Shown here: piece after piece, positions 1-64,000 of the stretch | How the letters are laid out: each line of letters starts with the position of its first letter | Position numbering within the stretch: the first letter of the stretch is position 1 | NCBI GenBank assembly: GCA_963765675.1 | Contig: CAVXXK010000001.1 | Coordinates: forward strand, 1,216,001 to 1,280,000 | DNA: 64,000 nt | Source of the DNA: an uncultured delta proteobacterium | GTDB taxonomy: Bacteria > Desulfobacterota > Binatia > Binatales > Binataceae | Direction: 5' to 3' | Notes under the pieces: generated by a model | Seen by the model: the letters and a program-made list of their open reading frames with translations, nothing else | What the model was told of the DNA's origin: nothing | Databases searched by the model: none | Program-made: the position numbers and the translations under genes

Positions 1-686
1 CGGAAAACGACGCGGTACGGCAGCGGGCACGGCACTACACTCGAAAGCGGCGCTCGCACATCTTCGTAGTGAAGGTGGTCGGTCGCCGACGCGCGCAGGC
101 TCATCGCTTTCCAAGTCGGATCGATGCGTACACCTTTCTGATCGGTGCGCACCAAAACCAGATGGGGCGCCCGCTCGGTCTCGAAGAGGAAGGTGATTCC
201 GGTGTAGTCGGCATAACGGCCGCCGGAGCCAAACGAGGCGACGCCGTTTAGCACGACCTTCTCTCCATCGACCTTGCCAATCACTCCAGTACCGGCGCCG
301 GCCGGCAGACAGACCCAATGTCGATTGGCCGTGATGCTGCGCAGCAACTCGATGTGAGCGGGGCCGAGAAGGCCGCAGTAGAAGTGAAACACGCACAGGT
401 GGTTCCACAGGCACCATCCGGTCGAGCCGCACGCCGCGGCCACGGCTTCCAGCTCTCGTCCCATCGCGGTGATGCTGCTTTCGAGGCCGCCCAATGCTCT
501 CACAGCCGACATGCGCATGACGTCGTTGCTCTTCAACGCCGCAATCACGGCCGATGAGACCGAGCGGGTGGCGTCAGCCTCCGCCGCTTGCGCTGCGATC
601 AAGGGCAACAGCGGCGCGATTAAAAGATCGTTCGGCTGCGCCAGAGCGGCTGAGGCATGGCTTTGATTGGAGTTGCGGCTATCCAT
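1..686 (-). CDS. Acyl-CoA-dehydrogenase-fold flavin-dependent monooxygenase (HsaA/DszC-like), runs off the window edge
   Basis: Not in the ORF track. Manual translation from ATG at 686 is open to the edge: MDSRNSNQ...LLPLIAAQAAEADATRSVS...ELEAVAAACGSTGWCLWNH...VLNGVASFGSGGRYAD...PTWKAMSLRASATDHLHYEDV, matching the group D monooxygenase pattern. Confidence 0.8.
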   Translation of the reverse strand, partial: MDSRNSNQSHASAALAQPNDLLIAPLLPLIAAQAAEADATRSVSSAVIAALKSNDVMRMSAVRALGGLESSITAMGRELEAVAAACGSTGWCLWNHLCVFHFYCGLLGPAHIELLRSITANRHWVCLPAGAGTGVIGKVDGEKVVLNGVASFGSGGRYADYTGITFLFETERAPHLVLVRTDQKGVRIDPTWKAMSLRASATDHLHYEDVRAPLSSVVPCPLPYRVVF

Positions 687-769
687 TTTTCTATATCGCT
701 AATCCAGAGACTAATTTAACCCGGGGTCGTCACGCTGCGCTCGCGTGGGGCCGATTGGTTTTACCTTAG

Positions 770-1000
770 TTGGAACATCGTGTCTCGCCCGGATCATTCG
801 GCGAATCTCGACCTAACGTCCGCCGATGGGATTGGGCAGGTTTTAGTTCGCGTGCGATTCGGGGCGCCGAACGACTCGTCGACTTCGAGATCGAAGAGGT
901 CATCGAAAACGCCGAAGGCTTTCCGCTCCTGACCAAATTTCGCCAACCGTCGCGTTTCAATCGCAAATCTGAGCCCTCGCTTCGATTGGCCTTTCGATAA
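770..1000 (+). pseudogene. Probable C-terminal remnant of a pyridoxamine 5'-phosphate oxidase-like (FMN split-barrel) gene
   Basis: GAERLVDFEIEEVIENAEGFPLLTKFRQPSRFN resembles the GAERLV.F.IEEV...PL...F...S.FN tail of that family; no N-terminal part or RBS. Confidence 0.4.
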
Positions 1001-1110
1001 GGACAGGTGCAAAAGATTGCGCTTGATGCGAGTATACTGAACCTCGGCTAAAAGTGGTTACCTTGGCAAAAAAGGGGACGAGATAAAATCGTGAGGATTC
1101 GTGGATTTGT

Positions 1111-2088
1111 ATGAATAAGAGCAAGCCCCGTTTCGGCCTCACCCTACCAAACCGAGGTGTAATCACCGGTGCGACTACCATCGCCGAGATGCTCGAGATG
1201 GCCGAGTGGGCGGACTCCGCCGGGTGGGACTCAGTCTGGGTTGGTGATTCAATCTTCGCCAAGCCGCGCCTCGACGCGATTGCGCTGCTCGGCGCGCTCG
1301 CGGCCCGGACCAAGCGTGTCCGCTTGGGGCCAGCGTGCTTCGCCAGCACTCCACTTCGTGATCCTCTGATCCTCGCCTATCAGTGGGCGTGCCTCGATTT
1401 CATGTCGGGCGGCCGCACTATTTTCGTCGCGTGCAAGGGCCAGCCCGAAGTCGGCGGCGGCAACTTCGAGCAGGAGTTTGCCATGCTTCGGGTCGATCCG
1501 AAGTCGCGCGTACGCCGAATGGAAGAGGCGATCGAGATCATGCGGCTGACCTCGTCGCGCGAAGGTGTTAGCTACGATGGCAAATACACGAGTTTCCGCG
1601 ATCTAACGATTCTGCCGCGTCCCGTTCAGCAGCCCCTCCCCATCTGGGTGACGGCCAATCCGCGCTTGCCCCGCGACTTCCCGAGCGCGTTCCGCCGCGT
1701 CGCGAAGCTCGGCGACGGCTGGATGACCACTGGCGGTACACCCGACACGTTGCGCCAATCGCTCGCGATGATTCGCGGCTATGCGCACGAGCTCGGTCGC
1801 GATTTGCCGGCGAACTTCGAGGTCTGTGTCTATTACAACATCAACGTCAACGAGGATCGCGAGGCGGCACTGGCCGAATCCAAGCGCTTCCTCGATGTCT
1901 ACTACTCGACAGACTACTCGCGCGACTTTCTGGAAAACTGGGTCGCCATGGGATCGCCCGCCCAGTGCATCGAGAACATCCGCGGCTTCATAGATGCGGG
2001 CGCCACCACGATCACACTCCGAATAACGGGCTACGATCAGAAAAAGCAGTTCAAGCGCGTAACGCAGGAAGTACTGGCGCAAATCTAG
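1111..2088 (+). CDS. LLM-class (luciferase-like) flavin-dependent oxidoreductase
   Basis: FGLTLPN, GWDSVWVGDS, LAARTKRVRLG, LDFMSGGR, PRPVQQPLPIW, RRVAKLGDGW, GSPAQCIE. Confidence 0.93.
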   Translation: MNKSKPRFGLTLPNRGVITGATTIAEMLEMAEWADSAGWDSVWVGDSIFAKPRLDAIALLGALAARTKRVRLGPACFASTPLRDPLILAYQWACLDFMSGGRTIFVACKGQPEVGGGNFEQEFAMLRVDPKSRVRRMEEAIEIMRLTSSREGVSYDGKYTSFRDLTILPRPVQQPLPIWVTANPRLPRDFPSAFRRVAKLGDGWMTTGGTPDTLRQSLAMIRGYAHELGRDLPANFEVCVYYNINVNEDREAALAESKRFLDVYYSTDYSRDFLENWVAMGSPAQCIENIRGFIDAGATTITLRITGYDQKKQFKRVTQEVLAQI

Positions 2089-2153
2089 ATCCGATGTGCA
2101 TCGCTCCGGAACGAAGACATCGATCCTTTGTCCACCTTCCCGGAGGGACCGGC

Positions 2154-3065
2154 CTAATAGCGGTTCTTCGTCACAGTGGGCAGGTCATACTCAGAGCGGC
2201 ACATGTCTTCATAGTCGCGCTTCGCCCGCTCGACTAACATCGCGCGATCTTTTTCCGGCAGGCCACCGAGCATTGCCACTTTGCGGTAATCGCTCGGCAC
2301 GTAGCTCAGATGACTTACCAGGCCATAGGCAGGATCGAGCACGTGAAGCTGGATCGCGCGAGGTTCCATGACGAACTCGAAGCCGTCGCCGCCCGCGAGA
2401 TCAAGCGACACTTGATGGCACGTGCTCGGCGCGGTCGATGCTATGGTGCCTGCCCACGCGACGTGGATCGGCCGGTGGATGTGGCCGGCCGCCACCCGGA
2501 CCACATTGCGGTGGCGGGCGACGATCTCCTCCATCCGGCGGCCGCCATGCAGACCGGACGAGTCCATCCAGTTTACGCCGGTGCGAAACGGTGGATGATG
2601 CATGAAAATCATCGTGGGGCGATCCGGTTGCGCGCTCAGCGTTTCCTCCAGCCATTCCAGTCGCGCATCGCACATCATGCCGTGATGATGCTCGGGCACT
2701 GATGTATCGAGTCCGAGGAGCCGGATCGGGTAATCATCGATCGCGTAATGGACAAAGGGCGATCCGGCGCCCGGCAGGTACGGCCTATCGGCAAAAGCCT
2801 TGAGGAGTGCATCGCGCCGGTCATGATTGCCCGGAATCACGAACACCGGCATCGCTAGCGGCGCGAGGATCTCGCGCAGGACCTCGTATTCTTCTTCGCG
2901 GCCATGATCGACCAGATCGCCCGACGCAATTACGACGTCCGGTCGCGGTGCAAGACTATTGATGTGACCGACCGCCTCTGCCAGCTGTGCGTTGGTCGGA
3001 ATTTGCCGATAGCAGAGGCGGTCCTTCGCTACCACATGCAGGTCGGTTATCTGCGCGACGATCAT
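2154..3065 (-). CDS. cpdA: Metallophosphoesterase, CpdA/Icc/GpdQ-type phosphodiesterase
   Basis: Calcineurin-like motifs TDLH, SGDL, PGNHD, MHHPP, AGHIH. Confidence 0.88.
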   Translation of the reverse strand: MIVAQITDLHVVAKDRLCYRQIPTNAQLAEAVGHINSLAPRPDVVIASGDLVDHGREEEYEVLREILAPLAMPVFVIPGNHDRRDALLKAFADRPYLPGAGSPFVHYAIDDYPIRLLGLDTSVPEHHHGMMCDARLEWLEETLSAQPDRPTMIFMHHPPFRTGVNWMDSSGLHGGRRMEEIVARHRNVVRVAAGHIHRPIHVAWAGTIASTAPSTCHQVSLDLAGGDGFEFVMEPRAIQLHVLDPAYGLVSHLSYVPSDYRKVAMLGGLPEKDRAMLVERAKRDYEDMCRSEYDLPTVTKNRY

Positions 3066-3081
3066 CTTTCACCCGCGCTTG

Positions 3082-3480
3082 TCAGGCGGCGACGAAGACC
3101 TCGCGGGCGTGGTTGGTATCGCAGTACTCCAGGACCTGCGCGATACGGTCGCCGTCGAACTTGAGGTAGAAGTGATACAGATTGTTGTACTTGCGGCCGT
3201 TGGCGGCCGTCGTGTTCGACTCGCATTGTACCGAAACGTTGTTGCCTTCGCTGAAGACGGTGCCGAACTTCATGTTGACGCCGTTGGGCATCATCGTTTT
3301 GAGGCCCTTGGCAAATCCCTTGAGCCCTTCCTTTCCTTTGACTGGCGCGAAGCCTGGCATCCGCGTCATCACGCGCCATTCGAAATTGTCGGCGACCATA
3401 GGTTCGATTTTAGCCGGGTCCGGATTCTCAAGCGTCGACAGAAACTCGACTGCTCTTTCTTTTTGTTGTGCTGGTGTCAT
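3082..3480 (-). CDS. NTF2/SnoaL-like protein
   Basis: 132 aa; SEGNNVSV, NGRKYNNLYHF, GDRIAQVLEYCDT; GGAGG RBS. Confidence 0.88.
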   Translation of the reverse strand: MTPAQQKERAVEFLSTLENPDPAKIEPMVADNFEWRVMTRMPGFAPVKGKEGLKGFAKGLKTMMPNGVNMKFGTVFSEGNNVSVQCESNTTAANGRKYNNLYHFYLKFDGDRIAQVLEYCDTNHAREVFVAA

Positions 3481-3550
3481 GGCGAAACCTCCTGATGTGT
3501 CGATAGCTACTCAAACGGAACCGATTGCGCAAACTCGCGAAGTATAGGGT

Positions 3551-4498
3551 TCAGCTTCGCGGCAGAAACTCGTTGCGAAGGCCGGACGTCAGTTGCGATG
3601 GCGCCGTGCGATCGAGCGAGTCGAGGTCCCATCCACCTTCGCGAATCATCGTGCGCGACGGCTCGGGTTCCGGGTAGATGCCGACCATCTCACCTCCGGC
3701 CACAAACGTTCTGCCGTTCACATTCGCGGCGGCCTCGGTACACAACCACACCACCAGCGCGGCGACCTGCTCGGGCTTGTTGTCGAGCGGATTCGCCATC
3801 GGTACCGGCACGCCGCGGTCGCCGAGCATCGCGCGCGTGCGCTCCATTGCTTTGAGCGCCTCCTCGTCGAACAGCCGCGTGGCGGCGCGAGGCCGAATCG
3901 CGTTGCATCGCACGTTGAAGCGCCCGAGGTCGCGCGCAATCGTGCGTGTGAAACCTACGATGCCTTCCTTCGCCGCCGAGTAGCTCGATTGCCCCAGGTG
4001 ACCGAGGCCCGACTCGGACGCGGTGTTGACGATTACGCCGCTTTTGTGTTCGCGAAAAATCATCGCGGCCGCACGGATGGTCGAGAAGGTGCCCTTCATA
4101 TGCACCGCGATGACGTCGTCCCAATCGCTCTCACTCATATTGTAGATGATGCGCGGGCGCACGATGCCGGCGTTGTTGACGAGAATGTCGAGCCGCCCGA
4201 AGCTATCGAGCGCGGTTTGAATGATTCGCGCGCCACCGTCCATGGTCGCGACGTTGTCGTAATTCGCTACCGCCGCGCCGCCTGCGGCGCGGATTTCCTC
4301 CACCACTTGCGCGGCGACGCGAACGTCGGCGCCTCCGCCGATCGGACCGCCGCCCAAATCGTTAACCACGACCTTCGCGCCCTCGCGCGCCAGCAGCATC
4401 GCCTCGGCGCGCCCGATGCCTCGGCCGGCGCCGGTGACAACAGCTACCTTTCCGGAAAGCCGCTTTTTTCCCGCTGTTTGTTCGTCTGCCATATCCAT
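3551..4498 (-). CDS. Classical SDR oxidoreductase (3-hydroxyacyl-CoA dehydrogenase-like)
   Basis: TGAGRGIG, GAKVVVNDLG, NNAG, YSAAK. Confidence 0.94.
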   Translation of the reverse strand: MDMADEQTAGKKRLSGKVAVVTGAGRGIGRAEAMLLAREGAKVVVNDLGGGPIGGGADVRVAAQVVEEIRAAGGAAVANYDNVATMDGGARIIQTALDSFGRLDILVNNAGIVRPRIIYNMSESDWDDVIAVHMKGTFSTIRAAAMIFREHKSGVIVNTASESGLGHLGQSSYSAAKEGIVGFTRTIARDLGRFNVRCNAIRPRAATRLFDEEALKAMERTRAMLGDRGVPVPMANPLDNKPEQVAALVVWLCTEAAANVNGRTFVAGGEMVGIYPEPEPSRTMIREGGWDLDSLDRTAPSQLTSGLRNEFLPRS

Positions 4499-4650
4499 AG
4501 CTCCTGCGCCGAGTCGAATACTCCCCCTGTCTCCTCACCCAAATGCCGGAATCGCCGGCGACAAGTAACAGTCCCTTCAGGATGTGTTTGACATCCTTTC
4601 CAGAATATTCGGTATCATGGTTACCGGCCAACTAAACGATCGGTCAGGAG

Positions 4651-4672
4651 CACAGGCTGAAGCCTGTGCCAC
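4651..4672. repeat. Single REP element (GTGG-type, minus orientation)
   Basis: cacaggc-tgaa-gcctgtg-ccac; 21/22 identical to the copy at 36004-36025. Confidence 0.8.
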
Positions 4673-4685
4673 GGAGATTCGCACG

Positions 4686-5813
4686 ATGCCATCGAAAGAT
4701 ATCGTTGTCGACGCTGACGGACACATCCTCGAGCCGCCCGACCTGTGGGAAAAATATCTCGAAGCGAAGTATCAGCCGCATTCAATCAAGGTGGTGAAAA
4801 ACGAGAAGGGCCTCGAGTGCCTGCAATATGACGGCAAACTCTCTCAGATGGCGCAGCCCGGGTTCCTCGCCGCACTTGGGGGGATGGGCAAGGAGCAGGA
4901 TCAACTGCGCCCCGACGCGGAGCGAACCTATGTCGGAAGCGCGCCGTTCGGCTCGATGGACGCGCGCGAGCGCGTCGAGCTACTCGATCGCGAGAACCTC
5001 GCCAAGGCGGTGCTCTATCCGACCCTGGGAATTTTGTGGGAGGCCGAAGTTGAGGACGTCGAGCTCTCGCAGGCTTACTGCCGCGCTTACAATCGCTGGA
5101 TTGCCGACTTCTGCCGGCCCTACAGCGATCGTCTGATCCCGATCGCGCATTTGTCGCTCGGCGATCCTCAGGCTGCCGCCGCGGAACTCGAACGCGCCGT
5201 CAAAGACGGATGCCGCGGCGCGTTCGTTGCGCCGTTCACGATCACGCATAAGCCGCACGGCCATTCCGATCACGATCCGGTTTTCGCGATGGCTGAGAAA
5301 CTCGACGTGCCGTTCGCGATTCATCCGACCTTCGAACCCAAGGGGCTCAATCGCGCGCGCTTTCACGGGATGGAGCGGATGCCGCTGCTGGGCGTGATTG
5401 CTTCGCAGATTCTGCAGCAGCCGCTCTCGACATTTTTCCAGTTCGGCGTCTTCGACAAATTTCCCAAGCTGCGGGTGGTGATCCTCGAATCCGGTTCCTC
5501 ATGGCTCGGGTTCTGGATGGATCGCATGGATGAAGGCTACGAAACCTGGATCGGCGGCACGCTGCCGCTGAAAAAAAAGCCCAGCGAGTACGTGCGCAAG
5601 CAGGTATGGATCTCCGGCGATCCCGACGAGCAGGCCACCGCTTACGTGATCGATTACGTGGGACGTGATCGCTTCTTCTGGGCCAGCGACTTTCCGCATC
5701 CGGACCACGGAGGCAAATACCTCGACGCGCTCGAAAGGATGGTCGCACCGATGGGACCGGAGGCCCGCCGCGGCATCGTCGGTAAAAACGTCATCGACTG
5801 TTACAAACTGTAG
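4686..5813 (+). CDS. Amidohydrolase_2 family protein (paralogue 1)
   Basis: DADGHILEP, YNRWIADFC, IHP, LESG, WASDFPH; start moved to ATG 4686 behind GGAG. Confidence 0.92.
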   Translation: MPSKDIVVDADGHILEPPDLWEKYLEAKYQPHSIKVVKNEKGLECLQYDGKLSQMAQPGFLAALGGMGKEQDQLRPDAERTYVGSAPFGSMDARERVELLDRENLAKAVLYPTLGILWEAEVEDVELSQAYCRAYNRWIADFCRPYSDRLIPIAHLSLGDPQAAAAELERAVKDGCRGAFVAPFTITHKPHGHSDHDPVFAMAEKLDVPFAIHPTFEPKGLNRARFHGMERMPLLGVIASQILQQPLSTFFQFGVFDKFPKLRVVILESGSSWLGFWMDRMDEGYETWIGGTLPLKKKPSEYVRKQVWISGDPDEQATAYVIDYVGRDRFFWASDFPHPDHGGKYLDALERMVAPMGPEARRGIVGKNVIDCYKL

Positions 5814-5824
5814 GATCAGAAAAG

Positions 5825-6949
5825 ATGCCGGGAAATCAGCTCATCATCGACGCCGACGGGCATATCCTCGAGCCGGTCGACATGTGGGACAAATACCTTG
5901 AGGAAAAATTTCGCGCGCGCGGAATCAAGATTAAGCGCGATGACAAGCGGATGGAGTTCCTCGAGTACGATGGCAAACCCGCGCAACTGATGCGCAGCGG
6001 CGTGCTGCACACGCTTGGCGCGATGGGCCGTAATGCTCAGGAGATGAGGCCCTCGGCGGAGCGCACTTACGTGAACTCCGCGCCGTTCGGATCGATGGAC
6101 ATGAAGGAGCGGCTTAAGCTGCTCGATCAGGACGGCATCGACAAGGCGATTCTCTACCCGACCATCGGGCTCTTGTGGGAAGCCGAAGTCGAGGACCCGG
6201 AACTCAGCAACGCCTACTGCCGCGCCTACAATCGATGGATTGCGGATTTCTGCCGCGACTCGGGCGGGCGTCTCATTCCGATCGCGCATCTCTCGATGCT
6301 CGATGTTCCCGCCGCCGTCGCCGAGTTGGAGCGCGCGGTCAAGGACGGGTGCGAGGGCGCCTTCGTGGCGCCTTTCAACCACTTGCGCAAGGCGCACGGT
6401 CATCCTGACTTCGATCCGTTGTTCGCGAAGTTCCAGGAGCTCGACGTTCCATACGGAATCCATCCGACCTTCGAGCCGGCGTCGCTCGCGTCGCGCCGCT
6501 TCAGCGGGCTGGGCTCCTCGATTTGGTATCATCAGGTGACCGCGTGCTACGGCGCGCAGGTCGCGTTTACGACGCTGTTCTCGTTCGGCGTGTTCGACAA
6601 GTTTCCGAAGCTCAAAACGGTGGTGCTCGAATCTGGCGGCGGGTGGATCGGTTACTGGGTGGACAGGATGGATGCGCTGTACGAGGTCCCGATAAATCGC
6701 GCACCGCTGAAAAATCCGCCGAGTCATTACATCCGCACGCAGAGCTGGATTTCCGCCGATCCGGACGAGCGCGCGCTGGCCGGGCTAATCAAATTTGTCG
6801 GCGACCGATTCTTCTGGGCGAGCGATTTTCCGCATCAGGATCACGGGCGCGAATACATGAAAGAGCTGAAGGGGCTGCTGGCCGAGATGCCGTCGGCCTC
6901 GGGTGCAAAACTCGCGGGCGAGACAGTCGCCAGTTTGTATAAAATTTGA
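5825..6949 (+). CDS. Amidohydrolase_2 family protein (paralogue 2)
   Basis: Same motifs, with long identical blocks shared with the upstream gene. Confidence 0.92.
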   Translation: MPGNQLIIDADGHILEPVDMWDKYLEEKFRARGIKIKRDDKRMEFLEYDGKPAQLMRSGVLHTLGAMGRNAQEMRPSAERTYVNSAPFGSMDMKERLKLLDQDGIDKAILYPTIGLLWEAEVEDPELSNAYCRAYNRWIADFCRDSGGRLIPIAHLSMLDVPAAVAELERAVKDGCEGAFVAPFNHLRKAHGHPDFDPLFAKFQELDVPYGIHPTFEPASLASRRFSGLGSSIWYHQVTACYGAQVAFTTLFSFGVFDKFPKLKTVVLESGGGWIGYWVDRMDALYEVPINRAPLKNPPSHYIRTQSWISADPDERALAGLIKFVGDRFFWASDFPHQDHGREYMKELKGLLAEMPSASGAKLAGETVASLYKI

Positions 6950-6957
6950 TCCGTCGG

Positions 6958-7362
6958 CTACGCCGATGCCGCGTAGCTGATGAATTCGAGCAGGTTCCCG
7001 TCGGGATCGCGGAAGTAGACGCTGATCCCCTTGCCGCGTCCGCCCAGCCGCGGCACCGGACCTTCCTCGATCTCGATGCTGTTGCGCCTCAGATGCTCGA
7101 TGACGGAGTCGGGCGTGCCGGGCCACACGAAGCAGTAGTCGCCGCCGCCGATCATCGGATGCCTCGCCTTCAGCGTGATCTTGTTGTCCGGCGGATGCAG
7201 ATTGAACCGATTGCGTCCGAAGCTGACGCTGACGATCGGCCACTTGCCCGCGCGCCATTTCTCCAGGCCATCCGCCTTCGCACCGAACACGCGCACATAA
7301 AATTCCACCGAGCGCTCGATGTCGCCCACCGGCATCGCGACATGATCAATATCGATTTCCAT
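6958..7362 (-). CDS. VOC/glyoxalase family protein
   Basis: IDHVAM, FYVRVFG, EGPVPRLG, SVYFRDPDGNLLE. Confidence 0.92.
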   Translation of the reverse strand: MEIDIDHVAMPVGDIERSVEFYVRVFGAKADGLEKWRAGKWPIVSVSFGRNRFNLHPPDNKITLKARHPMIGGGDYCFVWPGTPDSVIEHLRRNSIEIEEGPVPRLGGRGKGISVYFRDPDGNLLEFISYAASA

Positions 7363-7374
7363 GAGAATCTCTCC

Positions 7375-8235
7375 TCACACTGGATGCTGGCGGAAGGTCA
7401 ACTCGACTGCGACCGCGGGCGCCTCCGATGGTGGACCTCCGGCTGAGAAGAACGCGCCGGCCAGTGCGAGCGGCGCCTCGCTGCGGAACCATACCGCGCG
7501 CCGGTACGGCTCGCCACGGAACGACGGCTTCCGGTACACGATGCGCGCGTGGGCGGCGAACAGCCGTCGGAGGTCATGCCCCGAGGCGGCCAGCAGGTCG
7601 GCGACGTGTTCCTCCATCGCACGGAGATACGCCGTTCCATTGATGTGTCGATTCGGATCGGTCTGGCCGTAGTGCCACGCGTGAGTCTGCGTTTCGATGA
7701 AGTCCGGTTTGCGCGCGAGATCGATGATCGCGTCGATGCCCGGAACTTCGATGATGCGCGTCGGCTGCTCTCCTAGTCCCAGCTCCGGCGGCAGTGATGA
7801 GACGCGGCGGCGCGCGGGATCGGGATCGTAGCGCGTGAATACGTTGAGCATCCGCGCACTGGCCAGCTGTGCTCCGGCCGCATCGAGAACGACATGGCGT
7901 CCCTCGCGCACCAGATGACGCACCGCGCCGGAGGCATCCAGCGACCTCCCGAGGAAAGATTCGCCTCGAATGATGACTCGCGCGGTCGGATCGCATGGAA
8001 GGTCGCGAGTTTCCAACTCGACATACACCAGCGGAGTGAAGATGCCGGCCGCCTTTTCGAAATCGTGCAGGCCAGCGAGGATGCGCTGCCACGGCGCGAA
8101 GTGCGAGCGGCCGGCGTATTCCGAAACCGACGAAAGCTTGATGCTTCGATTTTCGGTCAGGGTCTGGAAGTGAACCGGTTCGCGCATTCGCGTGCGCACG
8201 ATCCGATCGGCGAGGTTCGCAAACCGTTTTGCCAT
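7375..8235 (-). CDS. Double hot-dog thioesterase-like protein
   Basis: C-terminal YGQTDPNRHINGTAY resembles the acyl-ACP thioesterase D.D.N.HVNN..Y motif; sits between the MaoC and VOC genes. Confidence 0.6.
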   Translation of the reverse strand: MAKRFANLADRIVRTRMREPVHFQTLTENRSIKLSSVSEYAGRSHFAPWQRILAGLHDFEKAAGIFTPLVYVELETRDLPCDPTARVIIRGESFLGRSLDASGAVRHLVREGRHVVLDAAGAQLASARMLNVFTRYDPDPARRRVSSLPPELGLGEQPTRIIEVPGIDAIIDLARKPDFIETQTHAWHYGQTDPNRHINGTAYLRAMEEHVADLLAASGHDLRRLFAAHARIVYRKPSFRGEPYRRAVWFRSEAPLALAGAFFSAGGPPSEAPAVAVELTFRQHPV

Positions 8236-8250
8236 AGCTGCGACAGGTTG

Positions 8251-8691
8251 CTAGCGCTTGCGATTCATCATGCGATAGTCGACGTACGCGGCGACCTCGC
8301 CGTTTTGATTGGTGAGCGTCGAGCGGATCACGGTGAAGGTCATGGTGCCGGTGCGCCCGGTTTTTTCGTAGGTTTCCTTCACTTCGGTGGTGACCGAAAT
8401 CAAGTCGCCAGGACGAATCGGGGTCTTCAGCTCGAGGTCGATGCCGGCCATCAGGCTGCCGCGCGGAAATAAATTCCGCTCGACCGACCCTTCACCGCGC
8501 CGGATCAAGGTCGCGAACCACGGTGGTGCGATGGTTCCGCCATAGGGGCTGGCCTTTGCGGCGATAGGATCGAGGTAGAGCGGATTGAGATCACCGACCG
8601 CGATGCAATAGTTCGCAATCTTTTCCGCCGTCACCTCGACCGGAGCATCGGGCTGGAATCGGCGCGCGAGTTTGGTTTCGTCTTCTTTCAT
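8251..8691 (-). CDS. MaoC-like (FAS1-type) dehydratase N-terminal domain protein
   Basis: YCIAVGDLNPLY, YGGTIAPP, PIRPGD, KTGRTG, NQNGE; start trimmed to ATG 8691. Confidence 0.85.
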   Translation of the reverse strand: MKEDETKLARRFQPDAPVEVTAEKIANYCIAVGDLNPLYLDPIAAKASPYGGTIAPPWFATLIRRGEGSVERNLFPRGSLMAGIDLELKTPIRPGDLISVTTEVKETYEKTGRTGTMTFTVIRSTLTNQNGEVAAYVDYRMMNRKR

Positions 8692-8890
8692 TCTCACAGT
8701 GGTAGGCAGGGAGTGAATCGAACACTCGACACCAGGATTATCAGTTCGCTTTAGAGGAGTCCGTGCATGCGTAAGTGAGACTACGCGATGCTTTGTCTTC
8801 AAGTCCAATCCTCGAAAGTCCGAGCGTATTAGTTCACCCGGTTGGGCGGTCGGCATCGCCAGCATACATCGGGCCCTTGGCTCGGCCCGA

Positions 8891-9064
8891 CGAAAATCCG
8901 CTGAACTGCGCGCGACCACCAGTCTCGCACGCTTCCTCCGAGATACTGGCCGTCGGGATGACGCCCGTACGATGCTCGCCGAAGCTTACAACTGGTTCAC
9001 CGAGGGCTCAGACACCGCTGACATCAAGGATGCGAAGGCACTACTAGATGAACTGGAATCTTAG
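8891..9064 (+). pseudogene. C-terminal relic of a cyclase-AAA-TPR family gene
   Basis: Manual translation RKSAELRATTSLARFLRDTGRRDDARTMLAEAYNWFTEGSDTADIKDAKALLDELES* aligns with the end of 27009-28406; no start or upstream body. Confidence 0.9.
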
Positions 9065-9217
9065 GATCCAGCGAAAGTAGAGGGACATGCGCTTCACGTG
9101 TAGCCTCGGCGGGAACTTGCGTTTGCAAAACTACCGGCCTCAATGCGATCCTGTTTCCTCTTAAAATATTGAAGTCTCGGTTAAGCGTATCCAGTCGTCG
9201 ACCAGGGAGGCTAAACC

Positions 9218-9970
9218 ATGAAGATCGTCGTCATCGGCGGTACCGGCCTGATCGGCTCGAAGACCGTCGCCATTCTGCGCCAGGGCTGCCACGAGGTAGT
9301 CGCCGCCTCGCCCAAAAGCGGCGTTAACACCATCACCGGCGAGGGCCTCAAGGAGGCTATCGCCGGCGCGCAGGTGGTGATCGACCTCGCCAATTCACCC
9401 TCATTTGAAGACAAGGCTGTGCTGGAATTCTTCCAAACCGCAGGCCGCAACCTTCGCGCGGCGGAGGCCGGAGCCGACGTCCGGCACCATGTCGCGCTGT
9501 CCATCGTTGGAATCGATCGGAGCGACAATGGCTATTTCCGCGCCAAGGTCGCCCAAGAGAAACTGATCGAGACCTCCGGCATTCCTTACACCATCATCCG
9601 TTCGACCCAGTTCCTGGAATTCCTCGGCGGCATCGCTGCTTCAAGTGCGGATGGAAACATCGTCAGGCTGTCGCCCGGCCTGTTCCAGCCGATCGCGGCG
9701 GACGACGTTGCCGCCATCGTTGCCGAGGTGGCGCTCGCGGCGCCGCGAAACGGTATCGTCGAGATCGCCGGCCCGGAACGAGCGCCGTTCAACGAGATCG
9801 TTGCCCGCTATCTGAAGGCGGTCGGCGACCCGCGTGAAGTCGTGTGCGACCCCGAGGCCCGATACTTCGGCGGCCGGGTCGAGGAGTGCTCACTGGTGCC
9901 GTTGGGCGAAGCGCGCCTCGGCCGCATCGGTTTCGACGAATGGCTCCGCCGCTCACAGACAGGAGCCTGA
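9218..9970 (+). CDS. Atypical SDR / NmrA-like NAD(P)H-binding protein
   Basis: MKIVVIGGTGLIG, LSIVG, GYFRAK, YTIIRSTQF; GGAGG RBS. Confidence 0.92.
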   Translation: MKIVVIGGTGLIGSKTVAILRQGCHEVVAASPKSGVNTITGEGLKEAIAGAQVVIDLANSPSFEDKAVLEFFQTAGRNLRAAEAGADVRHHVALSIVGIDRSDNGYFRAKVAQEKLIETSGIPYTIIRSTQFLEFLGGIAASSADGNIVRLSPGLFQPIAADDVAAIVAEVALAAPRNGIVEIAGPERAPFNEIVARYLKAVGDPREVVCDPEARYFGGRVEECSLVPLGEARLGRIGFDEWLRRSQTGA

Positions 9971-9999
9971 TCTCGCATCCCCCGACGAAGGAGAGAGCC

Positions 10000-10435
10000 A
10001 TGAAACGGACCCTCTGTGCGCTGCTTGCCGCCTGTGCGCTGCTTGTTGCCGCCCTGCCATTCGGCGGCGCGCTAGCGGAAGCGCCCAAGTCGAAGAACGC
10101 CAAGGTCACCCTCGTCTACCGGCACGAGCTGCCGAACTGTCCCGGCAAGAGCATCAAGGGCGTGCTCGTCGAATACGGCCCGGGCGGCTACTCGTCTGCT
10201 CACACGCATCCCAAATCCGCCTTTATCTACGCGACCGTGCTTGAGGGAGCGATCCGCAGTCAGGTCAACGACGGACCGGTCACGACCTACGAGGCCGGGA
10301 CAGAGCTTCTCCGAGCTGCCCGGCGACCGCCACGGCGTCAGCGCCAATGCCAGCGAGACGAAGCCGGCCAAGCTCCTCGCGGTGTTCGTGGTGAACACCG
10401 ACGAGACGGAACTGACGATCCCGTTTGGGAACTGA
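10000..10435 (+). CDS. Secreted cupin-domain protein (apparent +1 frameshift near 10298)
   Basis: Signal peptide, then VEYGPGG, HTHP, VLEG in one frame and GQSFSELPGDRH, KPAKLLAVFVV in the next. Confidence 0.85.
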
Positions 10436-10528
10436 GGTCCTAAGTACCGGGCGAAAGGGCGGACAGAGGGTACCGGACAACATCGTGCGGTGCGCCTCGC
10501 GGTTGTGAACTAATGGAGAATCGCGACA

Positions 10529-12037
10529 ATGCCTGATGGAAACTCGACTGAGTCCGCTGGCAAATCCCTCCACGAACCGGCGCCATCTGCACCGACGCCG
10601 GAGGCCGATGCGTCAATCGCACAAGCCCCAACGGGGAAGCAGCTTCAAAGGCGGCAGTTGTGGATGTGGATCGCCGGCGGTGTGCTTCTCCTTTTGGCGC
10701 TATACGAGGCCATCCCGCGGGCCATCACTGCCTTCAGAACAGAGTCAACAGACGACGCCTACGTTAACGGACACGTGACGTTTGTGGCGCCGCGGGTGCC
10801 TGGTCAGGTCGTGCGTGTGCTGGTGGACGACAACAATCGCGTGCGGAAGGGCACCGTGCTTGTGCAGCTTGACAAGGAACCGTACCAAGTCAAGGTCGAA
10901 ATCGCGCGAGCTGCGCTGTCGGTTGCGCAGGTCGGCATTGTCACAGCACAAGCGAAAGTTCGGGGCCTTGAGAGTTTGGCGCGCAGCCAGAGGTTCGATC
11001 TGGCAAATGCGATGCACAACCTCAACAACCAAGTCGCCGACCTGCACTCCAAAGTAGATGCTCTTCAAGCCGCGAATGCCACCCTGATCAAGACCCAGGC
11101 CGACTTCGGGCGGGAGAAGCAGCTGTACCAACAGCAGGTTATATCAAGACAGCAGTTCGATTCGTTCCAGGAAGCCTTTTCGGTAGCTCAGGCACAGCAG
11201 CAGAAGGCTCAGCATGATGTCGCGGCGGTTCGTGCCGAACTTGGGCTGGCAGCCACATCCAAAAACGGTGATGAGCTCAGCGGCATACCCGCGAATCTCG
11301 ACCAAACCTATTCAGCGGTCAAGGTTGCCCAGGAGCGACTGATGCAGACTGCGGCCGAGCTCGGGTCTTTTCATTCATTCAATGAGTCTCCCGAACAGAT
11401 GCTCGCCGAGTTCTACAAACGCGACTCATCCGGCAATATCGATGCGATCTTCGATGAGATTTCCAAAAATGCACCCGACACCAAACAGGCTGAGGCCAAG
11501 TTGAAGGAGGCCCAAGCCAATCTCGATCAAGCCGAGCTGAACCTTTCCTATTGCGATATCGTGGCCGACATTGACGGTGTCGTGACGCGTCGCAACGTCA
11601 ACCCAGGCGATCAGGTTATCGCCGGGCAGGGGCTGATGGCGCTGCGATCTCTCACCGATATTTGGGTCGACGCTAACTTCAAGGAGACGCAACTGGCGAA
11701 TCTGCGTATCGGACAGCCGGTGGAGCTCGACGTCGACATGTACGGCAGTCATCGGCATTTTCAGGGTCGCGTTTCCGGATTCACGATGGGAACCGGATCT
11801 ACGCTGGCGCTTTTGCCGGCCGAAAATGCGACGGGAAACTTCGTCAAGGTTGTGCAACGGCTGCCGGTGCGAATCGAGTTGACCAATTACGATCCTGACG
11901 TAGCTCCTCTGTTCATCGGGCTATCGGTCACTCCGTACGTATACATCCACCAGACGCCTACCGGTCCGAACGCTGGCAAGATGCTTCAAGCCTCAGTATC
12001 CGGGACTGGTTCTGTTTCCGCGCCCGGCCGTCAATGA
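10529..12037 (+). CDS. emrA: HlyD/EmrA-type membrane fusion protein
   Basis: N-terminal TM, STDDAYV, WVDANFKETQL, LLPAENATGNFVKVVQRLPVRI. Confidence 0.92.
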   Translation: MPDGNSTESAGKSLHEPAPSAPTPEADASIAQAPTGKQLQRRQLWMWIAGGVLLLLALYEAIPRAITAFRTESTDDAYVNGHVTFVAPRVPGQVVRVLVDDNNRVRKGTVLVQLDKEPYQVKVEIARAALSVAQVGIVTAQAKVRGLESLARSQRFDLANAMHNLNNQVADLHSKVDALQAANATLIKTQADFGREKQLYQQQVISRQQFDSFQEAFSVAQAQQQKAQHDVAAVRAELGLAATSKNGDELSGIPANLDQTYSAVKVAQERLMQTAAELGSFHSFNESPEQMLAEFYKRDSSGNIDAIFDEISKNAPDTKQAEAKLKEAQANLDQAELNLSYCDIVADIDGVVTRRNVNPGDQVIAGQGLMALRSLTDIWVDANFKETQLANLRIGQPVELDVDMYGSHRHFQGRVSGFTMGTGSTLALLPAENATGNFVKVVQRLPVRIELTNYDPDVAPLFIGLSVTPYVYIHQTPTGPNAGKMLQASVSGTGSVSAPGRQ

Positions 12038-13641
12038 GTGCCGCCGCGCTCCAGGTTCCGCTCGCGAGGCGATCGGTCAATCCGTGGCTGATAGCGTTTG
12101 CAGTGGTAATCCCGACCTTCATGGAGGTTCTGGATACTACAATCGCGAATGTTTCCTTGCGTTATATTGCCGGCGGTTTATCGGCTGCCAATGTTGACAG
12201 CGAGTGGGTCATCACCGCTTACCTCGCATCCAATGCGATCGTTCTGCCGATTTCCGGATGGCTCGCCCTGCGGCTCGGCAGGCGAAACTATTTCCTGCTC
12301 TCGATAGCCATCTTTACGTTGGCGTCCGCGTTGTGCGGAATGGCCGGAAGCCTTGGATTCATAATCGCATCTCGAGCGCTTCAGGGTGTGGCCGGCGGTG
12401 GTCTCCAACCCTCGAGCCAGGCTGTGCTTCTTGATGCGTTCCCGCAAGAGAAACAAGGCCAGGCGATGACGATCTTTGGGATGGCGGCACTTCTCGCGCC
12501 AGTCGTCGGGCCGACGCTCGGCGGCTATATCACCGACAACTACGGCTGGCGCTGGATCTTCTATCTGAACGTGCCTATCGGCCTGTTGGCCTATTTGATG
12601 TGCCACGCGCTGGTCCAAGATCCGGAATATCTAAAAGTTGAACGGGCCAAGAATCGGAATCGACGCGAACCCTTCGATATGCTCGGCCTCTGTCTGCTGA
12701 CTGTGACCATGGTTTGCTGGGAGGTCATGCTCAGCAAGGGGCAGGAGTGGGACTGGCTCGGCGATCCGTTCTATCGCGTGCAAACCCTGTTGATCCTCTT
12801 TGGGCTCGGCTTGGGCGGCTTGATCTATCGCGAATTGCATCTGCGCAATCCACTAGTCGCGCTCCGAACGATGGCCGACCGAAACTTTGGCACCTGCTGC
12901 GTCATTATCTTCTGCGCATACGGAGTGCTGTACGCGAACACCATTTCGCTTCCCGCTTTGCTGCAATCACTTTTTGGCTACGACGCCACAACCTCGGGGT
13001 TGGTTCTATCGCCATCAGGAATCTTCGCGATTATCATGCTCGTCGTCGTCGGCGCTCTGCTATCTCGCGGAGTCGATGCTCGATACCTGATGGCGGGCGG
13101 ATTACTCACGATGGCCGTGGGAAACTACTGGATGGCACTCCTTAACCTGAATATCAGTCCGTGGCAGGTGGTGTGGCCGAGGGTAGTGGTGATCGCGGGG
13201 TTGTCGATGCTATTCGCGCCTCTTAACGTGGCAGCGTTTATCTATCTACCGAAGGAGATCCGCGGCCCAGCGGTTGGATTGCTCGCTCTGCTGCGCAACG
13301 AAGGCGGCAGCGTGGGAACTTCGGTCGCGCAAATAATTCAGGAACGACGCGAGCAGTTTCATACCCTGCGGCTGAACGAAAGCCTCGATCCCCTGAACCC
13401 TCCGGTCAACTCTCTCTTGGCACGGGGCCAGGCGTATTTTCTGCAGCACAACGGCGATGCTGTGTTGTCACATCAAATGGCGCTAGGGGTTCTCGACCAG
13501 TCGCGAGCTCAGCAGGCCTCGGCATTGGCCTACTTTGACGTCTTCTCCTTTTCGGCTGCGGTCGGCTTGATGTTGGTATTCTCTATCCTGCTCATGCGTC
13601 GTTCGGTAGCCGAGAAAGGGGCCCCGATTGGTGGGGAGTAG
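12034..13641 (+). CDS. emrB: DHA2 (EmrB/QacA) MFS efflux permease
   Basis: FMEVLDTTIANV, GPTLGGYITDNYGWRWIFYLNVPIG, multiple TM helices; ATGA overlap with emrA. Confidence 0.94.
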   Translation: MSAAALQVPLARRSVNPWLIAFAVVIPTFMEVLDTTIANVSLRYIAGGLSAANVDSEWVITAYLASNAIVLPISGWLALRLGRRNYFLLSIAIFTLASALCGMAGSLGFIIASRALQGVAGGGLQPSSQAVLLDAFPQEKQGQAMTIFGMAALLAPVVGPTLGGYITDNYGWRWIFYLNVPIGLLAYLMCHALVQDPEYLKVERAKNRNRREPFDMLGLCLLTVTMVCWEVMLSKGQEWDWLGDPFYRVQTLLILFGLGLGGLIYRELHLRNPLVALRTMADRNFGTCCVIIFCAYGVLYANTISLPALLQSLFGYDATTSGLVLSPSGIFAIIMLVVVGALLSRGVDARYLMAGGLLTMAVGNYWMALLNLNISPWQVVWPRVVVIAGLSMLFAPLNVAAFIYLPKEIRGPAVGLLALLRNEGGSVGTSVAQIIQERREQFHTLRLNESLDPLNPPVNSLLARGQAYFLQHNGDAVLSHQMALGVLDQSRAQQASALAYFDVFSFSAAVGLMLVFSILLMRRSVAEKGAPIGGE

Positions 13642-13988
13642 CCAGTTCTCGTTCAAGTCAGCCGGTAAAGTAGCGCGCGATGCCCGCGGCAACGTCGTCC
13701 TCGAGGTCGCAATCTTATTGTTTCGAGTAGCCCGATCCGAGAAATGATTCGCGCAAGGCGGACGCTTACATCCAAGTTTCGGACATATAATTGGCTGCAC
13801 ATTGGCGCGGTAGAGTCTGCAGTTCGGGGGGTTAATTCAAATGGTCGCGCCGGCAGGCTGTGTGGAAGCGTTCGATGTACAGCGAAGACCGCGCCATCGA
13901 CCAGATCGCTTTTCGGTGAAAGTGTTCGCCCTAGTTGTAACTCCAAATCGCGCGTACTCAGCTCAGCCGGAAATTCCGGCTTGAACGC

Positions 13989-14930
13989 TCATCTTCCCTT
14001 GGGAATGAACCCCGGGATGCCCGTGTCAACCACCGAATTGAGCCTGACTCGGGTACTGATTCCTTGAGCGATCTCTTCGATGGCGTCGTCGGGAAGAGCC
14101 GAGACATCAAAATTTTCCTCGATGTGGCGGATGCTTGTAGCCGTGGTGAGAGGAGCCGTGCCGCGCTGCAGCGCCCAGGCAAGTAGGACTTGAGCTGGGG
14201 TTTTGTGGACGCGCTTCGCAATGACGCTGATCACAGGATCGTCGATCAATTTCGGTTCGATACCATGACCCAGAGCAGCGAACGCCTGCATCACGATGCC
14301 ATTCCTCTTGCAATAGTCGAGCAGATCCCATTCAGGGAGATATGGATGAGATTCAACCTGAACAACCGCCGGCTTTATGCGTGCGATTTCAAACACCTCT
14401 TTCAGTTGTTCCAAACTGATGTTCGACAATCCGATCGCCTTGCACTGACCTTCGTCGACGAGGCTCTCCAAAGCCTTCCATGTATTCGTCAGAGTCGTCG
14501 CGTCGTCATAAATCACCCTACCGTTCTTGTCTCTGGGGTCTTGCTCGTCGCCGGGTTTGAAAGCGAATGGAGTGTGGATGCTGTATAGATCGATATAGTC
14601 CAGTTGCAGTCTTTTCAGACTTGCCTCGAAGGCGGGCTTAACGCGTTCGGGACGATGATTGTTGTTCCAGAGCTTCGTACCCACAAAAACGTCCCTCCGT
14701 TTGAGCTTACCCTCCTTGAACACCGCCCGCATTGCTTCGCCCACCTGTTCTTCATTTCGGTACCGCTCAGCGCAATCGAATTGACGGAAGCCCACCTCCA
14801 GAGAGATCCTAACTGCCTCTTTTGTTGCGATCGGATCAGGAATCAGCGTCCCAAACCCGAGCGCGGGAATCTCATCAGAGCCGTTATTGAGCGGTATCGT
14901 TGTATGGCGAAGGCCGTAGGCGTCACTCAT
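13989..14930 (-). CDS. Aldo/keto reductase
   Basis: IPALGFGT, FDCAERY, TKLW, LDYIDLY.IH, IGLSN, QVESHPY. Confidence 0.95.
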   Translation of the reverse strand: MSDAYGLRHTTIPLNNGSDEIPALGFGTLIPDPIATKEAVRISLEVGFRQFDCAERYRNEEQVGEAMRAVFKEGKLKRRDVFVGTKLWNNNHRPERVKPAFEASLKRLQLDYIDLYSIHTPFAFKPGDEQDPRDKNGRVIYDDATTLTNTWKALESLVDEGQCKAIGLSNISLEQLKEVFEIARIKPAVVQVESHPYLPEWDLLDYCKRNGIVMQAFAALGHGIEPKLIDDPVISVIAKRVHKTPAQVLLAWALQRGTAPLTTATSIRHIEENFDVSALPDDAIEEIAQGISTRVRLNSVVDTGIPGFIPKGR

Positions 14931-15138
14931 AAAACATTACCCCTATGCAAATCGCATTCTGAGTCGATTGTAACAAAGCTCTCCGAGGAATGGCGAATCG
15001 TTGCCAGCGAACGAGCTCACCAAGCCGGGAGCCTGACGATCGACGCGGGCAAATGTCTTCGCGCGCCAGCACTCCCTTCGATCAACTTTAAAGGATAATC
15101 TCTAACGAAACTGTTAAGACGCGCAAAGGAGACAGTCC

Positions 15139-15630
15139 ATGGCCGGGAAGAACCTCGGTGACGCCTTCGGCGGCAAGATCACCACCTTGGAAGAACAGCG
15201 CGCAATCTGGCTCGATGCCCTGCATGAGGACGCCATCTGGGAGGGACCGACGTTCGAGATCCCGGTGACGCTGATCGGGTTCGAGGCAGTGAGCCGTTTT
15301 ATGGAATTTCTGCTGAGTGTGGTTCCGCGCTTCAACACAACGCCGGCAGCGATGTATCCCACAGCCGATCCGGATACTACCATCGTGGAATCATCAGGCG
15401 GTGGCGATACGGTAAACGGCGGCCGCTATACGCAGCGCTACTTCACCTTGATCACCATCAAAAACGGTCAGGCGTTCCGCATGCGCGAATACGTCAATCC
15501 GTTCCAGACCTACAAGAGCTTCGGGAAGGAGCGCTGGGAGCGTGTCGTCGGCGAGATCGCGGCGAAGCACAACCGGCCCTGGCCGGCGTCGCAACTCCCC
15601 GACCCGATCGTGTTGCCGCCACTCAGGTAA
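15139..15630 (+). CDS. NTF2/SnoaL-fold protein (PhzA/PhzB-like)
   Basis: YPTADPD.TIVE, G.Y.QRY, MREYVNP; AGGAG RBS. Confidence 0.8.
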   Translation: MAGKNLGDAFGGKITTLEEQRAIWLDALHEDAIWEGPTFEIPVTLIGFEAVSRFMEFLLSVVPRFNTTPAAMYPTADPDTTIVESSGGGDTVNGGRYTQRYFTLITIKNGQAFRMREYVNPFQTYKSFGKERWERVVGEIAAKHNRPWPASQLPDPIVLPPLR

Positions 15631-15730
15631 AGGCTGTCGTCCGCATCGTGCGAGCAAACTCGCCTCAGATTGGGACCATGAAATGAGGGCGGCCTTGATG
15701 GCGGCCTCATTCCTGATGTCGCTCCCTTTG

Positions 15731-16873
15731 CTACTTTTTGCCCCGAGTTGGCAAACGAATGACGCCGGTTGCCAGCACCGACAGTTCGCCGTCCTGATTG
15801 ACCGCGCGCTGTGCGATCTCAGCATAATGCGCTCCCGCCTCGGCAAAGGTGCGTGTCACCTCACCATCGATGTAGAGCGTATCGCCGACCGGATTGTGAC
15901 GCCGAATTTTTACCTCGAGCTTTTGCAGGAAGCCGCTGTCGCCCATCCAATTTGTAAGATGATGGGACATCCAGGAGCATCGCTCCGGACCATAGTCGTA
16001 AGCGGCGGGCGTTCCGACCAGCGTGGCTAGGTCATCCTCCCAGTGCACGCGTTCGGGAACGTCGGGAATGCCGAATTTGTTGGGAATCCCCAGCCCGGGA
16101 TGCTTCTGCAACTGCTTCCACGCGAGCTTGTTTGCGCGGATGTAGAGGCCGCCCCATCCCTGCGCGAACGCGATGAAGCCGGTGACCGTCATGGGGCCCT
16201 TCACCATGGTCGGCAGTTTGTCGCCGATATGGACATCATCTACATAACGCGGGTTCGCGCCGCGGATTTCCTCGGCCTCATAGAGCGAGAAAATCTTCGC
16301 GAGGTCCTCGCGCGTATACTTTACCGGTGCACGGTTTTTCACCGATTCATACTTGGTACCCCGCTCGCGAGCGGTGTCGCGTTCGGTGCGGAAGCACCAG
16401 CTATCGCCCTCGGCGACGAGCTCGCGATTCTGATTGTAAAATTCGCATCGATAAATTTGCTGAATCGAGCGGCCGGCGAAGCGCGTCTCATGCTCCACGA
16501 GATCCTTCAGCCACACTTTCGTCGTGAACGAGTCGCCGAGCATCATCGCCTGATGCCAGGTGACATTGATGCCGGCGAACATCGCATGCACGCCGGCGAG
16601 ACCTCCGACGTATCCGCTGAACGATCTGTTGAGTGGAAAGATAAACGAGGGCGGCGCCTGCACGCGTCCGAACTCAGTGTTCGCGGCATAGTTCGGATCG
16701 CACCAAAGAGGATTGTCGTCGCCGATTCCGTGCGCCCAATGGCGGATGTTGTCGCGCGAGGCCTCGTAGCACCACGGCTCGAGTGAATCTTCAATCGGAA
16801 CCCCAATCAGCTTTTTCAGACCAACCAGACTCTCGTCGCTGATTACAGAAAAGCGCTGCCGAGTTTCAGACAT
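15731..16873 (-). CDS. Tandem MaoC-like double hot-dog acyl dehydratase
   Basis: IRHWAHGIGDDNPLW in the N-half; DVHIGDKLP, VHW, YDYGPER, NWMGD in the C-half. Confidence 0.85.
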   Translation of the reverse strand: MSETRQRFSVISDESLVGLKKLIGVPIEDSLEPWCYEASRDNIRHWAHGIGDDNPLWCDPNYAANTEFGRVQAPPSFIFPLNRSFSGYVGGLAGVHAMFAGINVTWHQAMMLGDSFTTKVWLKDLVEHETRFAGRSIQQIYRCEFYNQNRELVAEGDSWCFRTERDTARERGTKYESVKNRAPVKYTREDLAKIFSLYEAEEIRGANPRYVDDVHIGDKLPTMVKGPMTVTGFIAFAQGWGGLYIRANKLAWKQLQKHPGLGIPNKFGIPDVPERVHWEDDLATLVGTPAAYDYGPERCSWMSHHLTNWMGDSGFLQKLEVKIRRHNPVGDTLYIDGEVTRTFAEAGAHYAEIAQRAVNQDGELSVLATGVIRLPTRGKK

Positions 16874-17118
16874 GGAATATCTATAGACTGTCCAAATTTG
16901 CTGTCAACGGAAAACACGACTTAGTTCGGCAGGTTGGTTCACCCAACCGAAAGAGGCTTGTCTCGATGGCCTCGCGAAAATCGGCGCTGCAATTAGCGCG
17001 TCTCGCAAAAAGTCGTCTGCCTGATACCCGCCTCGATCTTGTGTCTGCTCTACAGTGTGCGATAAGCATGAAAATCTGAGCTTGGCGCGCGAACGATGAC
17101 GGACAAGTGGGATAAGAA

Positions 17119-18939
<1,821 letters not shown>

Positions 18940-19000
18940 GCAGCGACCCTAACGTCGTTTCTAATAATCCTCCCCCGTGTCGGACAACGGGAGAGGAATC

Positions 19001-19036
19001 AGAAAAAAGAAGGGCAGCGCCTGGGCGCCGCCCTTC
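19001..19036 (-). terminator. Intrinsic terminator for the minus-strand LLM gene
   Basis: gaagggcggcgcc/ggcgctgcccttc stem followed by a T6 tract on the minus strand. Confidence 0.7.
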
Positions 19037-19070
19037 GGGTTTCGTGGCGATAAGAAAATAGTCGCGCGGA

Positions 19071-20156
19071 TCAGGCGGCCTCTGCCTTTACGCCGTTGAG
19101 CTTCTTCAGCTCGGGCATCACATCGCTGGCGAACAGGCGCAGGCTCTTTTCCGCGTCCTCGATCGGCATGCCCGCGTAGCTGAATACGCCGGTGTAATGA
19201 TCCGCGTTCACTTTCACGCGGATTTCATCGATCTTGTTAAAACAATCCTCAGGCGTGCCCCACACCTGCAGGCTGAGGAAATATTCGACCGACGCGTCCT
19301 TGTTCGAGCCTTTCAGGTTTTTGGACATCTGCTCGTAATACTCGTAGCCCTTGGCCTTGCCGAAATGGTCGCTCGCCATCTCGTAGTGGCGCAGCGCCGT
19401 TTCCCAGTAGCCGCCGATATATTTCACCGCCATCTCGCGCGCGCGGTCGCGGCTCTTGTCGCAGAAAGTCCATCCGGCCGCGATCGTCGGCAGCGGCTCG
19501 CCGCCGTTAACCTGCTTGTAGATCGTTCGATACTCGGCCAGTTCCTGCGCGACCGCTTCCCACGGTTTCTGCGGGATGATCAGGATGCCGATACCGAGCT
19601 TGGCCATGATTCGCGCCGATTCGGGCGAGACTGCGGCGGCGTAGGTGCGGCCCTTGAACGACTTGAACGGCTTGGGACGGATATCGCGCCGGGGCTGCTT
19701 CAGGTACGTGCCGTCGGCCTCCATGTAGCCGCGCTCGAGGGCTTCGAGAATCGCAGCCGAATATTCGATAAAGCGATCGCGCGACTCGCCCATATCGAGC
19801 CGGAAGCCGTCGTACTCGATCCGCGCAAGTCCGCGCCCGAGTCCCAGGATCATGCGGCCGTTTGATTGATGATCAACCACCGACACCTGCTCGGCCACGC
19901 GAATCGGATCGTGCCACGGCACCACCACGACCATCGAGCCGAGCTGGACCTTCGTGGTGCGGCCGGCGTAGTAGCTCAGGAACTGCAGCACGTCGGGGCA
20001 CATCGTGTAGTCGTCGAAGTGATGCTCGACGCTCCAGATCGAATCGAATCCGAGCGGTTCGTAAAGGTCGCCGATCCGGAGATCGTCGCGATACACGTCG
20101 CGGTCCGAGCGGGTGTTATGGGGATTCTGGAAAATTACTGCGCCACCAACTTTCAT
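19071..20156 (-). CDS. LLM-class flavin-dependent monooxygenase
   Basis: GFDSIWSVEHHF, PWHDPIRVAE, GRMILGLGRG, WGTPE. Confidence 0.93.
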   Translation of the reverse strand: MKVGGAVIFQNPHNTRSDRDVYRDDLRIGDLYEPLGFDSIWSVEHHFDDYTMCPDVLQFLSYYAGRTTKVQLGSMVVVVPWHDPIRVAEQVSVVDHQSNGRMILGLGRGLARIEYDGFRLDMGESRDRFIEYSAAILEALERGYMEADGTYLKQPRRDIRPKPFKSFKGRTYAAAVSPESARIMAKLGIGILIIPQKPWEAVAQELAEYRTIYKQVNGGEPLPTIAAGWTFCDKSRDRAREMAVKYIGGYWETALRHYEMASDHFGKAKGYEYYEQMSKNLKGSNKDASVEYFLSLQVWGTPEDCFNKIDEIRVKVNADHYTGVFSYAGMPIEDAEKSLRLFASDVMPELKKLNGVKAEAA

Positions 20157-20348
20157 GGGTTTGTCCTCCAGCCCGGACGCGCCTGCGTACCGGAAATCCT
20201 GTCTGCAAAGCTGCTACCACGTCTTGGCGGTCATTGCAAAGCCACTACTAAACGGTCGGTATGTAACCCGTCGGCCTTGTGCGATGCCGCTCTCGCTTGC
20301 CTTCGCGAGGCCCTAGCGCGATTACTATTTCAGCACTAAGGAGCCGCC

Positions 20349-21506
20349 ATGCGAAGGGAAATTTTCACCGAAGAGCACGAGCTATTCCGCGCCCAGGTGC
20401 GCAGATTTGTCGAAAAGGAAATCGAACCCAAAGTTGCCGAATGGAATCGTGCCGGAATAAGCGACCGCGACTCCTGGCGCAAGCTTGGCGCGGCCGGCTA
20501 CCTGGGCGCGAACGCGCCGGCCGAGTTCGGCGGCTCGGGCGCCGATTTCCTCTACGACGCGATCGTGATCGAGGAGCTCGCGCGGGTGCGCGCGCACGGC
20601 CTCATGATGGGCCTGCATTCGGACATCTGCATGCCCTACATCAACACCTACGGCAGCGCCGAGCAGAAGCATCGCTACCTGACCGGCGCGATCAGCGGCG
20701 AGCTGATCCTCGCGATCGCGATGACCGAGCCGGGCACCGGCTCCGATCTGGCCGCGGTCCGCACCACGGCGCGCCGCGACGGCGACAGCTACGTCATCAA
20801 CGGCTCGAAGATTTTCATCTCGAACGGCCAGCTCGCCGATTTGGTGATCGTCGTGGCGAAGACCGATCCGAACGCGAACCCTCCCCATCGCGGAATCAGC
20901 CTGCTCCTGGTCGAGGGCAATGCTCCCGGCTTCGTGCGCGGGCGCAAGCTCGACAAGCTCGGCCTGCGGGGTCAGGACACCAGCGAGCTGTTCTTCGAGG
21001 ATTGCCGCGTGCCGGCGCAGAACCTGCTCGGAAAAGAGGGGCAGGGGTTCAAGATGCTGATGGAGAAGCTGCAGCAAGAGCGGCTGGTTGCCGCGATCGG
21101 CGCGGTCGAGAGCTCGCGGCGATGCCTCGACGACACGATCGCCTATACGAAAGAGCGCCGCGCCTTCGGCCAGCCGATCGCGTCGTTCCAGAACACGCAG
21201 TTTCGCCTCGCCGAGATGGCGACCGAGGTCGAGATCGGCCGCGTATTCGTCGACCGCCTGATGGCGGCGCACGTGCGCGGCGAAGAATTGGTGACCGAGG
21301 TCAGCATGGCGAAGTGGTGGACGACCGACCTGCTCAAGCGCGTCTCGAGCAATTGCCTGCAACTCTTCGGCGGCTACGGCTTCATGATGGAGTACCCGGT
21401 ATCAACCGACTACGCCGACGCCGCCGTGCAATCGATCTATGCAGGCACCAACGAAATAATGAAGGTAATAATCGCCCGCCGCATGGGCCTGGATAATCGC
21501 GGATGA
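20349..21506 (+). CDS. Acyl-CoA dehydrogenase (long-chain type)
   Basis: AMTEPGTGSDL, INGSKIFISNG, DTSELFFED, QQERL, GGYGFM.EY, IYAGTNEIMK. Confidence 0.96.
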   Translation: MRREIFTEEHELFRAQVRRFVEKEIEPKVAEWNRAGISDRDSWRKLGAAGYLGANAPAEFGGSGADFLYDAIVIEELARVRAHGLMMGLHSDICMPYINTYGSAEQKHRYLTGAISGELILAIAMTEPGTGSDLAAVRTTARRDGDSYVINGSKIFISNGQLADLVIVVAKTDPNANPPHRGISLLLVEGNAPGFVRGRKLDKLGLRGQDTSELFFEDCRVPAQNLLGKEGQGFKMLMEKLQQERLVAAIGAVESSRRCLDDTIAYTKERRAFGQPIASFQNTQFRLAEMATEVEIGRVFVDRLMAAHVRGEELVTEVSMAKWWTTDLLKRVSSNCLQLFGGYGFMMEYPVSTDYADAAVQSIYAGTNEIMKVIIARRMGLDNRG

Positions 21507-21569
21507 AGCGACGCGGGTCTCGACCATGACGCCTCGTCACCGTCAATTTTCATCAGGGAGAATACAGCG

Positions 21570-22794
21570 GTGAACACGAACACTTCGCGCAACGAAAGCG
21601 GGTCAGCGTACTACCTCTCCCAACCCGAGGCCGATCTCGACCTGGTATCGGTCGTCAGGGGCACGCCAAGCGGAGAATTACTGCGTCGCTATTGGCATCC
21701 GATCGCGGTCGCATCAGAGGTCGGCGAGCTTCCGGTCGCGGTGCGCGCGCTCGGCGAGGATCTGATTCTGTTCAAGACGCCAAAGGGCGAATTCGGGCTA
21801 GTGTATCCGCGATGCTGTCATCGGGGCACCACTTTGTACTACGGCAAAGTTGAAGAACGCGGCATTCGATGTTGCTATCACGGATGGCTATTCAGCCCGG
21901 ACGGCCGATGCCTCGATCAGCCGTGCGAACCCAATGGCGGCGACAAGCGCGACAACTATCGGCAGCCATGGTATCCGGTGCAGGAACGCTACGGTCTCGT
22001 CTTCGCCTATCTCGGGCCATCGGATCGCATACCCATACTTCCCCGATATGAGGCGCTGGAGGTCTTACAACCCGGTGAATGGATCGAACCGGACGGCCGG
22101 AGTCTCGGATCGGGCGGCGATGTGATCGCGCCTTGCAACTGGTTTCAGCATTGGGAAAACGTGATGGACCCATATCACGTCGCGATCCTTCACTCGGCAT
22201 TCAGCGGAATCCAGTTCATTCCCGAGATGGCTCAGATGCCCAACGTTTCCTTCGAGCCTTCGTCAATTGGCATTACCAGCACGCAGATCAGAAACCTCGA
22301 GGGCAAAGTTTTCCGCCGCGTCACCGAAGTGGCGATGCCGACGCTGCGCGTGGTTCCGAATCCGTGGGCGACCGGCTTCAATCGCCCGGTTGAATCGATT
22401 GGTTGGACGCTTCCGATCGACGACACGCACTACCGAATTTTCACTGCCGGCCGTGCCACGAAATCCGGACCTCTCTACTACCCTCCGAAAGGCCTCATGA
22501 GTGGGAATCGGCGCTGGCAGGACATGTCCGAAGAGGAGCGGCAGCGCAAGCCAGGCGATTGGGAAGCGCAAACCGGACAGGGAGCAATCACGTTCCACTC
22601 CGAAGAGCATCTAGCGTCTTCAGATCGCGGAATCGCGATGCTGCGGCGGTTTTTCCGCAAACAGATCGAGACCGTGGCCGCCGGCGGCAATCCCGGCCGG
22701 GACAATTTTCGAGGAAGGCGATGGAACAGTGAAATTCGCCGCCGGTAACTACCTGGAAGAACCCGCCAACACGGCATCGCCAACGATCCGATAG
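21570..22794 (+). CDS. Rieske non-heme iron oxygenase, phthalate-dioxygenase-type alpha subunit (apparent +1 frameshift near 22695)
   Basis: RYWHP, Rieske CCHRG...CCYHGW, mononuclear Fe ENVMDPYH..LH, SDRG; likely true end GTIFEEGDGTVKFAAGNY in the shifted frame. Confidence 0.9.
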
Positions 22795-22846
22795 AAGAAA
22801 AGCCGGTCCGGATGGACCGCCCCTTTGAGTCGGAGAGCTATATCGA

Positions 22847-24031
22847 TCAGCCGATTTCGCGGCCTACTACTGATACGAAGCTGACGCAGCGGCCTGGGGC
22901 TCCGCCTAGGTTGTGGGTCAGGCCGAGCTTGGGGTCGTTGATTTGACGCTTGCCCGCTTCGCCGCGGAATTGTAGCCACATCTCGTACATCATACGGAGG
23001 CCCGAGGCGCCGATCGGATGGCCGAATGACTTAAGCCCGCCGTCCGGATTAACCGGCAGCTTGCCGTCGAGGTCGAAATAGCCGTCCATCACGTCCTGCC
23101 ATGCTGTCCCGCGCTTGCTGAAGCCGAGATCCTCGTACAACACGAGCTCGGTCGGCGTGAAGCAATCGTGGACTTCCGCCATGCTGATCTGCGCGCGAGC
23201 GTCGGTGATTCCCGCCTGCGAGTAAGCGTCTTTCGCCGAGGCGACGACTTCGCGGAAGGTCGTGAAGTCATAGTCCTGAGACAGCGGCCCCTCGGCCGGT
23301 CCCGCGACGAACGACAGCGCCTTGATATAGATCGGATTCTTGCAGTACTTGTGCGCGTCTTCGGCGCGAACGATTATCGCCGCCGCCGAGCCGTCGGACA
23401 CGCCGGAGCAATCCATGATTCCGAGCGGGTCGGCGATTTTGGGCGAGTTCTTGATCGTCTCGATCGGCACTTCTTTCTGGAACTGCGCCTTCGGATTTTT
23501 TGCGCCGTTCTTGTGATTCTTCCACGCGATACGCGAAAGGACGTCCTTGCCCTTGTCGGGATCTAGTCCGTACTTCTTGAAGTACGCAGGCGCGAGCAGC
23601 GAGAACGACGCCGGAGCGGTCATGTTGCCGTCGGTGCCGTCGTTGGGAGGAGCGGACATCACCAGGCCCGAGTAGCCCGAGTCCTTGAGCTTCTCGACGC
23701 CTATCGCCATCACGATATCGAACGCACCCGACGCGACCGCGTAGCACGCCTGGCGCATCGCTTCGGACCCGGTCGCGCACATGTTCTCGACGCGGGTGAC
23801 GGGCTTGTACTGAATCTTGAGCGGCTCAGACAGCGTCAGGCCTGAGATTCCCGAGCCCATCGTGCCGAGCCAGTAGGCGTCGATATCGTCCGGGTTCACT
23901 CCCGCCGAGGCGTAGGCCTCGTAGGCGGCTTCGCACAGCAAATCTTCGGGACCTTTGTCCCAATGCTCGCCGAACTTGGTGCATCCCATTCCGATGATCG
24001 CGACGCGATCCTTGATTCCTCTGCTTGCCAT
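22847..24031 (-). CDS. Thiolase (archaeal/SCP2/PhlC-type acetyl-CoA acetyltransferase family)
   Basis: VENMCATGSEA (catalytic Cys), SDGSAA, AEVHDCF, GGLKSFGHPIGASG, THNLGG. Confidence 0.93.
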   Translation of the reverse strand: MASRGIKDRVAIIGMGCTKFGEHWDKGPEDLLCEAAYEAYASAGVNPDDIDAYWLGTMGSGISGLTLSEPLKIQYKPVTRVENMCATGSEAMRQACYAVASGAFDIVMAIGVEKLKDSGYSGLVMSAPPNDGTDGNMTAPASFSLLAPAYFKKYGLDPDKGKDVLSRIAWKNHKNGAKNPKAQFQKEVPIETIKNSPKIADPLGIMDCSGVSDGSAAAIIVRAEDAHKYCKNPIYIKALSFVAGPAEGPLSQDYDFTTFREVVASAKDAYSQAGITDARAQISMAEVHDCFTPTELVLYEDLGFSKRGTAWQDVMDGYFDLDGKLPVNPDGGLKSFGHPIGASGLRMMYEMWLQFRGEAGKRQINDPKLGLTHNLGGAPGRCVSFVSVVGREIG

Positions 24032-24049
24032 GAACCGTTCTCCTCGCGC

Positions 24050-25465
24050 CTAGCGCTTGGGCCGTGCCTTCCAAAAATAGTTATGGACGCCGTCGGCAGT
24101 AAACAGGCGGCGGAATGTCATTTCCACTTCGTCACCGATCGCGACTTTCTCGGGCTCACAATCCGTCATCTCGCACAGAAAGCGCCCGCCACCTTCAAAG
24201 TCTATCACAACATTGACCGTGGGGGGATTGAGCGAGAATGCCAGCCGGTCGATTGCGTAGGTCGCGATCCGCGCGGTGCGGTCCGCGAACGCATACGGCT
24301 CCATCTTGTCGAACGCGCGGCACTTGACGCATACCCGCTGCGGCGGAAGCTGCGGAGTTCCGCACGCGGTGCATTTCGAGCCAACGAAGCCAAACTTCCA
24401 CTGCTGCGACCGCAGCATCGGGGGACCTGCCGGACGATCCGGATCGGGACGACGAGGGGGCTCAGTCGGCAGGATCTCGCGCCACTTGAGGTAGCTGCCG
24501 TAGGTCACGTCGCCCTTGGATTCGATCTGCATCCCGACCGAACGGACCGGCTTGAAGCTCGCGATCGCCGGTGTCGCGCGCAGCAGGATTGCGTCCGCGC
24601 CGTCGGCGACAGAGGCGACCAGCACCCGCTCTCCCGGCTTGAGCGAAGGCAGCGCGCCCGCGAGCATCAGGCCAGGATGCGCCGCGCCGGTCTGGCCGAC
24701 GGTGAGCGCGAAGTTGTCGCCGAGCTTCGCGGCGTCCAGTTTCATGCCGCGGATAATCTCGTCAGCGGCGCGCGGGTTGGGCGCGTCGAGAATAACCTTA
24801 GTCAGGTCGCCGGGTGCGACTTTCGCCTTCGCCAGAACGTCCGCAATCGCCTTGCCCAACAGCGGCGAGTACGCCTGCGTCAGTGTGAAGCGCTCTTCCC
24901 ACGAATGCCCGAAGCGCTCGCCAGGAGCGCGCCAGGTGTCCATGAACTCGCGGGTGAGTGACGCGGTGGCTTCGATTTCCGCTATGACGTGCTCGGTCCC
25001 GAGCACGAAGGCGACCGCGCCGTCACCGTTTTGCTGCTCGGCTTTGCCTTCGGGTGCGCCCAGCCGCGCGTCGCCGATCGCAACGATTGCGTTGGTTTTC
25101 GAGCCGGACGCGGCGTCGGCGCCCTGCAGAATCGCGGAGATTCCCGCGCGCACCGAGCCGGTCAGGTCGACCGCGCGAATATTGGGTGGCATCCGGGTGG
25201 CGGCGGCGACGATCGCGGCGTTGAGCTTTTCACCATAGGGCGGAGTCGTAGTCGCGAATATCAGCGCTCCGATCGGTGCCGATGCGGAGGGCGCTGCCTT
25301 CAGCGCGTCGCGCACCGCTTCGACCGCCATCGAGACCGAGTCCTCATCGAAGCTCGCGACGGAGCGTTCGCCCTTCGAGGCGGCAACTCCCAGCATCTGC
25401 GCGATCGCGGCGCGTTTGAGCCGCCGGTAAGGGATATAAGAGCCGTATGAAACAATTCCAGCCAT
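24050..25465 (-). CDS. HMG-CoA-synthase-fold domain fused to a DUF35 Zn-ribbon/OB-fold domain
   Basis: GIVSYGSYIP, ERSVASFDEDS.SMAVEA, GDGAVA; C-terminal CTAC...CVKC, GDEVEMTFRRL, YFWKARP; start trimmed to ATG 25465. Confidence 0.9.
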   Translation of the reverse strand: MAGIVSYGSYIPYRRLKRAAIAQMLGVAASKGERSVASFDEDSVSMAVEAVRDALKAAPSASAPIGALIFATTTPPYGEKLNAAIVAAATRMPPNIRAVDLTGSVRAGISAILQGADAASGSKTNAIVAIGDARLGAPEGKAEQQNGDGAVAFVLGTEHVIAEIEATASLTREFMDTWRAPGERFGHSWEERFTLTQAYSPLLGKAIADVLAKAKVAPGDLTKVILDAPNPRAADEIIRGMKLDAAKLGDNFALTVGQTGAAHPGLMLAGALPSLKPGERVLVASVADGADAILLRATPAIASFKPVRSVGMQIESKGDVTYGSYLKWREILPTEPPRRPDPDRPAGPPMLRSQQWKFGFVGSKCTACGTPQLPPQRVCVKCRAFDKMEPYAFADRTARIATYAIDRLAFSLNPPTVNVVIDFEGGGRFLCEMTDCEPEKVAIGDEVEMTFRRLFTADGVHNYFWKARPKR

Positions 25466-25736
25466 GTTGCGCATTAAAGGCTGTGCCGATTCATCCGTCA
25501 ACCCGAGCGGCAGGAGCATCGCGCGTGGTGGCGCGCGCCGTAGTTTGGAGGATGCAAGAAAATCCGCTCAGATATTGAGGATCCGGGTGTTTCGGGGATT
25601 CGCCTCTATCCTCACGAAGGGAAAAAAACTATTATTATTTCCATAACGCTCGGATGCCTTCCTGTACTCAGACCCGGGATGGTCCCGGGGTCTCTGTTCG
25701 ATTGCTTCCCGGCATTTACTGATGGAGGGGCACTTA

Positions 25737-26093
25737 ATGCCCAGCAAATTGTACGTAGGCAACCTTGCCTACTCGGTTACTAGCCACGACTTGGAAGATC
25801 TGTTCGCGCAGGCCGGCGCCGTGCAGAGCGCTGCGGTCATCACGGACAAGTTCTCGGGTCAGTCGAAGGGATTCGGATTCGTCGAGATGTCGACGCCGGA
25901 GGAAGCTGCAAAGGCAATCCAGCTCCTGAACGAGACCGAGCTCAAGGGACGCAACATCCGCGTCAACGAAGCCAAGCCGCGTGAATCCGGCTTTGGTGGC
26001 GGAGGCGGTGGCGGCGGACAGCGTCGCGGCGGAGGCGGCGGTGGTGGCGGCGGTGGAGAGCGCCGAGGCGGTGGCGGCGGAAACCGCTGGTAA
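25737..26093 (+). CDS. RRM RNA-binding protein with Gly-rich tail
   Basis: RNP2 LYVGNL, RNP1 KGFGFVEM, VNEAKPRE, GGGG-RGG tail; GGAGG RBS. Confidence 0.96.
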   Translation: MPSKLYVGNLAYSVTSHDLEDLFAQAGAVQSAAVITDKFSGQSKGFGFVEMSTPEEAAKAIQLLNETELKGRNIRVNEAKPRESGFGGGGGGGGQRRGGGGGGGGGGERRGGGGGNRW

Positions 26094-26246
26094 TATCATA
26101 ACAAACTGGGCGGGCAGGCGATGCCCGCCCAGTCATTTCCGAGAAAGGGGGACGCGGAGCGCGGCGTCGCTTGAGCCGCAATCGATACTTCCGCGTTTTC
26201 CCGGTCCGGCTCATCAATAGCCGGCAAACCAATAGGAGGTTACGAC

Positions 26247-26528
26247 GTGCCCAGAGTTTATGTTGGAAATCTGGCGGAATCGGTTACGCGCGATGATTTG
26301 ACTACGCTGTTCTCACGGGTCGGAAAAGTCGGCGGAGCGCTCGTGATCACGGACAAGCTTTCGGGCGTGTCGCGCGGGTTTGGCTTCGTTGAGATGATCG
26401 AAGTCGACGACGCGATCAACGCCGCGCATTTCTTCCATGACACCGAACTCTCCGGGCGCAAGCTGCAAGTCGATCAATACCGTCCCAAGGACGAACCTGC
26501 CGCCAAAGGCTCTCGCAAGCGCCGCTGA
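26247..26528 (+). CDS. Second RRM RNA-binding protein with short basic tail
   Basis: VYVGNL, RGFGFVEM; AGGAGG RBS before GTG. Confidence 0.93.
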   Translation: MPRVYVGNLAESVTRDDLTTLFSRVGKVGGALVITDKLSGVSRGFGFVEMIEVDDAINAAHFFHDTELSGRKLQVDQYRPKDEPAAKGSRKRR

Positions 26529-26645
26529 TCTCCTAAACGCCGCACCGGCGGCTCACAGCCCAAGCGAACCTGAGACCGGGCTATCACATAGAGCGCGCGA
26601 AATTGCGCGTTCGAGAAACTTCGCAACCTTTGCCATGGAGGCACT

Positions 26646-26942
26646 ATGCAGTCGGAACCGGTCTCAGCCTGGCGAACTCACGAATGGAGAGTCAGAACGC
26701 TTGAATCGATCGTTGCCGGTGGCGGCTCGCGGCTCGGCTTTACTTGCCGCGGATGCGGCAAGACTTTCAATCACAACACGATCAATCGCCGCACCTGGGC
26801 GGTGGACGCGCAGGGCGTCGCGCTCAGCGACGACGTGACGAATCGCTGGCTCAAGGGCGAATGCCTGCGCCATCCGATCCTCGCCGATGACGACGATCGC
26901 AAGCTGATAAAATATCCCGCCGGCACCACGCCGCACGCGTAG
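26646..26942 (+). CDS. Small hypothetical protein, possible Zn-binding
   Basis: GGAGG RBS; H...CRGC...C pattern; clean intergenic placement. Confidence 0.7.
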   Translation: MQSEPVSAWRTHEWRVRTLESIVAGGGSRLGFTCRGCGKTFNHNTINRRTWAVDAQGVALSDDVTNRWLKGECLRHPILADDDDRKLIKYPAGTTPHA

Positions 26943-27008
26943 ACTTAAGGCGCGAAGAGGGCTTCGCTTCCAGCGAGCAGAATCGATGGCTTTGATCGCT
27001 CCGCACGG

Positions 27009-30000
27009 CTACGCGGTCAGCTCGTCAAGCAGATTCTTCGCAGCCTTCAGGTCGGCGGTGTCGAGGCCCTCGGTGAACCAGTTGTAGATCTCCGCGAGCA
27101 TCGAGCGCGCCTCGTCGCGGCGGTCGGTACTCATCAGCATCCGCGCGAGCGAGGTCGTCGCGCGCAGTTCGAGCGATTTCGCCCCCTGCTGTCGGGCCTT
27201 CTTGATCGCGTGCTCGACCGACGCTCTCGCCAGAGCCGGATCGGAAGGACTCTGACCCAGGAGCAACTCGCCGCGAAGACGATTAATTTCCGCTTCCCAG
27301 AAACATTCGCCGCTGCGACGGACCAGGTCCAGGGCGTCGCCGATTGCCTTCAAACCATGCTCGATGCGTCCGGCTCTCAGGCACGCATCGGCGAGAGTCG
27401 CGAGACTGAGCGTGAGCCACAACTCCTCTCGGTTGGCCGAAAGTGCATCGGTTTCTTCGCGTATCTGCCCTATTCCCTCCTCCGCTCTTCCAAGCTCGGT
27501 TAAGGCCCAACCTTTAACAACTCGCGCATGGCGCAGAACGTAGAGGAACCCCACGTCCTCCGCTGTGTTTATCGCGGCCCCGGCGATTTCCAGCGCAAGC
27601 TTCGGTTCCAGCATCATGCGATGAACCAGTGCCTTCTCGTACAAGGCGAAAGCTGCCGACATGGCGTCTCCAAGTTCATTCGCAAGCGAAACGGCCCGCT
27701 CCGCGCATCGCCGCGCCGCATCGGGACGACCGCGCAGCCATGATAGCTGCGCTTGCCATGCATAACCGCACACGGCCGGATGATGAGCGGTGTAGAGCGG
27801 GACGGCAACCGAACGAAGCTTCGACTCGAACAGCTCGAGCCCCCGCTCGACATGGCGTTGTGAGGTCTCCAGCTCACCTGCGGAAAGCGCCACCGACCAG
27901 TCATGATGGATCGCCTCGAGAAGGAAAACCGGATCGGGGTGGCGATCGACGAAATCCCAGATCGGCTTCTGCCGTTCGCGGGCGCCGCTCAAGTTGCCGC
28001 CAACGTAGAGCAGTCCAAACAATCCAACCAGTAGCGCGAACTGCTGCTCGGGTGTGGCTCCTGTCTCAGCAAGCCGCTCGGCGCGAAGATAGGCCCTCTC
28101 GGTTTCCGGCGCCGCCCACCCTTTGGTGGCCATCAGCGCGGGACCAAGGCTGGTTTGGAGCGCGAATTCGCGCCGGTCCCGCTCGGGGCTGGATGGCGTC
28201 CGTTCAAGTAATTCCAAGGCGGCGGTTAGGTTCCGCATCGCCTCGCCGTACGCCAGTCGCCGAACGGCCCGGAGACCTGCGCTTTCGAGATAGCTCGAGT
28301 GCCTTCGCGGAATTTCCGCTGCGGCTGTAATGATGGGCCAGTTCGTCGAGGTGGTCGTCGATTGAATTTGTGTAGAGACTCTCGAGAGCCGCGCCGATTC
28401 GTCCATGAAGTTGTCTGCGCCGTTCCATCAGTACCGAGTTGTACGAGACCTCCTGAGTCAGCGCGTGCTTGAAGGTGTATTCAGAATCACCGATGGCCGG
28501 CTGCTCGTAGATGAACTCGCCGAGCTGGAGGTCATCGAGCAGCCGCATGGTCTCGTCATCCGGGATCGAGACCACCGCGCGAATCAGCGACAGCGGAAAT
28601 TCGCGGCCAATTACCGCCAGCGTCTGTAACAGGTCTTTGGCATCCTGCGGCAGGCGGTCGATGCGCGCGGCGAGAATCGCCTGAACGGTCGGCGGAATCT
28701 TCAACTCCGCCAACGACCGGATGAGCTTCACCGCCCCGCCGTCACGCACCAGCGCGTTCTCGTCGAACAGGACCTGCACCGTCTCTTCCATGAAGAACGG
28801 ATTGCCCTCGGTCTTCTCGATAATCAGCCGCTTGAGCGGCGCGAGTTCGGTACCGTCGCCGAGCAGCGCGGACAACATCTCCTCGGCGGATTCTTTGCCC
28901 AGCGGGTCCAGGCGTAATTGAATGTAGTAGGTCTTGCTGTTCCACTGATGCGAGTACTCGGGGCGATAATTGACCAGCAGCAGGATCTTCGCCGTGCCGA
29001 TCGAGTCGGCGAGGAGATTCAAGAATGCCTGCGTCTCCTCGTCGATCCAGTGCAGGTCCTCGAAAATCACCATCAGCGGCTTATTCATCGACTCTCGCAG
29101 TAGGATGCGCTTGATCGCGTCGAGCGTGCGGCGCCTCTTCACCTGCCCGTCCATTTGCGCCAGCGGATCGTCGCCCTCGACAATGCCGAGCAGTACGAAA
29201 AGGTACGGCAGCGTATCTTCAAGGGAACGATCGAGCGTCAAGACCTTTCCGTTGACCTTCTCGCGCCGCGTGCGCGCGTCATCTTCCGAGGTGATGCGGA
29301 AGTAACCGTGGAGCAACTCAATTATGGGCAGATACGCTGAAGCCTTGCCGTGCGAGACCGAGAACGTTTCCAACACCGTCCAGCCCGACTGGTTCTTGGC
29401 CTTGAACTCGAAGAACAGGCGTGACTTGCCGGTGCCCGCTTCCGCGATCGCGGCGACGATCTGCCCGTGGCCGTCGCGCGCCTGCTCGGCGGCGTTGCGC
29501 ATCGCATCCATTTCGCGCTCGCGGCCAACGAACTTGGTAAGTCCGCGTCCCGCCGAGCGTTGCAGGCGCGTGCGCAACGGACCCAGTCCGGTCACCTCGT
29601 AAACGTTGACCGGATCAGTTGACGCCTTTGACCTTGGTCGGCCCGAGCGGCTTGAGCGCGAAATAGCCCTCGGCCAGCTTGCGCGTCTGCTCGCTGATCG
29701 CGATCGAGCCCGTGGGCGCGAGCGCCTGCATCCGCGAGGCGAGATTGGTCGTATGCCCGATCGGCGTGTACTCGGTGTGACCGCCGCCGGTAGCGATCGA
29801 GCGCACCACGACCTCGCCGGTGTTCACGCCGACGCGCGCTTCGATCGGCAGATTGCCAGCCTCGCGCAATCTCGCCGAGTAGCGGGTCAGCTGTTCCTGC
29901 ATTCGGAGCGCGGGATACAAGGCTCGCTGCGGATGATCCTCGTGTGCGACCGGAGCGCCGAACAGCGCGAAGATGCAGGTGAAAGCTTTCGATGATGGAC

Positions 30001-30166
30001 CCGCAGACGCGTGCGCTCCGAGCGCGGCCCCGCACTCTCCACAAAAGCGTTTGTCCGCTGGATTATCGGCCCCGCATTTCTGACAAAGATTTGCGAGTGC
30101 CGCGCCGCAATCACCGCAGAACTTCTTGCCGGGTGGGTTTTCAGTTTTGCAATTCAAGCAACGCAT
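27009..30166 (-). pseudogene. Double-zinc-ribbon / class III cyclase / AAA ATPase / TPR protein, with an internal deletion and two frameshifts
   Basis: Four CxxC; IFALFGAPVAHEDH, RVGVNTGEV, Walker A AEAGTGKS, Walker B IFEDLHWID, TEGNPFF, WFTEGLDT tail; +1 shifts near 29619 and 28293; first half of the cyclase domain missing. Confidence 0.88.
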
Positions 30167-30235
30167 CGGCTTTACCGGGAAGGACAGGCGGACCGCCCCT
30201 CGTATATCACCCAGCCCCTTGGAGCGGCCAGCAGG

Positions 30236-32565
30236 CTACGCGGCGGACGCCGCGATCGGGCGCGCAGTGCGTCGCGCGACCGGGACGCGCGAAAGCTCGT
30301 AGTCCAGATCCTCGAACAACTGCTCCAGGCGCCGAAGCGACGCGATCTCGGACATCAGCTCCAGGCGCATCGGTGTCGGCCACCCGGCGATTTGCGCGAA
30401 GCTGTTCGCGCCGACGTCCCGGGTGAAGTCGGAAAGTGGACCGTCAATATCGCGAGGTGCACGCTGGTTTGTGATCGCGATCGCTGCTCGGCTGCTGCGG
30501 CAATTGGGACCGTCAAAATGATCACGCCATGATTCGAGCCGCGCGCGCATCGCAGCCAGCACCTGGCCGCGAGCGGCTTCGGTTTCCGGCGATAACGCGG
30601 GCATCGGCGCCGCGATTCGCTCTCTGCTGATCGCGCTCACGCGATGCGCGATACGCCGCAGCGTGCCAGAAGCATTGACGGTCGCGTCGGGATCGATACT
30701 GCTCGCCCGCCCCTCGATACGCGCGTCATCCGCGATACTGAGCAGATCGGCGAGTTGCCGCGTGATACCGCCGCTGACCTCGTGGATTTTCCGCACCGAT
30801 GTAGCCGCGGCACCATCCGGCATCAGGTCCAGCGTCGCGTGCAGGATCTTGCGCAGCTTCGGCAGCAGCGAGTCGCCTGAGTACTCCGGCCATATGAGGA
30901 TGAACACCGCAGTCAGCACGAGCATCGCGAGCATGATTCCCCATACGCGATAAAGCGGGACCGTGATCGCCTCGCTCGGACTGATTCCCGCCCACGTGAA
31001 CACGAATGCGCTGCCCATCTGGCGGCCGGCGTATGCGAATTGTCCGTTGCCGAGTCCCAGGTAATCGGCCAGGAACAAACCCATGAAGGTCACCAGCATA
31101 TACACCGGAAGGGTCTCGAAGTTCGGTGTCACCACCACAATCGCCAGCAGCGCGAACGCGCCGCCGCATGCGTTGCCAACCAGCCGCAGGAGCATCTTGT
31201 TGAGCGTCGCGCCGTAGGTCGGCAGTCCGGCGATGATGATGGTGGTGATAATTACCGAGAGATCGGCGCGCTGGCTCGCGACGCCGATCGACGAACCCGA
31301 TTACGATCGCGAGCGCCACCTTTAGCGCGTAGCGGAGCAGCGCCGGATCAAGCTCATAAGTTTGCCGTGGCGGCGCGACCGCATCGGTCAGCCAGGGTTC
31401 TTCGATACCATGGATGAGCAGTTCTCCGGTCTGCCGCAATCCGTCCGCAAACGAACCCATGTTGGCGGCCTCGGCCGGAGTCGACGCTGCGAGCAGGGCG
31501 GGGCGGACCTGGGCAATCCGGGCCTCGAGCGCGCCGATCGCAGGGTGCACGGCCGCGATGGCGGCGAAGGCGTTGTTCTCGCCGTAGGAAATCACACCGC
31601 GCGCGCGTTCCGCCGCGCGTTCGTCAAACGCCGCATCGAGCGCGCGGACCGTGGCTTCGATTTGGGATTGCACCATCGTGCGTGCAACCCGCGGCAGCGG
31701 ATCGATCGCGGCGATTGTCAGGCTGTCGACGGCGATATGCAGCCGTTCGGCCAATGTGATCGCGCCCAGGAGCACGGCGCGCCGCTGGGGCGTGGCGCCC
31801 TCCTGCACCGCGCGTTCGAGGAGAGCCAGATGCGCGGGCATGTCGGAGAGAAATCCGGGAGTCCGCACTCCCGAGTTTCCCGGCGGCGCGAAAAAAGCGA
31901 CCGTCGCCACGTCGAGCCGCCGGCGCGTGCGCGCCAAGTTATGCCCGAGCATCACGATCAGCTCTGCGTCCGCCGGATTGGGCCACAGCACGACGTCGAA
32001 CAGCGCAATCAGGATAATGCTGATGACCACGCCGCCGAAGGTTGAAGCCACTTCGACTCCAAAACCGTGCTGGTCGAAAATCACCAGATAGAACGTAGTC
32101 AGAAATGTGATCTCGACGATGATCCAGGCATACGCCAGGCGCCGCGCCGACATTATGTAGCGAAATCCGAACGCCGCAACGAACAGAAACGGAAGCATCA
32201 GCCATGGCGCCTCTGAGAGCTGCCCGGCCAGTGGCACCGACAACGCGAGCCCCGCGCCAGTCACGACGAATGAACCGCAGCGCTTTAAACGGCGTGAGCA
32301 TCGCGCCGCCCGACGACGCCAGGATCCACAGCACGTACGGCCCCAGGAGCGCATCGACGTGCGCCGCGGCCATCAGGCCGAAGCCGAGCGCACAGATAAA
32401 CCCGGTGCGAAGGGCGGTGCGCGTCCGACGCGGATGCGCCTCGAGATCGAGCGCGAGCGCGCCGAACAGCGAGTCCACGCCGTGGATTATTCGGCGGGCA
32501 CCGGCGCCCGCGAGTCCTCGCAGCCGCCGGCCCGAGCGAACTTCGATCCCTCGCGCGGTGGCCAT
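30236..32565 (-). CDS. FUSC/MdtO-like inner-membrane efflux subunit (apparent frameshifts near 32270 and 31289)
   Basis: Hydrophobic N-block ending VVLWPNP, helical middle, LRYALKVALA, GLPTYGATLNKMLLRLVG, FILIWPE; three ORF pieces join with single-base corrections. Confidence 0.82.
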
Positions 32566-32569
32566 CGAA

Positions 32570-33604
32570 TTAGCGGAAGCCCTGGATCGTGACCACTGCG
32601 GTCTGTCCGGTGCGCAACGGATATTCCGGATCGCTCTGATCGAGGGTGATCCGCACCGGAAAGCGCTGCGACAAACGAACCCAATTGAGGGTCGGCTCGA
32701 CCTGCGGCAGCCCATCGACGCTGGCGCCGTTTTGCTGGTAGAGCGCCCAGCCGACGCCCTGCACGGTTCCGCGGAACGGATGATTCGGATAGCTCAGCAG
32801 ATAGATCTGCGCGGTCATCCCGGGGCGGATATTTCCGAGAAAATTCTCGCGGAAATTCGCGACGACGTACCAGACCCGGTTGTCGACCAGGTTGAGCACG
32901 TCCTTGCCCTCGTTGGCGTACTGTCCGACCGCGATATTGAGATTGGTGACGTAGCCGTCGAAGGGGGCGCGCACGTAGCAATAGTTAACATTCAGGCGCG
33001 CGTTGGTGACGTCGGCCTCGGCCTGCTTGCGGCGCGCGTTGATATCGCCGTATTGGCCGAGTTCGCTCTGGGCCTGGCTGACGGTCGCGCGCGAATTCTC
33101 GACTGCGGCCTCCGCCGCACGCAGCTTGCTGCGCGCATCGAAGACGTCGTTGGCGGTGACGTAATGCTTGGCGAGTAGAGGCTCGATGCGATGCAGATAC
33201 TGGCGCGCGTATGCCAGGTCGGCCTCGCGCCGCTTCTGCTCGGAGCTTGCGGCGCGAATGGCGTCGTCGAGACCGTTTATCTGCAGGTTGGTCAGTTCAA
33301 GCTTGGCGACCAGCGCGTCGAGTATCGCCTGGTAGGGCCGCGGATCGACGATAAACAGCATATCGCCCTTGTGAACGTGCTGATTGTCGACGATCGGCAG
33401 CTTGATGATCGGTCCGCTGACGTGCGGCGCGACGCCGATCAGATTGGCCCGGACGTAAGCGTCGTCGGTGCGCGGATAGATGTAGTAAAGGCGCGTGACG
33501 AATACGATCGCGACGATCGCGGCCACGATAATCGCAACGCTCAGCAATCTTCCGATTGCTTTCAGTGCCGGATTGTCCGCCGGTACCTCGTCTCCAGGAG
33601 CCAT
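32570..33604 (-). CDS. mdtN: MdtN/AaeA-type membrane fusion protein
   Basis: YPRTDDAYV, VRAPFDGYVTNL, ANFRE, LNWVRLSQRFPVRI; follows ytcA. Confidence 0.88.
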   Translation of the reverse strand: MAPGDEVPADNPALKAIGRLLSVAIIVAAIVAIVFVTRLYYIYPRTDDAYVRANLIGVAPHVSGPIIKLPIVDNQHVHKGDMLFIVDPRPYQAILDALVAKLELTNLQINGLDDAIRAASSEQKRREADLAYARQYLHRIEPLLAKHYVTANDVFDARSKLRAAEAAVENSRATVSQAQSELGQYGDINARRKQAEADVTNARLNVNYCYVRAPFDGYVTNLNIAVGQYANEGKDVLNLVDNRVWYVVANFRENFLGNIRPGMTAQIYLLSYPNHPFRGTVQGVGWALYQQNGASVDGLPQVEPTLNWVRLSQRFPVRITLDQSDPEYPLRTGQTAVVTIQGFR

Positions 33605-33614
33605 GGCGCCGCCG

Positions 33615-33893
33615 TCACACCCGATTAAAAAAGATTACCCAGAAGACGCATCCGAGCAGAACCGCAAGGCTCGCGTAAACCGCGGGCAACGGCCACATGT
33701 AACGCTCGACGCCGACCGCGACAAAGATTGGCCGCAGCAGCGCGGCGAGGATCGCGCCCACGATCGCGGCGACGAGCCAGCTCGGAAAATTCGCGCCCGC
33801 GATATTGACGATCGGATCGCATCCCGCCGCCGTGCACAGCGCGCAGGCCGCGATCACCGGACGCAGCGGAATCGATAGTGCCCTATGATTCAT
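33615..33893 (-). CDS. ytcA: YtcA family lipoprotein
   Basis: AAGC lipobox, then P..NIAGANFPSWL and two TM helices, directly upstream of an MdtN-like gene. Confidence 0.85.
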   Translation of the reverse strand: MNHRALSIPLRPVIAACALCTAAGCDPIVNIAGANFPSWLVAAIVGAILAALLRPIFVAVGVERYMWPLPAVYASLAVLLGCVFWVIFFNRV

Positions 33894-33947
33894 GCGGGAA
33901 AGATTCTACGCGCCGGATTGCGCGTAAGCATCATCGCCGGGCGATCA

Positions 33948-33971
33948 AAAATTATCATCAAAATTATCATC
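33948..33971. repeat. Perfect 12-bp tandem repeat in the divergent promoter region
   Basis: aaaattatcatc x2. Confidence 0.75.
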
Positions 33972-34084
33972 GAAACCGTCCTGGATCGGCGCGATTTCAG
34001 AGCGCAGGCGGACTAGGCTTGTGCGGACCGGGGCCGGGATAAACCGGATCGGCGGACTTCGCAAGCGTCAATCTCGAGGGCTTT

Positions 34085-35626
34085 ATGTACGCGAAAACGA
34101 TTACGGATTATAACCTTCGCGCGGACGTTCGGCAGAGACGCAAATTAACGCGCGCGAGAATTCCCGTCCGCGCGGCGGCGCTGCTTCTTGCCGCGTGGAT
34201 CGCGGGATGCGCCAGCTACGCCGAGCGGCCCGAGATTACGCCCGATCTCTACTCGCCCGCCGCGGCAGATAGTCCATGGACTCCGGCCGCGCGCGAACAG
34301 CCGCAGTATCACATTGCGGCGGTGACGCAGGAGATCGCGCAAGCAGGTTCGGAAAATCATTCGGCCGCGCACGGGTCGCGCTACGACCTGCCGCGGCTGA
34401 TCGATCTGGCGCTGCGGCTGAATCCGAACACTCGCCAGTCGTGGCAATTGGCGCGTTCAGCGGCCGCATCCTATGGAATCGCGCAGGCGCCCTACTATCC
34501 GCGCGCGAGTTTTGAGGCCGACGGCGGCTACAACCGCCTGCTGTTCCAGGTCAATCCGGGACCTGCCGTGATCAAGCAATGGTCGGCGTCGCCGATGGCC
34601 GAGCTGACCTACACGCTGCTCGATTTCGGCCGGCGCAGCGCGGATTCCGAGCTGGCGCGACAGGAACTCGCGGCGGCGAACTTCGGCTTCAATCGAACGA
34701 TGCAGACCGTCGTGTACGAGGTGCAGAGCGCCTACTACTCTCTCGCCGCGGCGCAGGCCGCCGTACAGGCCGCGACCGAAAACGTGGAGCTGGCGCGCAC
34801 GGACCTCGAGGCGGTTTCGCGCCGCGTAAATCTGGGACTCGCGACCGAGCCGGCATTGCTGCTCGCGCGCGAAAGTGAGGCGCAGGCCGAGTATCAGCTT
34901 GAAAGCGCGCACACCCTCGTCAACGATTCGCGCGCGGGGCTCGCGGTCGCGGTCGGAGTGGCGGCCGATCAGCCGCTCGAAATTGAGAGCCTCGACCATC
35001 AGCCAGTGCCGAAAACACTCGGCAAGGAAGTCGAGCAGTTGATCACCGAAGCGGTTCGCGAGCGTCCCGACCTCGAGGCGGAAGCGGCGAGGTATCGCGC
35101 CAGCGAAGCCGCGGTGAAGCGCTCGCACGCCGAATGGTTTCCGGTGCTGACGGCGGGCGCCAACTATGGCGAGCAGGCGTGGTGGTACACGTTCTCGAAC
35201 TCGAACACGATCAAGAGCGCCTCGCCGCAGTACGAAGCGCTGCTAACGTTGCGTTGGGACATTTTTACCGGCTTCAGCCGTCTCGACGACGATCGGCGCA
35301 CCGAGGCCAATCGCAAGGCCGAGCGCGAGAGCGTCAAGTCGCTTGAGCTCGAAACGATCGCGGAGGTCTGGCGCTCCTACTACGACTTTCAGACCGCGGT
35401 GAAGAAATACCAGTTCGCGCAGGCGCTGCTTGCCGCCGCGCAGGAATCCTACAACGACAATCTCGACACCTACCGCCAGGGCCTGAGCACAATCGTCGAG
35501 CTCCTGACCGCCGACACCGCGCTGGCGAACGCCCGCCTGACGATGGTCCAATCCACCGCGGAGCTACTGACCTCGTCAGCAACGGTCGCATACGCGGTTG
35601 GCGCGGTGGATCTGCCGCGGCGATGA
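34085..35626 (+). CDS. TolC/MdtP-type outer-membrane efflux lipoprotein
   Basis: LLLAAWIAGC lipobox, LIDLALRLNP, LLDFGRR, RPDL, YRQGLSTIVELL; exact start uncertain. Confidence 0.9.
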   Translation: MYAKTITDYNLRADVRQRRKLTRARIPVRAAALLLAAWIAGCASYAERPEITPDLYSPAAADSPWTPAAREQPQYHIAAVTQEIAQAGSENHSAAHGSRYDLPRLIDLALRLNPNTRQSWQLARSAAASYGIAQAPYYPRASFEADGGYNRLLFQVNPGPAVIKQWSASPMAELTYTLLDFGRRSADSELARQELAAANFGFNRTMQTVVYEVQSAYYSLAAAQAAVQAATENVELARTDLEAVSRRVNLGLATEPALLLARESEAQAEYQLESAHTLVNDSRAGLAVAVGVAADQPLEIESLDHQPVPKTLGKEVEQLITEAVRERPDLEAEAARYRASEAAVKRSHAEWFPVLTAGANYGEQAWWYTFSNSNTIKSASPQYEALLTLRWDIFTGFSRLDDDRRTEANRKAERESVKSLELETIAEVWRSYYDFQTAVKKYQFAQALLAAAQESYNDNLDTYRQGLSTIVELLTADTALANARLTMVQSTAELLTSSATVAYAVGAVDLPRR

Positions 35627-35656
35627 GCAAAGCTGATAGCATAGTTGTAGACTTGA

Positions 35657-35845
35657 ATGAGCATGAGAGACGCGATGAACAGACGACGGGGCGGGGAAAC
35701 TGGTTCATTGACGGATTGGATTGAGCGCCGAATCGATCGGGAAGGGCTGCGGCGGGAAGTCGATGAACTGGTAGATCAGATGATGATTCAGCAGCGGCTG
35801 ACCGAGATGCGTGAGCGGTCCGGCACGACTCAGCGTGAGTCTTAA
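35657..35845 (+). pseudogene. Truncated XRE/HigA-like antitoxin
   Basis: QQRLTEMRERSGTTQRE is the start of an XRE helix-turn-helix; the stop codon lies within the left end of the REP pair. Confidence 0.7.
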
Positions 35846-36030
35846 GTGGCACAGGCTTTAGCCTGTGTCTTCGGCTCTTCGCCTGCTCTTCAAACTTTTC
35901 AGTGATCGGGAAAGTGTTGAGGATCTGAGTCTGGAATTTCCGTCCGGCTCATGAAAACTCTCTGAACTCAGATGATGACACCCATCTTCTGAGGACCTAA
36001 GAACACAGGCTAAAGCCTGTGCCACCTAAG
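35841..36030. mobile_element. REPIN-like element: inverted pair of GTGG-type REPs with a structured spacer
   Basis: gtggcacaggctttagcctgtg (35846-35867) is the exact reverse complement of 36004-36025; complementarity extends to cttaa/ctaag; inner IR atctgagt/actcagat. Confidence 0.8.
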
Positions 36031-36063
36031 AACCAGCCGCGCGAGGCTCTCATGGTGCGACAT
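36031..36063 (-). pseudogene. N-terminal stub of a probable HEPN/DUF86 toxin
   Basis: ATG overlapping the end of the MNT gene reads [10 protein letters not shown], then runs into the REP and stops; position and opening residues fit MNT-HEPN pairs. Confidence 0.55.
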
Positions 36064-36358
36064 ACTCGACCTCGGCTTCGGCGACCGTTCGTTCGCGGAA
36101 ATATTTGCTCAGAAATGCCGGCGTATTGAGATCCACTTTCCGCTTAAGGATCGCCGAAAGCTCGCTTTCCATCGCAAAGAATTCCAGGCCGGGCACGAAT
36201 CCGGGCCGGAACTCTACCAGCACGTCGACATCGCTTTCAGCCCCGAAGTCGCCCCGCAGGACGGAGCCAAATAGCGCCAGCTTGCTAATCTGGTGACGAC
36301 GGCAGAAGTCGGCAATGGCCGCCTTTGGAATTTTGATTTTCGCGCGAGGCATATTCAT
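36050..36358 (-). CDS. mntA: Minimal nucleotidyltransferase (MNT) antitoxin
   Basis: [20 protein letters not shown]...[14 protein letters not shown]. Confidence 0.92.
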
Positions 36359-36484
36359 GACGTTGCCGGCCGGGCGACTTCAGACCTCGAATCTCGAATG
36401 AATATATCGGATCGCCAAGGACGTTTCCTCTACTTCGACTTCGGGTTCTCGCGGCTGAGTTGGTATGCTCGCCGTCATGACCGC

Positions 36485-37274
36485 CTACTCGATCTTCACC
36501 AGCAGGCCCTTGTTGCGGGCTGAGGCGAAGATCCAGTTGAAAAACAGGATCGCCGCGGCGAAGTAGCTCGCGTTGAGGCCTATTCCCCACCAGAAGTGGA
36601 CGCGCGAGAATCCGCCGCCCGCCAGCACCTGGCGCATCCCTTCGAAGGCGTGCGTCGTCGGCAGTATCCATGCGATAGCACGGAGCACGCGCGGCAGCGA
36701 TTTGATCGGATAAAACACGCACGAGACCGGCTGCAGCAGACCCGGCGAAGCTCCACGCCAGCGTCTGGATTCGCGTCGTGTAGCGCACGATCAGCCCGGC
36801 CATGATGATCCCGATCGCGAACGCGAACAGCACCAGGTTCAGCATGTAGGGCAGGAACGCGCCCAAGAGCGGCACGATATCGAACTTGTACGCCACGATC
36901 GCGATCGCGCTGGCGCACGAGAAGCCGACGATCACCTTAACCACGTTCACGCAGATGAGCCCGGTGATGTACTCCCACACGCTGAGCGGCGAGGAGAACA
37001 GGTTGATCATGTTGCGCGCCCATAGCTCGTCGAGAAAACCGACCGTCATGTCGCGCTGAAACGCGAAGAAGATTCCCCACAGGATCGCCGCGCCAAGCAG
37101 AAAGCTCACCAGGTCCGGATGCAGGCGATTGCCCTGGCTCAGGTAGATCGTGAAGAAGCCCCACAGGATGATGTCGAGCACCGGCCAGTAAACCATGTCC
37201 ATGAAGCGATCCACGTTGCGCCGCGCCTCGTAGCAGTGGCGAACGATTACCGCCATTACGCGATGTAATTTCAT
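36485..37274 (-). CDS. ABC-2 type permease (apparent +1 frameshift near 36742)
   Basis: MKLHRVMAV...YWP...ELWARN..NLF.SPL continues in the next frame as VSCVFYP...LPTTHAFEGMR. Confidence 0.88.
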
Positions 37275-38014
37275 GCGCTGATCCTTTCCCGCACGATGCG
37301 CAGGAAGACTTCCTCGAGCGCGGGTTCGTCGCGCTCTTCTTTGAGAATCGCCTGCGTGATTTCGATCGGGCTGCCCTGAGCGATCACGCGGCCGTGATTG
37401 AGAAACACGATCCTGCTGCACATCTGCTCGACCTCGGCCATGTTGTGCGAGGTGTACAGAATCGTGGTGCCCTGCTCGCGCTGCACCCGCATCATCATTT
37501 CCTTCACCTGCCACGCGATCTCCGGGTCGAGGTATGCGGTCGGCTCGTCGAGCAGCAACAGCCGCGGATCGTTGAGCATCGCCTTCGCAAGGCCGACGCG
37601 CGTGTTCTCGCCCGACGACAGCCGCGCCACGGGTTTGTTGCGCAGATCGGTGATGCCGAAGGTTTCGAGCAGCGCGTCGATCTTCTCGCGCCGGCGCGGC
37701 ACGTTATACAGCCGCGCGAACACCAGCAGGTTCTCCAGCACCGTCAGCCGGTACGGAAACGCGACGTACGGCGACGTGAAGTTGATCGCCTGCAGAATTT
37801 CCTCGCGATGCGTCCGGATGTCGTGGCCGAAAATTCGCACTTCGCCCGCGCTCGGCGTGATCAGCCCGAGAATCATGTGGATGGTCGTGGTCTTGCCCGC
37901 GCCATTAGGCCCAAGCATCCCGATAATCTCGCCCGGCTCGATTCCAAAACTCACGTCGTCGACGGCGGTGAAATTTCCGAAGCGTTTGGTCAGATGATTT
38001 ACTTCAACCAGCAT
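37271..38014 (-). CDS. ABC transporter ATP-binding protein (drug-exporter type)
   Basis: GPNGAGKTT, LSSGE, LLLDEPT, TSH. Confidence 0.96.
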   Translation of the reverse strand: MLVEVNHLTKRFGNFTAVDDVSFGIEPGEIIGMLGPNGAGKTTTIHMILGLITPSAGEVRIFGHDIRTHREEILQAINFTSPYVAFPYRLTVLENLLVFARLYNVPRRREKIDALLETFGITDLRNKPVARLSSGENTRVGLAKAMLNDPRLLLLDEPTAYLDPEIAWQVKEMMMRVQREQGTTILYTSHNMAEVEQMCSRIVFLNHGRVIAQGSPIEITQAILKEERDEPALEEVFLRIVRERISA

Positions 38015-38089
38015 TTGAATCGTCTCCTGTCGTCCGGCGCCTGTCCTGCTTCGATTGATGGCTGAGGCCCGCGAAAAGAACCGCCGGCG

Positions 38090-38139
38090 AAAAATAAAAA
38101 AAGGCGGCTGCGGATGCGCGATGCACCCGGGGCCGCCTT
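38090..38139 (-). terminator. Intrinsic terminator in the 5' leader of the ABC operon
   Basis: Minus strand aaggcggc-cc-cgggtgc-atcgc-gcatccg-ca-gccgcc followed by T7-A-T5; the inner stem pairs fully (G-U) only on the minus strand. Confidence 0.85.
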
Positions 38140-38162
38140 CTATTTCCTGTTTCTGATGCTAC

Positions 38163-38234
38163 CTAATGGGCAGGAAGCAGGAGGAACGCGCACCCACGGG
38201 CCGATACCGCTTTATTTCGTTCGATGGCCAACAT
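38163..38234 (-). CDS. Putative leader peptide MLAIERNKAVSARGCAFLLLPAH (alternative in-frame start at 38267)
   Basis: 23-codon ORF ending about 23 nt before the leader terminator; candidate extended -10 TGcTAGCAT at 38281-38289. Confidence 0.55.
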   Translation of the reverse strand: MLAIERNKAVSARGCAFLLLPAH

Positions 38235-38327
38235 GGGTGTTTGCGCGAGCGCCTCCCGAAAACTCATTCAGACCGCAGTCATGCTAGCATACGCGCCAAC
38301 GGCTGACTATCCTTGTGAGTACCGCTC

Positions 38328-39649
38328 ATGCGAACCGATCTTCGAACCGACTTGCGCGGCCTTGCGGTCACTGCGAACTCCGACGAAGCGGTCGCCGCTA
38401 TCGATCGCTACACCGACGCCGCGATCGCGCTTAAGCCCGGGATGGATGCGATCGTCGCCGCCGCCGACGCGCATCGCGACTGCGCGATGCTGCAGGCGTG
38501 CGCGGCGTCCTTGTTCGCGCTCTCGCAATCGACGGGGCAGGCGCGGCGCGGGGATCAGTACCTGGCGCGGGCGCGCGAGCGTATCGGCGATTTGACCGAG
38601 CGCGAGCGGATTTTTATCGACGCGGTTGGCGCCGGATGCGCCGGCGACTTCATGCGCGCGCTGGGATTGTACGAACAGATCGCGGAACTAGGTGGCCGCG
38701 CGACCTGCTCGCGGCAAAAATCGCCGAGTTTCATTTCTTCGAAACCGGACTCGCCGCGCGCCAGCTCGGCTTCATGGAAAAAATCGCGCCCGCGAATCGC
38801 GATTCCAGCCATGCGCAGGCGATGCTCGCGTTCGCCTGCGAGCTCAACGCGGCGCGCCACCGGGCCGAAGAGCTGGCGGTCCAGGCGCTCGAGCAGGATC
38901 CGCTCACGATGTGGGCGCAGCATTGCCTTGCGCATGTCTTCGCCGGCGACTCGCGCGTCGCCGAAGGGGTCGCCGCGCTGGAACGCTACGCGCCGTCGTG
39001 GGATCGCTTTGGGCAGTACATCCAGTCGCACAACACCTTTCATCTGGCGACGCTTTACCGGACCGAACTCGATTTCGCCCGCGTGCTCGACGCCTACCGC
39101 CGGCATATCTGGGGCTTTCAGCCCGACGCCGTGGTCGAGCACACCGACGCGATTTTGCTCTTGTGGTACGTCGAGCTGGCGGGCGGCGATGTCGGCGGAC
39201 GCTGGCGCGAGATTGCGCCGCACGTGCGCGCCCGCGCGCATGAGCAGGTCTTTCCGTTTCTCAACTCGATCTACCTGTTCGCGCTCGAGCGCGCCGGCGA
39301 ATCGGCGGAGGTCGATCGCGCGCTCGACGAAATGCGTCGCCATGCCGAGCGCCTGAGCGGCGATGCCGCGCGAGTCTGGAACGAAGTGGGGATGGCTGAG
39401 GCGCGCGGATGCGTCGCATATGCTCGCGGCGAGTTCGATCGGACGGCGGATTTACTCGGCGCGATATTGCCGGAGATCGCGATTTGCGGCGGCAGCGACG
39501 AGCAGCGCGGCGTCTTCCACGAAGCGCACTTCATGAGCCTGATCAAAGCGGGGCGCAAGCGCGAGGCCGCGGCCGCGCTCACCGCCTATGCCGGCGCGAG
39601 TCCTATGACCAAGCTCGACCGCCGATGGTTCGAGATGGCCGCCGTCTGA
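38328..39649 (+). CDS. TTC38-like tetratricopeptide repeat protein (apparent frameshift near 38688)
   Basis: DLRGL.VT, LTERER, WPRDLLA, MLAFA.E, WAQHCLAHV, HNTFHLA, GGSDEQR. Confidence 0.85.
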
Positions 39650-39662
39650 CGGCCGATTCGCT

Positions 39663-41276
39663 TTGCGCAACTGGAAAATCGCGATCGTCTGCATATCTTT
39701 CGTCGCCGCCGTGATTTTCATCATGGCGCGATACGCGTGCGCCGCCTCTGCGCCTGATGCCGCGCGCGATCCGGCGATCGCCGCCGCCGATCGGCTCGAG
39801 CAGCTCGCCACGCTGCGTTTTGGCGCCCTGAGCGCTGCCGAGCGGATGACGGTGCGGGCGGCGCCGCAGCGTCAGCTCAAATGGCTCGGCCCGGCCGCCG
39901 GTCCCGACAATCCGGCCAACGACCTTACGCAGGCGGAGAAGTGGGGACCGGAACGCACGGTTCGCGCCGACATCGTGCGCTGGCTCTACGCCGATCCGCA
40001 GGCGTATGCGCTGATGGATCAGAGCGGACTCGGAATCGCCGGCGCGCGGATCTCGGGCGAGCTGGATTTTTCGTACCTCAGGATCGACAAACCGATCACG
40101 ATTTTTCAATGCTACATTCCCGACGGAGTCGACGCGTCAAATGCGAACTTGCGCAGTCTCGATCTCCGCGCCAGCCGCACCGGAGCGGTGACCGCCGACG
40201 TGGCGACGATCGACGGCGACCTCGATCTGCAATTCGGGCGCTACGCGACGGTAAGCATCTTTCGCACGAAGATCACTGGCAGCCTCGATCTGTCGGGGGC
40301 GCGCGTGACCGGCACGGATCTGGACTCGATCTCGGCGCAGGAGGCGCGAATCGGCGACGACGCGGAATTCGATCAGGGTTTCGCGACCGATGGGACGGTA
40401 GATTTTCGTCTCGCGCGAATCGGCCAGGCGCTGAGCTTCAAGGACGCAAATTTTTTCGGCGACGGCGCAAACGGCCTCGACGCCGACCGCGCACAGATCT
40501 CCGGACCGCTCTACTGGGACGGGATTCGGCATACCCCGCAGACGATTCTCGATCTGGCTGACACGACGGCGCAGGAGCTCTACGACGATCGCGACAGTTG
40601 GCCCGCGGCAGGAAAACTGGACGTCGATGGGTTCGTTTACAACGCGATAATCGGCGGTCCAGCCACCGCCGGCGAACGGCTCCAATGGCTCGCGCTACAG
40701 CCCCCGGGATATCGCCCGCGTCCCTACCGGCAGCTTGCGCAAGTGCTGCGCGAAGAAGGGCGTGACGACGGCGCGGTCGAGGTGATGATCGCCCAGCGGG
40801 TCGCGCAGCGCCGCTTCGGTCATCTGAGCGCGTCCGAACGGGCGTGGAACCTGATGCTCGAGGCGACGATCGGCTACGGCTACAGGCCGCTGCGTGCGCT
40901 GTGGTGGATCGGAGGATTCGTGATCCTGGGCGCGCTTCTATTCGGCACCGGATATCGATTGCGAGTGATTACGCCGACCGAATCGGACGCCTACGAAACT
41001 TTCGAGCGCTCGGGCGACACGCCGCGGCATTATCCGCCGTTCAACGCGCTGGTCTATTCGCTGGAAAATTTTTTGCCGGTCGTCGATCTTCACCAGGGGA
41101 TGTTCTGGCGGCCGAACCCACGCCATCCCGCGCGCTCGCGCCGTGCTGATTCTGCCGGTTCCGGAACTCTCACTGCTACGCTTTTGCGATGGTACCTGTG
41201 GCTGCACATTCTGGCCGGATGGATCCTGACGCCACTTCTGTTCGCGGGCCTGTCGGGTTTGATTCGCCCCGACTGA
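39663..41276 (+). CDS. Membrane protein with beta-solenoid-like repeats and a C-terminal 2TM/pore-helix-like module
   Basis: N-terminal hydrophobic segment; repeated I.G.LDL units; PYRQLAQVLR..G; GYGYRP.RA, TM, YSLENFLPVVDL, TM ending LSGLIR. Confidence 0.75.
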   Translation: MRNWKIAIVCISFVAAVIFIMARYACAASAPDAARDPAIAAADRLEQLATLRFGALSAAERMTVRAAPQRQLKWLGPAAGPDNPANDLTQAEKWGPERTVRADIVRWLYADPQAYALMDQSGLGIAGARISGELDFSYLRIDKPITIFQCYIPDGVDASNANLRSLDLRASRTGAVTADVATIDGDLDLQFGRYATVSIFRTKITGSLDLSGARVTGTDLDSISAQEARIGDDAEFDQGFATDGTVDFRLARIGQALSFKDANFFGDGANGLDADRAQISGPLYWDGIRHTPQTILDLADTTAQELYDDRDSWPAAGKLDVDGFVYNAIIGGPATAGERLQWLALQPPGYRPRPYRQLAQVLREEGRDDGAVEVMIAQRVAQRRFGHLSASERAWNLMLEATIGYGYRPLRALWWIGGFVILGALLFGTGYRLRVITPTESDAYETFERSGDTPRHYPPFNALVYSLENFLPVVDLHQGMFWRPNPRHPARSRRADSAGSGTLTATLLRWYLWLHILAGWILTPLLFAGLSGLIRPD

Positions 41277-41441
41277 TCAGACTTTGAGGCTTCGTTTGCG
41301 GCCGACTGCTCCGCCGATCACTAGCCCAACCGCCGCGCCGATTGCGAGCCAGACTCCAAGATTTTGAAGCGTGAATCCGATCGCCGCGCCAATCGCGGCT
41401 CCGAGAACGATACCGGAGCAAATCGCGGAACTTTGTTTCAT
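41277..41441 (-). CDS. Small glycine-zipper 2TM membrane protein (54 aa)
   Basis: Below the ORF-track cutoff: MKQSSAICSGIVLGAAIGAAIGFTLQNLGVWLAIGAAVGLVIGGAVGRKRSLKV; GGAGG just upstream; fills the gap exactly. Confidence 0.75.
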   Translation of the reverse strand: MKQSSAICSGIVLGAAIGAAIGFTLQNLGVWLAIGAAVGLVIGGAVGRKRSLKV

Positions 41442-41493
41442 ACCTCCACGGTATCAGGCGCGCCGGATGAATCGATCCAGATAATTTCGAGAC

Positions 41494-42177
41494 TCAGTCG
41501 TCGCGCGAGAACGCCGACGCCATCGCCATGAAGTGCTCGTGGCCAACCGCGATGAACAAGCCTTCGGCCTCGGCGGTCAGCTTGCCCTCGCACGAGACGG
41601 TCCCGATGGTGAAAATCTTGCGCCCCTCGACGCGATCAACCCGCGCGTCGAACACCAGCTCCTTAAGCAGCGGAGTCGGACGGCGATAGCGCACGGTGAG
41701 CGTGCCGGTCATGCCGGGATTTCCGGTCAGCGACTGCGCCATTCCGAGCACTTCGTCAAACGCGGCGGCGAGATAACCGCCATGGACGTGGCCGGGCGGA
41801 CCCTCGTATGCGACTCCGAAAGTTGCGCGGCCTTCGACCCGATCGCCGACTACCGCGAGCCGAATCGGCGGCGCGAGCGGATTCGCCATCCCGATGAGCG
41901 GGCTGTGATCGAAAAATACGTGCGTATCGCCCGCGTTGGCGGCTTCCGCCCATCCTTCGTACACCCGCGTGGTTGGGTATTTCGCCAGGCGATCGGCGTA
42001 TTTCTCCAGAGCGTCGGCGGCGGTGCGCAGATCCTCTTCGGGCGCGGCGACCTGCACCAGGTGATCGATCACCCGGCGCATCGCGTTCGCGATCCGCTGC
42101 GCCTCGGCGCGGCGGCCGGTCGCGGGAACCTGCGACTGAGCCCATATGGTTTCGAAATTGTACGGCTTTTCATTCAT
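41494..42177 (-). CDS. PaaI family thioesterase
   Basis: SPLIG.ANPLAPP, YEGPPGHVHGG, FDEVLG, LTVRYRRPTPL. Confidence 0.9.
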   Translation of the reverse strand: MNEKPYNFETIWAQSQVPATGRRAEAQRIANAMRRVIDHLVQVAAPEEDLRTAADALEKYADRLAKYPTTRVYEGWAEAANAGDTHVFFDHSPLIGMANPLAPPIRLAVVGDRVEGRATFGVAYEGPPGHVHGGYLAAAFDEVLGMAQSLTGNPGMTGTLTVRYRRPTPLLKELVFDARVDRVEGRKIFTIGTVSCEGKLTAEAEGLFIAVGHEHFMAMASAFSRDD

Positions 42178-42234
42178 GGATGACGCCATCGGGTGCGGAT
42201 GCCAGAATCGTACATGCGCAGTATTCGCGGGTCT

Positions 42235-42963
42235 ATGCGATATGCATCGCAGATTGCGACCGCAGTGGGTTTGATCATCGCCTTCGCGGCTGGTGGCGCG
42301 CTTGCACAAACGATGATGCAGGTGCCGGGCGGACAGAACGCTCCGAGCTTCGCGCCGCGTGCGCGATCGACGGCGACGCCCGCGCCTCCTGAAGGCGCCA
42401 CCTTGCAAATTGCGCCAGCGCCGCAGGCGGTCATACCGCCGCCTTCATCCGCACCGTCCTCCGCGCCGAGCGTGGCCGCCGCGCCGCCCCCGATGATGAC
42501 GCAAACCGCCCCGGTTCTCCCTGCGGTGTTTCGCGGATGCTGGCAGGGCAAGGTCGATCTGCTCGATACGCTCGAGCGTCTGCCCGGCGGGCACAAGGTC
42601 GGCTACTGGACGCCAAAGACCTACAGGCTTTGCTATCAGAGGGTCGGCGACGGTCCGTTCAAGCTGACTTTCAGCGAGACCGGAATCGAACCCACCGAAA
42701 AGATCATCCACGCGCACGGGCAGGTCGACCCGCTCGCGACCGACGGCCGGGTTTACGCGCGTCTGCGCTCGCAACTTGGGTTCGACGAGTTTCGCGTCGA
42801 GCCCGGCGAAGGCGAGACGTTTCACGTCGATGAAACCACGATGCTGGACTGCAGGATCCAGAACGGCGCGATGGCGGTCGCGGCCAGCGTGCAGGGCACT
42901 CGCGACGGAGTGCCGTGGTTTCGCGCACGATGGCGTGCACTGTTCCGCCCCGTGCCGCAATAG
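42235..42963 (+). CDS. Secreted hypothetical protein with Pro/Ala linker
   Basis: Signal peptide ending ALA, Pro-rich linker, beta-rich domain starting FRGCWQG. Confidence 0.7.
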   Translation: MRYASQIATAVGLIIAFAAGGALAQTMMQVPGGQNAPSFAPRARSTATPAPPEGATLQIAPAPQAVIPPPSSAPSSAPSVAAAPPPMMTQTAPVLPAVFRGCWQGKVDLLDTLERLPGGHKVGYWTPKTYRLCYQRVGDGPFKLTFSETGIEPTEKIIHAHGQVDPLATDGRVYARLRSQLGFDEFRVEPGEGETFHVDETTMLDCRIQNGAMAVAASVQGTRDGVPWFRARWRALFRPVPQ

Positions 42964-42974
42964 CGATCGCGGCT

Positions 42975-44012
42975 TCAGCCGGCGCCCGAATTTCCTGTTG
43001 CGGGTCCTCTCACACGTGAAGCACCGCGTGATATTGCGTCGAAGAGCCGCGCATAGTTCAGAAACCAGGCGGTCAACAGTCCGGTCCCGATTCCGACCGA
43101 GAACGGATACAGGATCGTCGGATGATCCATCACCAGCGGCAGCAGCGCGATCGCCAGCGCGGGCGGGATGTGCAAGTCGAAGGAACGAAGGACCACGATC
43201 CCCCAAACCATCGCGGCCGCTGCGGCGCCCGCATTCGCCCCGAACGCGCGCAGGCAGATGAGGCCTCCCGCCGCGGTAAGAAAACAGGCGATCGGCAACG
43301 ACAGCGGACGCCGGGCCCAAGGGCAAATGGCAGGATGCCCTAGCATCTCGTAAGCGATCACCACCAGCGGCGGAAACAGGATGAAGCGCAACCCGGTGAG
43401 ATCGACTGCGGCCATCGCCAGGGCGACAAACAGCAGCAGCGCCCAAAGCCATCGCAATCCGGAAGGTGGCAACTCGAGCGCGTCGTCGCGAGCGTCTGCG
43501 ATAACCTCCGTATCGTGGCCGCGACGTGCTGGCAGGCGACGAGAATCCAGATAGCTCCATGCAATTGAAAGTGCGGCGAGAAGTGTGGTGCCGAACAGGA
43601 TGCCGGGCGGATACCACCAGCTCCTGATGCCAAGTACGAGCGGCAGCAACCCGGCTGAGATCGCCGGAGCGATCGGCGAGCGGATCGCGGCGATAACAAT
43701 CAGCGCGCCGGCAACTGTCAGCATCACGGAGAAAAATCCGTAAGGCAAAGCGCGGGTGATGATTGTTCCGATGATCGCGGTGAGAACGGGCGTGACGGCT
43801 AGTGCAATTGGCGCGCGCGCCCAGCTTCCGCGGGGTCGCGTCAGGACATCGTGCGAAAGCGCGCCGAGCTCGGGAAACAACAGGTAGATGGCGCCCGTCG
43901 CGAAAGCCAGCTGCGCGACAATCGCGATGTAAACCAAGGCGCCGATCTCGGCGACGAGGCGCGAGCGCCGCCCCGACGAGCTCTCGGGTGTGATGTCTGC
44001 CGGCCCGATCAA
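42975..44012 (-). CDS. Tandem HPP-family membrane protein
   Basis: Two similar hydrophobic halves (LLFPELGAL...WAR...IAPAISAGLLP and ILFPPLVVI...PWAR...HIPPALAIALLP); TTGA overlap with csoR. Confidence 0.75.
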   Translation of the reverse strand: MIGPADITPESSSGRRSRLVAEIGALVYIAIVAQLAFATGAIYLLFPELGALSHDVLTRPRGSWARAPIALAVTPVLTAIIGTIITRALPYGFFSVMLTVAGALIVIAAIRSPIAPAISAGLLPLVLGIRSWWYPPGILFGTTLLAALSIAWSYLDSRRLPARRGHDTEVIADARDDALELPPSGLRWLWALLLFVALAMAAVDLTGLRFILFPPLVVIAYEMLGHPAICPWARRPLSLPIACFLTAAGGLICLRAFGANAGAAAAAMVWGIVVLRSFDLHIPPALAIALLPLVMDHPTILYPFSVGIGTGLLTAWFLNYARLFDAISRGASRVRGPATGNSGAG

Positions 44013-44329
44013 GCCAGGAACCGGTCGAGCGTCACGACAAGTTCTTTGATCTTTGCGTGAGCGTCGCGGCGCATGATCGCGTCGCTCACGCAGCTCTCGA
44101 GATGATCGCGGACGATAAGCAGCGCGAGCCGGTCGAGTGCGCGGCGTACGGCGGAGATTTGTTGCAAGACGTCGATGCAGTACGCGTTTTCGCCGAGCAT
44201 CCGTTTGATGCCGCGCAATTGGCCCTCGGCGCGCTCGAGGCGCGCGGCCAGATCCAGCGCCAGCCGCTCGGGACGGCGGTGGGATTTCTGCTTCGCCTGC
44301 GAAGGTGTTAACGCTTTGGCCTCGGGCAT
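44009..44329 (-). CDS. csoR: CsoR copper-sensing repressor
   Basis: [29 protein letters not shown] (Cys-His-Cys ligands); divergent from copA. Confidence 0.92.
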
Positions 44330-44350
44330 CGACTTGCTCCTCTTCCGTCA

Positions 44351-44386
44351 GGTACTCCCGGAGAGTACCATACTGGCAGGGAGTAT
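44351..44386. promoter_or_regulatory. Two adjacent CsoR-type operators
   Basis: ggtactc-ccgga-gagtacc (44351-44369) and atact-ggcaggg-agtat (44370-44386): TAC..GC-rich..GTA palindromes between csoR and copA. Confidence 0.78.
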
Positions 44387-44415
44387 TAAAAGTCTTTTCG
44401 TTTTTGAGGCGGCAT

Positions 44416-46786
44416 TTGACGGATCACTCGCATCACGGATCGCATCCTCACTCCGGATCTGCGGGCGCGGCCTCGCGCGCGATCGCAATCGATCCAGTCT
44501 GCGGAATGGAAGTCGAGACGGCGAGGACCGGCCGCGTCGTCGTTCATGACGGGATCTCCTTCTATTTTTGCGGCGACAAGTGCATGGCGCGGTTCAAGGC
44601 GAACCCGCGGGAGTTCATCGCCGATACCGTGCCCGCCGCCGAAGAAAAATCGGCGATCCGCGCCGCGAGCGTGCCGCCGGGCGTCCAGTACACCTGCCCG
44701 ATGCATCCGGAGATCGTGCGCGACGCTCCGGGCGCATGCCCGATCTGCGGGATGGCGCTCGAGCCGATGTCCCCGCTCGCGGCGGCCGAAGAGGAAAATC
44801 CCGAACTCGCGTACATGACGATACGTTTCTGGGCCGCGCTCGTGCTGACGATCCCGATCCTCGCGCTCGGGATGCTGCCCCAGGCGTGGGTCGCACATGT
44901 GGTCCCGATGACGGTTGCGCCGTGGTTGATGTTCGCGCTCGCGACGCCGGTGGTGATTTGGGCGGGCGCCGCATTCTTCGTGCGCGGCTATGCCTCGCTC
45001 AGATCGATGAACCTCAACATGTTCACGCTGATCGCAAGCGGCGTCGGCGTCGCATACGGCTACAGCGTTGTAGCGACAATCTTTCCCGAGATCTTTCCGC
45101 CCGCGATGCTCGACGCTTACGGAATGATCCCGACCTATTTCGAAGCGGCCGCGTCGATCACGGTGCTGGTGCTGCTCGGCCAGGTGCTCGAGCTGCGCGC
45201 GCGCAGCCGCACCAGCGGCGCGATTCGGGCGCTGCTCGGTTTGGCGCCGCGAACCGCGCGCCGGCTCGCGGACGACGGCTCGGAAACCGACGTGCCGCTC
45301 GACGCGGTGCATCCGGGCGATCGCCTGCGCGTGCGTCCGGGCGAAAAGGTCCCCGTCGATGGAGTCGTGCTCGAGGGCGCGAGCGCAATCGACGAGTCGA
45401 TGATCACCGGCGAGCCTATCCCGGTCGAAAAGAAACCCGGCGATCGTGTGATCGGCGCGACCGTGAACGCCACCGGCAGCTTCGTGATGCGCGCCGAGCG
45501 CGTCGGCGCGGAAACGATGCTCGCGCAAATTGTCGCGATGGTTTCGGCGGCGCAGCGCAGCCGCGCGCCCATTCAGCGCTTGGCCGACCGCGTCGCGGCG
45601 TGGTTCGTGCCGAGCCGTGGTCGCCGCCGCGGCCGTCACTTTCGTCATCTGGCTCGCCGCCGGATTTGGGCTGGGCCACGCGATCGTCAATGCGGTCGCG
45701 GTGCTGATTATCGCTTGCCCGTGTGCGCTCGGACTCGCGACCCCGATGGCAATCATGGTCGGAACCGGCCGCGGCGCGAGCGAGGGCGTGCTGGTGCGCA
45801 ACGCCGAGGCGCTAGAGATTCTCGAAAAAGTCGATACGCTTCTGATCGACAAAACCGGAACGCTGACCGAGGGACGCCCGCGCCTTGCGCAGGTGATAGC
45901 GCTCGACCCTGCCGCGCAGGACGAGATGCTGCGGCTCGCCGCTAGCCTCGAGCGCGGCAGCGAGCATCCTCTTGCCGCTGCGATCGTCGCCGGCGCGGCC
46001 GAGCGCCGACTTAGTCTGGGTGAAGTCTCAGGCTTTCGCGCGATTGCCGGCAAGGGCGTGACGGGAGTCGTCTCCGGCCGGAGCATTGCGCTCGGCAATG
46101 CGGCGCTGTTCCTCGCGCTTCAAATCGACGTATCCACGCTCGAGCCGCGCGCCGACGAACTTCGCCACGACGGGCAGACGGTGATGCTGATCGCGATCGA
46201 CGGGTACGCTGCCGGCGCGATCGGCGTCAGCGATCCGCTCAAGTCTTCGACCGCCGAAGCGGTGCGCGCGCTCCACGGTGAGGGACTGCGGATCGTGATG
46301 CTGACCGGGGACAATCGCGCGACGGCCGCTGTGGTGGCGGCGAAAGCGGGTGTCGATGGATTTCGCGCCGAGGTCCTGCCCGACGCGAAGGCAGCCGAGG
46401 TGAAGCGCCTTCAATCCGAGGGCCATATCGTCGCGATGGCCGGTGACGGAATCAATGACGCGCCCGCGCTCGCGCAGGCGCAGGTCGGAATTGCGATGGG
46501 CACCGGCACCGACGTCGCGATGGAGAGCGCGGGCGTGACGCTGGTGCGCGGCGATTTGCGCGGGATCGTGAAGGCGCGGCGGCTCTCGCGCGCGACCATG
46601 CGAAATATCCGGCAGAACCTGTTCTTCGCGTTCATCTACAATGTGCTCGGCGTGCCGATCGCGGCGGGCGTGTTGTACCCGTTCTTCGGATTGCTGCTGA
46701 GCCCGATTATCGCGAGCGCCGCGATGAGCCTGAGTTCCGTCTCAGTGATCGGAAATGCGCTGCGGCTGCGGCGCGTCCGGCTGTGA
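44416..46786 (+). CDS. copA: Cu(I)-exporting P1B-1 ATPase with YHS and HMBD domains (apparent +1 frameshift near 45613)
   Basis: [45 protein letters not shown] and MSLSS. Confidence 0.94.
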
Positions 46787-46792
46787 GCGGGT

Positions 46793-46808
46793 TGTTTCAC
46801 GTGAAACA
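46793..46808. promoter_or_regulatory. parS: parS centromere site
   Basis: Perfect TGTTTCACGTGAAACA palindrome, intergenic. Confidence 0.92.
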
Positions 46809-46958
46809 TTTATCATCGATGGGTTTGTTTGATGGGTTCGTTTGATCAGCGTGGCTTCGTTCGATATCGAACCCATTTTCAGACGCGCTTGCGATCTTGG
46901 CGCGGACTACTTTAACCTCAATCGCATTGACTGCGCGCGTAGTGAGAAGGAGATCGCG

Positions 46959-47906
46959 ATGGCTGTGGCGCTCGACCCCCAGATGAAAGCTTTTCTCGAC
47001 GCGGCGAACGCCGACGGTCCGATGTTCCTGCGCTCGGAGACGGCCGAGCAGGCGCGCGCCAAGATGATGGCGCTGCTCGAAGCGACTCCGACCGAACCGC
47101 CCGAGGTGTACAGCGTCGAGGATCGCGCGATTCCCGGACCGCATGGGCTGATTCCGATCCGCGTTTACACTCCCGCCGAAGCGCGCACTCCGATGGGCAT
47201 CCTGATGTACTTTCACGGCGGCGGATGGGTGCTCGGAAATCTCGATACGCACGACATCGTATGCCGCAATCTCGCTAACGGGGCGGGATGCGTCGTCGTC
47301 TCGGTCGATTATCGGCTCGCGCCAGAGCATAAGTTTCCGGCCGCGCCAGAAGATTGCTACGCTGCGGCGAAATGGACCGCCGCAAATGCCGCGGCGCTCG
47401 GCGGAGACGCGAGCAAAATCGCGGTCGGGGGAGATAGCGCAGGCGGCAACCTCGCGACCGTCGTTGCGCTGATGGCACGCGATCGCGGCGGCCCGCGGCT
47501 ATGCTTTCAAGTGCTCTTTTATCCCGCGATATCGTCGGCCAACGATACTCCCTCGCAGCGGGAGTTCGCCGCCGATGGGTTCGTTCTCTCGCGCGCCGAC
47601 ATGGAATGGTTCTGGAACCATTACCTGGACAGTCCCGCCGACGCGAAGAATCCTCTGGCCTGTCCGAACCTGGCGGCGAGCCTCGCCGGCCTGCCGCCCG
47701 CGATTGTCCTGACCGCCAGCCACGATCCGCTGCGCGACGAAGGCGAGGCCTACGCTCTCGCGATGCGCAAGGCGGGCGTGACGGTAACGCTCACGCGCTA
47801 CGACGGGGTGACGCACGGGTTCGTCAGCTTCGCGGAGCTGCTCGACAAGGGCAAGCAGGGGCTCGCCCAGGCGAGCGCCGCGCTACGCGCGGCCTTCGCG
47901 AAGTAG
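46959..47906 (+). CDS. Family IV (HSL) esterase/lipase
   Basis: HGGGW, DYRLAPEH, GDSAGG, DPLRDEG, HGF; start at ATG 46959 behind AAGGAG. Confidence 0.95.
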   Translation: MAVALDPQMKAFLDAANADGPMFLRSETAEQARAKMMALLEATPTEPPEVYSVEDRAIPGPHGLIPIRVYTPAEARTPMGILMYFHGGGWVLGNLDTHDIVCRNLANGAGCVVVSVDYRLAPEHKFPAAPEDCYAAAKWTAANAAALGGDASKIAVGGDSAGGNLATVVALMARDRGGPRLCFQVLFYPAISSANDTPSQREFAADGFVLSRADMEWFWNHYLDSPADAKNPLACPNLAASLAGLPPAIVLTASHDPLRDEGEAYALAMRKAGVTVTLTRYDGVTHGFVSFAELLDKGKQGLAQASAALRAAFAK

Positions 47907-47940
47907 GCGCGCAAATTTCGATAAACCGTGAGAATTGAGA

Positions 47941-49287
47941 TCAGTCGCTCGGCGGGGCCATCAGTCCCGCCATAAATTGCGGGTAGCGCCAGTCGAAGAT
48001 GCCGTGACGCTCGACGTAGTCGCTCGTCACCCAATTCAACCCTTCAAAGGACCATGCGCCGCGCGCGTTAATCGCGACACTCACTGCCAGCAGGAACATT
48101 GCCGCGGCTATCTCCATCCGGTGATTGGTCGCAACCTTCGTGCGTCGCATCGCATCCAGCCCCAGGATTGCGAGCACCACGAACCACGGGATTGCGTCGG
48201 TGAAAAATCGCGGTCCGTAGCATAATCCCGCCGTCCAGTTCTTGTTCATACACATGACGATCTCAAGCGCGACAATTTGTGCGATTGCCAGAACCGCAAG
48301 CTGCTTGTGCGACAGATCCTTGCGATACCGGACTACGAGGTAAATCACGAATAGCGTCGTCGGCACGAATACCAACAACCCGCGAGATGGACTGATCAGG
48401 TTTCCCGTGAGCGGCAGAACCAGATCATGCAATTTCAGCCGCGATGCCGAGTAGTAGGGCGGAATTATTGTGCCGAAAACCGACCACGAATAGCCGACGA
48501 AGCACGCCAGCCATCCGGCGAGGGTGGCGCCATATACGATTATGTCCTCGCGATGAACCCACAACACGTAAAAGCTGACGAATACTATCGCGATGGCTCC
48601 CGTCGGCCGCACGCAGTAGGTCCATGCCACCAGGGTCGCCAGCCAAACCGGGCGAATTCGCGCGCCGCGATGCTCGGCGCTAAACAGGGAATACGCGATT
48701 AATCCGAGGATGAAGATCTCCCAGGTATGCGCCCACAGGCCGCGCGTTGCGGTGCTCAAGATCTGAGATCCCATCGCAGCGCCGAGCGCGACCACCACGC
48801 TCCACGTCAACGGCAGCAGCATCTCCGCCATCGCGAAAAATACGCACGTCAGCGCCGCCATCAGTACCGACGCGATCACGCGCTCGATTCGAATCTCCCC
48901 GGCAAGGTCCAAGCGCCCGTCCGGCGTCGAAGCTGACACGCCCACCGCGTTCATCGCCGCTACCAGCGGCGTCGACAGCATCGAGCTGCCATGCCCAAAA
49001 TAATAGGTTACGTGGCCGCGCGCCTTGACTAGTTGATACTCATTCGCCTCGCTGGGACTGCCTGCGTCTCCGGTGAGCCACGGTACCGGGACTTTGTAGT
49101 ATTCGTCGAGTTCGGCCGAGCGATGGTAGAGCAAGCACTCGCTCAGCAGCGCGGTATAGCGCGAGTCGGAAACCTCGACTACTGGCGCGATAAGGAACAC
49201 CGCCACCGAGAATAAGAACAGAATTAGTTCCAGTCTGAAAATTTTGCCGCTATCGGCGCGTTGGAACTCTCCCACCACCGACCTCAC
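47941..49287 (-). CDS. Polytopic membrane protein, GT-C glycosyltransferase-like
   Basis: About 10 TM helices; SDS after TM1, VRPT, L.SPSRGL, YGPRFFTD. Confidence 0.65.
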   Translation of the reverse strand: MRSVVGEFQRADSGKIFRLELILFLFSVAVFLIAPVVEVSDSRYTALLSECLLYHRSAELDEYYKVPVPWLTGDAGSPSEANEYQLVKARGHVTYYFGHGSSMLSTPLVAAMNAVGVSASTPDGRLDLAGEIRIERVIASVLMAALTCVFFAMAEMLLPLTWSVVVALGAAMGSQILSTATRGLWAHTWEIFILGLIAYSLFSAEHRGARIRPVWLATLVAWTYCVRPTGAIAIVFVSFYVLWVHREDIIVYGATLAGWLACFVGYSWSVFGTIIPPYYSASRLKLHDLVLPLTGNLISPSRGLLVFVPTTLFVIYLVVRYRKDLSHKQLAVLAIAQIVALEIVMCMNKNWTAGLCYGPRFFTDAIPWFVVLAILGLDAMRRTKVATNHRMEIAAAMFLLAVSVAINARGAWSFEGLNWVTSDYVERHGIFDWRYPQFMAGLMAPPSD

Positions 49288-49421
49288 GCTTTCCGCACCG
49301 CGTCGCCGCGAACCACGTCCACAACTCCCGCCACAGCGCTCAAGCTAGCATCGCGAGCCATGATTGAAAAACCGTCTGCGCGCGATGCGCGTAGGGGTGG
49401 CCTCGGGTATATTGTGCGGGA

Positions 49422-50291
49422 ATGAAGCGGCCCAAGGCACTCCGAATGACGTCGATTGATGGTGCGCTGCGACCGACCGGCGGCACTTCGATCTTTACCG
49501 ATCTCTATCACACCCTCGTGACGGACACGTGGCCGACGCTGCTCGGGTTCATCCTGGGCGCCTACGTTTTCGCCAACTTGCTTTTCGCGCTGGTCTATTG
49601 GATCGACGGCGGCGTCGGGGGAACGCGGCCTGGCTCGTTCGCCGATATGTTTTTCTTCAGCGTGCAGACGATGGCGACGATCGGCTACGGCCGCATGACG
49701 CCGACCACGTTTTTGTCCAACGCGGTGATGTCATTCGAAGCGCTGTTCGGATTGGTCGGGCTCGCGATGATGACCGGGCTGGTGTTCTCGAAATTCTCGC
49801 TTCCGACCGCGCGGGTGCGTTTCAGCGCCGTGGCGGTCGTCTCACGGTACGACGGCGAATCGACCCTGATGTTCAGGATGGCAAATATGCGCGCGAACCG
49901 GATCGTCGAAGCGACGATTCACGTAGCTCTCACACGGGTCGAAAAGACCGCCGAGGGCGAGACGGTGCGGCTTTGGTATGACCTCGTGATGCAGCACGAG
50001 CGCAGCGCGTTGTTCTCACTGAGCTGGACCGCGCGGCATCGCGTCGATCAATCGAGTCCACTGTTCGGCGCGACGCAGGAATCGCTTGCGCGCGAGAACG
50101 CCGGAGTGATGGTTTCGATCACCGGCCTCGACGAGACATTTTCCCAGACCGTGCACGCCCGTCATTTCTACACTCCCGAGTCGATCCTGTTCGGGAAACG
50201 GCTCGCCGATATCACGACTTTTGGTTCGATGAACCAATTCACCGTCGACTACTCGCGTTTCGACGACGTGGTTGACGCGCCGCCCGGCTAG
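49422..50291 (+). CDS. Inward-rectifier potassium channel (KirBac)
   Basis: DLYH, FFFSVQTMATIGYG filter, FS..AVV, LMFRMAN.R, W...H.VD..SPL. Confidence 0.95.
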   Translation: MKRPKALRMTSIDGALRPTGGTSIFTDLYHTLVTDTWPTLLGFILGAYVFANLLFALVYWIDGGVGGTRPGSFADMFFFSVQTMATIGYGRMTPTTFLSNAVMSFEALFGLVGLAMMTGLVFSKFSLPTARVRFSAVAVVSRYDGESTLMFRMANMRANRIVEATIHVALTRVEKTAEGETVRLWYDLVMQHERSALFSLSWTARHRVDQSSPLFGATQESLARENAGVMVSITGLDETFSQTVHARHFYTPESILFGKRLADITTFGSMNQFTVDYSRFDDVVDAPPG

Positions 50292-50379
50292 TCGCACCGC
50301 TCTATTCCTTCCCGCGGGCAAATCTGCGCAAAATCGCTGAACTTGGCCGTCATAACAGACGGCATCTTTGAGGTACGGA

Positions 50380-51507
50380 ATGGATTACGGCCGGATCCGA
50401 CACTTCCTGATCGCCCTTGCGCGATGGTTCGACACCGCAGCCGGAGGAGCCGCGCCTGCCGATGGTCCGCAAGAAGTCGACTGGTTGCGATGCGTACCGT
50501 TTGCCGCGATCCACTTGATGTGCCTTGGCGTGATCTGGGTCGGATGGAGTCCGATCGCGGCGGCCGTCGCCGCGGGATTTTACCTGGTCCGGATGTTCGC
50601 GATCACCGGCCTTTACCATCGGTATTTCTCGCACCGCAGCTTCCGCACTTCGCGCGCGGCCCAGCTCGCCTTTGCGCTTCTGGGCGCAACCTGCGCACAG
50701 CGCGGTCCGCTATGGTGGGCGTCGCATCATCGGATGCATCATCAGCGCTCTGACGAGCCGGATGATGTCCACTCGCCGGGCCGGCAGGGCTTCATCTGGA
50801 GCCACATGGGATGGATCACGTCGGAAGCCAACTTCGGCACCAATCTCCGAATCGTGCACGACCTGGCGGCGTATCCGGAGCTGCGCTTCCTCGATCGGTT
50901 CGACGTGCTGGTCCCGGTCGCGGCGGGTTTTGCGATGTTCGGGCTCGGCGCGATGCTTGAATATCTGTGGCCGGGACTTCACACCAGCGGCGCGCAGATG
51001 CTGATTTGGGGATTCTTCATCTCGACGGTCGCGCTGCTGCACGGCACCTTCACGATCAATTCGCTCGCGCATGCGTTCGGACGGCGCCGTTATGAAACCG
51101 GTGACGACAGCCGCAACAGCCTGGCGCTGGCGATTCTCACGCTCGGCGAGGGCTGGCACAACAATCATCATCATTATCCCGCAGCCGCCCGGCAGGGGTT
51201 CTTCTGGTGGGAGATCGACGTCACCTACTACGTGCTAAAGGCGCTCGAAGCGGTTGGGATTATCTGGGACCTGCGGCCCGTTCCCCAGCACGTACTGCAC
51301 TCGCGGCGGATTGCGGCTCCGCCCCAGGCGCTGGCCGCCGGGCGCGCAGCGCAGCAGGGGCGTATCCGCGTGCCGGCGCGTTCTACTTCACGCTACCATC
51401 GCGCAGAGAGCGCCCTCGCGCCGATCGCCGAGTCGGCGAAGGCAGCGGTCGCGGACGCTATCTCTGCGCCGGTGCGCGCAGCCGGTCCCGACGGCGCGGT
51501 CAGCTGA
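50380..51507 (+). CDS. Delta-9-type acyl-CoA desaturase
   Basis: His boxes HRYFSH, HRMHH, HNNHH; GEGW. Confidence 0.94.
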   Translation: MDYGRIRHFLIALARWFDTAAGGAAPADGPQEVDWLRCVPFAAIHLMCLGVIWVGWSPIAAAVAAGFYLVRMFAITGLYHRYFSHRSFRTSRAAQLAFALLGATCAQRGPLWWASHHRMHHQRSDEPDDVHSPGRQGFIWSHMGWITSEANFGTNLRIVHDLAAYPELRFLDRFDVLVPVAAGFAMFGLGAMLEYLWPGLHTSGAQMLIWGFFISTVALLHGTFTINSLAHAFGRRRYETGDDSRNSLALAILTLGEGWHNNHHHYPAAARQGFFWWEIDVTYYVLKALEAVGIIWDLRPVPQHVLHSRRIAAPPQALAAGRAAQQGRIRVPARSTSRYHRAESALAPIAESAKAAVADAISAPVRAAGPDGAVS

Positions 51508-52790
51508 TGCCGTCTGACGGATCGATCGTCGCCGCGGGCGAGCGGGTCGCGCGCACTCGCCGTCCCGCGATTCTCGAAGGCTTTGCGCGCGCAATGGTGC
51601 TGGCTCGCCTGAAATATTTGCATTACGGCCGGCTGGTGGTCGAGGACGGCGCCGAGCGAATCGCTTTCGGTCAAGATATCGAGGACGCGGAGCTGCGCGC
51701 GACGGTGCGCGTGCACGACCGCCGTTTCTATGCGGACCTCGCGCTGGGCGGCAGCGTCGGCGCCGGCGAATCGTACATGGCGGGATGCTGGAGCGCGGAC
51801 GATCTGACTACATTGATGCGCCTGATGGTACGCAACCGCGACGTGATGGAAGGCATGGAGAGCGGCGTCGCGCGCGCCGCCAATCCGGTGCGCCGGGTTC
51901 TGCACTACCTGAACCGCAACACGCGGGAGGGCAGCCGGCGGAATATCTCGGCGCACTACGACCTCGGCAACGATTTCTTCGAGTTGGTGCTCGATCGCAG
52001 CATGATGTACTCCTGCGCGATCTTCGAAAATGCACAAGCCTCGCTCGACCAAGCCGCGGCGGCCAAGGTCGATCGCATCTGCCGCAAGCTCGAGCTCAAG
52101 CCCACCGACCATCTGGTCGAGATCGGCACCGGATGGGGCGGATTCGCGATCCATGCCGCGCGCAACTACGGATGCCGTGTCACGACCACGACCATTTCGC
52201 GCAGCCAGCACGATTTTGCGGTTGCGCGAATCGCGACGGCCGGGCTTTCCGATCGGATCACGGTCTTGCTGAAAGATTATCGCGACCTCGAAGGACAATA
52301 CGACAAGGCGGTTTCGATCGAGATGATCGAAGCGGTGGGGCATCACTTTCTCGATTCCTATTTCCGCAAGTGCGGCGAGTTGTTGAAGCCCGAGGGCATG
52401 ATGCTCTTGCAGGCGATCACGATTGCCGATCAGCATTACGCAAGCGCGCTGCGCTCGGTCGATTTCATCAAGAAGTACATTTTTCCCGGAAGCTTCATTC
52501 CGTCGGTCACCGCTATCGCCGATTCGATAACGCGCGTGAGCGACCTGCGCCTGTTCCATCTTGAAGATTTGACACCCAACTATGCCGAGACGCTAAAGCA
52601 TTGGCGGCTCAACACGTTCGCGAACCTCGACAAGGTGAAAGCGCTAGGCTATCCCGACGAGTTCATCCGGATGTGGGAATACTATTTGTGCTACTGCGAA
52701 GGCGGTTTTCGCGAGCGCTATATCGGCGACGTGCAGATGCTACTGGTCAAGCCGCTATGCCGCCGCGCTCCGGTTCTGCCACGTTTGTGA
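51507..52790 (+). CDS. cfa: Cyclopropane-fatty-acyl-phospholipid synthase family methyltransferase
   Basis: GESYMAG.W, NISAHYDLGN, MYSCA, EIGTGWG, SIEMIEAVG, YIFPG; TGATG overlap with the desaturase. Confidence 0.93.
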   Translation: MPSDGSIVAAGERVARTRRPAILEGFARAMVLARLKYLHYGRLVVEDGAERIAFGQDIEDAELRATVRVHDRRFYADLALGGSVGAGESYMAGCWSADDLTTLMRLMVRNRDVMEGMESGVARAANPVRRVLHYLNRNTREGSRRNISAHYDLGNDFFELVLDRSMMYSCAIFENAQASLDQAAAAKVDRICRKLELKPTDHLVEIGTGWGGFAIHAARNYGCRVTTTTISRSQHDFAVARIATAGLSDRITVLLKDYRDLEGQYDKAVSIEMIEAVGHHFLDSYFRKCGELLKPEGMMLLQAITIADQHYASALRSVDFIKKYIFPGSFIPSVTAIADSITRVSDLRLFHLEDLTPNYAETLKHWRLNTFANLDKVKALGYPDEFIRMWEYYLCYCEGGFRERYIGDVQMLLVKPLCRRAPVLPRL

Positions 52791-52813
52791 CTGAGTAAAG
52801 GCGCAGCGCGCAA

Positions 52814-54418
52814 TCAGGTCGGTTCGCCGGCGCCCACGACTTCGTACGGACGCATCATTTCCTTGTCCTCGTGCTCGAGATTGTGACAGTGCCATACGTA
52901 GCGGCCTTTGTAGCCTTCAAACCGAATGATGATTCGGGTGACGGCATGGGGCTGGGTGCGCACCGTATCCTTCCAGCCCATCTCATTCGGGTCGGGCGGC
53001 GTCGCCGGGCCCAGGTAGCGTAACTTGCTCGTACGTTGATACTCGAAAGGCTCGAAGACGCGTCGATCCAGGATCTGGAAACGAACCAGGTGCAGGTGAA
53101 TCGGGTGAACCTCGTCAGTCAGGTTGACCAGATTCCAAATCTCAGTCGTGTCGATCACTGGTTTTTCGGTAATCGGCTGGTGCCAGTAGGTCTTATTGAG
53201 AAGCATCAGAATGGTTTTCCCGCTGCGATCGTCGTACTCGTCCAGTGTGAGCGTCCGCGTGCGCACAGCGCTTGCCTCAGATATCCGCGGCACCGGACGC
53301 AGTGTACGTGGAACGGTGCTGGAATCGCTGGAATTGATGCGAGCGACCCGGAACTGCATCACGTCCTCATTGTCGTCCTTGAAAACAATGTTCTCACCTT
53401 GCAGGCCGGCGAAATCGATTACGATATCGGCGCGTTCAGCGGGAGCAATCGCCAGCCGCTTCACGTCGACAGGTGCTGACAGCAGTCCTTGATCGCTTCC
53501 GATTTGCGTCATCGGCAATCCATTCGCCAATAGCAAGTGGTAGAGCCGCGCGTTCGACGCATTGATTATTCGGAAACGGTACTTTCGTGGCTCGACCTCC
53601 AGATACGGCAGAATCCGGCCGTTGACCATCATGATATTGCCGAAAAAATCCGCGACCCAAGGAGAGCGCGGATCACTGGAGACTGGATAGAGTAGCTGTC
53701 CGCGCGTATCGAGCATCCGGTCATATATCACGAGTGGGACCTCATAGGGGCCGCTCGGCAGATTGAGTGAGTCTTCGAAACGATCGCGCGCGATGAACAG
53801 TCCCAGCAGCCCGGCGTATATATTCAGCCGGTTAATACCCATCGCGTGATCGTGATACCAGAGCGTCGCCGCGTCTTGATTATTTGGATAAAGATACGTG
53901 GCGGACTTGCCCGGAGGATACCAATCCTCCGGGTAGCCGTCGCTATCGGGCGGAGTCTTCCCGCCATGCAGATGCACGACGGCACGCACTTCGGGATTGC
54001 CGGATTCGGCGCCGTGCAGTGTACGATCGATCGGCAGGAAGTGATGATGAGGTAGTCGATTGATCCATTGCACCAGCAATGCATTACCGCTGACCGTGTC
54101 GATCGTCGGGCCGGGGACCATGCCGCTATATCCCCATTGGCGGGTAGGCGGAAGATCGCGATGGAGTTTGCTGGCGAACTCACGCATCTCGATTTGGTAG
54201 AAGGGAATTTCGCGCGAGGGATCCGCAGGACTGGCGCGCTGTCCGTAGACGCGGGCGGTCGGAAGGAGCGGGAGAGGATCGGCGAAGGCATGGAGCTTGG
54301 TGGGATCCAGCGCCTGAATCTGACCAGGCTCGGAACCGGAAGCCGTTGCGGCTCCAGTGAGTAACCCCGCTGTGACTATACCCCCGATTCGAAGGAAATC
54401 TCTTCGTGTAATTCGCAC
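52814..54418 (-). CDS. Tat-exported multicopper oxidase (CotA/bilirubin oxidase-like)
   Basis: TRRDFL; HLHG, WYHDH, HPIHLH, HCHNLEHED..MM. Confidence 0.95.
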   Translation of the reverse strand: MRITRRDFLRIGGIVTAGLLTGAATASGSEPGQIQALDPTKLHAFADPLPLLPTARVYGQRASPADPSREIPFYQIEMREFASKLHRDLPPTRQWGYSGMVPGPTIDTVSGNALLVQWINRLPHHHFLPIDRTLHGAESGNPEVRAVVHLHGGKTPPDSDGYPEDWYPPGKSATYLYPNNQDAATLWYHDHAMGINRLNIYAGLLGLFIARDRFEDSLNLPSGPYEVPLVIYDRMLDTRGQLLYPVSSDPRSPWVADFFGNIMMVNGRILPYLEVEPRKYRFRIINASNARLYHLLLANGLPMTQIGSDQGLLSAPVDVKRLAIAPAERADIVIDFAGLQGENIVFKDDNEDVMQFRVARINSSDSSTVPRTLRPVPRISEASAVRTRTLTLDEYDDRSGKTILMLLNKTYWHQPITEKPVIDTTEIWNLVNLTDEVHPIHLHLVRFQILDRRVFEPFEYQRTSKLRYLGPATPPDPNEMGWKDTVRTQPHAVTRIIIRFEGYKGRYVWHCHNLEHEDKEMMRPYEVVGAGEPT

Positions 54419-54476
54419 CTACGACCTCAATCTGATCGCTAAGAGCGCGCGGTGAAACAAATAATACTGACGCGCG

Positions 54477-54508
54477 CCGGCATGCGCGCGATTAAGCGCG
54501 CATGCCGG
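54477..54508. terminator. 13-bp inverted repeat after the phosphoesterase gene
   Basis: ccggcatgcgcgc-gattaa-gcgcgcatgccgg; no clear U-tract. Confidence 0.5.
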
Positions 54509-54536
54509 GCACCATCAGACTCTTCTCGGATTGTTA

Positions 54537-56192
54537 CTAGCGTGTGAATTGAGGGCCTTCGGACTCACCGCTGTTCGGGTCGATAATCAGCGTATTGAAA
54601 TTTGGACGCTGATCGAAGTCGAACATATTAGTCAACGAACCCGCGTACGCGTCGGACGAACCGGCGCCGAGCCGATTGCCGCCGAGCCAGTTGTCCTCGA
54701 CGAAGCGGATGATCGAGCTCTGATCGGTGAGCGTGTGGTCAACGAAGTTTTGCTTCGCCCACGATGAGATCACCATCATCGGAAGCCGCGGACCATATCC
54801 GCACCGGCCCTGCGCGTGCAGGGTGGCAGGATTGACCCCCGGTAACGCGCTGCTGCCGTCTCCACATGCCCCTTCGCCGGTGAGCGCATCAGCGCTGGTC
54901 GAGGAGTGGTTGACGATCGGACCGATCTGATGATCATACCAGCCGTCGGAATCGTCATAGTTAATGACTACCGCGGTATCGGACCAGAAGGGGCTCTCCT
55001 GAAGCGCGTTGATGACTTGTGCTACGAACTGCTGCTCGTCGAGCGGCGATGAGTAACCCGCGTGCGCATCCTGACTTCCGATCGCCTTCAGAAAACTCAC
55101 TGCTGGCAGGTTGCCGCTGTCTAGCGCGGCGAAGAAATCCTGGATGTCGTATTGATGATTTGCCTGATCCGTCTGCCCGATGTTGCCGATTGAAGTTGGG
55201 CGCAAGTGTTTCGGATTGGCAGTCGATACATAGTATTGGAATGGCTCGTGATGCGGAACATAGTCGGCCTTGTTTGCGCCGGTGATCGGCGAGGTCGTGT
55301 TCCGTGAACATCCGGTACTGCCGTTCGAGTTGACGATACTTAGATTGAAGCCGCCCTCGAACCACCCCCATGTAAGGCCGGCTTTGTTGAGCAGAGTGCC
55401 AATGTTCGGTCCGCTCATCTGGACTTTGACGCCGGTCGAGGTGGAGCAGACGTCGCCGATCGGGTCCGCGTCGCTGATCAAAGTCAGCCCGCCGTTGCCG
55501 TCGCTGATCGTGACATCGGAGGGTCCATTCTCGACTTCGCTCACGCCATTGGTCTGGCCGGAGACGAGGTTGATGGCGCCGGGAGACGACGGTCCAAAGG
55601 TGGTGTCATAGGAGTTATCATTGAGCGCGTAATGCTGCGCATAGTTCCACAGCGCCGTCACGGTATTGCCGTCGTAGTAGCCCATCACCAGCCCGGTGCT
55701 ATCGACGGTGTCGGGCGGGGTCCCGGGAGGCGGTCCCGCGGTGCCGGTGAATTCCGGGAACGCGTCCATCAGGCCGTTGTCGAAGGCCTGCTGCTCCGGC
55801 GTGTAGTCGTGGTCCTGATCCGCAGTCAGGGCTTGGGAACGGTCGAGGCGAAAAGGATTGGCCGCGCCGGTCCCGTTCGCGGCGTTGAGAAAGTTCGGAT
55901 TCGCGGTCGATAGGACTCCTCCGAGGCCGTTGACGCTCGGCGTCCCCCGGAGAGGGCTGAAGCTGGGTTCGCCAGGCGGATTGGTGGCGTTGGGATAAGT
56001 GCCGAAGTAATGATCAAAGGAGATATTTTCTCCGAAGATCACCACCAGATGTTTGATCGGCGTTGCGGTTTGGGGGCTTACGGGGAAGTCCGGGCGATTT
56101 GCTCCTGCCACGCCCGCCTGCATGGCGACCATGCCGAGCGCGGTGGCGCCCGCAACCCCTTGACGAATCAAAGCTCTAAGTCTCTTGCGCAT
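54537..56192 (-). CDS. Secreted phosphoesterase (AcpA / phospholipase C family)
   Basis: Signal peptide, IKHLVVIFGENISFDHYFG, GPSSPG, YDDSDGWYDH, GYGPRLP; GGAGG RBS. Confidence 0.93.
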   Translation of the reverse strand: MRKRLRALIRQGVAGATALGMVAMQAGVAGANRPDFPVSPQTATPIKHLVVIFGENISFDHYFGTYPNATNPPGEPSFSPLRGTPSVNGLGGVLSTANPNFLNAANGTGAANPFRLDRSQALTADQDHDYTPEQQAFDNGLMDAFPEFTGTAGPPPGTPPDTVDSTGLVMGYYDGNTVTALWNYAQHYALNDNSYDTTFGPSSPGAINLVSGQTNGVSEVENGPSDVTISDGNGGLTLISDADPIGDVCSTSTGVKVQMSGPNIGTLLNKAGLTWGWFEGGFNLSIVNSNGSTGCSRNTTSPITGANKADYVPHHEPFQYYVSTANPKHLRPTSIGNIGQTDQANHQYDIQDFFAALDSGNLPAVSFLKAIGSQDAHAGYSSPLDEQQFVAQVINALQESPFWSDTAVVINYDDSDGWYDHQIGPIVNHSSTSADALTGEGACGDGSSALPGVNPATLHAQGRCGYGPRLPMMVISSWAKQNFVDHTLTDQSSIIRFVEDNWLGGNRLGAGSSDAYAGSLTNMFDFDQRPNFNTLIIDPNSGESEGPQFTR

Positions 56193-56375
56193 AATTCCCT
56201 CCTCCTGAATCGTTTGAAGCGAAACAAAGCCACGGCTGCACAACCGCTATTGCGGGAGGAATATAGGCGCGAACAGATTGCGCCTCTTTCAACGGAAAAA
56301 TAATTCGCCGTTACGCGAGAATCTTCTTTCTGCAAACGGAATCGGGAGCGAGGCTTGACGCGAGCTATAACCGGG

Positions 56376-56390
56376 TGATAATTATTATCA
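56376..56390. promoter_or_regulatory. Perfect 7-1-7 Fur box overlapping a sigma70-type promoter
   Basis: TGATAAT-T-ATTATCA; TTGACG at 56355-56360 and GATAAT at 56377-56382. Confidence 0.85.
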
Positions 56391-56395
56391 TCTGA

Positions 56396-56899
56396 GTGAT
56401 GGAACTACAGCTCGTCAGTGAGGGTCGCCGCGCCGGCTACGCCGCGCGCAGGCTCGAGGAGTTCGCCGCGCGATGCCGCCGCGGAGGTCTTGCCGTGACT
56501 CCTCAGCGCCTGGCGATTATCCAGGCCCTGCTCGAGTCCGGAGAGCATCCGCGCGCCGACACGATCTACGCCGAAGTGCGCAAACTCCATCCGCACATCT
56601 CGCTCGCTACGGTGCATCGGACCCTCGAGACTATGTGCGAGGTCGGAGAGGCGCGCAAAGTCACGATGCTGCACGATAGCGCGCGCTACGACGGTAATCT
56701 GATGCCGCATCATCATGTGGTCTGCGTCAAATGCCGGCGGATCCGCGATATCGAGATTCCGGAGCTGGACAAGGTTCTGGAAGGACGCTCGGGACTGGGC
56801 GAATTCACCTTGCTCGGCGCATCGCTGGAAGTGATCGCGCTGTGCGAACGATGCAGACCTCGCCGCAAGCGTGCGCACGCAGCGAGGAGACGTGGCTGA
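56396..56899 (+). CDS. Fur-family regulator (PerR-like by context)
   Basis: TPQRLAI, HP, SLATVHRTL, RYD, HHHVVCVKC, CERC. Confidence 0.93.
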   Translation: MMELQLVSEGRRAGYAARRLEEFAARCRRGGLAVTPQRLAIIQALLESGEHPRADTIYAEVRKLHPHISLATVHRTLETMCEVGEARKVTMLHDSARYDGNLMPHHHVVCVKCRRIRDIEIPELDKVLEGRSGLGEFTLLGASLEVIALCERCRPRRKRAHAARRRG

Positions 56900-56953
56900 C
56901 CGTCACAAGTCGAACTGAGGACGAAACCGTTTGCTTAAAGTCAGGAGGCAATA

Positions 56954-57373
<420 letters not shown>

Positions 57374-57387
57374 GCCGTGCACTGAGA

Positions 57388-57490
57388 CCCCCTCTCACCT
57401 GCTTTAATATGCCCTCTCCCACCGGGAGGGGGCGGCGCGGCGCGATGCTTGCGTTTTTTTCACAAGCATCGCGCCGCGCGGGTGAGGGTG
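57388..57490. repeat. Composite palindromic intergenic element (CCCTCTCCC/GGGTGAGGG-type REP-like)
   Basis: Outer ctcacctgc/gcgggtgag, hairpin ccctctccc-acc-gggaggggg, and a perfect 16-bp IR at 57436-57451/57463-57478. Confidence 0.65.
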
Positions 57491-57586
57491 CTTACTATGC
57501 AACTCCTGGCGAGGTGCATCCGGAGCGATTCTTTTCCCAATCCACGCCGCGTCGCCGGACGCAGTTCGTCCGGAGGTCCCGTAAGC

Positions 57587-58939
57587 ATGTCCAGCCGCAT
57601 TTCATCTCAGCCTACCGACGGCCTGTGTTACAGTCCGACTGACCCGAAGTATTGGGAACGCGCCGGCCTGGACAAGGAGGTCGAGCGCGTTTTCGACATC
57701 TGCCAGGGATGCCGCCTGTGCTGGAACTTGTGCCCGTCATTCCCTGTGCTGTTCGATGGCGTCGATCGCAATGACGGCGACGTGCGCGGACTGACCAAAG
57801 ACGAAACCCGCCGCGTGGTCGACCTTTGCTACGGATGCAAGCTGTGCGAGGTGAAGTGCCCCTACACGCCGCGCGACGGGCACGAATTCCAGCTCGACTT
57901 TCCGCGCTTGATGTTGCGCGCGAAATCGGTGCGCGCCAAAGAGGAAGGCGTCGGGATGCGTGAGAAACTGCTCGGCAATCCTGACCTGCTCGGAAAAATC
58001 GGAAGCAAGACCCCCGGACTTGCCAACTGGGGATGCCATCAGAAGTTCCAGCGCGTGATGATGGAGAAGCTGCTTGGGATTCATCGCGACAAGCTTCTGC
58101 CTGATTTCGCGGGTGAGACCTTCGACAAATGGCTCAAACGACATCCGCTGCCGCCTGCTCCCGCCGAGCCGGCCGCGAAAGTGGCGCTGTTTCCAACCTG
58201 CTTCGTCAACTATTACCGGCCCGCTCCGGGTATCGCCGCGGTTGACGTGCTGGCCAAAAACGGATGCGACGTGAAATGCCCGAAGCAAAACTGCTGCGGG
58301 ATGCCCGCGCTCGATGGCGGCGAGATAGAATTCGCGCAGTCAGAGGCGCGGTCGAATATTGCCTCGATGCTGCCGCTGGTGCGCCAGGGCTACAAAATCG
58401 CCGCGATCAATCCAACCTGCTCTTTGATGATGCGACAGGAGTATCCAAAGATTCTCGCAACCGCCGAGGCCAGGGAATTCGCTGCCGCGGTGGTCGATCC
58501 GCACGAAGTGCTATGGCAACTGAAACAGGCCGATCGCTTCAACCGCGGCTTTCTCAGCACGCCCGGCACTATCGCCTACCATGTGCCGTGCCATCTGAAA
58601 GCGCAGGGAATCGGATTTCGCTCGCGCGATTTGATGCGCATCATCCCGGGCGCGAGCATCGCGACCGTCGATGCGTGCACGGCGCACGATGGCACCTGGG
58701 CGATGAAGAAGGAATTCTTCGAGCTCTCGATGCAGGCCGGAGAGAAAGCGTTTGCCGGAATGCGCGACGCGGACGCCAGGGTGATGGCGTCCGACTGTCC
58801 TCTGGCGGCGGTACAAATCGAACAGGCCACGGGCATTCATCCGATGCATCCGATTGAAGTGCTGGCGCGCGCGTACCGCGCGCCCGGCGACGGCGGCTTT
58901 CCCGATCGCGTGCCGGAGCCTACGGAGAAAACCGCATGA
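57587..58939 (+). CDS. Rubrerythrin-associated Fe-S oxidoreductase (GlpC/HdrD-like)
   Basis: CQGCRLCWNLC, CYGCKLCEVKCP, CCGMP, YHVPCH, SDCP; GGAGG RBS. Confidence 0.92.
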   Translation: MSSRISSQPTDGLCYSPTDPKYWERAGLDKEVERVFDICQGCRLCWNLCPSFPVLFDGVDRNDGDVRGLTKDETRRVVDLCYGCKLCEVKCPYTPRDGHEFQLDFPRLMLRAKSVRAKEEGVGMREKLLGNPDLLGKIGSKTPGLANWGCHQKFQRVMMEKLLGIHRDKLLPDFAGETFDKWLKRHPLPPAPAEPAAKVALFPTCFVNYYRPAPGIAAVDVLAKNGCDVKCPKQNCCGMPALDGGEIEFAQSEARSNIASMLPLVRQGYKIAAINPTCSLMMRQEYPKILATAEAREFAAAVVDPHEVLWQLKQADRFNRGFLSTPGTIAYHVPCHLKAQGIGFRSRDLMRIIPGASIATVDACTAHDGTWAMKKEFFELSMQAGEKAFAGMRDADARVMASDCPLAAVQIEQATGIHPMHPIEVLARAYRAPGDGGFPDRVPEPTEKTA

Positions 58940-59517
58940 AACCGATCAGGTTCGAGGAGACTCTTGCGCTGGCCGATTACGATCGCGCGCGCGACCGCCT
59001 GCGCCCACTTTTCATTCATGAAAAGGAGCGTCGCCGCCTCACGGTCGGAACGCATATAACGCTGATTTTCGAAAATCCGCAGACGGTCTGGTACCAGGTG
59101 CAGGAGATGATCCATACCGAGCGGATGATCGCGCAAGACGCTATCCAGCATGAGCTCGATACTTACAACGAGCTTCTTCCCAACCCCGATTCGCTGTCGG
59201 CGACGATGTTGATCGAATACTCGGAACCGGTCGAGCGCGACGCCGCTTTGCGCCGCCTGCTCGGCCTCGAGCGGCACCTTTGGATCGTCGTCGGAGAGCG
59301 GCGCGAGCGCGCAATTTTCGATACTCGCCAGATGAACGACGAACGAATCAGCTCGGTGCAGTTCGTGCGCTTTCCGGTCGCCGGCATCAATGCCGAGGAG
59401 TTCCTGGAATTTGCGCGTGTGGGAAAATGCGCGATCGAGACCGACCATCCGAGCATGGCCGCGCGCGCCGTAATCACCGGTGTTCTCGCCGCGGCTCTCG
59501 CTGAGGATTTGGCATAA
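58936..59517 (+). CDS. DUF3501 family protein
   Basis: K..RR..VG, FEN..TV.YQVQEM, YNELLP, ATMLIE, SSVQFVRF; canonical rbr-RFO-DUF3501 context. Confidence 0.9.
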   Translation: MKPIRFEETLALADYDRARDRLRPLFIHEKERRRLTVGTHITLIFENPQTVWYQVQEMIHTERMIAQDAIQHELDTYNELLPNPDSLSATMLIEYSEPVERDAALRRLLGLERHLWIVVGERRERAIFDTRQMNDERISSVQFVRFPVAGINAEEFLEFARVGKCAIETDHPSMAARAVITGVLAAALAEDLA

Positions 59518-59616
59518 CCGAAGACGCTTTCGATCCCTTCCGATTTCCGAGACACTTATCGCCCGCGATCGGCGACGGGTGAAAAGCCTGCGCCGCCCAA
59601 CTCCTTTCGCGCAGGC

Positions 59617-59659
59617 AAAAGAAAACCCCGAATCCGGTTTTGCCGGATTCGGGGTTGTT
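59617..59659. terminator. Terminator between convergent genes
   Basis: 14-bp IR aaccccgaatccgg/ccggattcggggtt, U-rich on the minus side. Confidence 0.78.
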
Positions 59660-59688
59660 GCTTAGTGGTCAGTTATTCGATCGCGCCA

Positions 59689-61155
59689 TCAACCCGGTGG
59701 AGGAGTTGGGGTCGGGCTCGGGGTGGCGGTCGAGGTCGGCGTGGCCGTAGCGGTCGGAGTAGCCGTTGCCGTCGCGCTTGGCGTAGGTGTCGGCGACAGG
59801 ACCGGAAGTGGAGGCACGCCCGTAACCAGTGCAACACCCACCGGCTGGTTCAGGTGGGTCTTTCGGCCCTGCAGGATAGTGTCAGGTTTGACGTTGAGAA
59901 GGCCGCTGAAAGCAGCATCCTCGAACTCAAGGACCTGGTTCCTTTCATTATTCGCCACGTAGAGGTCGCCATCGGCATCCATCGCGATACCCATGGGAGC
60001 CTTCAGGCGGGAACGCTTGCCAGCTATCTGGGTCACGACATCGCCCGTGCCACCATTGCCGACATCGAACTGGAAGACCGAGTTCTGTTTCAGATCCGAG
60101 ACCCACAGCGAACCATCAATCGGGCTGATTGCGTCGTATTCGCCCAAGTCAAGGATAGTATCGCCTACCGCATCAATCGCATCGGTGCATCCGCTCGAAC
60201 CGGCTGCATACTCCGTTACATAGCTCGGGAAGGAGCCGAAACCGCTGTTCACGACCCAGATGTTGTTGGCCGAATCCAGCGCGATGCCCACCGGGCCAAG
60301 TAATCCGGTCGAGAAGCCGTCGCTGGTGCAAATGACGGTATCCTCAATTGCTCCCAGTGGCGTCGCCAAAGGATCGGTCGCGCTTCCCGCATCGGGCTGG
60401 TACTCGAGGACCGATCCGGTACCCTCGGGTCCGCCGGTGTAATTGGTGACATAGAAGTTTCCGGGACCACCCGGGATTGCAACCACACTGGCGACGCTCA
60501 ACTCCACGAGTGGTGGGAAAGGAACGAAAGCGATTCCCTCTGGCAGGGACAGCGGATTTCCGGGATACAACTCGCCCGGTGCGCAGCTTCCATCCGAAAG
60601 CGTGACGAAACAGATCGGAGGCAATGTCATCATGAAAGCGATCGGGCTGCTGTCGGTCTGGGTACCCGGCGCATAAGCAGCGACGATATCAGGGTCAGGT
60701 TTGGCCGTTGTCCCCAAGATACTTAGATCACTCGCCGCATAAATAGCATCGGTGACGACCGGGCCACCGGGGGCAAGCGACTCAATTCCATTGGGGTTGA
60801 CCGCGTCACCCGACAGAACGTCTTCCGTGGGGACACCGGCGATGCCGAGGAGTGCGATTCCACCGGTAGCGCCTTTGATTGTCGCAGTCGGACGTGTGCC
60901 CTTATTGGCGCCTGCGGGAAAGGTCAAGATGGTGCCGACCAGGAACGCGCCGCTGTTGGTCACCACTAGTCCGCTTTCCAAGCCCAGCGATCGCTGCGCG
61001 CTCTTACTCTTCGCATAACTCGTCGTGGTTGTACCAACGACAGCCAGCGAGGCGATGACCGCCACTGTTACCACGGTTGCGAGCGCACGTTTGACGCTCA
61101 CCGTCATCAGCGCGGCTCTGTGCGCCAATGAAAACCCATCCCGTTCCTGAGTCAT
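59689..61155 (-). CDS. Secreted NHL/beta-propeller-like protein with Pro/Thr/Ala tail
   Basis: Signal-like TM; repeats P.GIA.D...N..V.N; C-terminal PT/AT run; alternative starts at 61179 and 61203. Confidence 0.82.
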   Translation of the reverse strand: MTQERDGFSLAHRAALMTVSVKRALATVVTVAVIASLAVVGTTTTSYAKSKSAQRSLGLESGLVVTNSGAFLVGTILTFPAGANKGTRPTATIKGATGGIALLGIAGVPTEDVLSGDAVNPNGIESLAPGGPVVTDAIYAASDLSILGTTAKPDPDIVAAYAPGTQTDSSPIAFMMTLPPICFVTLSDGSCAPGELYPGNPLSLPEGIAFVPFPPLVELSVASVVAIPGGPGNFYVTNYTGGPEGTGSVLEYQPDAGSATDPLATPLGAIEDTVICTSDGFSTGLLGPVGIALDSANNIWVVNSGFGSFPSYVTEYAAGSSGCTDAIDAVGDTILDLGEYDAISPIDGSLWVSDLKQNSVFQFDVGNGGTGDVVTQIAGKRSRLKAPMGIAMDADGDLYVANNERNQVLEFEDAAFSGLLNVKPDTILQGRKTHLNQPVGVALVTGVPPLPVLSPTPTPSATATATPTATATPTSTATPSPTPTPPPG

Positions 61156-61755
61156 CGTATGCATCCTTCCCTGAGTCATTGTGTGTAACCCCCGCCGAGT
61201 CATTCGGTTTCGCACCTGCTGACCCAACCTAACTTCCTCCGCGTCGCCGTCAAGAACCCCTCTCAGTCCGGCTTGGCAAAAAACACTTCCTGCGAAAATC
61301 AAGGAAGCATTCCTTGGACGCGCGTATCGGTGGCTTTACGTACACTGATCGAAGATCAAATTCAAGTGCGCCGTAATTGTTTCTTAATCCTGATCGAATT
61401 CCCCGCCCCGGCCAGAAGACTTTGCGCCAAATCTCCGCGCAAACTTATGCGGCTCATCCGCCCATGTCAATTTGGTCAATGTCAGTTTCCTCGGGCCGTC
61501 AAGTACATGGTGATTGCGACCGGTGCCTGTACGGCCGATGTGTGCAACGTTGGGCTTTCGTGACCCCTCGATTTCCGGAACTTGAATTTTCACTGCGCAC
61601 CGTCTTGACAAGGGGCGAAGCCAAGTGGTAGCTAACGCCCGTTCGTAGTTGTCTAAGCGGCGACGGGGGATAGTGTCGATCCCGCGTCCCGTTTTGATCA
61701 CAGGGGCTTGTAGAGTTCGACCAATCACGACGGTCTAACTGGCTTGGGGGTGTAT

Positions 61756-63600
61756 ATGAACGTGAATCGAGAGACGGGTCGAGGAGTGCGGTGGCGCAGT
61801 CTGATTGTCGCCACCGTGGCCACAGTCGCGACCTTATGGTCGTCGGCTGCTATGGCAACCATCACCCAGGGCGACTTTTCGGTATTCGGGTTTTTCGAGA
61901 CCCGAGAGGAAGGGCGCTGGGGTGAAGGCTCGAGCAACAACAACGGAACGCCGACCACGCTGACGCATCCGACGCCCACGACCACAATCGCTACGCCGGG
62001 CACGGCCGCGACAGAGAATGGCGGAAGCTTCGACTTCAACCACTGGGATCTGGATGAGATGCGCCAGCTGGGCGATATCCGTCCTGATTACCATTTCGTC
62101 AAGAACTACAAATTTCTTGGCCGCTTCGATACGTTGTTCCTCAAGGACGCGGATTTCTTCGCGTTCTACCGTCCATGGTACGACGCGATCGGCTCGATTA
62201 AGGACCGGGGCCGCGCGGAGCCCAATCGCGACTGGACGCCGTACTCGCAGCAAGACCTGCAGCAACAGTATTTCCGCGACGACCTTCACGAATACTATGC
62301 GCAGTTGAACTTCACGGATAACTTCTCGGCTCGTATCGGCAAGCAGGAAGTTATCTGGTCGGAAGCCGACGCGCTGTCGGGCACGGAAATCACCAACTCG
62401 ATCGACGCCACCTACCACGGGGTCTACGGCGCGGAAGCGGCGGAAGATCAGCGCAAAAACCTGCGGATGATCAAGTTCAATTACATCCTGCCCGATTTCC
62501 TTAAGACCGCGAACAATGAAATCGAAGCGTTCGTTATCCCCGGCGACTACGAAGGTAACTCGATCAACGTCAACACCACCGACTCCCGCAACCCCTGGAT
62601 AATTCCAGCCGCAACCGCCAAGGTCGGGTATAACCAGAATGGGCAGGCGTTTCGCAACCAGACCTTCATGGATCAGGGCGCCAAGCCGATGCTGTTCTCG
62701 GGCGGCCTGTTCTTTGACGAGGTGGTGCAGGATCACGGCAACACGCCGTCGAACTCGCTGCGCAACAGCGAATTCGGCGTGCGCCTGTCAAGCTTGCTGC
62801 CAATCGGCAACGGTCTTCAGGCAAGTTTCATCTATCTGTACGAGGCGCGCGATGAAGCCACTGCGGTTTGCTCGTCATGCAGCCCCGCTGATGCCGGCAA
62901 GGGTTACACCTACTCAGCGCCCGGCGTTTTCGTAAATACCGGCCACTATGCATATGGACCTCCGCGTGCCGGTGTGCCCAAAGCCGGAACGATCAAGATT
63001 CTGACCGCCGAAGATTACAAGCGTAACAACTTCTTCGGACTAACCGGCACCTACTACGACAAGGATCTGACCGATATCGTTTATCGCTACGACACGCTGT
63101 ACGCGCCGAGTGAGGGAATCGGGGTAGGCTCTGGCACTCCCGGTGTGGGGGGACCTCTAAGCGGAGTGGCGACGACGGAGAACGCCCGTTTCATTGTCGC
63201 GGGCGACCGTCCGACGTACATACCGTGGCTGTCGAAGCAGCACACGTTCCTGACCTTCCAGTATGTCAACACGTGGTATCCGGACCGTCCGAAATATCCG
63301 GTCCCGAGCATCGCGAACGCTTTCGGCAAGGTGCGCGAGGACAGCAACTTCTTCTTCCTCGCGGCGACCAACTGGCTGATGAATGGGCAGCTCACTGCGA
63401 CCAACGTCTTCCAGTGGGATATCGACGACAACTGCGGCGCGTTCACCTCGACCAACGTGTACCGCTATTCGCGCAACGTCCTGTTCGGAGTGAATACCGC
63501 GTGGTTCCAGGGCCGCTCGGGCCGCTATACAGATCCGTTTCTGTACAGTCGGCAACAGCGCGAAAATCTGCTCGAGTTCACGATGTCGTACGAAATCTAA
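61756..63600 (+). CDS. Outer-membrane beta-barrel protein, DUF1302-like
   Basis: Signal peptide, LHEYY, RIGKQEVIW.EAD, SEFGVRL, terminal LEFTMSYEI. Confidence 0.8.
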   Translation: MNVNRETGRGVRWRSLIVATVATVATLWSSAAMATITQGDFSVFGFFETREEGRWGEGSSNNNGTPTTLTHPTPTTTIATPGTAATENGGSFDFNHWDLDEMRQLGDIRPDYHFVKNYKFLGRFDTLFLKDADFFAFYRPWYDAIGSIKDRGRAEPNRDWTPYSQQDLQQQYFRDDLHEYYAQLNFTDNFSARIGKQEVIWSEADALSGTEITNSIDATYHGVYGAEAAEDQRKNLRMIKFNYILPDFLKTANNEIEAFVIPGDYEGNSINVNTTDSRNPWIIPAATAKVGYNQNGQAFRNQTFMDQGAKPMLFSGGLFFDEVVQDHGNTPSNSLRNSEFGVRLSSLLPIGNGLQASFIYLYEARDEATAVCSSCSPADAGKGYTYSAPGVFVNTGHYAYGPPRAGVPKAGTIKILTAEDYKRNNFFGLTGTYYDKDLTDIVYRYDTLYAPSEGIGVGSGTPGVGGPLSGVATTENARFIVAGDRPTYIPWLSKQHTFLTFQYVNTWYPDRPKYPVPSIANAFGKVREDSNFFFLAATNWLMNGQLTATNVFQWDIDDNCGAFTSTNVYRYSRNVLFGVNTAWFQGRSGRYTDPFLYSRQQRENLLEFTMSYEI

Positions 63601-63619
63601 TTCCTGAACGTGGACCTAA

Positions 63620-63658
63620 AGGGCGGCTGTGGCGTAAGCCACAGCCGCCTTTGTTTTT
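63620..63658 (+). terminator. Intrinsic terminator
   Basis: ggcggctgtggc-gtaa-gccacagccgcc followed by tttgttttt. Confidence 0.88.
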
Positions 63659-63757
63659 CCAGCGATCAACTCTCACGAGCGGCTCGCACAGGCGATCGAA
63701 TTTCATGACCCAGGATGCGCGGCATGATAGCCTCTGAGGGAACTGAGCAGGCGGAGG

Positions 63758-64000
63758 ATGAGCTTGTCGGACGCATCTAATTGGTATCTGATTCGCACCA
63801 AAACCGGGAAGGAACGCTGGGTTCGCGATCAGTTGCGCCCGACGGTGGGAGAGGTGTTCCTGCCGATGCTGCGGGCAAAGGCGCCGCGCTGGGGCCGAAT
63901 GACGATGGGCGTCGGTCCGCTGTTCCCGTGTTATGTTTTCGCACGCTTCGATCTAGAGACGAGCTATTTCGAGGTCAAGTATATGGCGGGGGTTCGCGGT
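63758..64000 (+). CDS. NusG/RfaH-family antiterminator paralogue, partial
   Basis: Not in the ORF track. MSLSDASNWYLIRTKTGKE...VFLP...PLFPCYVFARFD...VKYMAGVRG is an NGN domain; GGAGG RBS. Confidence 0.9.
   Translation, partial: MSLSDASNWYLIRTKTGKERWVRDQLRPTVGEVFLPMLRAKAPRWGRMTMGVGPLFPCYVFARFDLETSYFEVKYMAGVRG

Follow-up and report, generated by a model that had tools for sequence, protein, structure and literature searches.

A pseudo-HMG-CoA synthase–DUF35 fusion and an SCP2-type thiolase from Binatia probably form a degradative 3-ketoacyl-CoA thiolase

The window, by which we mean the whole 64,000-nucleotide stretch of DNA that was analysed, comes from an uncultured soil bacterium of the Binataceae. 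It contains two adjacent genes, probably a bicistronic operon that encodes a heteromeric 3-ketoacyl-CoA thiolase of degradative function. The first gene encodes a fusion of an HMG-CoA synthase (HMGCS)-like domain and a DUF35 module, and the second encodes an SCP2-type thiolase. The HMGCS-like domain is predicted to be catalytically dead, and the thiolase keeps intact catalytic residues. The architecture is widespread and has already been published, and its first bacterial example was described in 2026 (PMC12960953). The features of the locus are as follows:

19071..20156, minus strand: luciferase-like monooxygenase (Pfam), the second most conserved neighbour
20349..21506, plus strand: acyl-CoA dehydrogenase (ACAD; Pfam), convergent to the operon, the most conserved neighbour in Binatia
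21570..22748, plus strand: Rieske-domain oxygenase (Pfam), between the thiolase and the ACAD, outside the conserved set
22804..22819, minus strand: terminator-like hairpin with a T-rich tail, 28 nt past the thiolase stop; a consensus match
22847..24031, minus strand: SCP2-type thiolase gene, 394 aa, with Cys85 (ENMCATG), H288-D-C290-F and G-H338-P
24032..24049, minus strand: intergenic spacer of 18 nt; its GAGGAG ribosome-binding site lies 8 nt ahead of the thiolase ATG
24050..25465, minus strand: pseudo-HMGCS-DUF35 fusion gene, 471 aa, start at the Met at 25465
24050..24385, minus strand: DUF35 module, made up of a zinc ribbon with four Cys (rubredoxin-like) and an OB fold, with the conserved NYFWKARP at its end
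24386..24475, minus strand: Pro/Arg-rich interdomain linker, approximately residues 331-360, assigned from the translation
24476..25465, minus strand: HMGCS-like thiolase-fold domain, approximately residues 1-330 of 471, with the E-C-H-N tetrad replaced by T-V-D-Q

The thiolase and fusion genes form a bicistronic operon, with the ribosome-binding site and the terminator-like hairpin framing the pair. Terminator-like hairpins are consensus matches only, and the region has six of them where 3.7 would be expected. A promoter scan of the region gave no sigma-70-like sites. The longest open reading frame of the fusion gene, 24050-25519(-), encodes 489 residues; alignments of homologues begin at its residue 19, and the start at 25465 is therefore likely. 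Soil or rhizosphere metatranscriptomes were also searched, and five runs contained just 5-10% of the sampled words. The thiolase gene was covered by 3, 21, 6 and 24 RNA-library contigs in four runs (at least 90% likeness), although presence in such libraries is no proof of transcription. One RNA-library contig of 207 nt bridges the junction of the thiolase and fusion genes. The fusion gene is otherwise almost without contig cover, which proves nothing on its expression.

The resemblance of the fusion protein to HMGCS and DUF35 proteins is far beyond chance. Its Pfam domains are ACP_syn_III_C, zf-ChsH2 (8.6e-08) and OB_ChsH2_C (9.1e-10), and it is matched by the archaeal DUF35 chain 6esq_E at 3.2e-11. 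The Pfam and PDB matches lie on one open reading frame, in agreement with the preliminary description, which had proposed that an HMGCS-fold domain is fused to a zinc-ribbon/OB DUF35 domain. Across 69 sequences, each of the four cysteines of the zinc ribbon shows 90% conservation or more. The AF2 prediction for the fusion is a single confident model (pLDDT 96.1, pTM 0.95), in which residues ~329-346 have no regular secondary structure. The structures closest to the model in a Foldseek search are the HMGCS-like subunits of three solved complexes, namely archaeal HMGCS 6et9_I (TM 0.91 on target, rmsd 1.8 A), PhlA and MucA.

The catalytic tetrad of HMGCS, named E82, C114, H238 and N270 in PMC12960953, corresponds in a HMMER alignment of archaeal HMGCS 6esq_I with the fusion to T91, V123, D245 and Q276 (489-residue numbering); these equivalences rest on sequence alignments rather than on structural superposition. 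The motifs DLTGSVRAG, TTTPPY and LDAPN, in which replacement of the catalytic Cys, Glu and His had been suspected, were all found in the translation, and the alignment to the archaeal enzyme shows V, T and D in place of an intact Cys/Glu/His triad. In 135 full-length fusions, which are representatives of 50%-identity clusters and include the protein from the window, the tetrad columns hold Glu in none, Cys in none, His in one and Asn in 42.

A genuine HMG-CoA synthase and thiolase pair feeding the mevalonate pathway would be suggested by the name "hydroxymethylglutaryl-CoA synthase", which the source annotation gives to relatives of the fusion, and by the archaeal HMGCS models, which are the best NCBIfam matches of the fusion. 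However, all four catalytic residues are missing, and the scores of the fusion are under the curated cut-offs (NF003274, 185.5 bits against 244; TIGR00748, 124.8 against 353). Moreover, the source genome, a Binataceae MAG that is 95.6% complete, gave no match to HMG-CoA reductase, whereas Dxr is present at 486 bits over its cut-off; a match to mevalonate kinase is below the cut-off. Because HMG-CoA reductase was not found in this genome and Dxr is present, the pair is evidently not a mevalonate enzyme, as had been expected at the outset. The probability of the mevalonate reading is vanishingly small, and, as far as sequence can show, it is refuted.

The catalytic capacity of the pair would reside in the thiolase. 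It scores 622.2 bits against a cut-off of 403 with NCBIfam NF004810 (PRK06157, "acetyl-CoA acetyltransferase"), a model that is above its cut-off in 17 of 21 Binatia genomes, a count that takes in G000 and one unpublished genome, G010. The preliminary description had placed a thiolase with the motifs ENMCATG, HDCF and GHP 18 nt downstream of the fusion; all of these are present in the translation, and Cys85, HDCF (288-291) and GHP (337-339) are invariant in 20 of 20 aligned partner thiolases. The best-matching solved relative is the archaeal thiolase 6esq_A (2.9e-62, compared with 8.5e-42 for BbsB and 1e-32 for PhlC). The equivalog model of BbsB, NF053628, gives 149.5 bits against a cut-off of 750.

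The pair had also been described as resembling the PhlABC C-acyltransferase. In a Friedel-Crafts C-acyltransferase of the PhlABC/MucABC type, an acetyl group from acetyl-CoA would be loaded onto Cys85 and then transferred to a phenolic or enolic small molecule. The three folds held in common and the dead HMGCS-like subunit speak for such an enzyme, as does PhlA, which tops both the PDB sequence matches of the fusion (9skh_A, 5.5e-28) and the Foldseek ranking of its model by E-value. However, the HDxF motif is missing from PhlC and MucB (PMC12960953), whereas the invariant HDCF is present in the thiolase from the window, which is also far nearer to the archaeal ACAT than to PhlC. A Pfam scan of 23 open reading frames between 10529 and 41276 detected no PKS or NRPS domain, and a complex of like architecture from Pseudomonas fluorescens acts as a thiolase (PMC12960953). 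This part of the preliminary description is not supported: C-acyl transfer is highly improbable, and the pair is most likely a degradative 3-ketoacyl-CoA thiolase complex rather than a C-acylase of the PhlABC type.

The fusion family is large and old. It comprises 3663 representatives (E ≤ 0.001), and 99 of the 121 sampled Binatia genomes carry it, with one to four paralogues per genome. Among related loci, which were collected with single-protein queries, the thiolase lies directly downstream of the fusion in 74 of 80 from Binatia and 74 of 79 from proteobacteria. Median dN/dS values of 64 loci, each compared with the window so that the pairs all share its sequence and are not independent, are 0.18 for the HMGCS-like domain, 0.055 for DUF35 and 0.089 for the thiolase. 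The value for the HMGCS-like domain is 0.02-0.07 in the seven closest loci. The dead domain is under purifying selection and is not decaying, and it evolves two to three times faster than its partner domains, which fits a scaffold and also partial relaxation.

Purifying selection on this domain might mean that it has acquired a new catalytic or substrate-binding activity, for example as a holder of bulky acyl groups, a hydratase, a decarboxylase or an acyl-transfer station, so that the complex would carry out two steps. In 69 sequences, several charged residues reach 90% conservation or more, among them R134 and R106, the latter adjoining the former Cys position. No fewer than 135 distinct clusters at 50% identity have kept the domain. 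Nevertheless, most of the conserved residues also occur in archaeal HMGCS in a pairwise alignment, which points to roles in the fold, the interface or contacts with CoA rather than to a new site. The P. fluorescens complex showed thiolysis only, albeit with few substrates tried (PMC12960953). A new activity is thus quite improbable.

Around the pair in Binatia, an ACAD orthologue (at least 78% identity) occurs in 28 of the 80 loci and the luciferase-like monooxygenase in 22 (with 80% identity or higher in 20). The Binatia loci show neither a conserved SDR nor a conserved hydratase beside the pair. The conserved neighbours in Binatia are few, and the ACAD is convergent, not co-transcribed with the pair. 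A pathway for alicyclic ketones, with BVMO, MaoC and Rieske enzymes, was considered as the core context and rejected; of the 80 related loci, none has the BVMO, MaoC or SnoaL genes and three have the Rieske gene.

Cultured bacteria have the pair within clusters of the beta-oxidation type, one of them for oestrogen degradation. The gene order in Variovorax is SDR, MaoC, fusion, thiolase, ACAD, CoA-transferase and TTT binding protein. In Novosphingobium ES2-1 it is ACAD, SDR, fusion, thiolase, two ECH, Ltp+DUF35, P450 and FadD3, and this plasmid locus encodes a full-length fusion and a thiolase with 34% and 46% identity, respectively, to the proteins from the window. The ES2-1 order is that of the N. 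tardaugens edc oestrogen cluster, and the authors who described the latter could assign no pathway step to its "HMG-CoA synthase" EGO55_13555 (PMC7793797). On pDK3 of Rhodococcus DK17, a second thiolase, an SDR and a crotonase follow the pair, and an SDR is nearby in 66 of the 79 proteobacterial loci. Since conserved neighbours in Binatia are few, the catabolic reading leans on distant relatives with 34-42% identity. The literature yielded no related paper on thiolases of Binatota.

Thiolases are reversible, and the in vivo direction of the pair therefore stays inferential. Reversibility gives some room to a biosynthetic complex, in which a non-decarboxylative Claisen condensation would serve reverse beta-oxidation or the ACP-independent synthesis of fatty acids or polyhydroxyalkanoates, like the ketothiolase/DUF35 complex of Sulfolobus with its reductase and MaoC. 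Variovorax and Achromobacter have SDR and MaoC genes on the flanks of the pair, a 911-residue relative bears a source annotation as an SDR fusion, and an archaeal ketothiolase/DUF35 complex for synthesis is described in a preprint (bioRxiv 10.1101/2024.07.05.601840). However, the operons also carry ACAD, CoA-transferase and uptake binding protein genes or lie in an oestrogen-degradation cluster, the conserved neighbour in Binatia is an ACAD, and the P. fluorescens complex made no acetoacetyl-CoA from acetyl-CoA (PMC12960953). We consider a biosynthetic role unlikely.

A mechanism of the degradative thiolase can be proposed. The SCP2-type thiolase would be the sole catalyst, with Cys85 as the nucleophile, the HDCF cysteine and its histidine as the acid/base, and the GHP histidine completing the site. 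The reaction would convert a 3-oxoacyl-CoA and CoA to acetyl-CoA (or propionyl-CoA) and a shortened acyl-CoA; its thiolytic direction is suggested by analogy with the assayed complex from P. fluorescens. The substrate is probably a non-standard acyl-CoA in a beta-oxidation-like route. The fusion protein would perform no chemistry. Its zinc-ribbon/OB module may clamp the thiolase to the HMGCS-like domain, like the DUF35 of the archaeal, PhlABC and MucABC complexes, and homology and synteny suggest that the fusion and the thiolase form such an assembly. The dead domain may be kept as a scaffold, and it would probably also supply the second half of a shared CoA-binding chamber. A shared CoA site is described in PMC12960953 and PMC12329534, both citing Vögeli et al. 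2018, and a role of the HMGCS-like domain in CoA binding is presumed here.

We speculate that pseudo-HMGCS-DUF35/thiolase pairs are an old, selected class of split-site catabolic thiolases and not the evolutionary leftover suggested in PMC12960953. The dead domain would be obligatory for activity, as it would provide that half of the active-site chamber which binds CoA, and each paralogue would serve a different bulky or branched 3-oxoacyl-CoA, for example in the unassigned step of oestrogen A/B-ring degradation. This wider proposal is plausible but falls short of being probable. Automatic annotation names thousands of such proteins "HMG-CoA synthase", which would wrongly imply that Binatia and many other bacteria have a mevalonate pathway. 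Members of the family occur in catabolic clusters that act on pollutants and steroids, and just one of them has been assayed, with a single substrate. Once known, the role of the dead domain would explain the retention of the pseudo-enzyme under selection, and together with the identity of the cleaved 3-oxoacyl-CoAs it would fill the unassigned oestrogen-degradation step.

Among solved systems, the archaeal thiolase/HMGCS/DUF35 complex (6ESQ) has three folds in common with the pair, includes a thiolase with HDCF, and provides both the closest solved thiolase (2.9e-62) and the closest HMGCS-like structure (TM 0.91 on target, rmsd 1.8 A). In the archaeal complex, HMGCS is active and feeds the mevalonate pathway, and DUF35 is a separate chain, whereas in the window the synthase is predicted to be dead and carries DUF35 as a fused domain, and the genome gave no match to HMG-CoA reductase. 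PhlABC (5M3K/5MG5) and MucABC (9VBO/9VBT) resemble the pair in combining a dead HMGCS-like subunit, DUF35 and a catalytic thiolase-fold subunit. However, each consists of three individual chains, has a thiolase subunit devoid of HDxF and belongs to a type III PKS or NRPS-PKS cluster; the pair has the thiolase HDCF, a fused DUF35 and no biosynthetic cluster in the 23 open reading frames scanned around it.

DUF35 also binds SCP2-type thiolase-fold enzymes that handle bulky CoA esters in the benzoylsuccinyl-CoA thiolase BbsAB (7PXP) and in the ChsH2(DUF35)-Ltp2 and Shy-Sal aldolases (6OK1; PMC12329534). BbsB uses HDxF, as does the thiolase from the window, but none of these enzymes has an HMGCS-like domain, and the DUF35 of BbsAB is a separate subunit. 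According to PMC12329534, aldolases of the Ltp2/Sal type are without the nucleophilic Cys, and where the thiolase has HDCF they have YDHF or YDCY; the thiolase from the window has both Cys85 and HDCF. The edc genes EGO55_13550/13555 of N. tardaugens likewise encode a thiolase and an "HMG-CoA synthase" (PMC7793797). They are a distant paralogue and lie within a complete set of beta-oxidation and steroid genes, whereas the ACAD and the luciferase-like monooxygenase are the sole conserved neighbours of the Binatia locus.

The closest counterpart is the PfACAT/HMGS-DUF35 complex of P. fluorescens, characterised by Liao et al. (Nat Commun 2026; PMC12960953), in which a fused HMGS-DUF35 without the tetrad accompanies an ACAT with Cys/HDxF/GHx. 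The complex, tested on acetoacetyl-CoA only, thiolyses this substrate and makes neither HMG-CoA nor acetoacetyl-CoA, and H294Y in HDxF nearly abolishes thiolysis (PMC12960953). The histidine of HDCF in the partner thiolase from Variovorax is residue 294, the same number, which is a weak hint of orthology. The P. fluorescens complex and the pair from the window are alike, by their described features rather than by sequence identity, in the one-chain HMGS-DUF35, the lost tetrad, the adjacent ACAT with Cys/HDxF/GHx and the lack of PKS/NRPS neighbours (for the window, among the 23 open reading frames scanned). A match to an already characterised enzyme would count against the preliminary description, and this applies in part, as a P. 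fluorescens complex with this architecture has been produced and assayed (PMC12960953); the window comes from another phylum (Binatia). No Pseudomonas records are among the 80 Binatia loci, the 41 plasmid records and the 79 proteobacterial loci, nor in cluster look-ups of ten representatives. Liao et al. counted 1,001 uncharacterised bacterial loci of the P. fluorescens type and regarded this type as an evolutionary intermediate that belongs to no pathway (PMC12960953), whereas the family described here seems to be old, under selection and part of catabolic clusters.

The operon consists of two minus-strand genes.

24050-25519, minus strand: fusion of an HMGCS-like domain and DUF35, longest ORF, 489 aa
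22847-24031, minus strand: thiolase ORF, 394 aa, 18 nt downstream of the fusion ORF

Full-length homologues from a scan of 1.84 billion representatives begin aligning at or within a few residues of residue 19 of the 489-aa ORF, which points to 25465 as the likely true start of the fusion, giving 471 aa, as chosen in the preliminary description. The 18-nt spacer carries GAGGAG 8 nt ahead of the thiolase ATG, and a terminator-like hairpin, a consensus match only, is located 28 nt past the thiolase stop. Contigs from RNA libraries gave weak evidence for the operon.

The Pfam matches of the fusion were ACP_syn_III_C, a ChsH2-type zinc ribbon and a ChsH2-type OB fold, the last two together constituting DUF35. 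Its top NCBIfam matches were archaeal HMG-CoA synthase models, with scores below the cut-offs (185.5 vs 244 and 124.8 vs 353). In sequence searches of solved structures, the N-terminal 330 residues matched PhlA (5.5e-28), HMGCS of the archaeal complex (6esq_I, 1.2e-24) and a second PhlA (9.4e-23), and residues 371-485 matched the archaeal DUF35 subunit (6esq_E, 3.2e-11). An alignment of 69 sequences gave a very confident AlphaFold2 model (pLDDT 96.1, pTM 0.95). The top Foldseek ranks were occupied by the HMGCS-like subunits of three solved complexes, the best fit being 6et9_I (TM 0.91 on target, rmsd 1.8 Å), with PhlA and MucA at about 0.85.

The catalytic tetrad of archaeal HMG-CoA synthase is formed by E82, C114, H238 and N270 (Liao et al., PMC12960953). 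The sequence-based equivalents in a HMMER alignment of the fusion are T91, V123, D245 and Q276 (489-aa numbering), in agreement with the earlier claim that the catalytic positions are replaced. The HMGCS-like domain thus appears dead as a synthase. Among the listed matches of 440-530 aa (n = 135 including the window protein; 16 of 150 were removed for length), neither Glu at the first position nor Cys at the second occurs in any sequence; His is present at the third position in one and Asn at the fourth in 42. Fusions from haloarchaeal plasmids also lack the tetrad, and together these alignments indicate that its loss is old and family-wide. On the plasmids of the haloarchaea Haloarcula (locus L166) and Natrononativus (L167), the gene order is reversed: the thiolase precedes the fusion, whose start it overlaps by 4 nt.

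The thiolase scored 622.2 bits on NCBIfam NF004810 (cut-off 403). Among solved structures it is closest to the archaeal complex's thiolase (6esq_A, 2.9e-62), followed by BbsB (8.5e-42), PhlC (1e-32) and the aldolase Ltp2 (3e-28). Cys85, H288-D-C290-F and G-H338-P are invariant across an alignment of 20 partner thiolases of binatial and proteobacterial origin. The preliminary description had the thiolase retaining these three elements; every motif that it quoted from either protein is present in the translations, and its observation as a whole was confirmed. PhlC and MucB lack HDxF (PMC12960953), whereas the window thiolase has HDCF. In the aldolases Ltp2 and Sal, which are bound to DUF35, the nucleophilic Cys of the window thiolase is missing and YDHF or YDCY stands in place of its HDCF (PMC12329534). 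The residue pattern is that of an SCP2-type thiolase, neither acylase nor aldolase.

The fusion is immediately followed by the thiolase at 74 of 80 loci in Binatia and 74 of 79 in Proteobacteria; of the six exceptions in Binatia, at least four (L011, L015, L067 and L069) are at contig ends. The nearest proteins and loci belong to Candidatus Binataceae MAGs. At E <= 1e-50, the fusion has matches in 99 of 121 sampled Binatia genomes, with 1-4 copies each, and in 13 of 15 from the window's own family. The representative scan yielded 3663 proteins at E <= 0.001, of which 624 reached E <= 1e-30, and relatives are known from Pseudomonadota, Actinomycetota, Chloroflexota, Bacteroidota, one Bacillota species and haloarchaea. 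When 64 Binatia loci were compared with the window, in pairs which all include the window sequence and are not independent, the HMGCS-like domain had a median dN/dS of 0.18, against 0.055 in DUF35 and 0.089 in the thiolase; values for the dead domain were 0.02-0.07 among the seven loci nearest to the window. This domain is constrained, less so than its partners.

The surroundings of the operon contain the following features.

10529-13641: efflux set, HlyD-type adaptor and MFS pump
15139-18939: one block of a SnoaL-like protein, a 380-aa MaoC/FAS1-type dehydratase and a type I Baeyer-Villiger monooxygenase
25722-26093, plus strand: RRM-domain RNA-binding protein, 123 aa, divergent from the operon
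27009-30166, minus strand: three consecutive ORFs, double zinc ribbon with adenylate/guanylate cyclase domain, AAA_16 ATPase and TPR protein
32570-35626: efflux set, HlyD-type adaptor and outer-membrane factor

Across the 80 Binatia loci, the only conserved neighbours are a convergent acyl-CoA dehydrogenase (ACAD; 28 loci, identity at least 78%) and a luciferase-like monooxygenase (22 loci, 20 of them at 80% or more). The Rieske, Baeyer-Villiger monooxygenase, MaoC and SnoaL genes of the window were rejected as parts of the system, since the first occurs at three of the 80 loci and the others at none. The block at 15139-18939 is missing even from loci of 97% identity and therefore looks like a strain-specific insertion; its monooxygenase stays below the cut-off of the PtlE model (785 bits against 1100). 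Efflux genes, unrelated to the pair, are also frequent around Binatia loci, and the second set keeps its synteny with the operon at about 29 of the 80, with no functional connection evident. The RRM protein is 97-100% identical in the closest relatives. The three ORFs at 27009-30166 are probably either an operon or parts of a single long signalling protein; since they overlap, the splits may stem from frame calls.

In cultured bacteria, the pair is found within beta-oxidation-type operons. The order in Variovorax is SDR, MaoC, fusion, thiolase, ACAD, CoA-transferase and uptake binding protein, and on pDK3 of Rhodococcus DK17 the pair is followed by a second thiolase, SDR and crotonase. An SDR gene is close to the pair at 66 of 79 proteobacterial loci. 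The order in Novosphingobium ES2-1 (ACAD, SDR, fusion, thiolase, two hydratases, Ltp+DUF35, P450, FadD3) parallels that of the edc cluster for oestrogen degradation in N. tardaugens, in which the authors could assign no step to the "HMG-CoA synthase" EGO55_13555 (PMC7793797). Longer relatives of the fusion include P0205 (911 aa) and P0185 (722 aa). Members of the P0205 cluster carry the source names [quoted passage not shown] or SDR family oxidoreductase, and judging by these names P0205 looks like the scaffold covalently joined to a probable 3-hydroxyacyl-CoA dehydrogenase.

The window's own genome (4.5 Mb, 95.6% complete) contains no match to HMG-CoA reductase and none reaching the cut-off for mevalonate kinase, and its Dxr (C4:287407-288549, 486 bits) is above cut-off. 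Therefore, the pair is not a mevalonate enzyme, in agreement with the preliminary description. No DXS match in this genome reached the cut-off, the best to TIGR00204 scoring 72.9 bits against 466; either dxs is in the missing 4% or so of the genome, or DXP is made another way. That best match sits on an apparent split transketolase (C6:115545-117121). Besides one canonical thiolase (TIGR01930, 410 bits), the genome has nine SCP2-type thiolase-like matches, which makes the pair an extra, specialised module. Two further loci, C1:969034-970662 (L002) and C1:1936846-1938333 (L003), each contain a stand-alone DUF35 gene adjoining an SCP2-type thiolase-like gene, which brings the DUF35/thiolase modules to at least three; only one of them includes the pseudo-HMGCS domain.

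We consider it quite likely that the pair acts as a degradative, heteromeric 3-ketoacyl-CoA thiolase. The thiolase subunit would perform all the chemistry, in the degradative direction, and the fused pseudo-synthase/DUF35 protein would form a complex with it as a scaffold and probably contribute part of the CoA site. The earlier interpretation is supported in part: it holds for the dead synthase domain fused to DUF35, the live thiolase and the non-mevalonate role, and the acylase activity it proposed does not agree with the thiolase residues.

Liao et al. mined 1,030 bacterial HMGS/ACAT/DUF35 loci, 1,001 of which lacked biosynthetic neighbours, and saw in the P. fluorescens type an evolutionary intermediate that has no pathway (PMC12960953). 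We mildly disfavour such a view, because the family is old, selected, multi-copy and located within catabolic operons. The P. fluorescens complex has exactly the same architecture as the window pair; when expressed, it made neither HMG-CoA nor acetoacetyl-CoA and cleaved acetoacetyl-CoA, an activity almost abolished by H294Y in HDxF (PMC12960953). The same study reports that PhlABC and MucABC have kept the archaeal complex's interfacial CoA chamber and that the two thiolase-fold subunits are bridged by DUF35 (PMC12960953).
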